Part shown: positions 1-32,000 of the stretch, in pieces
Numbering within the stretch: the stretch's first letter is position 1
How the letters are laid out: the number at the start of each line of letters is the position of its first letter
DNA from: Sinorhizobium meliloti
GTDB taxonomy: Bacteria > Pseudomonadota > Alphaproteobacteria > Rhizobiales > Rhizobiaceae
Direction: 5' to 3'
NCBI RefSeq assembly: GCF_017876815.1
Contig: NZ_JAGIOS010000003.1
Location: 780,001 to 812,000 of the forward strand
Length of the DNA: 32,000 bases
Notes under the pieces: model-generated
What the model was told of the DNA's origin: nothing
The model's database searches: none
The model's input: only the letters and a program-made list of their open reading frames with translations
Position numbers and translations under genes: made by a program

Positions 1-237
1 TTGATAGGAATCATCGCCATTCTTGTGAGCCGGCGGTTGGACGCAGAGCTCATGGCGATTGTTACCGCGCCGGTCGTCATCATGATTCCGGGTCTCTACG
101 TATTCGAGATGCTTGTTCTGCTCAACCGGGGGCAGACGCTCGAGGCCATGCAGGCCTCGGGGGCAGGGATCTTCGTGATCAGCGCGCTCGCGATGGGGTT
201 GAGCGTGGCGCGCCTCGCAGTCCCGTGGGAAAGTTAG
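1..237 (+). CDS. C-terminal end of a threonine/serine exporter (ThrE/DUF3815-like) membrane protein; the 5' end lies outside the window
   Basis: Open from base 1 to TAG 235-237. Hydrophobic helices with PVVIMIPGLY and a GL-rich last helix, as I remember for ThrE_2 family proteins. The first codon is the window edge, not a start. Confidence 0.5.
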   Translation: MIGIIAILVSRRLDAELMAIVTAPVVIMIPGLYVFEMLVLLNRGQTLEAMQASGAGIFVISALAMGLSVARLAVPWES

Positions 238-480
238 TCGATGCGGGAAAGCTGTTCTATAGGGTGGTAGCCGCCGTCGATGAAGAACGTATCGCCGCGC
301 GGCCTCGTATGCGAACAACGCAGTGCGCCTCCGCCATCATCGTTGCTCCCCCCATCAAAGCAGAATGTTTGAGGGCGCCCGTCTCACAAAGGCCTGTTTG
401 AGGCTCATGTTGTGTCGAACGCCGGCCTGCGCGCTACCGATCGAAACGAGGCGTGTGGCCGCCTGCCTGATATTGACAGC
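234..480 (-). pseudogene. Decayed 3' remnant of a FabI/SDR-type reductase gene
   Basis: The reverse complement of 234-296 reads GDTFFIDGGYHPIEQLSRID-stop. This parallels the C-terminus of the intact FabI next door (GQVLYVDGGYHIVD-stop). Upstream similarity fades and needs frame changes. There is no start codon. Only the last 100 nt or so is convincing. Confidence 0.35.
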
Positions 481-492
481 TCCTATCCCGCG

Positions 493-1278
493 CTAGTCGA
501 CGATGTGGTAGCCGCCGTCGACGTAAAGCACCTGGCCGGTTATGAGTCGCGCCGCGTCGTGGGCGAGAAACGCGGTCGCCATGCCGACGTCATCAATGTC
601 GACGAGCTCGTTGGCCGGTGCCTTCAGCTTCGTCTTTTCAAGCAGCGCGTCGAATTCCGGGATACCGGAAGCGGCTCGGGTGGCAAGCGCCCCCGGCGAT
701 ATGGCGTGGACGCGAATGCCCTTGGAGCCAAGCTCGGCGGCCATGTAGCGCACGGCGCTTTCGAGCGCTGCCTTGGCGACCCCCATGATGTTGTAGTTCT
801 CCACCACCACCTGTGACCCGTAATAGGTCATTGTGAAAAGCGTCCCACCGTTCTTCATCAGCGGCTCCGCGAGTTGCGCCATACGGATGAAGGACCAGCA
901 GGAAATCTCCATCGTAGTCAGAAACCCCTCGCGCGGCGCATCGGTCACACGCCCGCCGAGGGTGTCCCTCGGGGAGAAGGCGATCGAGTGGACGAGGAAG
1001 TCGAGCTCTCCCCAGGTTTCGCCGATGCGCTCGAAGACCGCCTCGATCTGTCCAGGCACCGCCATGTCGAGCGGCAGGAAGATCGGGGCGTCGAGCTCGC
1101 GTGCCAGCGGCTCGACATGTGGCTTTGCCTTGTCGTTGAGATAGGTCACCGCGAGTTCCGCGCCCAAGGCACGAAACGCGCGGGCACAACCCCAGGCAAT
1201 AGAGCGATCGTTGGCAATGCCGACGATCAGGCCCTTACGACCTTCGAGAAGCTTGGCCTTGACGGTTGGAATGGACAT
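493..1278 (-). CDS. fabI: Enoyl-[acyl-carrier-protein] reductase (NADH), FabI family, 261 aa
   Basis: ORF 493..1569 trimmed to ATG 1276-1278 (MSIPTVKAKLLEGRKGLIVGIANDRSIAWG...). It has an SDR/FabI N-terminal nucleotide-binding motif and the YVDGGYHIVD C-terminus. It starts 14 nt after the ackA stop. Confidence 0.9.
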   Translation of the reverse strand: MSIPTVKAKLLEGRKGLIVGIANDRSIAWGCARAFRALGAELAVTYLNDKAKPHVEPLARELDAPIFLPLDMAVPGQIEAVFERIGETWGELDFLVHSIAFSPRDTLGGRVTDAPREGFLTTMEISCWSFIRMAQLAEPLMKNGGTLFTMTYYGSQVVVENYNIMGVAKAALESAVRYMAAELGSKGIRVHAISPGALATRAASGIPEFDALLEKTKLKAPANELVDIDDVGMATAFLAHDAARLITGQVLYVDGGYHIVD

Positions 1279-1292
1279 GCGGCAGTCTCCAG

Positions 1293-2477
1293 TCAGGCGT
1301 TGGGAGCGCTGATGAGCGCCAAGGTATGGCGCGCGATCATCAGCTCTTCGTCGGTTTGAAGGACATGAACGGCAACCCGGCTCTCGGCCGTTGAGATCAA
1401 CGCAGCGCCAGCCTCGTTTGCCGCCGGATCGAGCTCTGCCCCGAGCCACGCGAGGCCTTCGACGATACGTGCGCGGATCGAGGGCGAGTTCTCGCCGACG
1501 CCCGCGGTAAAGACGAAGGCATCGATTCCTCCCAGTGCCGCCGCGAGCATGCCCGCATTGAGCACACACCGGTAAACGAAATGAGCAACGGCGAGCGCGG
1601 CATGTGGGTCGTCACTCGCCAGAAGATCGCGCATGTCGTTCGAGAGGCCCGACAACCCTTTGAGCCCGGCGTCATGATAGAGGAGATCCGAGACGGCTTG
1701 CGCCTTCATGCCCTTCTGGAGGATCAGGTAGAGGACGACGCCCGGATCGAGCTGGCCCGGCCGCGTCCCCATCGGCAACCCGTCGAGGGCGGTGAAGCCC
1801 ATTGTGCTCTCGATGCTGCGGCCGTCGCGCAACGCGCACATCGAAGCACCGCTGCCGAGATGAGCGACGACGACGCGCCCCTTGGCCGCTCTCGACGCCA
1901 CGTCTCGGAGCCGCTCGGCGATATATTCATACGAAAGTCCGTGAAAGCCGTAGCGCCGGACACCCTCATCATAGAAGCTTCGCGGCAGGGCATAGCAATC
2001 GGTGTGCCTGGCGTGGCCACGATGAAAGGCAGTATCGAAGCAGGCGACCTGTGGCACATCCGGATTGATCTCCATCGCCAGACGAATCGGCGCAAGGTTG
2101 TTCGGCTGATGCAGAGGTGCGAGGTCCTGGTAGCCTGCGAGGCGGTCGAGCACGTCCGCATCGATCAGCACGGGCCGCTTGTAGTCGGGACCGCCGTGCA
2201 CGACCCGGTGACCGACTGCCTGCAACTCGAAGCCCTCCAGCGTTAGGAGCCAGTGTCTAGCCTCGGTAATGGCGGCCGGAAGATCGCGAACTGCCTTCGC
2301 GTCATAGGTCTGGTCGATGAGTTGGGTGCCGTCGGCCGCCGTCGCCTGCAGACGCGGCCGGGTCCCGATGCCGTCGACTTTCCCGCGAATCTGATGCGTC
2401 AGGTCCATGCCGGCGATGCCGAAAACCTGGAACTTGAGGCTCGATGAGCCGGCGTTGACGACAAGGAGCGCGTCCAT
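1293..2477 (-). CDS. ackA: Acetate/propionate-family kinase, 394 aa
   Basis: ORF 1293..2630 trimmed to ATG 2475-2477 ([19 protein letters not shown]..., the classic AckA N-terminus). Also HRVVHGG, FHGLSY and TAGVGENS motifs. It starts 4 nt after the pta stop at 2482. Confidence 0.9.
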
Positions 2478-2481
2478 GGCG

Positions 2482-3438
2482 CTACACCGCTGCCACTTGC
2501 GCGGCCCGTCGCCGCGCGGAGCAGAGCGCAGCGACAGCGCATGATGCAAGGCGCGTGCGCACCGAATCCGCCCGTGAGGTGAGCACGATCGGCACACGGG
2601 CGCCAAGGACGATGCCGGCTGCATCAGCATGGGTAAGAAAAGTCAGGTTCTTGGCCAGCATGTTCCCGGCTTCGAGATCCGGCACCACGAGGATGTGGGC
2701 GTGGCCGGCAACCGGCGAATTGATTCCCTTGATGCGCGCGGCTCCCGGATCAATCGCGTTGTCGAAGGCCAGTGGTCCTTCAAGCAGGCCGCCCGTGATC
2801 TGGCCGCGTTCGGCCATCTTGCAAAGCGCGGCGGCTTCGATCGTCGAAGGAATTTTGGCCGTCACCGTCTCGACCGCCGAAAGAATGGCAACACGGGGCT
2901 CGCCGAGACCGATCGTGACCCAGAGATCGATCGCGTTCTGCACGATGTCGCGCTTGGCTTCGAGGTCAGGAAAGATGTTGATCGCCGCGTCCGTGATGAA
3001 CAGCGTGTCGGCGTGGCCGGGCACGTCCATCACGAAGACGTGGCTGATTCGCCGCTCGGTCCGAAGGCCCGTGGCAGAGGCGGCGACCTCGTGCATCAGT
3101 TCGTCGGTATGAAGGCTGCCCTTCATCAGGAGTTCGCCCCTGCCCTCGCGGATCAATGCGACCGCCTTGGCGGCCGCGGCATGGCTGTGCGGGACATCGA
3201 CGATCTCTCGCCGCCCAAGATCGAGCCGGTGTTCCGCCGCGACATTGCGGATCTTGGCTTCCGGCCCGACCAGTATAGGCGTGATTAGCCCCATCTCGGC
3301 GGCTTCTATGGCGCCACTCAGCGAAGTTTCATCGCAAGGATGCGCCACGATGGTGACCGCGGGCGCCTCGGCTCGTGCGGCCGCAATCAGGCGGTCATAT
3401 TTGGACGGCTGGGTCGCCAGCGTGGTCACCTCGGACAC
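2482..3438 (-). CDS. pta: Phosphate acetyl/butyryl-transferase (PTA_PTB single-domain, Ptb-like size), 318 aa
   Basis: Full ORF. Only the catalytic PTA_PTB domain is present ([10 protein letters not shown]..., [10 protein letters not shown]..., GNMLAKNL...). It lacks the long N-terminal domains of E. coli-type Pta. An 18-nt gap separates it from the upstream gene. Confidence 0.85.
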
Positions 3439-3456
3439 TCGGAACTCCCTCTCCAG

Positions 3457-5673
3457 TCAGGATGCGTTGCGATCACGTGCGGCCTTGCGCACCATGAGAG
3501 GGACCGGCGCTTCGCCGCTCAGGCCAAAAAGCGCTGTCACGCTTTGCAGCCGCTCGGCGGCAATGCCAGTCAGCAGCCCGGGAGCCTCCAGGACCTCTCG
3601 TAGCGCGGCAAAGGCAGCGCGGCGTTCCTCGATTTTCTCCGGCAGCAATTTTGGAATGGCCGCAAGCGCCGCCTCCTCGTCGACCAGCAACATGAAATAC
3701 TGCGTGCGCATCAGTGCCTTGAACTCGGCAAGCGTCAATTGCTTGGCGGAGGGATGAGCGCGCCGAAGTCGACGGACCGTTTCGAAACCGCGCTCATCGA
3801 CTCTGCCGCGCGCCATGCCGACAAAGAGCAGCGCCCGGGCGAGTGCCTCCCGAAGCCCGCCCTTTGCCATGTCAGCTTTGAGCGCCGCGATCCTGTTTTC
3901 CAGCAGCGCGTGGTGCAGCAGGTTCTTTGCCGCCTTGCGTGGACGGCGCTCGGTCTTCGTGTCGATACCGAGCGCGGCTTGCAAGGCGGGCGCGCCATAG
4001 ACCGCGCGGAACGTCTGTTCTGAAAGATGTTCGACCATCTGTCGCCAAGCTTCCAGCCCGTCGACGACCTGCCGGGACATGTTCTCTTGTAGCGCGAGGA
4101 GCGGGTTGTCAGGCGCCGCCGGTTGACGCGCGTCGCGGACGAGCCCGGCGGCCGCCTGGACCCAAGCCATGACGGGATTGCCAGGACCGAACACTTCATA
4201 TTGCAAGCGCAACGGGTGGATGCTCCGCATCGCCTCCGCCATCGGTGGCGTCACCATCCCCTTGATCCAAGGCTGCAGGTAGGTTCGGTACAGCGCCAGA
4301 TTGATCTCCGAGACTCGGGCGGCCGCAGCGAAGCGGCGGTCGTCCTCAAGATCGTTGCCGCCGAAGGCACGGATGTCGTCGAGCGTGCGCGCCTCGCAGC
4401 GCATAATCCATTCGCCGCTGACCAAGTCCGGATTCTCGACAGCCGGCCCCACTGGCTCCAGCACCGCTTCGTAAAGGCCGGGCGGCAGCACGTCGATCAG
4501 GTCGATATTCGAGGCGAACTCGTCGTGTTCCTTGCGGGCCACACCGGCGGAAACAAAGATGCCGAGGTGCCCGATCTTCTCGTGCACCGTGTAGACGATG
4601 GTCTGGCCGTGTGCACGGATCTCGTCGACGCTGTCGTAAAGATCCAAAATCCAGTCGAGCGCCTGCGCCGGTGGAGTGATGTTGTCGCCCTTTGAGCAGA
4701 AGACGACGATCGGCGAGCGGATGTTGCGCATGTCGATGGTGGTGCCGTCGGAGGTCTGGATCTCGCCCGCCGCAAGCTTGTTGCCGACGAAGAGCTCATC
4801 GACGATGAACTGCATCTCCTCTGCATTCAGCCTCACATGCCCGCCCCACCAGCGCTCGAAGCCGAGATAGCGGCCAGCCTCGGTGTCTACCTTGGAATAG
4901 AGGTTATATTGCTTGGTCCAGAGCGTGTTAGCGGGGTTCTGGTTCTCAAAGTTCTGCACCAACCAGGCGCCATCGAATATGCCGGCGCCAAGATCGCCGG
5001 TCAGCGCAGTCAGCCAGCTGCCGCCAAGCAGGCCTCCCGAATAGCGCATCGGATACTGGCCCCGGATACCTGCCCAATAGGAAAGCGGCGCGCCCGCGAT
5101 AATAATCGGGCCGAACAGTTCCGGGCGCAACGAGGCAAGGATCATCACGGCCCAGCCGGCCTGGCAGTTGCCGATGACGCAGGGCTTGCCATCGGCATCG
5201 GGGTGGCGGGCGATCACTGTTTCGAGGAAGATCGCTTCGGAGCGAGTGATATCCTCAATGGTTTGGCCGGGAACCGGTTCAGGAAGAAAGCCTATGAAAT
5301 AACAGGCGTGGCCCGCCTTCATCGCGACCCCGATCTCACTGTCTGCCTTGAAGCCACCAATGCCGGGTCCGTGGCCGGCGCGCGGATCGACGACGACAAA
5401 CGGCTTTTTCAATGGATCGATCACCGCGCCGGCGGGCGGCACGATCCGGACGAGTGCATAGTTGACGGGACGATCGAGCTTGCGGCCGTCGCAGACGAGT
5501 TCCGCATCGTAGTCAAGCACGTTTGGCGCGGGCTGCGCCGTATGCTCTTCGTACTGCGCCGCGCGCTGCCGCATCACGTCCAGAAACAGGATGGAGCGTT
5601 GCCAGGCATCGAGCGCATAGGCGTAGGCATCCGCAAGGGTCGGTATTGTCGGGATCGAGGATTGCTCAGGCAT
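3457..5673 (-). CDS. DUF3141 alpha/beta-hydrolase-fold protein (PHA synthase/depolymerase-like), about 738 aa
   Basis: ORF 3457..5718. I prefer ATG 5671-5673 (MPEQSSIPT...) because GAGGAG lies 8 nt upstream and the predicted anaerobox-driven TSS (about 5713) is downstream of the 5718 ATG. The N-terminus AYALDAWQRSILFLDVMRQR and the IGNCQAGWA box (G-x-C-x-G nucleophile elbow) are as I recall for DUF3141. Confidence 0.8.
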   Translation of the reverse strand: MPEQSSIPTIPTLADAYAYALDAWQRSILFLDVMRQRAAQYEEHTAQPAPNVLDYDAELVCDGRKLDRPVNYALVRIVPPAGAVIDPLKKPFVVVDPRAGHGPGIGGFKADSEIGVAMKAGHACYFIGFLPEPVPGQTIEDITRSEAIFLETVIARHPDADGKPCVIGNCQAGWAVMILASLRPELFGPIIIAGAPLSYWAGIRGQYPMRYSGGLLGGSWLTALTGDLGAGIFDGAWLVQNFENQNPANTLWTKQYNLYSKVDTEAGRYLGFERWWGGHVRLNAEEMQFIVDELFVGNKLAAGEIQTSDGTTIDMRNIRSPIVVFCSKGDNITPPAQALDWILDLYDSVDEIRAHGQTIVYTVHEKIGHLGIFVSAGVARKEHDEFASNIDLIDVLPPGLYEAVLEPVGPAVENPDLVSGEWIMRCEARTLDDIRAFGGNDLEDDRRFAAAARVSEINLALYRTYLQPWIKGMVTPPMAEAMRSIHPLRLQYEVFGPGNPVMAWVQAAAGLVRDARQPAAPDNPLLALQENMSRQVVDGLEAWRQMVEHLSEQTFRAVYGAPALQAALGIDTKTERRPRKAAKNLLHHALLENRIAALKADMAKGGLREALARALLFVGMARGRVDERGFETVRRLRRAHPSAKQLTLAEFKALMRTQYFMLLVDEEAALAAIPKLLPEKIEERRAAFAALREVLEAPGLLTGIAAERLQSVTALFGLSGEAPVPLMVRKAARDRNAS

Positions 5674-5747
5674 CTGTCCACTCCTCGGCGCGACCGAAGG
5701 TCGGCCCCATTCCTGCATACAAATATGAGCACGATCTTTGTTGAGCG

Positions 5748-5761
5748 GTGATCTGCGTCAA
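5748..5761 (-). promoter_or_regulatory. FixK/FNR-type anaerobox (GTGATCTGCGTCAA, 9/10 to TTGAT-N4-GTCAA) upstream of the DUF3141-pta-ackA-fabI operon
   Basis: Read directly. On the minus strand, 22 nt after the box lies TATTTG (plus 5720-5725), within CATATTTG. This is class-II (-41.5) geometry with a TSS near 5713, 40 nt before ATG 5673. Confidence 0.5.
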
Positions 5762-5857
5762 AGAAGGCGAGCGGCAAGGCCGCAACATTATCCAATTATT
5801 GAAAACCCGTGGATGGCTCTGGTTTTATGAGATTTTATTTTACGGGTTCGAAGAGCA

Positions 5858-5873
5858 TAACAATGCCTTGTTA
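5858..5873. repeat. 16-bp inverted repeat TAACAA-TGCC-TTGTTA in the AT-rich operon upstream region
   Basis: Perfect 6-bp arms read directly. Function unknown; candidate operator. Confidence 0.6.
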
Positions 5874-5961
5874 CGGCGGTTTGACAAATCCCAAAAGTTG
5901 CAATGCCCGGCCGACCGTCATCGTCTGAAGCATCGCACTGAAAAGGACCCTCCGCAAGACG

Positions 5962-6137
5962 GCCCTTGAAATTCAAGCCCTAGCCGATGTGGCGGGGTTG
6001 CTCCATTTGATGGTGTACTCGGTTTTCTCAGACAAGAAATCTTCCTACGTGAACTGATTTCGAATGCCGCAGATGCCTGCGAGAAGCTGCGTTACGAGGC
6101 GATCGTTGCGCCCGAACTGCTCGGCAACGAGCCTGCG
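5962..6137 (+). pseudogene. htpG: 5' fragment of an htpG (Hsp90) gene with a 1-nt frameshift
   Basis: Translation reads [25 protein letters not shown], a frame slip in the A-run near 6038-6041, then [32 protein letters not shown]. This matches the conserved HtpG N-terminus ([34 protein letters not shown]...KLR). Similarity is lost after about 6137. The remaining roughly 560 codons are absent. Confidence 0.65.
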
Positions 6138-6212
6138 CCGCCATCCTCTCCGCCAGCGGTTTCAGCCAACGCTTTGGTTTTGTTTGGCTTGCCAGAACGG
6201 CAAAAGAGGTGC

Positions 6213-6524
6213 TTACACCTCCTCGATGGTTACCGGGTTGGCCGTCATGACGTCGCCGACGCGCCATGAGCATCGCCTGATGAAGGCGTTCGCCCTGTCA
6301 TCGGGATCGATCGCCATGTCCGCCATCAACACCGATGCTTCACTGCAGAGTTCCGCCCGTCGGATCAGGTCGCCCTCGCTGATGACGCCGAGCAAGCGCC
6401 CATCGTCGTCAACGACCGGGACGCCGCTTACGTGGTGGTCGAACATCAGCTTGGCTGCCTGTCTGACGCTGTTGTCAGGCGACAGTTTGACAACCTTTGT
6501 CGTCATCACATCCTTGACAAGCAT
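6213..6524 (-). CDS. CBS-domain protein, apparently 3'-truncated (103 aa)
   Basis: [56 protein letters not shown] is a complete CBS motif. The second motif starts at [15 protein letters not shown] and stops after 15 residues. GGAG lies 10 nt upstream of the ATG. Confidence 0.6.
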
Positions 6525-6794
6525 ATCGATCGAACTCCGGTACAGACGTCTCCGCCACTACGGCACCGCGCCTATAAGACGCGCGAAAGTTGTTGTAGCG
6601 CTTTGGATCGCTGCGAAGCTGAGTTGAGCCATACTCAAGCAAGCTCCGCGACGATCTCAAGCGTGGCCCATCGAGATCCCGCCTGATTGTGAACTCCTCC
6701 ATTCTGTGCTGCCATTCGGAAAAGCGAATTGCAGCGGAAAGATGCTGAACGCCGACTTCCTCGTGTGACGATAAGGCCAAAGGGACCGTTGGCA

Positions 6795-6808
6795 TTGACC
6801 GGAGTCAA
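6795..6808 (-). promoter_or_regulatory. Perfect FixK/FNR anaerobox TTGACCGGAGTCAA
   Basis: 10/10 to TTGA(T/C)-N4-(A/G)TCAA. On the minus strand TATCGT (TAnnnT) follows after 21 nt. No comparable -10 exists on the plus side. It would give a leader of about 235 nt to the CBS gene ATG (6524). Confidence 0.55.
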
Positions 6809-7085
6809 TATATCGACACTTGCTCCGGCGAATCGAGAAGCTCGTCCGGCGCTGCTTTCGTCGATATCGGCGCGTTGCAGGATGCTCCCCGACAAACTCG
6901 CCCAGCCTCTGCCACAGCAGAAGCTATGCGGACGCAACCCGCGCCTAAGCCAGTCCGCCGGGAGCGCGCCCGCTCCGCCTGGATTTGATGGAGATCAATG
7001 CGCAGAAGGCGGTGTTGGTGTATGTGCGATCAGAGACTGGGACCGCCCTTCGTTCAAGCCGAGGAGTAGACCGAATGCCTCAGCA

Positions 7086-7163
7086 ATCGGCAACTGCCAG
7101 GCCGGCTGGGCGCCGATGAGCCTCGCATCGCTGCGCCCGGAACTGTTCGGTCCGATCGTCATC
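7086..7163 (+). pseudogene. 78-nt fragment of a DUF3141 gene paralogue (nucleophile-box region), inverted relative to the intact gene
   Basis: It translates IGNCQAGWAPMSLASLRPELFGPIVI, against IGNCQAGWAVMILASLRPELFGPIII encoded at 5098-5175 (-). My hand alignment gives 67/78 identical nt. There is no similarity on either side. Confidence 0.7.
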
Positions 7164-7200
7164 ACACCAAACGAATGACTTCAAGGGTACCCAGGAGAAC

Positions 7201-7587
7201 ATGGGGACGCCGGTGCTAGATCAAGTGGGGTTCGAATTGATCATATACGTCGCCGAGATTTCAGGACGCGGCATCGCCGCTTTTGACGCAGCCAACGACA
7301 TTGAAGCGCAAGCGCAGTTGGCAAACAGGGGACTCCTACGGGACCTGATTGTCTTGCAGAATGAGGGTCGCGCACTCTGGGATGGTGTCGCGGACATCCA
7401 TTTGCGGACGGCGACCCCTGAGGAGACCGAGATCTGGCAAACAAGCCGGACGGCGGCTGTTCAGTCAGGTGAGGATTCCGATGACGAGGGTCGACATGTC
7501 TTCCTAGTCCCCGTCGTCGATCCTTCTCATGACAATTTCGACGATGACGATAACCCCCACCATGACGAGGACCGTGACGGCGACTGA
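7201..7587 (+). CDS. Hypothetical protein with a strongly acidic tail, 128 aa
   Basis: ATG preceded by AGGAGA at 6 nt. C-terminus DNFDDDDNPHHDEDRDGD. I cannot assign a family. Confidence 0.55.
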   Translation: MGTPVLDQVGFELIIYVAEISGRGIAAFDAANDIEAQAQLANRGLLRDLIVLQNEGRALWDGVADIHLRTATPEETEIWQTSRTAAVQSGEDSDDEGRHVFLVPVVDPSHDNFDDDDNPHHDEDRDGD

Positions 7588-7765
7588 AAACGGATGACGC
7601 GGCCCTGATCGAGGAAGGGGCGGACTGCGTGCGGCTGCCCATCCCCGACATTATGATGCCGTCCGACAAGGTCGACGGATAAGAGCGAGAGTTGGCCGCG
7701 CGGTCAAGCCGAAACCTCCGATCTTCTGGTCGCGCTGCCCGCCAAAAATCAATCCGGAGCGCCCC

Positions 7766-9847
7766 ATGAATAGCGTACAACCCATTCGAATTGGTTTTCT
7801 GCTGCTGGCCGTCGCTCCAATCCTCTTTTGGATGCTGCTTGGAGTTTCCTGGGCACAGCAGGCTCCCGTCGGCGTGCCGCCCGAAAAGGCACAACAGTTC
7901 CTCGATCTGCTCTCGGATCCGGAGGTGAAGACATGGCTCGAGGGTAAGATCCCTTCGGCTGCCGCGGAGCCCCCTGCTGGGTCGCCCGTCGAGACGATAT
8001 CGAGCTGGGAGGCCGCCATCCGCGATCGCTTTAATGGGCTTATGGGCGCAGTTCCCCGCATACCAGAGGAGCTGGCAAGCGGCGCCGCTGTTGTCTCGCG
8101 CGACGTGAACTCGGGCAGGCCCGGGCTGGTGGTCAGCATATTTGCCGTTCTGATTGCCGTTGGCCTCGGCGCCGAGTGGCTGATCCCGAGGGTCTTCGCC
8201 CGGGCACGCAAATCCGGGGCAAACGAGAACGCCGGACAAGAGATCCTGTCCGAGATCGCTGCCTTGCTGACGTTTGCCTTGGCCAGCGTCGGTTCATTCC
8301 TGGCATTCGAATGGCCGCCCTTACTGCGTAAGATCATCCTTACGCTGCTTCTAGCTTTTATCGTGTTTCGGGTCGTCCGAGCGATCGGCAAGTTGCTGTT
8401 TGCCTTGAGCGGCGCCAGCGGCATTGCCGATCAGCCGCCGTCAGCTTTTGAAAGCGATGCGGCCCGTCGTTTCTGGCTTTCGCGGATCAGCATTATTGCC
8501 GGGTTTCTTCTATTCGGCTGGGCCATCGTCAGTCTCATGCCCGCTTTGAGCTTCTCCAATGAGGTGACCCGGCTTGCTGCCTTTCTGTTCGGGTTGGGCA
8601 TTCTGGTAACCGCAGTCGAGGTCGTCTGGCGGCGCCCCGACAAGCCGGCTCCGCTTGTCGTCAAGTCACTGCTTACCCTCTATCTAGTCGTGCTTTGGTC
8701 GGCTTGGGTAGCGGGATTGCTAGGACTGCTGTGGCTGGGCATCTATTCGCTGCTCTTACCGCCTCTGGTGCGCGGCGTTGGCGACGTGGCGCAGGCCTTA
8801 GCGACCAGACAGCGCACCGGCCCTCCCGGCATCGTACTGAGCGTGGTCATAGTCAGGGGTGCCAGGGCAGCGGTGATCGCCGCCGCGGTCGCATGGCTCG
8901 CCTACATCTGGCGCATCAGAGCTGCAGCCCTCGCCGGCAGCGAACCCGGCGCGATCGTGATACCGGGATTGCTCAACGGTATCATCGCCCTCTTGGTCGC
9001 CGACCTGCTTTGGCAGATGTCAAAGGCGTTAATCGCTTATCGGATGGGACTTGGGCCGAAGGACGGTTCCAACGTCGATGAACTCGCCCGCAGCGGCCGG
9101 TTACGGACGCTCTTGCCGATATTCCGCAACGTGCTCGCTGTCTTCATCGGTGCCGTTACCGTGCTGACGATCCTGTCCGGACTGGGCGTGCAGATTGCAC
9201 CGTTGATCGCCGGGGCGGGTATTTTCGGCGTCGCTATCGGATTCGGATCGCAGACGCTGGTCAAGGACGTCCTGAGCGGCGTTTTCTACATGCTCGACGA
9301 TGCCTTCCGTGTCGGTGAGTACATCCAGAGCGGCAGCTACAAGGGCACGGTCGAATCGTTCAGCCTGCGGTCGGTCAGGCTGCGGCATCACCGCGGCCCG
9401 ATCTTCACAGTGCCGTTCGGCGAGCTGGGGGCCGTTCAGAACATGAGCCGCGACTGGGTGATCGACAAGATGACTCTCAACGTCACTTACGATGCCGACG
9501 TAGACCTCGCACGGAAGCTCATCAAGAAGGTCGGCCAGGAGCTGGCTGCGGATCCGGAGTTCGCGGCCGACACGATTGAGCCCTTGAAGATGCAGGGCGT
9601 CGACAGCTTCGGCGACTTTGCGATCGTGCTCAGGATGAAGCTGATGACCAAACCGGGCGCGCAGTTCACTATAAAGCGACGAGCCTTCATGATGATCAAG
9701 AAGGCATTTGATGAGAACGGCATCAAGATCGCGGTTCCAACCGTTCATGTCTCGGGAGGAAGCGACAACGCCGCCGCCGCGCAGCAAGCGCTCAACATGA
9801 GCAAGGCCGCCGAACTGGCGGCGAACAAGGCACCTGTAGGCCTTTAA
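7766..9847 (+). CDS. Large MscS-family mechanosensitive channel with signal peptide and N-terminal multi-TM extension, 693 aa
   Basis: The C-terminal third carries the MscS core (GIFGVAIGFGSQTLVKDVLSGVFYMLDDAFRVGEYI..., beta-domain SVRLRHHRGPIFTVPFGEL). The N-terminus MNSVQPIRIGFLLLAVAPILFWMLLGVSWAQQ is signal-like. GGAG lies 7 nt upstream. Confidence 0.85.
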   Translation: MNSVQPIRIGFLLLAVAPILFWMLLGVSWAQQAPVGVPPEKAQQFLDLLSDPEVKTWLEGKIPSAAAEPPAGSPVETISSWEAAIRDRFNGLMGAVPRIPEELASGAAVVSRDVNSGRPGLVVSIFAVLIAVGLGAEWLIPRVFARARKSGANENAGQEILSEIAALLTFALASVGSFLAFEWPPLLRKIILTLLLAFIVFRVVRAIGKLLFALSGASGIADQPPSAFESDAARRFWLSRISIIAGFLLFGWAIVSLMPALSFSNEVTRLAAFLFGLGILVTAVEVVWRRPDKPAPLVVKSLLTLYLVVLWSAWVAGLLGLLWLGIYSLLLPPLVRGVGDVAQALATRQRTGPPGIVLSVVIVRGARAAVIAAAVAWLAYIWRIRAAALAGSEPGAIVIPGLLNGIIALLVADLLWQMSKALIAYRMGLGPKDGSNVDELARSGRLRTLLPIFRNVLAVFIGAVTVLTILSGLGVQIAPLIAGAGIFGVAIGFGSQTLVKDVLSGVFYMLDDAFRVGEYIQSGSYKGTVESFSLRSVRLRHHRGPIFTVPFGELGAVQNMSRDWVIDKMTLNVTYDADVDLARKLIKKVGQELAADPEFAADTIEPLKMQGVDSFGDFAIVLRMKLMTKPGAQFTIKRRAFMMIKKAFDENGIKIAVPTVHVSGGSDNAAAAQQALNMSKAAELAANKAPVGL

Positions 9848-9859
9848 CCTTAAACCATG

Positions 9860-9890
9860 ATGATTTTGGATTGAATCAATTCAAAATCAT
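9860..9890. repeat. 31-bp AT-rich palindrome ATGATTTTGGATTGA-A-TCAATTCAAAATCAT (14/15 arm match)
   Basis: Read directly. It starts 13 nt after the MscS stop codon. No U-tract follows on either strand. Confidence 0.7.
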
Positions 9891-9912
9891 ACGTGCGATG
9901 GACTCTCATAAT
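9871..9912 (+). promoter_or_regulatory. Candidate class-II FixK/FNR promoter: TTGAATCAATTCAA (TTGA-N6-TCAA core 8/8), 22 nt, then CATAAT
   Basis: Box 9871-9884 and -10-like CATAAT 9907-9912, with exactly the 22-nt spacing expected for a -41.5 site. The predicted TSS is about 9919 on the plus strand. No convincing ORF lies downstream. Confidence 0.45.
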
Positions 9913-10513
9913 TTCGAGCGTAAACGCGCAAGCGGCCCCACGTCGCGTGACCGCTTATGCTAGGGGCGGGAAGCAGGGCGGAAAACTGCTGTCCCGCTCT
10001 GGTTTCGGGGCTTCGTCGCGGCTGATCGGGGCGATCGACCTCGCCTTGCACTTGGAGTGGTAGGCGCTCGCACGCGGAACGCCTTCGTCGCAGCGCGCGC
10101 CAGATTTCAGGCGCACACTCGCGTCCGCTCGATCGCCGCCTTGGTCTGGCCGAAAGACATTCGTCGCCCGCTGCAACTATGCGATCCAGAGCAACGCACT
10201 GGTGCGTAACGAATTCGAAACGCGCCGCAGGGACGTTCTCGAGTGATTTCGCCGCACGTTCGACGATAAACATGCCCGCTTTGAAAAACTTGGGTCGGAC
10301 AGCTCTCCTTTTGAGGGAAAGGCGAACACTCGCAAAGTTCGCATGCGGTAATACACCATCCCCCGCGTGCGGGCTAATCCTGTCGTTCGGCTGCATTGTT
10401 TGCTTAGATGGGAACTGATTCAAGGAAACATGCAGCAATTCAAGATGCTACAACGCCCCTTGTGCGTCTGATAAGGCGCTGGGCGCTTGGCAGCGACGCA
10501 TCGTCGAGCCGGC

Positions 10514-11212
10514 CTAGTCTACCGGTCTAAACTCCTCGCCAACGCTCTTCCAGACGATCCCGGCGATTGCTGCACCGAAAAGCGGCGCAATCCAGAAGAG
10601 CCAGAGTTGGGAAAGCGCCCAGCCGCCGACGAACAGCGCCTGTCCGGTCGAGCGCGCCGGGTTCACCGAGGTATTGGTGACCGGGATGGAGACAAGATGG
10701 ATCAAGGTGAGAGCGAGGCCGATCGCAATCGGCGCGAAGCCCGCTGGCACCCGACGATGCGTCGAGCCGAGAATGATGATGAGGAAGAAGAATGTCATCA
10801 CGACCTCCGTGACGAGCGCTGCCGTCAGCGAATAGCCACCCGGCGAGTGCTCGCCGTAGCCGTTCGCGGCGAAGCTCCCCAGCTGGAAATCCGCCTTGCC
10901 GGTAGCAATCACGTAAAGCACCGCGGCAGCAATGATCGCGCCTGCGACCTGCGCGATGACGTAGCTGACCAGGCTGGCGGCCGGAACTCTGCCGGCCACG
11001 GCAAGCCCCAGCGACACGGCAGGATTGAAATGCCCGCCGGAAATTCCGCCGACCGTATATGCCATGGTCAGAACAGTGAGACCGAATGCGAAGGAGACCC
11101 CGAGCAAGCCGATGCCAACCTGCGGAAATGCGGAGGCAAGCACCGCACTACCGCAACCGCCGAGAACAAGCCAACACGTCCCGAGAAATTCTGCACAAAG
11201 CTTCTTGAACAT
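10514..11212 (-). CDS. aqpZ: Aquaporin Z, 232 aa
   Basis: ORF trimmed to ATG 11210-11212 ([12 protein letters not shown]...) with GGAG 8 nt upstream. Two NPA boxes are present (HFNPAVS, VNPARS). Typical AqpZ length. Confidence 0.9.
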
Positions 11213-11392
11213 GAAATTCTCCCCCGGAATCCGCTCCACGGTGGCTTAACTGTCGCCGATGCAAGAACGCTTTATTTGAATCAGTTTCGTTTTCGCGAAC
11301 AACCGTTGTTTTGCGAGTGCATTGAGCTCCGCCTGCGCTGCAAGGAGGCGCTCCAGCGAGACCCGTTCTGAGCGGTGGTCGAAAGCGCGTCA

Positions 11393-11602
11393 CTAGCAAT
11401 TATAGACACCCGCGGCACAGCGCCGGGTCGTTCGCCGAGCGACACCGGCCACACTAACAGGGGTCAGCGGCCGACCAACTCTGGCAACGGCAGAAGAGAC
11501 GAGACTGGGGATCGAAACAATTGACTGGTCCCGCGCAAGATCACCGATGCAAAGTCCTGCCCAGGTGAGAGAGATGATTAGCATGCGTTTACAAAAGGTC
11601 AT
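11393..11602 (-). CDS. Small hypothetical secreted/membrane peptide, 69 aa, translationally coupled to the upstream gene
   Basis: Its ATG overlaps the TGA of the OmpA/DUF2092 gene (ATGA at 11599-11602). The N-terminus MTFCKRMLIISLTWAGLCIG is hydrophobic and the C-terminus is Arg- and Cys-containing. No family recognised. Confidence 0.4.
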   Translation of the reverse strand: MTFCKRMLIISLTWAGLCIGDLARDQSIVSIPSLVSSAVARVGRPLTPVSVAGVARRTTRRCAAGVYNC

Positions 11603-12861
11603 TTTCCCCCTCCTCCTACAAAATTCTCCGGCAATTCGCCTAGGGTACCCTTCAGGTCGTTAACATCGATCTTTTCGGCATCAGTCGGGTTCTTGAAGCT
11701 AAAATCACCCAGCGTAACCCCATCCCCAGACTTCCAATCCCTGATCTGGACGCTGTATTCCGGTCCACCCTTGACCAGTCTGGAAGTAATGACCAAGCGG
11801 CATGGGTGAGGTTGTGCTCCTTGTGCGACCCAGATCTGAAAATCCACATCGTCCTTGCGGAAGGCGAGCGAATCGCACTCGGCACCATTGATGACGCCGC
11901 TTCCCAGGTCTTTCGAATCGTAAACACCCTGGATTAGCTCGTCATATGCATTGGTCAACAACAAGTCGGCGGCAGGCAAGGGCAATCCATACTTGTCCTT
12001 CAACTCGTCTACAAGATGATCGACCGTGCCGGGGATTTCGACTTGTGTATACTTATTGACGTTCTTTCCCAGAAGCGTAAGCGTCTTACCATCGAAAAGG
12101 GACTCGACATCGACAAAGCCGCCGGAACGGGTCGTGTGCACCTTGTCCGGCCGGCTGAGGGTCACAGTCCCTGAACTCGCCAGCCCGAGTTTTTGATCAC
12201 TGTTGGTGACAACCTGTAGATTTGCATCGTACGCGAACGATATCGCTTTCTGGGCTGCCAAATAATCAGACATGGCCTTGAGCAGCTTCTTGGCTTCGGC
12301 CGAGTCGGTGAACCTCATGAGCTCGACCCGACGGTTGAGCGCTTTTCCTTCATCGGTCTCATTGCTAGCAATCGGCCGGCTCTGCCCAGCGCCCGCCGCC
12401 AGCAACTTGCCGGCATCGATCCCTCGTTCGACCAGCGCGGCCTTGATCGTGTTGGCACGCTCAAGTGAAAGACGTTCATTGCTCTCTGCACTGCCGCTTG
12501 CGTCAGTATGGCCGACAATTCTCAAGCTCCAATCAGGGAAGTTCTTGAGCGCGGTCGCTATATCATCGAGAAGCGGCTTCGCACCTGGTTGTAATGTTGA
12601 CTGGCCGGTGTCGAAGCTTAGGCCATGGACATCGTACTGCTCTCTGGTTTGCAAGGCCTGCTGCATGGATTCTTTGCTGTACTGCTTGACCGGGTCTGCC
12701 ACGCTTTGTGACCAGCACGGGACATTAGTGGCCGCCACAAGGGCGCCCGCCATGAGCAGTTTTCGAGCAACGCCCTCACATAGCGATGCATTTCGGCCAG
12801 ATTTTCGCCAGCGCAGGTCGTATTTGCTGTCTCCGAAAATCGTAATGTGTGCGTTTGACAT
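11599..12861 (-). CDS. Fusion protein: N-terminal OmpA_C-like peptidoglycan-binding domain plus C-terminal DUF2092 (LolA-like periplasmic) domain, 420 aa
   Basis: The OmpA-C signature is LRIVGHTDASGSAESNERLSLERANTIKAALVERGI...NRRVEL. The C-terminal 240 aa or so (KKLLKAMSDYLAAQKAISFAYDANLQVV...PCRLVITS...) matches my memory of DUF2092 proteins. AAGGA lies 8 nt upstream of ATG 12861. A hydrophobic segment at residues 34-50 is a signal peptide or anchor. Confidence 0.75.
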   Translation of the reverse strand: MSNAHITIFGDSKYDLRWRKSGRNASLCEGVARKLLMAGALVAATNVPCWSQSVADPVKQYSKESMQQALQTREQYDVHGLSFDTGQSTLQPGAKPLLDDIATALKNFPDWSLRIVGHTDASGSAESNERLSLERANTIKAALVERGIDAGKLLAAGAGQSRPIASNETDEGKALNRRVELMRFTDSAEAKKLLKAMSDYLAAQKAISFAYDANLQVVTNSDQKLGLASSGTVTLSRPDKVHTTRSGGFVDVESLFDGKTLTLLGKNVNKYTQVEIPGTVDHLVDELKDKYGLPLPAADLLLTNAYDELIQGVYDSKDLGSGVINGAECDSLAFRKDDVDFQIWVAQGAQPHPCRLVITSRLVKGGPEYSVQIRDWKSGDGVTLGDFSFKNPTDAEKIDVNDLKGTLGELPENFVGGGGK

Positions 12862-13383
12862 CGGCTAAATCCTTCTCACGACTTGTGAATCTGGCTACCG
12901 AGCACTAAATTCTTTATATTCTGGAACACGACATACTGGAAAGGAAAGTAATCTTAGCAGGCGTTCGGCAAGAAGTGTAGTACATTATTCAAACTGTTGA
13001 AGTTCGCGTGGGTGTGAACCGCGCCAGGTTGGCCGAAATTTTCTCATCGTTCTTCGCCTGGTTGGGGCGAATGAGGACCAAGATAGTGAGCGCAGCTGCT
13101 GGGGACCTGAAACATGCCTATGGTTTTTTCTGAGCGCCGCCACCGACGGAAAGCTCCCCTATGGATATCATGTCCGACCCATAGCAAAGCGTCACCGGCG
13201 CAAAGCGGCAAGACGGACCCGAAGAAATGCCAGCGGACTTACTGCATGTTTCCCCAAGTCGTATCCGATTAAAAGATTGCAAAGTGCTGAAGCGACCCGT
13301 GTGGGCTCAATATGGGACGGCGGCGCTGTGGGTCTAAGCCAGTCAGCAATCGCTTCCAGAGCGGCGAGCTTTCTGACTGAATT

Positions 13384-13545
13384 TTATGGGGTGCCCGTAA
13401 CGCAGAGCGAATTGCCGAACGCGTCGAATGGTAGGATATCCGATGGCTGGCCGGCGAAGGCGTGGACCACGGACTGCAGGAAGGGCATGAAGGCGGCGAC
13501 CAGCGCCAGCGCCGGGCTCAATCCCGTCCGTTCTCTCGCCATCAT
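13384..13545 (-). CDS. Possible unannotated 53-aa ORF (MMARERTGLSPALALVAAFMPFLQSVVHAFAGQPSDILPFDAFGNSLCVTGTP)
   Basis: Below the ORF-track length cutoff. GGAG lies 5 nt upstream of the ATGATG. One hydrophobic helix. No family recognised. It could equally be a gene remnant. Confidence 0.2.
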   Translation of the reverse strand: MMARERTGLSPALALVAAFMPFLQSVVHAFAGQPSDILPFDAFGNSLCVTGTP

Positions 13546-13685
13546 CCATTCTCCATTCTGGCGCTGCGATTACAAATAGACGAGCCTCCGGAACCCACCA
13601 TTGTTCCAGATCAACAACCGTGGGTGTCGTAGAGATATCCGCCTTCGCCGCGGCCAATTGATAGGCGGCAAAGTGATTGCGGCTG

Positions 13686-13997
13686 TCATCCGTCAACTTG
13701 CTTGGGCACTCTGACCCCACGCATGACGCCAATCGCAGCTCCCACAGTCCCCCCGGCGACCACGCCCGCAGAACCGCCAGCAAGGACCGCAATCAGGCAA
13801 TTGAGGACGGCAGCCCCGAAAGCGGAATCCGACAGGAAAACGATACCGGCGACGAGTCCGACCAGAGCGCCGATCGCTCCAAGGGCAATTGCAAACAGGG
13901 TGACGGACTCCGACGGATCAATCTGCCGGTCGGGAACCTCTTTCTGTGTCGGATCTGGCCCCTGAGTGGCCCGCTGGCGTTCATCCGTGTTTGGCAT
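13686..13997 (-). CDS. Glycine-zipper-type small membrane protein, 103 aa (orf103)
   Basis: ATG 13995-13997 with GGAG 8 nt upstream, overlapping the fixS 3' end by 17 nt. Two Gly/Ala-rich helices (LFAIALGAIGALVGLVAGIVFL; VLAGGSAGVVAGGTVGAAIGVM). Confidence 0.5.
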   Translation of the reverse strand: MPNTDERQRATQGPDPTQKEVPDRQIDPSESVTLFAIALGAIGALVGLVAGIVFLSDSAFGAAVLNCLIAVLAGGSAGVVAGGTVGAAIGVMRGVRVPKQVDG

Positions 13998-14241
13998 TGG
14001 ATACTCCGGAGTAGAGCTTCGATTCACCGTCCTCTTTCGGGGAACGCTGGCGTCTGCTGGCAGTTCCGTCCCGGTCCGGGTCCGGCAACGGTCCCTCGTC
14101 CTCCTCATCGTCCAGCAGGATCCTCTCGGCCGCTCCGTCGAGATCATCGTACTGCCCGGAGCGCAGCGACCAGAAGAATGCCAGTAGTCCGACGAAGCCC
14201 ATCGCCAAGGCAACCGGGACGAGGAGAGCAAGATAATTCAT
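13981..14241 (-). CDS. fixS: cbb3 oxidase maturation protein FixS/CcoS with an extended acidic C-terminus, 86 aa
   Basis: MNYLALLVPVALAMGFVGLLAFFWSLRSGQYDDLDGAAERILLDD is the CcoS signature. ATGA overlap with the fixI stop (14238-14241). Confidence 0.8.
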   Translation of the reverse strand: MNYLALLVPVALAMGFVGLLAFFWSLRSGQYDDLDGAAERILLDDEEDEGPLPDPDRDGTASRRQRSPKEDGESKLYSGVSNAKHG

Positions 14242-16505
14242 ATCTTTACCGTGGCTGGTTTGGTCGCGCCGAAGGTGCGCGGCCCCTTTTTAACCTTTGC
14301 ACCTTGGCGCAGCGCGTTTCCAACGACGACGATCGAGGACAGCGACATGGCAAGCGCAGCAGCGAGCGGCGTGACCACTCCGCCGATCGCGAAGGGCACG
14401 CTGACGACGTTGTAGACGATTGCCATTGCGAAGTTCTGGCGGATCAGCACGTCGGCCCTCGCCGCGGTCTGGATGATGTCTCGGACAGCCAGCAGGCTCT
14501 GACCGAGAAAAACGAAGTCGGATGCGCTCCGTCCGACGTCCGTTGCCGACGAGGGGGCGATCGACACGTGCGCGGCCGCCAGCGCCGGCGCATCGTTCAG
14601 ACCGTCGCCGATCATCAGCACCTTGCGGCCTGTCGCCGCGAGTGCCCTGATGGCCTCGACCTTTTCACCCGGAAGCAGCTCAGCCGAAAACGCCTCGATG
14701 TCCAATTGCCCGGCGATGGACGAAACCGCGGCACTACGATCTCCAGAAAGGATGCGCACCGAAAGGCCGGCCGAGCGCAGCGTCTGGACAAGCTCGCGAG
14801 CACCGGGACGAACGGTTTCCTCGAACGCGAAAACCGCTATCGCTTCGGCGTCCTTCGACAGCACGGTGGTCGACGACGTTCCCAAGTCGACCTGCTTTGC
14901 AGTCGATGCCCAGGACGGGCGTCCGAGACGGTAGACCGCGTCCCCTGCCCGCCCCTCGATGCCGCAGCCATGAACCTCCTCGAGGCTGTCGAATTCCACA
15001 GGGGCCACGGGCCGTCGAGGGTCTGCCAAGGCGATGGCGACGGACGCGGGATGCCGTGAGACCCTCGCCATCGCGGCTGCCAGAGACAGGAGCCGGGGCT
15101 GAATGTCGCCCGCGTTGACGAGGCGCATCTCGCCGAGGGTCAGCGTCCCGGTCTTGTCGAAGAGTACGGTGTCGATTTCGTTCAACCGCTCGAATGCGGA
15201 TCCGTCGCGCGCCATGATGCCGCGTTCAAAGAGGCGCCTTACCGCAACTACCTGCACCATCGGAACGGCAAGTCCAAGGGCGCAGGGGCAGGTTATGACA
15301 AGTACGGCGATCGCAATGGTGACGGATTTGTGGAGGTCTCCGGTTCCAAAGAGCCATGCGACCATGGAAAGGAGGGCGACGCCATGCACGACTGGCGCAT
15401 ACAGGCTTGCAGCGCGATCCGCGATGCGACGGTAAGTGGAGCGCCCGCTCTCGGCAGCCTCCATCATGCGGGTCATCTCGGCCAGGAAGGAACCGTCGGC
15501 GGATGCGGTCGCCAAGAGGGTCAGCGGATTGGCGAGGTTCATCACGCCCGCCTGCAACGCGCTTCCCAGCGCGGCACGCCTCCACTCGCTCTCCCCTGAA
15601 ACGATCGAAGCATCAAGCTCCGAGGCGCCTTTGACGACAATGCCGTCGACCGGCGCGCGCTCGCCGGCGGCGACAAGCAGACGCATGCCCGGCTGGATCT
15701 CGGAAAGCGGGACGTAGTCAATCGCCTCGTCTGCCTGGACGACACTCGCGCCACGCGGCGAGAGCCTTGCAAGCGCTCCCACGGCGGAACGCGCCCGGCC
15801 CCGCATCAGATGGTCCAAAGTTCGGCCTGCCAGCAGTACGAACAGCAGGGACGTGCTCGCGTCGAAATAGGCAAAGGCCGCGTTGTGAAGGGTGTCGTAG
15901 ACGCTCAGGGCGAAAGCGAGGAGAACGCCGACGCTGATCGGAACGTCCATGTTGGTGCGACCATGCCGCAGCGCCGCCCAGGCCGAGCGGTAGAAGAACC
16001 TCCCGGAATAGACGATCGCCGGCAGAGCGAGCGCCGCCGAGACCAGGTGGAACGCATGGCGCGTCGCGGGATCGGCCCCGGACCAAACCGATACCGAGAG
16101 GATCATGATGTTCATCGCCGAGAAACCGGCGACCGCGAGCGCCTTCAAAAGGGAGGCAAGCACCGGGTCCTGTGTCTCCTCCTCGATGGAGGCCAGATGC
16201 GAAGCATAGCCGATCTTCGCAAGCGCAGCGGCGAAATCCGGACTCTCGTCGTCATTGCCCCGCCAGTTGATGGTGACCCGACGGGTAGACAGGTTCACGC
16301 GTGCAAGCTCGACGCCTGGGATTTTCCGGAGAGCGCCTTCGACGGCAGCAATGCAGGCGGCGCAATGCGCGTCGGGCAACGCCAATGCGATTTGGCGAAG
16401 GCCGTCGCCAAGGTCTCGGCTCGCGAGCCGGATCTCCTGGGGGGAGACGCTCGTCCGTGATGCCGCACCGGCGCTTGGGACGGCTATACCAGAGCAGCAG
16501 GACAT
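14238..16505 (-). CDS. fixI: Cu+-translocating P1B-type ATPase FixI/CcoI, 755 aa
   Basis: ORF 14238..16898 trimmed to ATG 16503-16505 (MSCCSGIAV...), 2 nt after the DUF2189 stop. HMA domain with CAAC, TM CPC motif (ITCPCALGLA), DKTGTLT phosphorylation site, GDGLNDAPAL hinge. Confidence 0.9.
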   Translation of the reverse strand: MSCCSGIAVPSAGAASRTSVSPQEIRLASRDLGDGLRQIALALPDAHCAACIAAVEGALRKIPGVELARVNLSTRRVTINWRGNDDESPDFAAALAKIGYASHLASIEEETQDPVLASLLKALAVAGFSAMNIMILSVSVWSGADPATRHAFHLVSAALALPAIVYSGRFFYRSAWAALRHGRTNMDVPISVGVLLAFALSVYDTLHNAAFAYFDASTSLLFVLLAGRTLDHLMRGRARSAVGALARLSPRGASVVQADEAIDYVPLSEIQPGMRLLVAAGERAPVDGIVVKGASELDASIVSGESEWRRAALGSALQAGVMNLANPLTLLATASADGSFLAEMTRMMEAAESGRSTYRRIADRAASLYAPVVHGVALLSMVAWLFGTGDLHKSVTIAIAVLVITCPCALGLAVPMVQVVAVRRLFERGIMARDGSAFERLNEIDTVLFDKTGTLTLGEMRLVNAGDIQPRLLSLAAAMARVSRHPASVAIALADPRRPVAPVEFDSLEEVHGCGIEGRAGDAVYRLGRPSWASTAKQVDLGTSSTTVLSKDAEAIAVFAFEETVRPGARELVQTLRSAGLSVRILSGDRSAAVSSIAGQLDIEAFSAELLPGEKVEAIRALAATGRKVLMIGDGLNDAPALAAAHVSIAPSSATDVGRSASDFVFLGQSLLAVRDIIQTAARADVLIRQNFAMAIVYNVVSVPFAIGGVVTPLAAALAMSLSSIVVVGNALRQGAKVKKGPRTFGATKPATVKI

Positions 16506-16507
16506 GG

Positions 16508-17314
16508 CTAGCGCAACGCTCTGTAGGCGTGCCAGGTGGCATGCCCGAGCAAGGGGAAGATCACAACAAGACCGATCATCGCCGTGGCTACGCTGACCAG
16601 GAACATCCCTAGCACGATCGCGCCCCAGACGAGCATCGGACGGAGGTTGTTCCAGACAAGCGCCACGCTGACGCCCATTGCCGTGAACGCATCGATGCGC
16701 TGGTCGAGCAGCATCGGTATGGAGAACACGCTGATAGCAAAGGAAAATCCGGCAAAAAGCGCGCCGATGAAAATGCCGACTGCAAGCATGGCCCAGCCGG
16801 TGGGCGTCGTTAGCAGCAGTTGCGTGACATGCCCTAGGCCGGGAAACGGCCGCACCCCGAAGAACAAGGCATAGATGAGCACGGCCGCGCGCATCCACAG
16901 CAGCATGAGCATGCAGAGCAGAAGCCCGGTAAAGAACACCTGGGCGCCGGCCACCGGCCTGACGCGCAGCATGCTCCCGAGACTGACCGGCTCGGATCGC
17001 TCGAGGCGCGAACTCTTCAAATAGAGCCCCGTCGCGAACAGCGGCGCGATGATCATAAAACCTGCAACTGCGGGGAACAGGAAATAGTCGCGTCCGGTGG
17101 CGAACAGGAGCCAGATGATCAGGAAGGAAACCACAAAGACGGCCACCCCGTAGCTCAGGCTGAGCATCGGATACGTGATCAGGTCACGCCAACCTTTCGC
17201 GAGCCACTCAAAGGGTGCCTGGGCCGGCAGATGGCGTTGCCACTTCGGATTCCAGGTCTCCTCTATGCCTGAGACCTCGCCTACCCACCGCTGTAACTTT
17301 CCAGTCCCTGACAT
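16508..17314 (-). CDS. DUF2189 polytopic membrane protein, 268 aa
   Basis: ATG 17312-17314 with GGAGAG 5 nt upstream (the GTG at 17326 is less likely). FEWLAKGWRDL...SLSYGVAVF...AGFMIIAPLFATGLYLKSSRLE matches my recollection of DUF2189. It lies between fixP/orf63 and fixI with gaps of 27 and 2 nt. Confidence 0.75.
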   Translation of the reverse strand: MSGTGKLQRWVGEVSGIEETWNPKWQRHLPAQAPFEWLAKGWRDLITYPMLSLSYGVAVFVVSFLIIWLLFATGRDYFLFPAVAGFMIIAPLFATGLYLKSSRLERSEPVSLGSMLRVRPVAGAQVFFTGLLLCMLMLLWMRAAVLIYALFFGVRPFPGLGHVTQLLLTTPTGWAMLAVGIFIGALFAGFSFAISVFSIPMLLDQRIDAFTAMGVSVALVWNNLRPMLVWGAIVLGMFLVSVATAMIGLVVIFPLLGHATWHAYRALR

Positions 17315-17341
17315 ATGTCTCTCCACGGGTGCACGATAACG

Positions 17342-17533
17342 TCAGCAGGATGATTTCGCGGCCCTGTACCGTCCCGGAGCCGATCCCGTTTCCTTCAGGT
17401 GAGCGACGCATCCGGGATCGCTGTCGATCGCGATGTAAAGCATGTGGGCGTTGGCACCGAGAAAGATGGCCGCGGCGACGAGGCCCCACCAGGCTAGGAG
17501 CGATCTGCTTCGTCTCGCGGCAGCTTTCGTCAT
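17342..17533 (-). CDS. Small single-pass membrane protein, 63 aa (orf63), translationally coupled to fixP
   Basis: Its ATG overlaps the fixP TGA (ATGA at 17530-17533). MTKAAARRSRSLLAWWGLVAAAIFLGANAHMLYIAI (positive N-terminus plus one TM), then DSDPGCVAHLKE...SSC. It is hidden in the track inside ORF 17342..17755. Confidence 0.5.
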   Translation of the reverse strand: MTKAAARRSRSLLAWWGLVAAAIFLGANAHMLYIAIDSDPGCVAHLKETGSAPGRYRAAKSSC

Positions 17534-18414
17534 CACGGTTTCTCCACGCCCAGAGAGTTGACGTAGAGCGCCAAAATCTTGATCTCCGCGGGTGTCAGCC
17601 GCTCGTCCCATGTCGGCATATGACCTTGGCGCCCGCCGTGGACGGATTCGATGATACCCTGCATCGTGCCGCCATAGATCCAATAGGCGTCGGTCAGGTT
17701 CGGAGCGCCGACCTCCCGACTGCCTCTCGCGTCCTCGCCGTGGCAGGCGGCGCAAGTGGTGAGGAACACTTCCCTGCCCGCCTCGATCCGGCCAATGTTC
17801 TCAGGCGTGGAGTATCCGGGATTGGTCAGCGAATAGACATAGGCGGCGACGTCGCGGACCTGATTGCGTTCGAGCATCTGGTCGCGTCCGAAAGAGGGCA
17901 TCTGCGCAACGCGGCTTTCGGGATGGCGCGTGTTGATGCCGACCCTGAGGGTCTGTGCGATATCCTCCGGTCCGCCGCCCCAAAGCCAATCGTCGTCGGT
18001 CAGATCCGGATAATTGCTCCGGCCCTTTCCGTCGACGCCGTGGCAGACGGCGCAGTTGTCGCCGAACAACTGATGGCCGGTGGAGCGGACAGTCTCCATC
18101 AACTGCTCGTCCGCCCTTATCTGCTCGTAGGAGAGCGTATCAATCCTCTTCTCCCAAACCGCCCTGGCTGCAGCCGCGGCGGCAAGCTTCTCTTCGACGA
18201 CGTTCCGCTCGTCGATTCCTAGCAGGCCCCTCGTATAGGTAGTGCCGAGCGGCCACGTCGGCAGCAGCACCCACCAGATCAGTGCGAAGACATGGGTGAC
18301 GACCAGGAAAAGCAGCACTCCTCGGGGAACCGGCGTGTCCAGTTCCTTGATGCCGTTCCACTCATGTCCCGTGGTCTTGCGGCCGCTGATCGGATCGACT
18401 TCCTCTACGTCCAT
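17533..18414 (-). CDS. fixP: cbb3-type cytochrome c oxidase subunit P (dihaem cytochrome c), 293 aa
   Basis: Two CxxCH motifs (CAVCHG, CAACHG), an N-terminal TM, and the conserved HEWNGIKELDTPVP start region. Confidence 0.92.
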   Translation of the reverse strand: MDVEEVDPISGRKTTGHEWNGIKELDTPVPRGVLLFLVVTHVFALIWWVLLPTWPLGTTYTRGLLGIDERNVVEEKLAAAAAARAVWEKRIDTLSYEQIRADEQLMETVRSTGHQLFGDNCAVCHGVDGKGRSNYPDLTDDDWLWGGGPEDIAQTLRVGINTRHPESRVAQMPSFGRDQMLERNQVRDVAAYVYSLTNPGYSTPENIGRIEAGREVFLTTCAACHGEDARGSREVGAPNLTDAYWIYGGTMQGIIESVHGGRQGHMPTWDERLTPAEIKILALYVNSLGVEKP

Positions 18415-18575
18415 GGCTGGTCGTCCTCATCGAGAATGTCCCTCTTGGCACGATCGAAACGCTCGCGGTTAGCGGGCCAGAACGCGTAGACGATCACGCA
18501 GATCGAGAACCCGATGAGGTAGAAGAGCCCCCAGGTCTTCGCCGCCTCCACCAATGTCTCGTGGGTCACGTCCAT
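18405..18575 (-). CDS. fixQ: cbb3-type oxidase subunit Q, 56 aa
   Basis: Not in the ORF track (too short). MDVTHETLVEAAKTWGLFYLIGFSICVIVYAFWPANRERFDRAKRDILDEDDQPWT. Single TM, correct position between fixO and fixP. Its stop overlaps the fixP start by 10 nt. Confidence 0.75.
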   Translation of the reverse strand: MDVTHETLVEAAKTWGLFYLIGFSICVIVYAFWPANRERFDRAKRDILDEDDQPWT

Positions 18576-18596
18576 GACGACGTTGTCCTTTCTCGC

Positions 18597-19349
18597 TCAA
18601 TCGCTGGGGTCGGGTACCTGTTCCGGCGCCGCGGTGTTCTGGTATGCCGCCTTGGTCAGCCGTCCGAGGACCTGCAGATAGGCGACGAGCGCATCCATCT
18701 CCGTGACCCGAGTTGCCACCCCGTCGAAGGCGCTGACCTGCGTCTCCTCCCCATAGCGTTCCGTCACGCCGGAAGACTGCTCGCTGTCGGGCACCGCCTG
18801 ACCGAAGGCGTCCCGCGCGGCGTTCTCGATCATCTCGTCGGTATAGGGCACTCCGACGCTTCGCTGCGCCTCCAGATGGGAGCCGAGATCGTCCAGCCGG
18901 AGCGGCGTCCGCGCCAGCCACGCATAGGCCGGCATGTTCGACTCCGGCACGACGTCCCGCGGATTGGTGAGATGGGCTACATGCCAGAAATCGGAATATT
19001 TGCCTCCTACCCTGGCGAGATCCGGTCCAGTCCGCTTCGATCCCCAGAGCATCGGGTGGTCATATTTGGATTCGACCGCCAGCGAGAAGGGCCCGTAGCG
19101 CTCCACCTCGTCCCGCAGCGTGCGGATCATCTGACTGTGGCACGCATAGCAGCCTTCACGGATGTAGATGTTGCGACCGGCGAGTTCTAGCGGCGTGTAG
19201 AGACGCATGTCCTCGACGTCCTCCACCGTCTCGTCGATGGTGAAGAGCGGAGCGATCTCCACGATGCCGCCGACGCTTGCCGCCAAGATGATCGCCAGCA
19301 CGAAGCCGATGGCGGTCCGCTCGAGCTTTCGATGAATAAGTTCGCGCAT
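18597..19349 (-). CDS. fixO: cbb3-type oxidase subunit O (monohaem cytochrome c), 250 aa
   Basis: ORF trimmed to ATG 19347-19349 (MRELIHRKLERT...), 4 nt after the fixN stop. CYACHSQ haem site. Confidence 0.92.
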   Translation of the reverse strand: MRELIHRKLERTAIGFVLAIILAASVGGIVEIAPLFTIDETVEDVEDMRLYTPLELAGRNIYIREGCYACHSQMIRTLRDEVERYGPFSLAVESKYDHPMLWGSKRTGPDLARVGGKYSDFWHVAHLTNPRDVVPESNMPAYAWLARTPLRLDDLGSHLEAQRSVGVPYTDEMIENAARDAFGQAVPDSEQSSGVTERYGEETQVSAFDGVATRVTEMDALVAYLQVLGRLTKAAYQNTAAPEQVPDPSD

Positions 19350-19353
19350 GTTC

Positions 19354-21009
19354 CTACTCCGCCGGTCCCGATGCCGCGCCTTCTGGCAACGGTGCGGCGA
19401 CCGGAACATCGTCGTGCCGTTCAGCCAGAGCTGGGACGCCGCGAACGGTCATCCAGATGTTGTAGGTGGCAACGACAGCTCCGATTAGGAACAGCAGGCC
19501 GCCGAAGGCACGGGCGATATAGTAGGGGTACATCGCCACGAGGGAATCCACGAATGAATAGGCGAGCGTCCCCTCCCCCGTATAGGTCCGCCACATCAGG
19601 CCCTGGATGATGCCCGAGTTCCACATTGCGAAGACGTAGATTACGGTGCCGGCGAAGGCGAGCCAGAAATGGACCTCGACGAGGGCTGCCGAATACATCC
19701 TCTCGCGCTTCCAGATCGCTGGCACGAGCGTGTAGAGCGAGCCGTAGGTGATCAACGCCACCCATCCCAGAGCCCCCGCATGGACATGGCCGACTGTCCA
19801 GTCGGTATAGTGCGACAGCGAGTTCACGGGGCGGACCGCGAGGAACGATCCCTCGAAGGTCGAGAGCCCGTAGAAGAAGGCGGCCATCATGATGAAACGC
19901 AGCGTCGCGTCGTCGCGAACCTTGTGCCAGGCCCCGTTCAGCGTCAGCAGGGCGTTGCCGGCCGATGCCCATGAGGGAACCAGCAGCATCACCGAGAACG
20001 TCATTCCGAGGTTCTGTACCCAGTGCGGCAGGGCCGTGTAGTGAAGGTGGTGGGAGCCGGCCCACATGTAGAAGAAGGTTATGCCCCAAAAGCTGAGGAT
20101 CGACAGCCGGTAGGAAAAGATGGGCCGCTCGGCTCGTTTCGGCAGGTAGTAGTAGAGCATCGCCAGGAAGCCTGCCGTCAGGAAGAAGGCGACCGCATTG
20201 TGCCCGTACCACCACTGCACCATCGAGTCCTGCACGCCCGCCCAGATCGTGTAGCTCTTGGCATGGCCGAGCGAGACCGGAACTGCCAGGTTGTTGATGA
20301 TGTGCAGGATCGCCACGACCACGATGAAGGCCATGTAGTACCAGTTGGCGACGTAGATGTGCGGCTCCCTGCGGCGCGCCAGCGTTCGGATGTAGAGGAC
20401 GAAATAGGTGACCCAGACGATGACGAGCCAGAAGTCGGCATACCATTCCGCCTCGGCATATTCCTTCGATTGCGTCACACCCATGAAATAGCCGGTCACT
20501 GCCAGGATGCAGAAGAGGTTGTAGCCGAACAGCACGAACCACGGACTGAGTTGATCTGCCAGCCGGGCGCGCGAGGTCCTCTGAACAACATGGAACGACG
20601 TTGCAATCAGGGCGTTGCCGCCGAACCCGAAAATGACCCCGGTTGTATGAGCGGGTCTGATCCGTCCGAAGCTCGCCCAGGCCGTGTCGAAATTGAGGCT
20701 CGGCCAAGCAAGCTGCGCCGCCGCCCAGACGCCGATGAACATGCCGAAGATCGCCCAGAACAGTGTGAACCAGACGCCGACCTTGATGGGATCGTCGTAG
20801 TAGCGCGAGATGCGCGACGGGTCCGGGGGAGGCCCAAACGAGCTGGACATGATGAGGTACAGCAATGCAAGGCTATAAAGGAGGACAACCGCTCCGTGTA
20901 CTCCGAGCGGGTCGAACCGGCCGGCCGCCGCCATGGCAATACCGACAATAGCCAGGACGAGCAGTATTGCCGCGGCCAGGTCCCGTTCACGCCTCGTCAA
21001 CTGTCCCAT
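19354..21009 (-). CDS. fixN: cbb3-type cytochrome c oxidase catalytic subunit N, 551 aa
   Basis: Full ORF, 12 or more TM helices, His ligands in WWYGHNAV and HHLHYT contexts. GAGGGAG lies 8 nt upstream of the ATG. Confidence 0.95.
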   Translation of the reverse strand: MGQLTRRERDLAAAILLVLAIVGIAMAAAGRFDPLGVHGAVVLLYSLALLYLIMSSSFGPPPDPSRISRYYDDPIKVGVWFTLFWAIFGMFIGVWAAAQLAWPSLNFDTAWASFGRIRPAHTTGVIFGFGGNALIATSFHVVQRTSRARLADQLSPWFVLFGYNLFCILAVTGYFMGVTQSKEYAEAEWYADFWLVIVWVTYFVLYIRTLARRREPHIYVANWYYMAFIVVVAILHIINNLAVPVSLGHAKSYTIWAGVQDSMVQWWYGHNAVAFFLTAGFLAMLYYYLPKRAERPIFSYRLSILSFWGITFFYMWAGSHHLHYTALPHWVQNLGMTFSVMLLVPSWASAGNALLTLNGAWHKVRDDATLRFIMMAAFFYGLSTFEGSFLAVRPVNSLSHYTDWTVGHVHAGALGWVALITYGSLYTLVPAIWKRERMYSAALVEVHFWLAFAGTVIYVFAMWNSGIIQGLMWRTYTGEGTLAYSFVDSLVAMYPYYIARAFGGLLFLIGAVVATYNIWMTVRGVPALAERHDDVPVAAPLPEGAASGPAE

Positions 21010-21315
21010 GAAGTTGCTCCCTCGTCATGAACGGCCCCTGACAACGATCATCTATTTCCCGAGGGAACAAATCAAGGCTTCAGCCGATCTTTTGCCGATA
21101 CGCACCTAGACTTGTGGTTCGGTGCTCCGGGGCACGGCACATGGTTCCCCCCATCCGCGCGTGACGTGGTTAGGAGATCAGCCAACCGCAGTCTTCTGGG
21201 ACGGGACTCACCGAAAGATGTGACTCCGTGGCGAAGCGCCGAAGAGGCGCGTGAGAGGGCTTCCGGGGCGAGGCCAAGTTTCGCCCGCAATTGGCTGAAC
21301 CGTGCCGGCATGTCT

Positions 21316-22437
21316 CTAAGAGACCCGTTTCACGCCGGGTGGCTGCCATGTTCCTTTGCCCGCAGGAAGGATCGAGGGTGGCGTAGTCTTCGGCCAATAT
21401 AGCCGCATCACCAGATAGATTGGGCCATCCGGGGCCGGAAGCCAATTTGCTTCCTTGCCCGCACCGGGGTTGTCTTTTTGAATGTACAGCGTCACCGAGC
21501 CGTCCGGCTCCGTCTTCATCCCCGGCAACATCGGAGAATTGATGAGGTAGCGATTGATCGGGTTCTTGACCAGGAACTGGCTCTTGCCGTCATACATCGT
21601 AACGGACCAGAACGCATTCACAGGCGGCAACTGGCCGGGTGGAAAGGTGAGTGTGTACTTGTGCTTGCTGCCGTCGAGCGGTTCCCCGGTCGCATCCGTT
21701 CTGGTGAAGGGGTACATGGCCTCTACTGCATCGTTGCCATAGAGGCCAGCCTTTGCAGCTCCGGCCCGCCTCAACCAATCGCCGTTGAAGAAGACCTCGT
21801 CGCCGAGAAGCGAGCTGACGTTCCAGCCGTTGATGGGTTTGTTTCCGCTGGCCAGCCATTTGTTGATTTTATCGTCACCCTGCTTCACGCCTATCAGCAT
21901 CTCGGCTTTGTGTTCGAGCGATAGTTCCTTGAACTCGAAGGTCTTGCCCGGGCCGATGCCAATCTTCGCAAGTTTCGCGCGAATAGCATTGTCCCTTAAG
22001 GTCTCGGGAACGAATTGCAGGGCCGCGTCGAGATATTGGAAGAAGTTGTCCTTGATCCCGGCGGTGGTGGCTGGAACGAACGCGATCTCCGGCGCGGCGG
22101 TCGGGGCGGGTTGCTTCAGGAATGCGGAAAGCGGCTGCGCCTTGTAGCCGGCCTGCACCTTTTCCACGTTCGGCATGTCTTCTACGTTGATAAGCTGGGT
22201 CCGAAAGTTGGCGAATACGAACGGGGTGGTCGATCGGAAGACCTGCTTGATGCCCTTGGGCTTCTCGCCTTTCCAGTCGGGTCCGACAACGAGATAGGAG
22301 CCTGGCTCGGTCCCGGTGGCGCGAGAGCCGATATATCCGAAATTGTAGGTGTTGCCGTCAATGAGCTGAACCGAGTAATAGCGCTCCTTGTCGACCGCCG
22401 GCACCGAGACCACCACCGGTTCAACGCGCAAGTCCAA
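21316..22437 (-). CDS. DUF1254/DUF1214 two-domain protein, apparently 5'-truncated (373 codons from a TTG)
   Basis: It begins inside the conserved LDL(R/x)xEPVVxxVP...RYYSxQ motif. The signal peptide and about 90 N-terminal residues I expect for this family are missing. The rest (YGNDAVEAMYP..., NAFWSVTMYD..., LVMRLYWP) looks intact. Confidence 0.65.
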   Translation of the reverse strand: MDLRVEPVVVSVPAVDKERYYSVQLIDGNTYNFGYIGSRATGTEPGSYLVVGPDWKGEKPKGIKQVFRSTTPFVFANFRTQLINVEDMPNVEKVQAGYKAQPLSAFLKQPAPTAAPEIAFVPATTAGIKDNFFQYLDAALQFVPETLRDNAIRAKLAKIGIGPGKTFEFKELSLEHKAEMLIGVKQGDDKINKWLASGNKPINGWNVSSLLGDEVFFNGDWLRRAGAAKAGLYGNDAVEAMYPFTRTDATGEPLDGSKHKYTLTFPPGQLPPVNAFWSVTMYDGKSQFLVKNPINRYLINSPMLPGMKTEPDGSVTLYIQKDNPGAGKEANWLPAPDGPIYLVMRLYWPKTTPPSILPAGKGTWQPPGVKRVS

Positions 22438-22439
22438 GC

Positions 22440-22952
22440 CAGCACCCCCGGTTCACCCTGTTCGTATCCCGTGACGACCGGGCTCTTGCCTTCTCGCGCA
22501 GGGTCTGGGGCGACATTCCCCGGCTCGGTTCGATCGACCCCGAGGCCGACCCCTACAAGCAGGAATTGGCGAACAACGAGATCACCGTCATCGATCTTAC
22601 CAAGATCAAGGCAGGCGACGGCATGCATCACGGCAAGTTCGCCGAGTCCCCGGAAGTCGTCCGGCTCATTGGGGCTCGCATCTCCGAAGGTCAGCCACTG
22701 ACCGACAGCCGGATCGGTCTCGGAGACCATCTCATTGCGGGCACGACGGGAGCCGCCGCAGCAGCTGGCAGCGCTGCCGGCCTGATCCTCGCTGCTCCGG
22801 TCGCCGCCATCGATCCGCATACCAGGGGCAACTACGCCAACCACGTCGGCGCGGCGATGGGACGGTCGGATGGCAAGCAGAAGATCGCCGTGACAGACTG
22901 CGTTTCGAGACAGTCGGCTGAGCGCGATCCGGCGTGCGCGCCGCAAAACTGA
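22440..22952 (+). pseudogene. 3' fragment of a DUF900-type alpha/beta hydrolase gene
   Basis: The in-frame translation from 22440 reads QHPRFTLFVSRDDRALAFSRRVWGDIPRLGSIDP...ITVIDLTKIKAGDGMHHGKFAESPEVVRLIG. This is the C-terminal part of DUF900 proteins as I recall them. The catalytic N-terminal half is absent. The track start (TTG 22566) is arbitrary. Confidence 0.55.
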
Positions 22953-23070
22953 CTGGTTTCGTCGCGGGAAGTCGATTTGGATCCTGCGAATTCGGGGCCG
23001 ACAGTTCCTGTCGACATGGCCTTTATCAACCAAAAACAGCATAACCTCGATAGCCGAGGAATCTGATCGT

Positions 23071-23214
23071 ATGGGGAAGTCAACCTTCGCGGAGCTTGAA
23101 GAGCTTAAAACCGTTCACAGCAAGAGCGATATCAGCGCCCTCAAGGTCCGGCTTCGCGAACTCAATATCGAAATCGTTGATCTGGAAAATCAGGCCGATC
23201 CGGCAACAAGATAA
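23071..23214 (+). CDS. Possible 47-aa coiled-coil ORF (MGKSTFAELEELKTVHSKSDISALKVRLRELNIEIVDLENQADPATR)
   Basis: Below the track cutoff. GAGGAA lies 9 nt upstream of the ATG. It sits in the lower-GC island. No family recognised. Confidence 0.3.
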   Translation: MGKSTFAELEELKTVHSKSDISALKVRLRELNIEIVDLENQADPATR

Positions 23215-23281
23215 TCTTGACAACGACAGCATATTTACTGTGCTGGCGAACTGCATTCGCTAGGCCAGGAAGAGGGGGCAA

Positions 23282-23491
23282 GTGATTTTGGACACGCACA
23301 ATCCTAACCTGGCGGTTGGGGCGGTTGCCGAGCAGGTACTTTACGTGACTTTGGACAAAGCGGCTGGCTACAAGTTTACTTATGAATCCGGGTCTATCGA
23401 AAATCCGCGTATCAATGACGCTATCGTGAAGATTCTTGAGGGTTCAAAGCCGGCGTTTGTGCAACGCCGCCTTGCGTACCAGATTAAATAG
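23282..23491 (+). CDS. Hypothetical 69-aa protein (GTG start)
   Basis: GAGGGGG lies 4-5 nt upstream of the GTG. Lower-GC codon usage like its neighbours. A weak hairpin CCGCA-GAT-TGCGG lies at 23525-23537 downstream. Confidence 0.4.
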   Translation: MILDTHNPNLAVGAVAEQVLYVTLDKAAGYKFTYESGSIENPRINDAIVKILEGSKPAFVQRRLAYQIK

Positions 23492-23571
23492 CTCTCCGCT
23501 TGAATCATGCTGTCGTGGCCGAGTCCGCAGATTGCGGTCTTTGCGCCATCCCAAGCGGTTTGCGGTCACCG

Positions 23572-24603
23572 CTAGCGGCGCGGACGACGTTCTTTGCTGA
23601 TGGGGCTATTCAACAAGCGTTGCACTTCCGCCTCGACGCGGTTGAGCGAAAGCCCTGCCACGCCAAACCTCTCATAGAGCGACGTCAACAACGGGAGCAT
23701 GCATTCGGCCAATCGGCTCTCGATATCGTTGGCAGAAAAGTTTGCCTCCAGCACGGCTTCATCGCTTCGTGCCGCATGACCTTCGACAAGCAGATCACTC
23801 AGCGGGTTAGCCCAGGAGCGCAACACGCGACCGCGCAGGCCCGTGAACATGACGCGGAAATGAACCGTCACGGCTGTATCGGCATCTTTGCGAAGGAGCG
23901 ACGCAAGCTTTTCCGCGTGCAACAGAACCTCACCCATCCGCCATAGGGGAAGCGTCGTGTCGAGGATCGTTCCGGCGGGGAACGTCTCCGCACCATCTTC
24001 CTGATAACCGCGGATCAGGAACATGCGCCCCGAAGGGGCCGCACGCCAGAAATCGCAATGCGCAGGATCATTGAACCCGCGCTCGACTTCCTCGCCTTGC
24101 GGAGCAAGCCAACATTCAATCAGTCCATCAACTTCACGCGGCTGAATAGCCTCGCGTGTCGGAAGCCAGAACGGCGGCCAGCCCGTTTTCCGAACTACGG
24201 CCTTTTCAAGAATGCGTTCAAAGGCGGTCAGCTCCGACATCTTGAGATCGCCCTCAAGCCAGTAGTCGAACCGATACCAGCCATTTGGAAACCGCGCAGG
24301 CGAATCCTGGGGGAGCGGAGCAACCAGATTACGCCAACGCTCAAATGCATCGCGCACGAACCGGGCTTGCGTGTCCCCCTCGGTAGGCTCATCCACCAAA
24401 CCAACGACGCGCAGGATGTCGAGGGCTTTCGCCAGTGTCAGGGTCGTTTCACCACGCTCGAACGCAGCCATTGTCGGATGGCTGACACCCGCCAAAGCCG
24501 AATGATGTTTTTGTGTAAGACCTTCCGCCTTGCGACGGCGCAAGGTTTCTTCCACGTACCGTTGCCACGCAAGCGGAGCTATGTTTCCAGTATTCTCAGG
24601 CAT
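23572..24603 (-). CDS. XRE-family HTH protein with an uncharacterised C-terminal domain of about 270 aa, 343 aa; putative partner (antitoxin/sensor) of the upstream HipA-like kinase
   Basis: Residues 25-75 or so, LTQKHHSALAGVSHPTMAAFERGETTLTLAKALDILRVVGL, are a Cro/C1-type HTH. The remainder (WYRFDYWLEGDL..., GWPPFWLPTREA..., CDFWRAAPSGRMFLIRGYQEDG...) is unassignable by me. The ATG at 24601-24603 lies 25 nt inside the hipA 3' end. Confidence 0.7.
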   Translation of the reverse strand: MPENTGNIAPLAWQRYVEETLRRRKAEGLTQKHHSALAGVSHPTMAAFERGETTLTLAKALDILRVVGLVDEPTEGDTQARFVRDAFERWRNLVAPLPQDSPARFPNGWYRFDYWLEGDLKMSELTAFERILEKAVVRKTGWPPFWLPTREAIQPREVDGLIECWLAPQGEEVERGFNDPAHCDFWRAAPSGRMFLIRGYQEDGAETFPAGTILDTTLPLWRMGEVLLHAEKLASLLRKDADTAVTVHFRVMFTGLRGRVLRSWANPLSDLLVEGHAARSDEAVLEANFSANDIESRLAECMLPLLTSLYERFGVAGLSLNRVEAEVQRLLNSPISKERRPRR

Positions 24604-25751
24604 GAGTTGTCCACGATCTCCTTGAATCTATGCACGAAGCCATCCGCCGGCTCCGCGTCGGGCGGACGGATAATGGATGCAGCCTTCTCCACCTGCCGCT
24701 TTAGCTGTTTGAATGTCTGGTCGATGGCCCTGTCCGGCAGGCCGATCTCCTTGCCGAAGGCGCGGAAAATTGCCTGGTTGGCCGCTTCCAGATGGATTTT
24801 CTCACCGCCGATTGACAGCGCCAATGTTTGGTCGAACCCGTCATAAAATGCGGTGTTCACCACATCGTAGGCGGGGGATAGCCGTAAGCCCGTCGGCGTT
24901 TCCAGAAGGGAGAAGTTTTTCAGGTGGGCATCGCAATTCCCGATCAGGGTGAAGACAATCAGGCGATTGAAAAACCGCAACAGGTCGATTGGCGCGCGCG
25001 ATGAGTGCTGACGAATGATCGCGGCAATATCCTCGTAGGCCGCATCATACTTGCCTGCGTAGTCCTGTCCCTTGGGCTTGCTGAGGATCTGCGCACAGTC
25101 TTCGAGGCGCAGTTTCTCGCCGTTCGGTCTCCGGTCGAAGCGGGTAACAATGAGCGCCGTTTCGTCAACAACCGCGGTGAGCGAGGCCGTGAACCCGGTC
25201 ACTTCCCTTTCGCCAAGGACGGCGGCGGTCCACCGCAGGCTCAGGAGTTCATTTCGAACGAGGTTGTCTATTCGGTCGGAATTGAATTTAGCGATATAGA
25301 GCGCTGATCCCGTCGCACTCGCGGGAACAAACCTGTTTTCATCGTCCTTGGTGACAAGCAGTTTCTTCTGCACACCTGAAACCGTGCGTCCGGGACTGAC
25401 GGTGGCTTCGGTGATTTCCGGGAGCTGTGCGGCATCGTCCGGCGGCCGGATGCTGACGGCCCCGATACAGTCTGCACCGTAACGAAGGAGCAGCCCAAGG
25501 TCGTCTTCTTCGACGATATGTGCCGAACGTGCCTGTTGTTCGCGTAACCATCCTTCCGGGCCGAGGTGCTGGAAAAACGGATGCAGGCCGACCTTCCATT
25601 CATGTTCGCGTTGCGTGGAGGGGAAGCAGCACGCGATATTGCCTTTATTCCAGTCTGAATGATAGGCGAAGCGCGTTCCGCCGTTGGCCGTTTCGACCAA
25701 CGTGCCCGCGGTTTCATCCTTGAACAAAATATTTGCGCTTCTCAGTGCCAT
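24579..25751 (-). CDS. hipA: HipA-family serine/threonine kinase (type II toxin-like), 390 aa
   Basis: Gly-rich loop TVSGVQKKLL, catalytic loop GNCDAHLKNFSLL, Mg-binding loop LSPAYDVVNT. The N-terminal ILFKDETAGTLVE...FAYHSDW is like the HipA coupling domain. Confidence 0.85.
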   Translation of the reverse strand: MALRSANILFKDETAGTLVETANGGTRFAYHSDWNKGNIACCFPSTQREHEWKVGLHPFFQHLGPEGWLREQQARSAHIVEEDDLGLLLRYGADCIGAVSIRPPDDAAQLPEITEATVSPGRTVSGVQKKLLVTKDDENRFVPASATGSALYIAKFNSDRIDNLVRNELLSLRWTAAVLGEREVTGFTASLTAVVDETALIVTRFDRRPNGEKLRLEDCAQILSKPKGQDYAGKYDAAYEDIAAIIRQHSSRAPIDLLRFFNRLIVFTLIGNCDAHLKNFSLLETPTGLRLSPAYDVVNTAFYDGFDQTLALSIGGEKIHLEAANQAIFRAFGKEIGLPDRAIDQTFKQLKRQVEKAASIIRPPDAEPADGFVHRFKEIVDNSCLRILET

Positions 25752-25850
25752 TAAGTTATGCCTTCGCTCTCTACCTCGTACGCGCCCGCTGGGGGGCGCT
25801 TACGAAGCCATACATCCATCATGGTGTGCTGATTTGTAAGAAAATCAAGG

Positions 25851-25951
25851 TATAACTCGATTTCATGCATTTCGCGCCAAACTAACAATCTTTAGCTTTA
25901 TATCCGTCCGATCCGCGCCAGCCACAGCTCGCCTGCGAAACTATAACTCGA
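25851..25951. repeat. Two perfect 10-bp direct repeats TATAACTCGA (25851-25860 and 25942-25951) in the hipA upstream region
   Basis: Read directly, 91 bp apart, both preceded by AA two bases earlier. A GC hairpin GCGCCC-gctggg-GGGCGC at 25782-25799 lies between them and the hipA ATG. Confidence 0.6.
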
Positions 25952-26044
25952 ATCTAGCGTAAAAATCCATTCGCGGAAGGCCGTTTTGTCCGAGGACATC
26001 GATGAACTTCGTCTTCGGCGGGCTGGCTTCCTGTGCCAGCATCG

Positions 26045-26476
26045 TCAGGTTGGCCTGAGACGGGCGAAGAGGGCGAGATTGTAGGCGACCACCGAGGACG
26101 AGACGTAGGTCTCGAAGTGGTGGAGCCCGCGCCAGGTGCAGTGGGCCAGGCCATAGGTCCGCTTCAGGCCGGAAATGCCGGCTTCGATGCCGGCCCGGAA
26201 GTTTCTGAGCTTGCGATACACCCAGCGGCTCCTGACCATATCTTTGATCCGGAGGCGGCCGCTCTTCTTATGGAAGGCCATATCGCGCATACCCCAGGCC
26301 TTGGCCTGGGGTATGTTTTCACGGCTCGCATAGCCGCCGTCGGCGCCCGCCTGCCGCGGCGCCTCGCCATAGAAGGATGTGGCGCTCCAGTAAGGGCAAA
26401 AGCCGCTCGCTGTCGGCCGGAGAATCAGTCCGCTCCTGCCGGTGGTCAGATTGATCTTGCGCTTGAGTTTGACTTG
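26045..26476 (-). mobile_element. 3' remnant of a DDE transposase gene (IS5/IS1182-like), frameshifted
   Basis: The reverse translation gives KINLTTGRSGLIL, then a frame change to PADSERLLPLLERHILL, then a frame change to YGEAPRQAGADGGYASRENIPQAKAWGMRDMAFHKKSGRLRIKDMV...AGIEAGISGLKRTYGLAHCTWRGLHHFETYVSSSVVAYNLALFARL. The DGGY...AFxKK...CxWRG pattern is as I recall for this transposase group. The N-terminal two thirds are missing. Confidence 0.7.
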
Positions 26477-26513
26477 CTAGAATCCGGGGGTTGGGGGTCG
26501 GTGCGTGATGTCC

Positions 26514-26538
26514 GGAACCTCCCCGTCCGTCGTCGGTT
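26514..26538 (+). promoter_or_regulatory. Candidate EcfG/RpoE2-type general stress promoter GGAAC-N17-GTT
   Basis: GGAAC at 26514-26518 and GGTT at 35-38. This equals consensus GGAAC-N16-CGTT with one mismatch (C to G). It ends 27 nt before ATG 26565, leaving room for the AGGAGA SD. Confidence 0.35.
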
Positions 26539-26564
26539 CCTCCTTCCCTAGCAGGAGAAACAAC

Positions 26565-26810
26565 ATGGCGAACGACGAACTGAGCGCCGGCTTCACCGGG
26601 AAGCCGACCGAACCGCCCACGGGTGTCCGAAAGATAGCTAAGGTAGCCAGCGGCGCAGTTGGCCGCGAAGCGAACGCTGTCGTGGTAGGGGCCGCAGATC
26701 ACCCATGCACTGCAACAGGATTGGCGCTCACAGTCGGCGCCATTGCCTTCGCGGTCGGTTATACTATGGGTCGATCGTCAAGCGAAAAGGGCCGAAGTTA
26801 CTGGCGATAG
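26565..26810 (+). CDS. Small tail-anchored membrane protein, 81 aa
   Basis: ATG preceded by AGGAGA at 7 nt (the track ORF starts earlier at 26505). Hydrophilic N-terminal 50 aa, one C-terminal TM (TGLALTVGAIAFAVGYTMG), basic tail. The architecture recalls ElaB/YqjD-like stress proteins, but I cannot assert homology. Confidence 0.55.
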   Translation: MANDELSAGFTGKPTEPPTGVRKIAKVASGAVGREANAVVVGAADHPCTATGLALTVGAIAFAVGYTMGRSSSEKGRSYWR

Positions 26811-26919
26811 AGGCCGCGCAATGCACAAAATCGCGCGCCGGTGGCGCGCTGCTGGTGTAGACGCAAGTTGTGGCGGCGCTTGCCACGCATCCGCCGAAGG
26901 CGACTGGATGCGCAACTCA

Positions 26920-26942
26920 CCCCGCCATGAGCGGGGTTTTTT
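26920..26942 (+). terminator. Rho-independent terminator CCCCGC-catga-GCGGGG-TTTTTT
   Basis: A 6-bp GC stem, a 5-nt loop, and a T6 run, read directly. It lies 110 nt after the stop of the 81-aa gene. Confidence 0.75.
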
Positions 26943-27211
26943 CACAGTTTCAGATCAGTACGCCTTTTAGCTATGCGTTCCGCTCGACCAACTGACCTTC
27001 GGGCCCCTCGTCTTTCCCGCGTCACCTTGGATCTCGTCGTGGTTGGAACGGGTCACTCTTCCGCGCAGTCGGCAACGAGGCAAACAGCATTCACGGGATA
27101 CACCGACATCAGCATGTTTTCCCAGGCAATGGCCGCCCTGGCGGCTTGACAGGCTCGCTCAACGACATTTCAACGGCACCGCCGCTTTTCTACGCCGGAT
27201 GACGACTTAAC

Positions 27212-27225
27212 CTGCGCTGCAGCGC
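27212..27225. promoter_or_regulatory. Perfect 14-bp palindrome TGCGCTGCAGCGCA, candidate enhancer-binding-protein (NtrC-type) site
   Basis: Read directly. It is centred about 115 nt upstream of the sigma54 -24/-12 element. It resembles the NtrC TGCACC-N5-GGTGCA consensus only loosely. Confidence 0.3.
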
Positions 27226-27325
27226 ACAACATTTCATCGTGATTTGCTAATGTTGCTTTTTTGAGCAGGCGCCTGAACCACCCATTACTTATTAGATTCA
27301 AAGGGATATCGTGACCGCCCAAAAC

Positions 27326-27341
27326 TGGCATGGGCCTTGCT
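27326..27341 (+). promoter_or_regulatory. sigma54 (-24/-12) promoter TGGCAT-GGGCC-TTGCT upstream of nrtA
   Basis: GG (27327-28) and GC (27339-40) are separated by exactly 10 nt. It matches TGGCAC-N5-TTGCW at all but one position. The predicted TSS is about 27352, giving a leader of about 170 nt. Confidence 0.6.
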
Positions 27342-27523
27342 TTTTATCATTGCTTTGATCAACGGCGATTGAAGCGAGCTCAGGCGCCGATAGCGCCTGC
27401 CAAAGACACCGACGTCGCAAGGTCCTTGCCTCCATGGGTTTCCTTCCCAACCCAGGAGCGCAATGCCCAAGCGGCGTTTTTTTGTCGGCTTTCGACCGGC
27501 CACCACATTGAGGGAACGTGCGC

Positions 27524-28816
27524 ATGACCAAGACTTTGTTCGGCGGCCTGACCCGCCGCAGCGTGCTGAAGACCACCGCGACGGCCGCCATGGTCGGCGC
27601 AGCGAGAACGCTTTTGCCCTCCGGGGCCTTCGCCCAGGGCGCCGGTCCCGAGACCGCGAAGGCCACCCTCGGCTTCATCGCGCTGACCGATTCAGCCCCG
27701 CTGATCATCGCCAAAGAGAAGGGTTTGTTCGACAAGTACGGCATGACCGAGGTCGAGGTGGTGAAGCAGGCCTCCTGGGGCACGACCCGCGACAATCTGG
27801 TGCTCGGCTCGGCCGGCGCCGGTATCGACGGCGCCCATATCCTGACTCCGATGCCCTATCTCATCTCGACTGGCAAGGTGACGCAGAACAACCAGCCACT
27901 GCCGATGGCGATCCTCGCCCGCCTCAATCTCGACGCGCAGGCGATCTCGGTCGGTGCAGCCTATGCCGATCTGAAGGTCGGCATCGACGCCTCGGTGCTG
28001 AAAGATGCCTTCGCCAAGAAGAAGGCCGGTGGCGAGGCCGCCAAGGTCGCCATGACCTTCCCGGGCGGTACACACGACCTTTGGATCCGCTATTGGCTCG
28101 CCGCCGCCGGCATCGACCCGGACAAGGATGTCGAGACCATCGTCGTCCCGCCGCCGCAGATGGTCGCCAACATGAAGGTCGGCACCATGGACTGTTTCTG
28201 CGTCGGCGAACCCTGGAACGAGCAACTCGTCAACCAGAAGATCGGCTACACCGCTGTCAACACCGCCGAGATCTGGGCCGAGCATCCGGAGAAGTCCTTC
28301 GCCATGCGCGCCGACTGGGTCGAGAAGAACCCGCGCGCCGTCAAGGCGCTGGTCATGGCCATCGAGGAAGCCGCGCAGTGGTGCGACGATATGGCGAACA
28401 AGGACGAACTCGCCAAGATCGTCGGCAAGCGCAGCTGGTTCAACGTGCCGCCAAAGGACATCGTCGATCGGCTGAAAGGTGAATACGACTACGGCAACGG
28501 CAAGATCGTGGAGAACAGCCCCCACTTCATGAAATTCTGGCGCGAACACGCGTCCTACCCGTTCCAGAGCCATGACGCCTGGTTCCTCACCGAGAATATC
28601 CGCTGGGGCAAGCTTGCATCGGATACGGACATCAAGGGGCTGATCGCCAAGGTCAACCGTGAGGACATCTGGCGCGAAGCGGCAAAGGACCTCGGCATCT
28701 CCGACATCCCCGCCTCCACTTCGCGCGGGCCGGAGACCTTCTTCGACGGCAAGGTCTTCGATCCCGCAAATCCCGAAACGTACCTGAAGAGCCTGGCAAT
28801 CAGCCGCATCGCCTGA
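27524..28816 (+). CDS. nrtA: Nitrate/nitrite ABC transporter periplasmic binding protein (NrtA/NMT1 family) with Tat signal, 430 aa
   Basis: I prefer ATG 27524 (GAGGGA 8 nt upstream) over GTG 27518. Twin-arginine LTRRSVLKTTATAAMVGA...AFAQG. NrtA-like TLGFIALTDSAPLIIAKEKGLFDKYGM. Confidence 0.85.
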   Translation: MTKTLFGGLTRRSVLKTTATAAMVGAARTLLPSGAFAQGAGPETAKATLGFIALTDSAPLIIAKEKGLFDKYGMTEVEVVKQASWGTTRDNLVLGSAGAGIDGAHILTPMPYLISTGKVTQNNQPLPMAILARLNLDAQAISVGAAYADLKVGIDASVLKDAFAKKKAGGEAAKVAMTFPGGTHDLWIRYWLAAAGIDPDKDVETIVVPPPQMVANMKVGTMDCFCVGEPWNEQLVNQKIGYTAVNTAEIWAEHPEKSFAMRADWVEKNPRAVKALVMAIEEAAQWCDDMANKDELAKIVGKRSWFNVPPKDIVDRLKGEYDYGNGKIVENSPHFMKFWREHASYPFQSHDAWFLTENIRWGKLASDTDIKGLIAKVNREDIWREAAKDLGISDIPASTSRGPETFFDGKVFDPANPETYLKSLAISRIA

Positions 28817-28877
28817 TGCCGCATCGGCAGCCGGGTCCCTTCCCGGCCGCCTTCGATTAACCCCCTAGGAGAACGGC

Positions 28878-29771
28878 ATGTCCGTCACCAATCTCAAGCT
28901 CAAACCCCAGGCGACTCCGCAGACCTCCGCTCAGGTCATCGCTCTCGGGCAGACGGCGAGCCGCGGCATCGATGGCCGTCTGTCGCGCTTTGTCACCCAG
29001 ACGGTCACCAACCTCTTGCCGCTGCTCGTCACACTGACGTTCTTCACCCTTGCCTGGCAGCTCATCTGCTCGTCGCCTGAATCGAGCCTTCCGGCCCCGT
29101 CGCGTGTCCTCGAGGAAAGCTGGGAACTGATCGCACATCCCTTCTACATCGGTCAGGGTGTCGATCAGGGTCTGTTCTGGCACGTGTTCGCCAGCCTGCA
29201 GCGCGTCGCGCTGGGCTACGCGATGGCTGCGGCGGTCGGCGTCGCGCTTGGGACGCTCGTCGGCCAGAGCGTGCTCGCGATGCGCGGCCTCGATCCGATC
29301 TTCCAGGTGCTTCGCACCGTGCCGCCGCTCGCCTGGCTGCCGCTTTCACTCGCCGCCTTCCAGGATGGCACCCCTTCGGCAATCTTCGTCATCTTCATCA
29401 CGGCGATCTGGCCGATCATCATCAACACCGCGGTCGGCATCCGCAACATTCCGCAGGATTACCAAAACGTCGCCAAGGTGCTGCGACTGAACGGCTTCGA
29501 ATATTTCGGCAAGATCATGCTGCCGGCCGCTGCCCCCTACATCTTCACCGGTCTTAGGATCGGCATCGGTCTCTCCTGGCTGGCGATCGTGGCGGCCGAG
29601 ATGCTGATCGGCGGCGTCGGCATCGGCTTCTTCATCTGGGATGCGTGGAACTCGTCGCTGATCAGCGACATCATCGTGGCCCTCATCTATGTCGGCGTTG
29701 TCGGCTTTCTTCTCGACCGCCTCATCGCACTCATCGGCCGCGCCGTCACCCGCGGCACTGCAAACGCTTAG
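28878..29771 (+). CDS. nrtB: Nitrate ABC transporter permease, 297 aa
   Basis: AGGAGA lies 6 nt upstream. BPD-type permease with the EAA-like loop (NVAKVLRLNGFEYFGKIMLPAAAPYIFTGLRIG). Confidence 0.88.
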   Translation: MSVTNLKLKPQATPQTSAQVIALGQTASRGIDGRLSRFVTQTVTNLLPLLVTLTFFTLAWQLICSSPESSLPAPSRVLEESWELIAHPFYIGQGVDQGLFWHVFASLQRVALGYAMAAAVGVALGTLVGQSVLAMRGLDPIFQVLRTVPPLAWLPLSLAAFQDGTPSAIFVIFITAIWPIIINTAVGIRNIPQDYQNVAKVLRLNGFEYFGKIMLPAAAPYIFTGLRIGIGLSWLAIVAAEMLIGGVGIGFFIWDAWNSSLISDIIVALIYVGVVGFLLDRLIALIGRAVTRGTANA

Positions 29772-29784
29772 AGAGGGAAGCCCG

Positions 29785-30585
29785 ATGACCAAGAGCTATC
29801 TTTCACTTGAACTCCTGGACAAGAGCTTCGAACGCGGCGGAACGCGCACCGAGGTTCTCAAACAGGTCTCACTTACTGTCGACAAGGGTGAATTCATCTC
29901 GATCATAGGCCATTCTGGCTGCGGCAAGTCGACCCTGCTTAACATCGTCGGTGGGCTGACACAGGCGACGACCGGCGTCGTCCTCCTCGACGGCAAGGTC
30001 GTCGACGAACCTGGACCGGACCGCGCCGTCGTCTTCCAGAACCACTCGCTGCTGCCGTGGCTCACGGTCTACGAAAACGTCCGGCTGGCCGTCGACAAGG
30101 TGTTTTCGAGAACCCGCAACAAGCAGGAACGCCATGAATGGACGATGCGCAACCTCGAGCTAGTGCAGATGGCGCATGCCGCCGAGAAGCACCCCTCAGA
30201 GGTCTCCGGCGGCATGAAGCAGCGCGTCGGCATCGCCCGGGCGCTTGCCATGGAACCGAAGGTGCTGCTTCTCGACGAGCCCTTCGGGGCGCTCGACGCC
30301 CTGACCCGCGCGCATCTGCAGGACCAGGTCATGCAGATTCACGCGACGCTCGGCAATACGGTGCTGATGATCACGCATGACGTCGACGAAGCGGTCCTGC
30401 TTTCGGACCGCATCGTCATGATGACCAATGGACCCTCTGCACGAGTCGGTGAAATCCTCCACGTGCCGCTCGCGCGTCCGCGTCGTCGCATTGAGCTCGC
30501 CTCCGAGCGAACTTACCTGACATGTCGCGAGTCGGTGCTGAAGTTCCTCTACGAACGCCACCGCTTCGTCGAAGCTGCAGAGTGA
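29785..30585 (+). CDS. nrtC: Nitrate ABC transporter ATP-binding protein, 266 aa
   Basis: ORF 29689..30585 trimmed to ATG 29785 (GAGAGGGAAG upstream, 13 nt after the nrtB stop). Walker A GHSGCGKST, signature SGGMKQRV, Walker B LLLDEPFGALD. Confidence 0.9.
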   Translation: MTKSYLSLELLDKSFERGGTRTEVLKQVSLTVDKGEFISIIGHSGCGKSTLLNIVGGLTQATTGVVLLDGKVVDEPGPDRAVVFQNHSLLPWLTVYENVRLAVDKVFSRTRNKQERHEWTMRNLELVQMAHAAEKHPSEVSGGMKQRVGIARALAMEPKVLLLDEPFGALDALTRAHLQDQVMQIHATLGNTVLMITHDVDEAVLLSDRIVMMTNGPSARVGEILHVPLARPRRRIELASERTYLTCRESVLKFLYERHRFVEAAE

Positions 30586-31021
30586 TTATTCCGAACGGAA
30601 CTCGATCTCGGTAAAGGCTCTCACCAGCGGCCATCTTCTACAGCTTGCGGTATCTTAGTTGTGTCGTCCCCTGCCCTGCAACGATCAACAGCGCGCGGCG
30701 GTTTGGGTCAGTTTTGGGTGGCGAAGGCTTCCTTCCGGGCCCGATCGGACTGTTCCAGCCGCACCGCGTGCTTCGATGGAGCCATCAAAGGTGCGCTTGT
30801 CGGCGCAACCAAACCTGAGCCGCGCAGCCGCCAGACGTCGGCTCTTCCAGCTCGCCGACGGCTTCGTTCGCGGTTAGGGCCGAGCTTATCCCTCGCCTTG
30901 ACCGGGTCCGAACCATGGGCCACTTACATCTTCCGCACCAGCGCCGGTGGAGGTACCTTTGGTCCTGCGAACAAGCACGCGATTAGCGAGAATCTGGTTC
31001 GTTCTGCGCTGGCAATTCTGT

Positions 31022-32000
31022 CTAACGACAAAGTCGGTCGAGTGTTTCGCGAAGGGCGGTCACGGCCACCTCGCGCTCACCGGTCGACATGAGTTCCGGC
31101 TCCGCCTCGATCCTCAGATGGGGCAGCTCGGTTCGAATGGAACTGCAGCCCGTGGTCAGATTCGCCTTGAAGTCGACGACGCGATAAGTCGCGACTGGAT
31201 AGGCTATTCCCCTGATGCGGACACGGCCGGTCTCCTCGCAATGGATCAGGTCCTTCACCTGCGCGAAGGTCTCGTAGGAGATGAGCACTGAGCCGGGCGC
31301 GGCCTCCTCTTCAAGTCGGGCGGCGAGGTTCACGGCGCCGCCGATGATCGTATAGTCCATCCGGTCCTCGCTGCCGAAATTGCCGACCGTGCAGTAGTCA
31401 GTATGAATGCCGATCCGGCAGCGCAGTGGCATCTCTATACCGACGCTGCGCCAGGTTTCGCCGAGTTCACCCATCCGCTCCTGCATGGCGAGTGCCATCG
31501 AGACACAGGCGATCGCGTCCTCCCTAATGCCGCGTGTTTCGGGGTCGCCGAAGAACATTAATATGGCGTCGCCTACGTACTTATCGATCGTAGCCCCGAA
31601 GGACAGAGCAATCTTCGACATTTCCGTCAGATACTGATTGAGGAGCTGGGTCAGTTCCTCGGACTCCATCTTGTCGGTTGTTTCCGTGAATGCCGCAATG
31701 TCGGAGAAACAGATCGTCAGCTTCTTCCTCCGGCTTTCGATCCTAACGTCCTGTTTGCCGCTGAAGATCGAGTTATACACCTGCGGCGCGAGGTATTTGG
31801 CAAGCTTGGCGGAGAGCGCCTCGAGCGCAACTGATTTTTCGGAGAGGTCCTGCTCACGGCGCTTGAGCTCCGTGATGTCGGAATAGACCGCGACGGTGCC
31901 GCCGCCCGAAATCCGGCGTTCGCTGATCTGGATCCAGCGATCTGGACCGCGCTGCTGAAGGAGTGTTCCGGTCGGATTGCGATGTGCTTCGAGGCGCTCG
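31022..32000 (-). CDS. PAS-linked class III adenylate/guanylate cyclase, 3' part (the gene continues beyond the window)
   Basis: The frame is open from the window edge (…GGGTVAVYSDITELKRREQDLSEKS…, a PAS end plus coiled coil) into the CHD domain (ICFSDIAAFTETTD..., YVGDAILMFFGDP, IGIHTDYCTVGNFGSEDRMDYTIIGGAVNLAARLE). The track M at 31780 is an internal GTG. Confidence 0.85.
   Translation of the reverse strand, partial: ERLEAHRNPTGTLLQQRGPDRWIQISERRISGGGTVAVYSDITELKRREQDLSEKSVALEALSAKLAKYLAPQVYNSIFSGKQDVRIESRRKKLTICFSDIAAFTETTDKMESEELTQLLNQYLTEMSKIALSFGATIDKYVGDAILMFFGDPETRGIREDAIACVSMALAMQERMGELGETWRSVGIEMPLRCRIGIHTDYCTVGNFGSEDRMDYTIIGGAVNLAARLEEEAAPGSVLISYETFAQVKDLIHCEETGRVRIRGIAYPVATYRVVDFKANLTTGCSSIRTELPHLRIEAEPELMSTGEREVAVTALRETLDRLCR

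Follow-up and report, generated by a model that had tools for sequence, protein, structure and literature searches.

A conserved orfA-pta-ackA-fabI operon of Sinorhizobium meliloti with a predicted PhaC-like DUF3141 protein and an FNR/FixK-type box: a possible route from PHB to ATP at low oxygen

The operon and its conservation

The window (the whole stretch of DNA analysed, 32,000 nt) comes from an S. meliloti megaplasmid of pSymA type; pSymA is the label on the megaplasmid record, and the sequence is 100% identical to that of SM11. The operon described here sits inside a microoxic (fix) gene island on this megaplasmid, and fixN-like and fixI-like genes lie within the same window. Its genes are as follows.

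5686-5681, minus strand: GAGGAG ahead of the DUF3141 ATG
3457..5673, minus strand: DUF3141 protein (orfA), 738 aa, ATG start
2482..3438, minus strand: phosphotransacylase (pta-like), 318 aa, GTG start, single-domain
1293..2477, minus strand: ackA, 394 aa, acetate/propionate-family kinase
493..1278, minus strand: fabI, 261 aa, FabI-type NADH enoyl reductase

The gene calls confirmed four minus-strand genes, as given in a preliminary description, with gaps of exactly 18, 4 and 14 nt in the order DUF3141, pta, ackA, fabI. The tight gaps, the retention of this order in 61 of 80 alphaproteobacterial loci and RNA contigs across every junction all support the single operon proposed there. The RNA-seq contigs, drawn from four studies, span the entire operon and bridge all three junctions; these bridging contigs are the evidence for co-transcription, and contigs alone cannot prove one transcript. 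They extend upstream past the promoter, to 6264, and reveal no start site.

None of the other flanking genes is kept in more than 21 of the 80 alphaproteobacterial loci. At 13 of 20 more distant loci (43-57% identity), Pta, Ack and/or FabI are found within about 8 kb in changed order or strand; the linkage of DUF3141 with pta, ackA and fabI is conserved. FabI adjoins DUF3141 even at loci without Pta and Ack. Four of the 13 linked distant loci encode Pta as a fusion with a MaoC-type (R)-hydratase region; the Pfam model MaoC_dehydratas scored above its cut-off in two of these fusions and below it in one, and the fourth was recognized by similarity to the other fusions only. A hydratase gene was found neither in the S. 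meliloti operon nor in any of the 80 alphaproteobacterial loci.

The genes orfA, pta, ackA and fabI occur in that order on one strand at this locus alone in the genome, which by search contains only one intact DUF3141 locus. Since species and gene order are the same and the locus is the sole one of its kind, it is very probably the operon described by Summers, Denton and McDermott (J Bacteriol 181:2217, 1999). According to two reports citing that work (PMC8231600, PMC5789663), the operon is PhoB-inducible, with a PHO box upstream of the start sites used in phosphate stress, and ordinary phosphotransacetylase and acetate kinase activities were measured from these genes. The preliminary description mentioned phosphate-stress induction of pta-ackA but missed that the operon here is the published one.

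The predicted enzymes

The earlier enzyme assignments were correct, as judged by matches to the PF11339, PTA_PTB, Acetate_kinase and FabI models. The phosphotransacylase, of family PTA_PTB, scores 528 bits against NF008852 (NCBIfam PRK11890 subfamily; cut-off 413), and remains under the cut-offs of both the Ptb model TIGR02706 (298.8 against 410.5) and the Pta model TIGR00651 (75.9 against 311.2). By these scores it falls in its own subfamily, NF008852, and among solved structures it is nearer to Ptb: its closest relative is phosphate butyryltransferase 7vg9 (E 1e-61), compared with 1e-16 for true phosphate acetyltransferases, in agreement with the Ptb-like label given earlier. Against the Pta half of the MaoC-Pta fusion model NF006045 it scores 493 bits. 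The kinase scores 349.4 bits with TIGR00016 (cut-off 293.4). When aligned to Methanosarcina AckA (1g99), it retains the equivalents of R91, H180, V93, L122 and F179, and its Ala230 occupies the site of pocket residue Pro232; alanine stands at this position in 75 of 76 module-linked kinases. The Ptb-like phosphotransacylase and the Pro232-to-Ala pocket of the kinase suggest that the acyl chain may be longer than acetyl. Against a longer chain, the kinase is of the acetate/propionate family and not one of the butyrate kinases. FabI (435.7 bits with NF005717, cut-off 337) carries the Tyr162-x6-Lys169 motif and is the third FabI paralogue in the genome, sharing 48% identity with the two FabI genes on the chromosome.

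The operon might be an ordinary acetate switch, which, when oxygen is low and phosphate short, would convert acetyl-CoA to acetate and ATP or set the level of acetyl-phosphate, with DUF3141 and FabI as accessories that have no part in a common pathway. The NCBIfam names (phosphate acetyltransferase, acetate/propionate kinase), the activities and PhoB control attributed to Summers et al., the retained acetate-pocket residues V93, L122 and F179 of the kinase, and a phosphoketolase (which makes acetyl-phosphate) with adhP a few kb downstream in S. meliloti relatives all speak for it. However, this phosphoketolase neighbour is confined to 9 of the 80 loci and the transacylase is nearer to Ptb than to Pta. 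Moreover, DUF3141 and FabI keep together most faithfully of all, adjoining even at loci that lack Pta and Ack, the linkage persists through shuffling across classes, and MaoC fusions exist. We therefore regard such a switch as rather improbable, and favour a branch of PHB mobilization in which DUF3141 would take part. The parts of DUF3141 are listed below.

Residues about 35-395: predicted PhaC-like alpha/beta hydrolase domain
C-terminal half: family-specific, helical, about 340 residues
5164-5166, minus strand: Cys170 codon
4684-4686, minus strand: Asp330 codon
4567-4569, minus strand: His369 codon

The protein matches PF11339 (DUF3141) with 940.7 bits (gathering threshold 29.7) over model positions 1-581 of 582. 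When its AF2 model (pLDDT 87.9) was compared with known structures by VIA-align, the top seven matches were all PHA synthases (Z 23.3-24.5, rmsd 3.2-4.8 Å, 297-351 residues); gastric and lysosomal lipases ranked next (gastric lipase 21.7), and generic hydrolases reached 19 at most. PhaC was also the top structural match in Foldseek, and the DUF3141 family profile matched PhaC 9knj with an E value of 0.005. In an alignment of 40 DUF3141 sequences (39-93% identity), C170, D330 and H369 are invariant, as are N169, Q171 and G173, and G168 and A172 are nearly so. The preliminary description had likened the nucleophile elbow GNCQAG to that of PHA synthases. Cys170 is indeed present, in the stretch V-I-G-N-C-Q-A-G-W, and G-N-C-Q-A-G conforms to the small-x-Nu-x-small-small elbow, but the strict PhaC box G-x-C-x-G(-G) is replaced by G-x-C-x-A-G. 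A profile search gave no match to PhaC_N (PF07167), and the protein scores under the cut-off of every PhaC model (20.4 bits with the class III model TIGR01836, cut-off 365.3). In the predicted structure, the alpha/beta hydrolase fold carries a Cys-Asp-His triad, as is expected of PhaC. We propose that DUF3141 is a PhaC-like Cys-Asp-His acyltransferase related to PHB synthase.

All 28 genomes of the sample that match DUF3141 strongly also have PhaC_N, which is found in 157 of the 401 genomes as a whole; related genomes are not independent in this count. PhaC is nearly universal in Alphaproteobacteria and the co-occurrence is informative solely in the smaller sample outside that class, where PhaC is much rarer and all 12 DUF3141 genomes have PhaC_N. 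Together, the fold, the triad, the co-occurrence and the MaoC (PhaJ-type)-Pta fusions of distant relatives back the PHA link that had been suggested.

The PhaC-like fold and triad would also suit the synthetic direction, in which kinase and transacylase would turn acetate or other short acids into acyl-CoA for DUF3141 as a new class of PHA synthase, and making polymer would take up electrons at low oxygen or overflow carbon when phosphate is limiting. A Burkholderia review proposes such a role for phaC-pta-ackA-fabI clusters (PMC8231600), and some database entries call DUF3141 proteins PHA synthases. This seems unlikely in view of the missing PhaC_N domain and the 20 bits obtained with the class III PhaC model (cut-off 365). 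In addition, PhaC1 alone is reported to be needed for PHB synthesis in B. diazoefficiens (PMC10888616), and an enoyl reductase and ATP-consuming activation have no obvious purpose in making PHB from acetyl-CoA.

The promoter region

Three elements were noted upstream of the DUF3141 gene.

5720..5725, minus strand: -10-like hexamer TATTTG, 22 nt after TTGACGCAGATCAC
5748..5761, minus strand: FNR/FixK-type box TTGACGCAGATCAC, one mismatch to TTGA-N6-TCAA
5853..5886, minus strand: conserved upstream block TGTCAAACCGCCGTAACA...TTATGCTC, candidate PHO box and upstream promoter

The centre of TTGACGCAGATCAC lies 81 nt ahead of the DUF3141 start codon. The box agrees with TTGA-N6-TCAA at 7 of 8 positions and with TTGAT-N4-ATCAA at 8 of 10, and the 9/10 anaerobox of the preliminary description was thus not reproduced. 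Because the window holds 19 sites with one mismatch to TTGA-N6-TCAA where 8.6 are expected, a lone box of this kind is weak evidence. Across relatives, the FixK-type box is strongly conserved: a perfect TTGA-N6-TCAA box is present at the equivalent promoter position (-50 to -135) in 33 of the 80 orthologous loci, compared with about 0.4 by chance (background rate 0.052 per kb). The spacing of TATTTG from TTGACGCAGATCAC would fit a class II, -41.5-type site. The mismatch in the S. meliloti box counts against a low-oxygen reading.

In NGR234, pta and ackA are up 118-228-fold in bacteroids (PMC3732241). In B. diazoefficiens, blr3456-3459 (hypothetical-pta-ackA2-fabI) are up 4-9-fold in a mutant of phaR that also has raised FixK2 (PMC10888616), and the induction may be a FixK2 effect instead of a direct PHB link. 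The conserved box, the fix-gene neighbours and the expression in these two relatives support low-oxygen control, which might depend on FixK.

The TGTCAAACCGCCGTAACA...TTATGCTC block is kept across Sinorhizobium/Ensifer promoters. It matches the E. coli PHO consensus at 9 of 14 positions, a level that shuffled sequence also reaches; going by the account of Summers et al. as cited in PMC8231600, it may be the PHO box of the PhoB-dependent promoter. The operon probably has two promoters, an upstream PhoB-dependent one known from the literature and a putative class II one of FNR/FixK type.

PhoB control, as cited in PMC8231600 and PMC5789663, could also indicate lipid remodelling under phosphate stress. 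FabI would then be a true enoyl-ACP reductase, DUF3141 a lipase or acyltransferase acting on membrane or storage lipids, and Pta and AckA co-regulated through PhoB only. FabI fits its equivalog model with the Tyr-x6-Lys motif intact, and gastric and lysosomal lipases are structurally next-best for DUF3141. Yet two FabI genes are already present on the chromosome, the promoter element conserved in relatives is the FNR/FixK box with no clear PHO box, and the PhaC co-occurrence and MaoC-Pta fusions suggest CoA esters. Such a role appears highly improbable.

Proposed function and related systems

We consider it plausible, at somewhat less than an even chance, that the module is a low-oxygen branch of PHB mobilization that yields ATP, with FabI as redox sink and the enzyme roles as predicted. 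DUF3141 would take the acyl group from a polyester or oligomer as acyl-S-enzyme and hand it to CoA, reversing the synthase reaction, to give (R)-3-hydroxybutyryl-CoA. A MaoC/PhaJ-type hydratase, which some distant relatives have fused to Pta and which S. meliloti would have to provide in trans, would form crotonyl-CoA, which the FabI paralogue would reduce with NADH to butyryl-CoA. As the operon has no hydratase, the crotonyl/FabI step needs this partner enzyme in trans. The Ptb-like enzyme would convert a short acyl-CoA (acetyl and/or butyryl) to acyl-phosphate, from which the kinase would form ATP and the free acid. All substrates, the direction of flux and the regulators of the module are what we infer, and with them PHB thiolysis, the redox-sink role of FabI and FixK dependence. 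The acyl-CoA-to-ATP reading of the preliminary description is partly supported as a whole: the operon, enzymes, box and PHA link agree with it, but the published identity and the missing operon hydratase had escaped it.

Class I/III PHA synthases (PDB 9knl, 5hz2, 5t6o, 5xav, 6k3c) have an alpha/beta hydrolase core plus cap, as the DUF3141 model does, and a Cys-Asp-His triad at motifs equivalent to GNCQAG, GDNITPP and GHLGIF of DUF3141. They are its best structural matches (Z about 24), yet share only 13-16% identity. In the nucleophile box, the second of the small residues is Ala in DUF3141 and Gly in PhaC, the catalytic Asp is followed by Asn (DN) instead of His (DH), PhaC_N is missing, and a helical half of about 340 residues is added. 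The chemistry proposed for DUF3141 resembles that of PhaZa1 of Ralstonia eutropha, reportedly described by Uchino and colleagues in 2007 as a thiolytic intracellular PHB depolymerase. PhaZa1 is a Cys-nucleophile alpha/beta hydrolase proposed to free 3HB-CoA from PHB with CoA, but it belongs to another Pfam family (PHB_depo_C) and is unlinked to pta-ackA-fabI. The clostridial Ptb-Buk butyrate branch, like the module proposed here, leads from acyl-CoA through acyl-phosphate to ATP via a Ptb-type transacylase; it has Buk, in contrast to the acetate/propionate-family kinase of the present module, whose host is an aerobe.

The same enzyme set is found in the phaC-(phaJ-pta)-ackA-fabI clusters of Burkholderia/Cupriavidus (PMC8231600) and in the MaoC-Pta family NCBIfam PRK08190, whereas Pta of S. 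meliloti has a single domain and the operon has no hydratase in it or close by. The operon of Summers et al. agrees with the present locus in species, in its four genes and in their order; PhoB/PHO-box control was reported for it. The FNR/FixK box, its conservation and a PhaC-like orfA do not figure in the reports citing that work (PMC8231600, PMC5789663). The operon type is already known. To it are added here the conserved linkage, the conserved box, the predicted fold and triad, the PhaC co-occurrence and the presence of RNA, which together suggest a widely conserved four-gene module coupling a PHB synthase relative to enzymes that yield ATP, behind a promoter site of low-oxygen type.

Locus and probable identity with the published operon

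The operon under study consists of four minus-strand genes, and the gene calls reproduced the gaps of exactly 18, 4 and 14 nt that had been noted between them. All four family assignments were backed by Pfam and NCBIfam, in agreement with the enzyme families (DUF3141, transacylase, AckA, FabI) named in the preliminary description.

Genes of the operon and upstream elements (window coordinates)
5886-5853, minus strand: upstream block, TGTCAAACCGCCGTAACA then TTATGCTC, conserved in Sinorhizobium and Ensifer
5761-5748, minus strand: FNR/FixK-type box TTGACGCAGATCAC, one mismatch to TTGA-N6-TCAA
5673-3457, minus strand: DUF3141 gene, 738 aa; ATG seven bases 3' of GAGGAG
3438-2482, minus strand: phosphotransacylase gene, 318 aa
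2477-1293, minus strand: acetate/propionate-family kinase gene, 394 aa
1278-493, minus strand: FabI gene, 261 aa

The window is part of an S. meliloti megaplasmid, with assembly coordinates G000:C3:780001-812000. The stretch 493-5800 matches the SM11 plasmid NC_017327 at 100% identity; with fifteen further S. meliloti megaplasmids, one of whose records is labelled pSymA, identity is 99.5% or higher. According to passages in PMC8231600 and PMC5789663, the S. meliloti ORF-pta-ackA-fabI operon is co-transcribed and shows PhoB-dependent induction on phosphate starvation (Summers et al. 1999); the phosphate-stress induction of pta-ackA mentioned in the preliminary description is found in the same passages. 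In the present genome a single DUF3141 gene is intact, and the gene order occurs at a single locus. Therefore, the operon is very probably the published one, which is known through the citing papers, by species and gene order. The feature is real, and the operon has already been described, with the 1999 operon as the type example.

Neither pSymA nor pSymB of strain 1021 was among the 41 records matching the DUF3141 gene, and 1021 pSymA is present in the plasmid collection searched. The reference strain 1021 seems to be without the operon; since the operon was not found on these two replicons, studies of microoxia or of the FixK regulon in 1021 cannot have detected it. Rm41 and SM11 are among the strains that carry it. 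A second acetate kinase gene (77% identical) stands alone on contig C2 of this genome (G000:C2:48583-49722; 8494-9753 of locus L008), flanked by htpG and a gene for aldehyde dehydrogenase. These two genes enclose the full DUF3141-pta-ackA-fabI operon in many Ensifer species. Because of the shared flanks, the chromid ackA locus looks like an operon remnant, and the pSymA copy is the sole intact one.

Expression and upstream region

The operon stretch was contained in twenty public runs from six studies. Ten of these, from five studies, are recorded as RNA, and they contain 84-97% of the stretch's sampled words. Contigs of 2.9-7.9 kb span the whole operon and all three junctions in three of the four runs compared with the window, at a mean word depth of about 180-270. 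The contigs carry no start, end or strand information, and the bridging is consistent with co-transcription without proving a single transcript. They extend upstream to 6264, all ending where a 96% duplicate starts, and therefore yield no start site.

Some features of these contigs differ between runs. Depth over 6235-6600, which overlaps a CBS-domain ORF, exceeds the depth of the operon by a factor that varies between runs from about 2 to 50. Run X14 contains a 2,082-nt contig (4181-6264, the 5' third of the DUF3141 gene plus upstream DNA) at a depth of 277, while the remainder of the operon stands at about 10, and with a 2-nt deletion at 5378; this pattern could reflect either a strong 5' transcript or a strain whose copy is broken or duplicated. 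Runs X6 and X10, from two studies, yielded 7.9-kb contigs with about 294 extra bases directly after the fabI stop (494/495), which is a strain difference at the 3' end of the operon.

In NGR234, pta and ackA (NGR_b13630, NGR_b13640) are up-regulated 118-228-fold in bacteroids (PMC3732241). A phaR mutant of B. diazoefficiens shows 4-9-fold up-regulation of blr3456-blr3459 (hypothetical protein, pta, ackA2, fabI), together with elevated expression of fixK2 and its targets (PMC10888616); blr3456 would be the DUF3141 gene, judging from synteny with four Bradyrhizobium loci. These published data agree with low-oxygen and symbiotic expression.

The box at 5761-5748, earlier counted as a 9/10 anaerobox, matches only seven of the eight core positions and eight of ten positions of the FNR consensus. 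As a single site it is unremarkable, with 19 one-mismatch boxes in the window compared with 8.6 expected. Among the 80 alphaproteobacterial orthologous loci, however, a perfect TTGA-N6-TCAA is centred 50-135 nt 5' of the start codon in 33, while a background of 0.052 per kb predicts about 0.4 loci by chance. Nearly all Sinorhizobium and Ensifer species are represented among the 33, as are Bradyrhizobium, Ancylobacter and Bosea. The box of the nearest relatives is TTGACGCAGATCAA, from which the S. meliloti site deviates in the last base only. A −10-like TATTTG lies 22 nt after the box, the spacing of a class II promoter, and the −41.5 geometry proposed earlier is thus predicted from it.

The conserved block at 5886-5853 is a candidate for the published PHO box and promoter, but its agreement with the consensus is at chance level. 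A PHO-box consensus scan of the 330 nt upstream gave a best score of 9/14, reached by 73% of shuffles, and the PhaR-type motif TGC-N3-GCA is absent from the same 330 nt. Scans of 300-6900 found no promoter-like sigma-70 site, and terminator-like sites at chance level; an Rfam scan of 5600-7400 gave no match. The operon appears to be under dual control by phosphate and oxygen, and two transcription starts are predicted, near 5713 and downstream of 5853.

Since a FixI-like heavy-metal P-type ATPase gene (14238-16898, minus strand) and a FixN-like cbb3 oxidase subunit I gene (19354-21009, minus strand) lie in the window, the operon is located in a microoxic (fix) gene island. Among the sites listed, none with at most one mismatch to TTGA-N6-TCAA lies just 5' of the fixN-like gene.

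Three degenerate copies of the DUF3141 promoter and 5' gene fragment are found, at 6985-7229 (plus strand) in the window and at G000:C3:778409-778737 and G000:C3:727374-727697 on the same contig. Each has a perfect anaerobox (TTGATGGAGATCAA or TTGACGGAGATCAA) and the same GAGGAG-ATG start, and an internal deletion fuses the N-terminus to the IGNCQAGW region. The copy at 6985-7229 immediately precedes a 128-aa ORF (7201-7587) and an MscS-type channel gene (7766-9847), and has the appearance of a low-oxygen promoter cassette put to new use. A further perfect box, TTGACCGGAGTCAA at 6795-6808, precedes the CBS-domain ORF (6213-6524, minus strand, region 6213-6808), which is possibly split from the ORF at 6475-6795; this segment has its 96% duplicate at G000:C3:777474-777917.

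Conservation of the gene linkage

One genome per species was scanned in the alphaproteobacterial sample, which gave the 80 loci with DUF3141 at 68-95% identity. The neighbourhood survey proposed earlier found the linkage conserved: Pta, AckA and FabI follow DUF3141 in the same order at 61 of the 80 loci. At ten further loci FabI comes straight after DUF3141 or DUF3141-Pta, with no kinase. Because these kinase-less loci retain FabI, it is the most faithful partner of DUF3141. No other flanking gene is common to more than 21 of the 80.

The distant sample comprised 20 loci (43-57% identity) in Pseudomonadota of other families and classes. At thirteen of them the neighbourhood, out to about 8 kb, includes Pta, AckA and/or FabI, with order and strand changed, and in four of the thirteen Pta is fused to a MaoC-type region. 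The Pfam family MaoC_dehydratas was above cut-off in two of these fusions and below it in one, while the fourth was recognised by similarity to the other fusions only. Against the NCBIfam MaoC-Pta fusion model, the S. meliloti Pta reaches 493 bits over the Pta half. The persistence of the linkage through shuffling and fusion is good evidence for a shared pathway with enoyl- and 3-hydroxyacyl-CoA. No MaoC hydratase gene was found near the operon in the window, in its 10-kb flank or at the 80 alphaproteobacterial loci.

In S. meliloti and a few close relatives, genes for phosphoketolase, adhP, a CBS-domain protein and a histidine phosphatase lie downstream of fabI. This stretch is about 2-7 kb below the lower end of the window (about −2180 to −6500; about 3500-7800 of locus L009, 1031-5331 of locus L001). 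Acetyl-phosphate is the product of phosphoketolase, which is a possible second feed into the kinase. The phosphoketolase and adhP genes were rejected as members of the module, being linked at 8-9 of the 80 loci only.

A strong DUF3141 match occurs in 28 of 401 sampled Pseudomonadota genomes (about 7%). All 28 have a PhaC_N-containing synthase, compared with 157 of the 401 overall; twelve of the 28, from five families, are non-alphaproteobacterial genomes, among which PhaC is much less common. Because of the relatedness of the genomes, which are thus not independent, the co-occurrence counts as support for a link to PHA and not as a statistical test.

The proteins and a possible route from PHB to ATP

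The DUF3141 protein contains the motif V-I-G-N-C-Q-A-G-W with Cys170. The PhaC-like box described earlier holds as regards the Cys nucleophile in GNCQAG, but it reads G-x-C-x-A-G and not G-x-C-x-G. Cys170, Asp330 and His369 are invariant in an alignment of 40 sequences (39-93% identity), within the motifs N-C-Q-x-G-W, G-D-x-x-T-P-P and G-H-L-G-I-F-V. The AlphaFold model has high confidence (pLDDT 87.9, pTM 0.88). The best nine Foldseek matches in the PDB are all PHA synthases (E 4e-7 to 2e-6), and the top seven by VIA-align are all PhaC (Z 23.3-24.5, rmsd 3.2-4.8 A, 297-351 residues aligned), spanning model residues ~35-395. Gastric lipase follows (Z 21.7), then generic hydrolases (19 or less). 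The family profile also finds PhaC 9knj (E 0.005), in a match that takes in both the cap and the catalytic Asp, and a published classification places DUF3141 and PhaC in one cluster with a C-D-H triad (PMC11878206).

Helices make up the C-terminal half (about residues 397-738), which, modelled alone, gave pLDDT 82 and pTM 0.47, with no convincing solved relative; a protein-atlas search returned DUF3141 clusters only. A TerB-like relationship (2h5n, Z 8.3, residues 604-728) was rejected as within helical-bundle noise. The idea that B. diazoefficiens PhaC2 (bll6073) belongs to DUF3141 was rejected; in that species the operon is found at another locus, blr3456-3459. Two R. eutropha DUF3141 proteins are reportedly associated with PHB granules, which was not counted as evidence.

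Among solved structures, phosphate butyryltransferase 7vg9 is the nearest to the transacylase (E 1e-61), well ahead of any phosphate acetyltransferase (1e-16), and 'Ptb-like' was thus an apt name for it. The kinase is a true acetate/propionate-family member that retains the equivalents of Val93, Leu122 and Phe179 of the Methanosarcina acetate pocket. At the Pro232 position it has Ala, as do 75 of the 76 kinases linked to the module, which hints weakly at an acyl pocket of slightly larger size. FabI carries the Tyr-x6-Lys motif; two other copies lie on the chromosome, and this third paralogue is 48% identical to them.

A sharper form of the acyl-CoA to acyl-phosphate to ATP idea in the preliminary description is the best-supported reading. 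DUF3141 may act like PhaC in reverse, releasing 3-hydroxybutyryl-CoA from PHB by CoA thiolysis; a MaoC-type hydratase would convert this to crotonyl-CoA, the FabI paralogue would reduce crotonyl-CoA with NADH, and the Ptb-like enzyme and kinase would turn short acyl-CoA into acid and ATP. If part of the 3-hydroxybutyryl-CoA were also oxidised and cleaved to acetyl-CoA, 3-hydroxybutyrate would be turned into acetate and butyrate in redox balance, both acids leaving via the same transacylase and kinase. The scheme would thereby be reconciled with the acetyl activities reported in 1999. The reading is weakened by the lack of a hydratase gene within or close to the S. meliloti operon and by the acetate type of the kinase. 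A thiolytic route from PHB through acyl-CoA to acid and ATP has a little under an even chance. A plain acetate switch is rather unlikely, and a lipid role very improbable.

The full proposal is that DUF3141 is a CoA-dependent PHB thiolase which, with MaoC hydratase, FabI, the Ptb-like enzyme and the kinase, forms an uncharacterised PHB fermentation to butyrate (and acetate) plus ATP, induced by FNR/FixK at oxygen exhaustion in otherwise aerobic PHB-accumulating Pseudomonadota, including nodule rhizobia. We regard it as possible but doubtful. If true, it would explain how aerobic PHB storers, nitrogen-fixing rhizobia in microoxic nodules among them, obtain ATP from PHB and dispose of excess reducing power without respiration, and it would give a function to a large family found in about 7% of sampled Pseudomonadota.

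The opposite, synthetic direction would make DUF3141 a new PHA synthase. The fold matches are to such synthases; by the PhaC family's own sequence tests, in contrast, it would not be classed as a PhaC, because it has no PhaC_N domain, scores 20 bits on the class III PhaC model against a cut-off of 365, and has alanine for the second glycine of the nucleophile box. This alternative is improbable.

Follow-up and report, generated by a model that had tools for sequence, protein, structure and literature searches.

A third cbb3 oxidase operon of Sinorhizobium meliloti pSymA with a putative truncated FixH and a DUF2189 membrane protein

Introduction

The cbb3-type oxidases serve micro-oxic respiration in symbionts and pathogens alike, and the description of their assembly pathway, in which CcoG, CcoH, CcoI and CcoS take part together with copper chaperones, is incomplete. 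The canonical genetic layout is ccoNOQP-ccoGHIS, as in Bradyrhizobium, Rhodobacter capsulatus and the fixNOQP1 copy of S. meliloti. As summarized in PMC8267372 (citing Pawlik 2010), CcoH is essential, binds via its transmembrane domain and remains in the active enzyme, the transmembrane part of the R. capsulatus protein being reported to dock on CcoP/CcoN and to persist in the completed complex. A helix assigned to CcoH adjoins TMH9 of CcoN in a cryo-EM structure (PMC7876108). In Campylobacter jejuni CcoG is not essential, whereas the three genes ccoX, ccoY and ccoZ (cj1486c-cj1484c), when deleted, proved essential or important to the activity of cbb3 (PMC8267372). A further lineage-specific small subunit, CcoM, is described in the account available from PMC4742706.

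The operon we describe here resembles the canonical clusters in its structural genes, in CcoI and CcoS, in gene order and in its confinement to a single strand. It differs from them in four respects: it has no CcoG; its CcoH appears to be cut down to 63 aa, which include a new Cys2His tail; between this mini-CcoH and CcoI a gene for a DUF2189 protein is inserted; and most copies of this operon type lack a FixK/FNR box. A comparison across genomes suggests a link of two hitherto unstudied gene families with cbb3 assembly.

Gene content of the operon

The analyzed stretch of DNA, a 32 kb window to which all coordinates below refer, is part of S. meliloti pSymA and is 100% identical to the sequences of strains RU11/001 and SM11. 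The locus is the already known third cbb3 operon of pSymA, fixNOQP3-fixI2-fixS2, as the initial annotation of this DNA had stated. Its FixI2 has been assigned to the FixI clade (PMC5552934) and, according to the summary in the same source, was examined genetically by Patel et al. 2014. By Pfam and NCBIfam identities the operon consists of nine co-directional genes on the minus strand (13686-21009), and PGAP makes the identical nine calls in S. meliloti CP140933.1. The strand, coordinates and identities given initially stand, while the number of genes, given as ten, does not: nine genes and eight junctions had been listed.

All seven genes of known families exceed the curated cut-offs of Pfam and NCBIfam, with PGAP in agreement. 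The four structural genes, all on the minus strand, are: ccoN/fixN3 (19354-21009), coding for the catalytic subunit I of 551 aa (PF00115, E 5.7e-106; TIGR00780, 630.8 bits against a cut-off of 583; ccoN in PGAP); ccoO/fixO3 (18597-19349), coding for the mono-haem subunit II of 250 aa (PF02433, E 1.4e-89; TIGR00781, 309.1 against 200.65 bits); ccoQ/fixQ3 (18405-18575; 56 aa; PF05545, E 4.6e-17, 62.1 against 29 bits); and ccoP/fixP3 (17533-18414), coding for the di-haem subunit III of 293 aa with a FixP_N and two cytochrome c domains (TIGR00782, 284.7 against 179.95 bits). With CcoN, CcoO and CcoP above their equivalog cut-offs, CcoQ present and the four genes contiguous, the product is a cbb3-type oxidase. 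These are followed on the same strand by orf63 (17342-17533) and by the gene for the 268-aa DUF2189 membrane protein (16508-17314; PF09955, E 6.9e-35, 120.4 against 26.2 bits over the full 126-position profile). Next come fixI2/ccoI (14238-16505, minus strand; TIGR01511, 502 against 397 bits), encoding a P1B-type Cu(I)-ATPase of 755 aa, and fixS2/ccoS (13981-14241, minus strand; 86 aa; TIGR00847, 87.6 against 28.35 bits). FixI2 has an HMA domain with a CAAC motif (3.1e-10), a CPC motif, and E1-E2_ATPase and Hydrolase domains, and is adjoined by ccoS; in FixS2 the TIGR00847/PF03597 core of CcoS spans residues 1-48 and is continued by an acidic C-terminal extension of 38 residues.

The genes are tightly packed. 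Read on the sequence, there are gaps of 4 nt between ccoN and ccoO, 21 nt between ccoO and ccoQ, 27 nt between orf63 and the DUF2189 gene and 2 nt between the latter and fixI2, and overlaps of 10 nt between ccoQ and ccoP, of ATGA between fixI2 and fixS2 and of 17 nt between fixS2 and orf103. These seven junctions are as first annotated; the eighth, fixP/orf63, had been given as ATGA but reads GTGATG. With the ATG start chosen by PGAP this is a 1-nt overlap (TGATG), and it becomes 4 nt only if the upstream GTG serves as start.

The last gene, orf103 (13686-13997, minus strand), codes for a small protein with a hydrophobic Gly-rich C-terminal half and has no family match in Pfam or NCBIfam. By tblastn it is found in four related genomes only, those of three Sinorhizobium/Ensifer and one Rhizobiales isolate. 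We considered it as a member of the cluster module, as it had been annotated, and rejected this for that narrow distribution; by its occurrence it is a lineage-restricted add-on outside the conserved module.

A mini-FixH downstream of the structural genes

A tblastn search of the 32 kb window for FixG (one query) and FixH (three queries) gave nothing significant (E at least 0.2; for FixG, E >8). The window thus encodes no CcoG/FixG, which is defined by a length of about 500 aa, two [4Fe-4S] cysteine motifs and a FixG_C domain. The best FixH match of this search, not significant at E >=0.2, falls inside orf63. The 63-aa product of this gene has a basic N-terminus, a single transmembrane helix with the motif GANAH(L/M)xY(V/I)A, and a tail of about 25 residues in which C42, H45 and the C-terminal C63 are invariant among 53 sequences. 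Its best match in Pfam is the N-terminus of FixH (PF05751; E 0.24, profile positions 12-39 of 150), at 11.8 bits below the gathering score of 23 bits for the whole FixH domain. In an hhalign comparison residues 14-44 of orf63 align with FixH 27-58 at a probability of 88.9% (E 2.4e-6), a value that is not decisive as the match covers 31 columns including a transmembrane helix. None of the controls exceeded 5.6%; they comprised FixH in reverse, 20 alignments with shuffled columns, DUF2189, and four further cco proteins that have a single helix.

These alignments lend moderate support to homology between orf63 and the N-terminal portion of FixH that comprises its transmembrane helix and juxtamembrane motif. 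Orf63 shares with FixH/CcoH (PF05751) the basic N-terminal stretch, the single transmembrane helix, the juxtamembrane motif (A/V)N(G/A)xxxYxA-x-(S/T) and the position directly after the structural genes. It lacks the periplasmic domain of about 120 residues, the FixH proteins extracted for comparison being 156-186 aa long, and has instead the invariant Cys-x-x-His and C-terminal Cys, which are absent from the FixH sequences compared. We accordingly regard orf63, with moderate confidence, as a truncated FixH/CcoH, a remote homologue of the FixH N-terminal transmembrane part, in which the periplasmic domain appears to be replaced by the short tail bearing C42, H45 and C63. The initial annotation had stated that nothing in the window resembles FixG or FixH and that fixH is replaced. 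Its first statement holds for FixG and for full-length FixH and is too strong for FixH as such, and the second fails if orf63, as hhalign and its controls indicate, is itself a cut-down FixH rather than an unrelated substitute.

Sco proteins are membrane-anchored periplasmic proteins that bind copper through two cysteines and one histidine. The tail of orf63, a candidate metal site, carries the same ligand set. Unlike Sco/SenC, however, it has no thioredoxin fold, and the ligands are arranged as CxxH...C versus CxxxC...H. The AF2 model consists of a helix at residues 2-38 followed by a disordered tail (pLDDT 50-58). The tail gives no match in Pfam that would mark it as a Sco-like copper chaperone, and the orf63 profile none among PDB sequences. 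It is also possible that the periplasmic cysteine pair may simply form a disulfide.

Genomic context of DUF2189 and orf63

To our sample belong the top 80 DUF2189 homologues from species-level genomes, out of a family of about 2500 clusters at 50% identity. In 65 of the 80 the gene lies at most 10 kb from cco genes. At least four arrangements occur: DUF2189 may be part of the operon, may follow ccoS at 300 bp or less in convergent orientation, may diverge from ccoN, or may precede ccoN or follow ccoS in the same direction. Pfam-annotated gene calls confirm two of these settings. Two classes are prominent. Class A operons, with the order ccoNOQP-mini-FixH-DUF2189-(ccoI)-ccoS as in the present locus, occur in 31 of the 80 genomes, though such synteny counts are not phylogenetically independent and these 31 represent essentially one clade. 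In class B (25 of 80) DUF2189 flanks a complete canonical ccoNOQP-ccoGHIS cluster, usually in a transcription unit of its own that adjoins ccoS and is often convergent. The 15 homologues other than the 65 lie more than 10 kb from any cco gene, and crude ORF calls in their neighborhoods disclose no common alternative partner. The module of class A is also found in Microvirga, Aquibium, Sphingobium and Constrictibacter, with IS elements adjoining it in the last two, and denitrification or NO-stress genes often lie beside class A operons. The divergence of DUF2189 tracks that of FixN, FixO, FixP and FixI (rho 0.83-0.88). The fixNOQP3-type operon is probably a variant biogenesis module that was passed on horizontally, as one unit, within the Alphaproteobacteria.

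Orf63 belongs to a family of more than 4000 protein clusters, every one of them named 'hypothetical', and neither it nor DUF2189 has a curated function, the annotations going no further than 'hypothetical' or the DUF name. One might hence see both as passengers that contribute nothing to the oxidase, and orf63 perhaps even as a spurious ORF. This we disfavor as scarcely credible: more than 50 orf63 homologues at 47-60% identity keep the invariant residues, the gene always lies between ccoP and DUF2189 (27 distinct orthologues in this position), and the synteny of DUF2189 with cco genes survives several rearrangements. Conservation of both genes next to cco genes had been set beforehand as a point on which the initial proposal should stand or fall, and it is found in many genomes. 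By these comparisons orf63 and DUF2189 look like real oxidase partners.

A different proposal, made initially for the position of DUF2189 where fixG should be, is that DUF2189 and orf63 are non-homologous functional substitutes of FixG and FixH, so that this copy of the oxidase would do without FixGH. Their place between ccoP and ccoI and the tight coupling to both neighbors are in its favor, as is the lack, throughout the 31 class A genomes, of FixG and FixH within 10 kb of the module; moreover, the dispensability of CcoG in C. jejuni (PMC8267372) makes its loss or substitution plausible. Yet the probable homology of orf63 to FixH speaks against substitution, and in the class B clusters, found in 25 of the 80 genomes, DUF2189 stands alongside both FixG and FixH. 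Nor is any Cys, Fe-S or other redox motif conserved in DUF2189, which therefore cannot be an analogue of the cupric reductase. Finally, a single fixG is present on pSymA (477018-478574 of NZ_CP021217.1), about 390 kb from the present cluster (866690-874013), and independence from FixGH in S. meliloti therefore does not follow: fixGHIS lies elsewhere on the replicon, and its FixG and FixH may still be required in trans by this operon. We consider substitution unlikely.

C. jejuni offers a precedent for the slot itself: ccoX, ccoY and ccoZ are likewise lineage-specific genes, between ccoP and ccoH. However, their products (DUF4006, a 33-aa peptide and DUF5130/TPM) have no family in common with orf63 or DUF2189, and C. 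jejuni, unlike the present operon, keeps a full-length CcoH.

The DUF2189 protein

The AF2 model of DUF2189 (pLDDT 90.6, pTM 0.86) has six transmembrane helices, with both termini inside according to K+R counts. This topology puts every one of the conserved residues W37, D44, Y98, S101, N223, W261, H262 and Y264 on the cytoplasmic face. Conservation among the homologues discloses no Cys, Fe-S or Met-rich motif, which makes a direct role with Cu(I) unlikely. A Foldseek search against the PDB gives no match with E <1 (probabilities at most 0.66), the nearest structural neighbors being CysZ sulfate permeases (TM-score 0.45-0.54) and PNS1 of the CTL family, all with E >1. A weak NCBIfam match to the BPSS1780 family (E 8.6e-6) is under the cut-off. 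The likeness to small polytopic proteins of the CysZ/BPSS1780 type is weak; none of the matches is significant, and they give no basis for assigning a function. In one metagenomic ORF DUF2189 is fused to an HMA domain; this is a single case, possibly a gene-call merge with ccoI, and weighs little here. The initial statement that DUF2189 has no assigned function agrees with the searchable literature, where no account of DUF2189 or the orf63 family, experimental or otherwise, was found for any organism.

The CysZ-like neighbors could be taken to mean that DUF2189 transports a small solute or ion that matters when cells are micro-oxic or denitrifying, and that it accompanies the cco genes through co-regulation and not through a direct part in the oxidase; the denitrification and NO-stress genes next to class A operons and the 15 homologues away from cco genes would agree with this. 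We hold it to be very improbable: the structural matches are those insignificant ones, the conserved residues occupy one membrane face and outline no path across it, and the gene is translationally coupled inside an oxidase operon.

Another reading makes DUF2189 a stoichiometric extra subunit or stabilizer of the oxidase or a supercomplex, in the manner of CcoM or CcoQ, with orf63 purely structural. It draws on the place of both class A genes directly after the structural and before the assembly genes, on the persistence of CcoH itself in the mature enzyme, and on the known lineage-specific small subunits, CcoM and CcoX/Y/Z of C. jejuni. On the other side, the usually separate class B unit next to ccoS fits an accessory role better, and a DUF2189 profile searched against PDB sequences gave chance-level matches alone, with no purified or solved cbb3 oxidase among them. 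It too appears improbable, about as much so as functional substitution.

Proposed roles in oxidase biogenesis

The explanation we favor, and think probably correct as a whole, is a self-contained variant cbb3 operon, fixNOQP3-mini-fixH-DUF2189-fixI2-fixS2, horizontally spread and with its biogenesis half remodelled. From the gene identities, synteny, FixH homology, topology and conservation described above we infer the following roles. The structural genes are those of an ordinary ccoNOQP oxidase. The biogenesis half would have lost CcoG, the cupric reductase, and have had FixH/CcoH cut down to its transmembrane helix, with a periplasmic tail bearing Cys-x-x-His and a C-terminal Cys added. Orf63 would insert beside CcoN/CcoP as CcoH does, its Cys2His tail either binding the Cu(I) that FixI2 exports and passing it on to the CuB site or forming a stabilizing disulfide. 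DUF2189 would be a cbb3-dedicated accessory factor acting on the cytoplasmic side with CcoS and CcoI, and would not replace CcoG or CcoH; its exact step is a guess, with cofactor insertion or CcoN maturation as candidates.

A bolder version is possible, though we doubt it: DUF2189 would be a widespread alphaproteobacterial cbb3 biogenesis factor, active with CcoS and CcoI on the cytoplasmic face, and the mini-FixH a membrane-tethered Cys2His copper relay docked on CcoN, such that CuB is metallated without CcoG and perhaps without SenC/PccA. The operon would then be a minimal, portable cbb3 assembly line.

In either form orf63 would be a natural 'minimal CcoH', suggesting which part of CcoH may suffice and offering a candidate metal site; DUF2189 is a polytopic protein that follows the cco genes through several genomic rearrangements. 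Both families are directly testable, S. meliloti genetics being easy and the existing fixI2 phenotype providing a benchmark. Should the roles hold, DUF2189 gains a function and the annotation of thousands of genomes improves; should they fail, the locus is an ordinary, catalogued third fixNOQP copy.

Flanking elements and regulation

A terminator-like hairpin (13579-13599, minus strand), about 87 nt downstream of orf103, is tentatively a possible end of the operon, hairpin sites in the region being at chance level (10 found versus 6.4 +/- 2.8 expected). At the other end, the FixK/FNR palindrome TTGA-N6-TCAA is absent upstream of ccoN in the window. A FixK box with at most one mismatch precedes ccoN in 4 of 34 class A operons and is missing from the other 30, and we rejected control by FixK/FNR on these grounds. 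The absence from 30 of the 34 fits the description of FixI2, in the account given by PMC5552934, as serving a constitutive oxidase. A scan with the sigma-70 consensus returned no promoter, and class A operons have no universal upstream motif apart from one Sinorhizobium-specific element. This element, TTGAT-N10-GGGAAATAGATG (21049-21075, minus strand), is conserved among the Sinorhizobium copies, with the k-mers GGGAAATAG/GAAATAGAT common to 4 loci, and may tentatively be seen as a putative promoter.

Organization of the pSymA operon

Over its 7.3 kb the segment matches pSymA from Sinorhizobium meliloti strains RU11/001 and SM11 at 100% identity, and pSymA from many further strains at 97-99.9%. 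This identifies it as the third copy of fixNOQP, accompanied by fixI2 and fixS2, in agreement with the initial annotation. The locus and the genes fixNOQP3, fixI2 and fixS2 are already known, and within the species this copy forms part of a variable 'microaerophilic' set of accessory genes (PMC3164228). ORF listing, Pfam and NCBIfam delineate nine co-directional genes on the minus strand, not ten as initially counted: ccoN (19354-21009), ccoO (18597-19349), ccoQ (18405-18575), ccoP (17533-18414), orf63 (17342-17533), the DUF2189 protein (16508-17314), a P1B Cu-ATPase (14238-16505), ccoS (13981-14241) and orf103 (13686-13997). NCBI's pipeline (PGAP) makes the identical nine gene calls in strain ml28. 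The junctions agree exactly with the first description in seven of eight cases; the exception is fixP/orf63, which reads GTGATG instead of ATGA and, with the annotated start, amounts to a 1-nt overlap (TGA/ATG). FixS2 has 86 aa against ~50 positions in the ccoS model; the surplus is an acidic tail, and the last 17 nt of the part of fixS2 encoding it overlap orf103. The product of the latter is hydrophobic and Gly-rich and, outside Sinorhizobium/Ensifer, was found in just one Rhizobiales isolate. A 53-aa ORF (13384-13545, minus strand), hypothetical according to PGAP in ml28, lies 143 nt 3' of orf103, with a terminator-like hairpin (13579-13599) between it and the operon.

When the 32 kb window was searched by tblastn with one real FixG and three FixH proteins from related loci, nothing significant was recovered. 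A single fixG is present on the same plasmid, about 390 kb from the operon.

DUF2189 as a general partner of cbb3 oxidase clusters

Clustering of DUF2189 homologues gives 4591 clusters at 90% identity and, at 50%, 2494 representatives. From a genome scan with one genome per species, 80 loci (35-95% identity) were fetched with 10 kb flanks and sorted by tblastn with the window's proteins, FixG and FixH. As raw synteny counts over these closest 80 species, without phylogenetic weighting, they divide as follows: class A (31 loci; DUF2189 identity 54-95%): these share the operon of the window, with ccoNOQP, a small ORF, DUF2189 and usually ccoI and ccoS, and tblastn found neither FixG nor FixH within 10 kb; class B (25 loci): these possess a complete ccoNOQP-ccoG-ccoH-ccoI-ccoS cluster flanked by a DUF2189 gene whose product is 35-44% identical; partial or hybrid (9 loci): these show other layouts with cco genes; unlinked (15 loci): these lack any cco gene within 10 kb. 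Pfam-annotated gene calls independently confirmed class A in Microvirga, Aquibium, Sphingobium and Constrictibacter, and class B in Rhodomicrobium and one MAG. The class B DUF2189 gene is usually convergent with and <=300 bp from ccoS; others lie 210-400 bp 5' of ccoN, divergent or co-directional, and in two loci the gene follows ccoS co-directionally. Since DUF2189 thus stands beside FixG and FixH, it is a general cbb3-cluster partner; the earlier view of it as a replacement for one or the other does not hold, as class B clusters contain all three together. In one UniRef entry (P0072 cluster, GEO86481.1) a DUF2189 protein is labelled 'Cytochrome c oxidase subunit I', a name almost certainly taken over in error from the neighbouring gene.

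The AlphaFold model of DUF2189 is confident (pLDDT 90.6, pTM 0.86) and has no significant structural neighbour in the PDB, the best being CysZ permeases (TM-score 0.45-0.54, E >1); no sequence relatives were found among solved structures. Lys and Arg counts over an alignment of 56 diverse members predict six helices with both termini inside. Residues conserved at >=80% map mostly to the cytoplasmic side, for example W37, L38, G41 and D44, which belong to an N-terminal amphipathic helix; G96, Y98, S101 and R102 after TM2; A212, S216 and N223 in loop 4; and W261, H262 and Y264 where TM6 ends. Neither a conserved Cys nor a Met-rich motif is present in the alignment. A 518-aa metagenome protein, P0130, joins DUF2189 in one ORF to an HMA domain like the CcoI N-terminus, which is either a genuine but rare fusion or an artefact of merged gene calls; a genuine fusion would place the DUF2189 C-terminus in the cytoplasm beside CcoI. 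The searchable literature yielded nothing on either DUF2189 or the family of orf63.

orf63 as a probable cut-down FixH

Orthologues of orf63 (53-72 aa) lie between ccoP and DUF2189 in class A loci. A profile search recovered >4000 protein clusters, all of them labelled 'hypothetical' and devoid of Pfam domains. The family shares a basic N-terminus, one helix and the motif GANAHLVYVA-x-x-SQP-x-CV-x-HLK, ending in (Y/F)RAAKSAC; across 53 sequences, Cys42, His45 and the terminal Cys63 do not vary. AlphaFold predicts a confident helix at residues 2-38 and a low-confidence tail. The sole Pfam signal is sub-threshold, to the first 40 positions of FixH (E 0.24), and the top FixH tblastn match in the window, where no match is significant, falls inside orf63. 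Profile-profile comparison of 27 orf63 proteins with class B FixH gave 88.9% probability (E 2.4e-6), the aligned part being the helix and an A-x-(S/T)-x-x-G juxtamembrane motif; all controls (reversed FixH, twenty column-shuffled FixH alignments, N-terminal helices of FixQ, FixS, FixP and FixO, and DUF2189) remained at <=5.6%. By these comparisons orf63 is predicted to be a cut-down FixH. Two hybrid loci fit this trend: Tateyamaria sp. (L060 10001-16830), with DUF2189-ccoNOQP, a 56-aa Cys-less mini-FixH and ccoI-ccoS, and where FixG was not found; and L035, which keeps full-length FixH and lacks FixG.

Spread and rearrangement

Class A hosts comprise Hyphomicrobiales, Sphingomonadales, a Paracoccaceae MAG, Constrictibacter and a Granulosicoccus MAG. 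Divergence of the class A genes runs in step (rho 0.83-0.88), and class A therefore behaves as a single horizontally mobile module; IS66-family and rve-type transposase genes, which in Sphingobium and Constrictibacter (L085 12711-15129; L086 13086-14197) lie directly 3' of the operon, are consistent with such spread. By tblastn, ccoI was not found in the variant operons of Aquibium (L004), Stappia (L018) and Nitratireductor (L023); ccoS directly follows DUF2189 in Aquibium and Nitratireductor, and is likewise undetected within the Stappia flank. A rearranged operon in a Devosia MAG (L022 95-7090) has ccoI 5' of ccoN, and ccoS after DUF2189 on the opposite strand.

Proposed roles in oxidase assembly

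The nearest precedent is ccoX/Y/Z of Campylobacter jejuni, which occupy the same slot as orf63 and DUF2189 and whose importance was shown by deletion (PMC8267372); however, these families are unrelated to ours. CcoG is dispensable in C. jejuni (PMC8267372), so its loss is tolerable in principle. PMC8267372, summarising Pawlik 2010, describes CcoH as binding via its transmembrane domain, being required for any assembly and being retained in the mature enzyme; the supercomplex of R. capsulatus has a helix, attributed to CcoH, that packs against CcoN TMH9 (PMC7876108). Given this position and binding, a protein that keeps the CcoH helix alone, as orf63 is predicted to do, should still dock there. 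The ligand set of Sco-type chaperones is the same as that of the periplasmic Cys-x-x-His...Cys tail of orf63. This new tail could receive Cu(I) from FixI2 or, alternatively, could be a disulfide-stabilised cap. Most plausibly, DUF2189 would assist cytoplasm-side steps of CcoN maturation with CcoS and CcoI, because its conserved patch faces the cytoplasm and ccoS is its commonest neighbour.

FixK boxes and genomic context

Perfect FixK/FNR-type palindromes (TTGA-N6-TCAA) occur three times in the window (6795-6808, 6985-6998 and 9871-9884) against 0.35 expected by chance. They flank a mechanosensitive-channel gene (about 7766-9847), and none was found in the window upstream of ccoN; FixK may target the genes nearby and not the oxidase operon. 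Across loci L002-L088, a FixK box with <=1 mismatch 5' of ccoN is rare among variant operons (4/34) and common, in about half, among canonical ccoNOQP-GHIS clusters with flanking DUF2189. The passage of PMC5552934 on Patel 2014 reports that FixI2 serves a constitutive oxidase. Together with the scarcity of boxes in class A, this suggests an oxidase whose production lies beyond the FixK-controlled micro-oxic programme and which would therefore need helpers of its own.

Denitrification and NO-stress genes often adjoin variant operons (L002 8083-15233; L004 12116-18949; L085 156-2681), including those for pseudoazurin, Crp/FNR regulators, NnrU, nor, napEFDABC, an Rrf2 regulator and flavohaemoglobin; the variant oxidase may be used in denitrification or under NO stress.

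Follow-up and report, generated by a model that had tools for sequence, protein, structure and literature searches.

Hip kinases serve as a model for persistence and toxin-antitoxin (TA) biology. In the canonical hipBA operons of Escherichia coli K-12 and of Shewanella oneidensis a small helix-turn-helix (HTH) gene, encoding a HipB of about 70-120 amino acids (aa), lies upstream of the gene for a HipA kinase of about 440 aa, and the E. coli operon has four operators. The hipBST operons of E. coli O127 and Legionella pneumophila comprise three genes, with the kinase split between HipS and HipT. A reversed gene order has also been published, in subclades of hipAB and in the HipE/hipEB family, all uncharacterised, of which HipE is a deep-branching clade (clade IX) with reversed operons throughout (Gerdes, Baerentsen & Brodersen 2021, mBio; PMC8262856). 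That study catalogued only 8 hipAB and 12 hipEB modules (PMC8262856). The same study describes hipRF and hipRG, in which a Hip kinase is accompanied by an HTH protein (a putative antitoxin) bearing a large Stl-like domain that phage proteins are proposed to target (Gerdes 2021, PMC8262856).

The locus described here lies in a 32,000-nucleotide stretch of Sinorhizobium meliloti DNA (the window, to which all coordinates refer) and is carried on pSymA in S. meliloti strains 1021, 2011 and SM11; a search of the literature found nothing specific to it. Both open reading frames (ORFs) exist exactly as given in a preliminary description made from the sequence, and the following features were assigned.

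25938-25949, no strand assigned: operator-like palindrome GAGTTATAGTTT, farthest of these sites from hipA
25887-25898, no strand assigned: operator-like palindrome AAGCTAAAGATT, upstream of hipA
25847-25858, no strand assigned: operator-like palindrome GAGTTATACCTT, overlapping a -35-like CTTGAT
25753-25764, no strand assigned: operator-like palindrome AAGGCATAACTT (gene strand), overlapping the RBS and start region of hipA
24579-25751, minus strand: gene for a hipA-like Ser/Thr kinase of 390 aa, with a HipS-like N-subdomain and then a HipT-like kinase core
25356-25385, minus strand: Gly-rich (P-loop-like) motif interval, residues 123-132, made up of the first five residues of TVSGVQKKLL and the five that precede it
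24903-24941, minus strand: catalytic loop GNCDAHLKNFSLL, residues 271-283, with N272, D274, H276 and N279 invariant
24852-24881, minus strand: Mg-binding loop LSPAYDVVNT, residues 291-300, with P293, Y295 and D296 invariant
24579-24603, minus strand: 25-nt overlap of the hipA end with the partner start, read directly from the sequence
23572-24603, minus strand: partner gene from the ORF list, 343 aa, HipB-like HTH plus domain X
24400-24537, minus strand: XRE/HipB-type HTH, partner residues 23-68 (Pfam HTH_3 and HTH_31, TIGR03070, Foldseek)
23599-24378, minus strand: domain X, residues ~76-335, alpha/beta, shared with defence-type effectors

The kinase belongs to the HipA superfamily. Its HipA_C core (Pfam, residues 124-357, E 3.9e-43) contains the Gly-rich, catalytic (D-x-H-x-x-N) and Mg-binding Asp loops that it has in common with canonical HipA, and is preceded by the N-subdomain typical of long HipA kinases (Couple_hipA, residues 7-101, E 1.9e-21); the NCBIfam model TIGR03071 also matches (E 2.2e-18). 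At 390 aa the protein is shorter than canonical HipA and nearer to HipT/HipS than to the E. coli enzyme. The closest solved relative of the core is HipT(Lp) (8ezr, E 4.7e-22), whose sVQGVQKKL loop aligns with TVSGVQKKLL (the motif proper, residues 128-137) and whose GNEDMHLKNFSL aligns with the catalytic loop GNCDAHLKNFSLL, while the N-terminal ~100 aa have HipS 7ab3_B as their nearest solved structure and match a second HipS chain, 7vkb_B. T128 is conserved in at least 90 % of the kinase sequences, and we take the T128-V-S130 stretch to resemble the Ser-x-Ser autophosphorylation motif of HipT. The locus differs from hipBST in having two genes rather than three, one ORF holding both the HipS-like and the HipT-like part, and in placing the HTH protein, with its domain X, downstream. 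Across 75 family members S130, G131, K135, N272, D274, H276, N279, P293, Y295 and D296 are invariant, with only 12.6 % of all kinase positions invariant overall, and the kinase looks catalytically competent, in keeping with its earlier prediction as an active enzyme with every HipA signature. Members of the clade share at least 60 % identity with one another and at most 34 % with the next HipA homologues on plasmids, an isolation consistent with the published description of HipE as a deep-branching clade.

The HTH that the preliminary description had placed in the partner was recovered by Pfam HTH_3 at residues 23-68 (E 3.7e-5). The top NCBIfam match was TIGR03070 (couple_hipB/Y4mF, E 2e-9, under the curated cut-off), and the best Foldseek matches of the HTH were the HipB proteins of Legionella (8ezt) and Shewanella (4pu7), so that the partner, like that of canonical hipBA, has an XRE-type HTH structurally closest to HipB. 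The AF2 model of the full-length protein has a pLDDT of 84.8. We identified more than 766 full-length homologues, in which the N-terminal extension is conserved and W13, a residue past the hipA stop, is invariant. Given how many homologues there are, and that their N-terminal extension is conserved, the partner ORF is a true gene rather than a fortuitous reading frame; the conservation of the extension and of W13 also speaks for the start that gives 343 aa and against the one, giving 327 aa, that PGAP annotates in some strains.

Canonical hipBA is thus inverted here: the HTH gene lies downstream of hipA, and its product is a protein of 343 aa rather than a small HipB. This order and the retention of the kinase N-subdomain are features that the locus shares with HipE/hipEB and reversed hipAB, where the kinase gene is first and the gene for an HTH 'HipB' second. 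The arrangement, with a partner some fourfold larger than HipB, is conserved and not accidental: of 80 genomic loci, nearly all from Alphaproteobacteria, 78 have hipA directly upstream of the partner; independent plasmid examples with the same order occur in Sphingobium, Azospirillum and Ensifer. In the window the partner ATG lies 25 nt within the end of hipA. Of 74 related loci, 57 show exactly this overlap with an ATG start and 5 more an overlap of 22 nt, and translational coupling of the two genes across the 25-nt overlap is probable. The identities of HipA and partner co-vary (r = 0.95). In all loci the cassette consists of two genes, and upstream of hipA the loci compared have no conserved gene, just the operator region and varying neighbours. 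Three loci (L005, L011 and L038) have a disrupted hipA and an intact partner and in another (L076) the partner stands alone, a pattern that fits a toxin and its antidote. One locus (L077) has an intact hipA and a frameshifted partner; it comes from a metagenome-assembled genome of the MFD series whose assembly technology is not established, and the frameshift may be a sequencing error.

Upstream of hipA we identified a periodic array of palindromes (consensus about AAGCTATAGCTT) with a spacing of roughly 40-50 bp. Sites in the related loci are likewise periodic, around positions -10, -58, -100, -140 and -195 relative to hipA, and four of the eight operator-like matches in the whole window fall within 200 bp upstream of the gene. 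Allowing up to three mismatches, 75 upstream regions contain 158 such sites compared with 9.6 ± 3.0 in shuffled sequences (~16-fold), a count for which the consensus was drawn by eye from the same, phylogenetically related loci. The array suggests autoregulation of the operon. Multiple upstream palindromes, here putative operators, are a further likeness to canonical hipBA, although the consensus is not the same. The -35-like CTTGAT was read by eye from the sequence, and scans for strict sigma-70 promoters and for intrinsic terminators came up empty, both upstream of hipA and past the end of the partner gene. The window has a strong hairpin in the 5' UTR; it is not general across the family and for that reason is not counted among the defining parts of the module.

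The remainder of the partner, domain X (~265 aa, residues ~76-343), had been called unplaceable, and we could not place it either. No Pfam, NCBIfam or PADLOC model matched, even at E <= 1-10, and the sole profile match was PHROG phrog_38563, of unknown function. The AF2 model shows a mixed alpha/beta secondary structure, with a beta-alpha-beta4-alpha order in the first half, and many charged residues are invariant (E163, D184, R198, E202, D203, E225, H229, R250, R259, D281 and E282). Foldseek matches of the full-length partner model were HTH proteins only, and a model of X by itself (pLDDT 71, pTM 0.75) gave no significant match in PDB or BFVD; TBPs recur among its top matches, at non-significant values (TM <= 0.30, probability <= 0.77, E >= 1.6e-3). 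A profile search of PDB sequences with the partner returned only HTH matches and noise (e.g. prolactin). Internal duplication of X, as in a TBP-like pseudo-dimer, was rejected after hhalign of the two halves gave a probability of 0.2 %. Clustered at 50 % identity, the family has 866 representatives, and it extends over bacteria, archaeal plasmids and phages. Domain X is a new domain family, missing from Pfam, NCBIfam and PADLOC. The module had been put forward as possibly undescribed, and this holds for the C-terminal domain only, the reversed order having already been published (PMC8262856). In its main text that study terms the partner simply a 'putative HipB antitoxin with HTH domains', without reference to an extra domain of ~265 aa, and the few hipAB and hipEB modules that it catalogued contrast with the hundreds of members of the family described here (PMC8262856). 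The pairing of a Hip kinase with an HTH protein bearing a large extra domain is a concept shared with hipRF/hipRG. However, the partner lacks the Stl-repressor-like domain of those systems: X is alpha/beta and no Stl structure is among the PDB Foldseek matches listed. In hipRF/hipRG (hipQF/hipQG in Table S2B) the regulator gene also appears to come first, an order read from the names alone.

Domain X is not restricted to HTH proteins. It is also found C-terminal to Schlafen/AlbA_2, TIR, PD-T4-6-like kinase, SoFic-like Fic and PNP domains; among 115 representatives the partners include SLFN_AlbA_2 (40), HTH (16), TIR (7) and Pkinase (3), with single cases of Fic, PNP_UDP_1, a pPIWI nuclease and AbiEi_2. 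The N-terminal parts of these proteins match the PADLOC models PD-T4-6, SoFic, ThsB-like TIR and Aga_Nuclease. Several X-containing proteins are encoded on phages, plasmids or conjugative elements, with SLFN-X present in temperate Burkholderia phages and one prophage, and a split SLFN and X pair located on a conjugative element. X also occurs by itself: a ~270-aa stand-alone protein (P0271) follows a short SLFN_AlbA_2 gene, a 311-aa protein (P0300) has no annotated domain partner adjoining it, and a further stand-alone query (P0146) derives from a contig of 903 bp. In proteins whose N-termini match the PD-T4-6, SoFic, ThsB-like TIR and SLFN models X occupies the C-terminal 'sensor' position, a likeness to single-protein defence effectors with C-terminal sensor domains (PD-T4-6 kinases, SoFic, bacterial Schlafen/TIR proteins); in the present module, by contrast, the effector HipA is made as its own polypeptide, and it is a DNA-binding domain to which X is joined. 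CapRel, a fused toxin-antitoxin sensor, may offer an analogy with domain X. In a characterised bacterial Schlafen the C-terminal domain is the phage sensor (described in PMC13462974). Since X forms the C-terminus of single-protein defence-type effectors, its most likely role is in trigger-sensing or effector-gating. Less probably, X might itself be an enzyme or effector, given the many invariant charged residues and partners that are mostly of nucleic-acid-binding type (AlbA_2, HTH) rather than unambiguous effectors.

The locus is best read as a HipA toxin module that regulates its own expression and in which the HipB-like partner bears a regulatory/sensor domain shared with defence effectors. 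The module would be self-contained and mobile, with two genes and the toxin gene first. The hipA product would be an active HipA/HipT-type Ser/Thr kinase which, by analogy with characterised Hip kinases, may phosphorylate an aminoacyl-tRNA synthetase and so arrest translation. The overlapping downstream gene would be translated in a coupled fashion to give the HipB-like HTH protein, which would bind the four to five palindromic operators over the hipA promoter and RBS, repressing its own operon, and would also bind the kinase directly and hold it inactive; that the kinase would be toxic and the partner would neutralise it has indirect evidence in the decay pattern. The C-terminal X would act as the regulatory/sensor part, in trigger-sensing or effector-gating, and on meeting its cue, a molecule that probably stems from a phage or MGE, would release HipA or cease to restrain it, leading to growth arrest or abortive infection. 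We are highly confident that HipA and HTH-X form a conserved bicistronic TA-like module; the full chain, from toxin kinase through to a trigger sensed by X, we consider somewhat more probable than any departure from it, and for X as the sensor or gating part taken separately we put the chances at about even. A wider proposal, to which we give tentative credence, somewhat short of an even chance, is that X is a previously unnamed, widespread gating/sensor domain of prokaryotic immunity, acting in cis on Schlafen, TIR, Ser/Thr kinase, Fic and PNP domains or in trans on HipA through the HTH-X repressor/antitoxin; on this view the alphaproteobacterial hipA-HTH-X cassette would serve as an abortive-infection switch triggered by phages or MGEs rather than as a persistence or addiction module. 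Of the roles suggested for X beforehand, that of a sensor thus has circumstantial support from the effector fusions and from its occurrence on phages and mobile elements, and that of a substrate mimic gained no supporting evidence.

The locus might instead be an ordinary type II hipAB toxin-antitoxin serving persistence or replicon stabilisation, with X a mere enlargement of the antitoxin body that senses no trigger and gives extra surface for kinase binding or oligomerisation, or a protease-sensitive part. A classical TA module would account for the HTH of HipB type, the array of operator-like sites, the gene overlap and the toxin-first decay; the megaplasmid and other plasmid locations would suit stabilisation, and reversed hipAB and hipEB have been listed as plain TA modules whose antitoxins contain an HTH (PMC8262856). 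However, X is autonomous and widespread and travels among TIR, Schlafen, Fic, kinase and PNP proteins unrelated to HipA, and such travel would be surprising for a surface dedicated to binding HipA. Moreover pSymA can be removed entirely to give viable, even faster-growing cells (PMC4207669), which argues against efficient addiction and indicates that the module is not a strong post-segregational killer. We regard this explanation as unlikely. Less likely still is a reading in which X is an enzymatic or nucleic-acid-acting effector, brought to its target by the N-terminal DNA- or RNA-binding domains (HTH, AlbA_2, AbiEi wHTH), with HipA as a regulator that, for example, phosphorylates HTH-X, or with both acting jointly. 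Nucleic-acid-binding-type domains (AlbA_2, HTH) do pair with X in 57 of the 115 architectures, many charged residues of X are invariant, and the likeness to the DNA-binding TBP fold, weak as it is, recurs; yet that likeness falls short of significance, and the fusions of X to genuine effectors (TIR, Fic, PNP, Ser/Thr kinases) suit a sensor or regulator better. The locus with intact hipA and frameshifted partner would agree with X as the effector, but for the possible sequencing error, and where a gene has degraded in the other three loci it is hipA and not the partner.

The surroundings of the module on pSymA bear on whether it functions at all. The preliminary description saw a low-GC island beside an IS remnant: the remnant is there, as a DDE transposase C-terminal fragment (26045-26290, minus strand; E 2e-4, under the Pfam cut-off), but the drop in GC is modest (0.55-0.60 at the module, about 0.60-0.65 in the rest of the window). 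A DUF900 hydrolase fragment and a DUF1254/DUF1214 gene truncated at its N-terminus are also nearby, and there is a deletion at the locus relative to S. meliloti strain ml28. Such neighbours could mark the module as a decaying, non-functional remnant in a degraded region. That reading we reject as highly improbable on the conservation of both ORFs and of the family: neither ORF is broken, and conservation of both reaches 99-100 % among some 20 pSymA replicons of S. meliloti (the pSymA of Rm1021/2011 carries the module at 99.2 % identity), every catalytic residue of the kinase is kept, and the family is conserved at full length in hundreds of genomes. The cassette occurs elsewhere in unrelated contexts, for instance inside a ccm operon, in line with a self-contained, mobile module. 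Against the view of it as defence cargo, its flanks in other genomes are often housekeeping genes and not defence islands.

The favoured reading, a HipA toxin module gated by its partner, can be pursued experimentally, as S. meliloti 1021, 2011 and SM11 are genetically tractable and their phages well studied. X is attached to several types of effector with matches to models of anti-phage systems, known or candidate, and searches with the X family could bring more defence genes to light. Its presence on a HipB-like partner would provide a concrete, testable handle on a trigger-sensing step.

The 390-aa HipA kinase ORF of the preliminary description and the overlap of its last 25 nt with a 343-aa ORF were both present exactly as reported, the partner ATG sitting 25 nt inside hipA:
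24579-25751, minus strand: hipA, 390 aa, HipA-family kinase by Pfam
23572-24603, minus strand: partner (HTH-X), 343 aa, overlapping hipA
The hipA product matched the Pfam families Couple_hipA (residues 7-101, E 1.9e-21) and HipA_C (residues 124-357, E 3.9e-43), with TIGR03071 of NCBIfam concurring with the HipA family. Among the solved structures compared, its core was nearest to Legionella HipT (8ezr, E 4.7e-22) and its first ~100 residues to the HipS proteins 7ab3_B and 7vkb_B, E. coli HipA being more distant; it is therefore a short, HipS-HipT-like fused HipA. Across 75 family members S130, G131, K135, N272, D274, H276, N279, P293, Y295 and D296 were invariant, although only 12.6 % of all kinase positions were.

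The Cro/C1 HTH proposed near the partner N-terminus was recovered as an XRE HTH at residues 23-68 (Pfam HTH_3, E 3.7e-5), the top NCBIfam match being the HipB-type TIGR03070 at E 2e-9, below cut-off. The remaining ~270 residues, described previously as unplaceable, had no match in Pfam, NCBIfam or PADLOC; we refer to this C-terminal part (residues ~76-343) as domain X. In certain PGAP annotations the partner begins at codon 17, as a 327-aa protein with no hipA overlap (window 24556-24603, minus strand). The N-terminal extension is however conserved, with M1 present in at least 90 % of sequences and W13 invariant, and as W13 lies beyond the hipA stop its conservation cannot stem from the overlapping frame; the 343-aa start is preferred on this sequence conservation. 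Full-length partner homologues number more than 766.

Scanning one genome per species gave 80 loci, almost all alphaproteobacterial and spanning Rhizobiaceae to Rickettsiales. A HipA homologue lay directly upstream on the same strand in 78 of them. The sole solo partner was a 47 % identical HTH-X homologue of Azospirillum halopraeferens (L076, 3869-4969) with no detectable hipA upstream, while L071 is a partner fragment. The kinase gene is disrupted or truncated beside an intact partner at three loci (L005, L011, L038), and at L077 the partner is frameshifted, possibly through sequencing error since this genome is metagenome-assembled. The 25-nt overlap with ATG start is kept in 57/74 loci, with a 22-nt overlap in 5 more, and the identity of HipA to its window counterpart tracks that of the partner from locus to locus (r = 0.95). 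Cassette surroundings differ wholly from genome to genome (inside a ccm operon, with an ABC transporter gene on one side and MerR/TetR genes on the other, on plasmids beside IS elements), which makes the pair of genes itself the unit. Among plasmid sequences the kinases form an isolated clade, with 24 records of at least 60 % identity and the next HipA homologues at ≤ 34 %; of the 24, those whose context was inspected carry the hipA and HTH-X module. In Sphingobium sp. CFD-2 plasmid pCFD-2-1 (L083, 2509-4283) the HipA-domain protein before HTH-X is annotated at only 261 aa, which could reflect truncation, a wrongly called start or a split, HipT-like kinase.

When the sequences upstream of hipA were aligned by eye, a palindrome of approximately AAGCTATAGCTT seemed to recur. 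Allowing ≤ 3 mismatches, 158 sites were counted over 75 upstream sequences, each 260 nt long, compared with 9.6 ± 3.0 in shuffles; these related sequences were also the ones that had yielded the consensus. The sites were periodic, near -10, -58, -100, -140 and -195 as counted from the hipA ATG. The window contains 8 matches to AAGNTATANCTT (≤ 2 mismatches; 3.0 expected), half of them clustered upstream of hipA, where a 5′ UTR stem-loop is also predicted:
25753-25764, strandless: operator-like palindrome, match to AAGNTATANCTT with ≤ 2 mismatches
25847-25858, strandless: operator-like palindrome, same criterion
25887-25898, strandless: operator-like palindrome, same criterion
25938-25949, strandless: operator-like palindrome, same criterion
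25773-25808, minus strand: stem-loop of the hipA 5′ UTR, GCTTCGTAAGCGCCC...GGGCGCGTACGAGG, dG -24.4 kcal/mol, z = -3.5
One site overlaps the RBS/start region and another a -35-like CTTGAT, a putative operator arrangement of the kind through which a dimeric HTH protein would be expected to repress its own operon, as in hipBA. Some relatives have similar hairpins, but the signal is weak family-wide (mean z -0.8; z < -1.5 in 25 % of loci versus 15 % in a control segment).

A phmmer search of 1.84 billion cluster representatives with residues 76-343 identified 866 X-containing proteins at E ≤ 1e-3 and 152 at E ≤ 1e-30, and X is a discrete module of ~250 aa. The window class carries X behind the HTH in ~330-aa proteins, the commonest setting being behind Schlafen/AlbA_2 in ~450-aa proteins (SLFN-X; 40 of 115 non-fragment representatives). 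X also follows TIR (7), eukaryotic-type Ser/Thr kinase (3), Fic, PNP_UDP_1, AbiEi_2 and ParA-like domains, and precedes a pPIWI-associated nuclease domain. N-terminal parts of these proteins match the PADLOC models PD-T4-6, SoFic, ThsB-like TIR / PDC-S66, Aga_Nuclease and PDC-M28B, all known or candidate defence proteins, and none of the matched models reaches into X. SLFN-X is covered by PHROG phrog_38563, of unknown function, and its genes lie in a prophage, on haloarchaeal plasmids and close to the ends of the genomes of temperate Burkholderia phages, where two are candidate prophage-encoded defence genes:
NC_005284.1, 51997-53364: phi1026b gp78, SLFN_AlbA_2 + X, annotated 'ATP-binding protein', near genome end
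NC_003309.1, 50506-51873: phiE125 gp67, SLFN_AlbA_2 + X, annotated 'ATP-binding protein', near genome end
On a metagenome contig from a conjugative element (L091, 4360-5804) an X-only gene of 267 aa comes directly after a 167-aa SLFN_AlbA_2 gene, the two adjoining TraD and a MobA/MobL relaxase; SLFN-X is here either split into two genes or interrupted by a frameshift.

The AF2 model of the partner, built on an alignment of 37 sequences, was confident (pLDDT 84.8, pTM 0.74) and showed a four-helix HTH at the N-terminus, joined by a long linker helix (75-94) to a mixed alpha/beta domain. Foldseek matched the whole model to HTH proteins only, led by HipB of Legionella (8ezt) and Shewanella (4pu7). 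X modelled alone (residues 76-343; pLDDT 71, pTM 0.75) had no significant match in PDB or BFVD; TATA-binding proteins recurred atop both lists, but at TM ≤ 0.30. The first half of X follows a beta-alpha-beta4-alpha order in the model, with no detectable internal repeat, and comparison of the predicted model with PDB and BFVD gave no fold assignment.

Among 1,239 catalogued Hip kinases, Gerdes et al. 2021 (PMC8262856) described reversed hipAB subclades (8 modules) and HipE/hipEB, a deep-branching, entirely reversed family (12 modules). The gene order of the module, which the preliminary description called possibly undescribed, is therefore not new, whereas its large unplaceable domain stands. 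The window clade, being entirely reversed and isolated, agrees with the published description of HipE, and the main text of that study mentions no large extra domain in HipE/hipEB or reversed hipAB partners. Relative to the sources searched, the identification of X, the breadth of its fusions and the operator-like array seem to be new.

The segment matches pSmeSM11c of S. meliloti SM11 at 100 % identity and the pSymA replicon of strains 1021 and 2011 (NC_003037.1, 315081-317631) at 99.2 %. The exact protein records are AEH82451.1 (HipA) and AEH82450.1 (partner); PGAP names the genes 'type II toxin-antitoxin system HipA family toxin' and 'transcriptional regulator'. About 100 bp past the outermost operator-like site lies an IS remnant:
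26045-26290, minus strand: 81-aa ORF, C-terminal end of an IS5/IS1182-type DDE transposase (DDE_Tnp_1, E 2.2e-4, below cut-off)
A DUF900 alpha/beta hydrolase match at 22566-22952 (plus strand) is confined to the last ~37 residues, and the DUF1254/DUF1214 gene at 21316-22437 (minus strand) lacks its N-terminus. Strain ml28 has intact DUF2092, adenylate cyclase and hydrolase genes at the same place (L081, 1-5553), and this comparison indicates a several-kb deletion adjoining the cassette in the window strain. Flanking COX1 (cytochrome oxidase subunit I family; 19354-21009, minus strand) and NrtA-type nitrate ABC-transporter binding-protein (27518-28816, plus strand) genes are ordinary pSymA cargo.

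The interpretation offered in the preliminary description is partly borne out. What can be said most safely, and with high confidence, is that hipA and its partner form a conserved and mobile bicistronic HipA-kinase module, the partner being HipB-like and probably autoregulatory. In the mechanism we favour, the partner would repress the operon and also restrain the kinase, with X as its regulatory or sensor element, a reading suggested by the sensor position of X in many unrelated defence-type effectors and its presence on mobile elements; PMC13462974 cites a case in which the C-terminal domain of a bacterial Schlafen detects a phage tail protein. Exposure to a phage or MGE cue would then release HipA and arrest translation, the latter step being suggested by the known aminoacyl-tRNA synthetase targets GltX for HipA and TrpS for HipT (PMC8262856).

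A plain hipAB toxin-antitoxin module, in which X is merely a larger antitoxin body, seems to us rather unlikely; pSymA can be fully removed, leaving viable, faster-growing cells (PMC4207669), which is evidence against a simple addiction role. It is more doubtful still that X is itself an effector or enzyme, delivered through nucleic-acid-binding domains and controlled by HipA. A decaying remnant is rejected on the conservation data and carries almost no weight. The module would be of greater interest if X turned out to act as a sensor across prokaryotic immunity in general.
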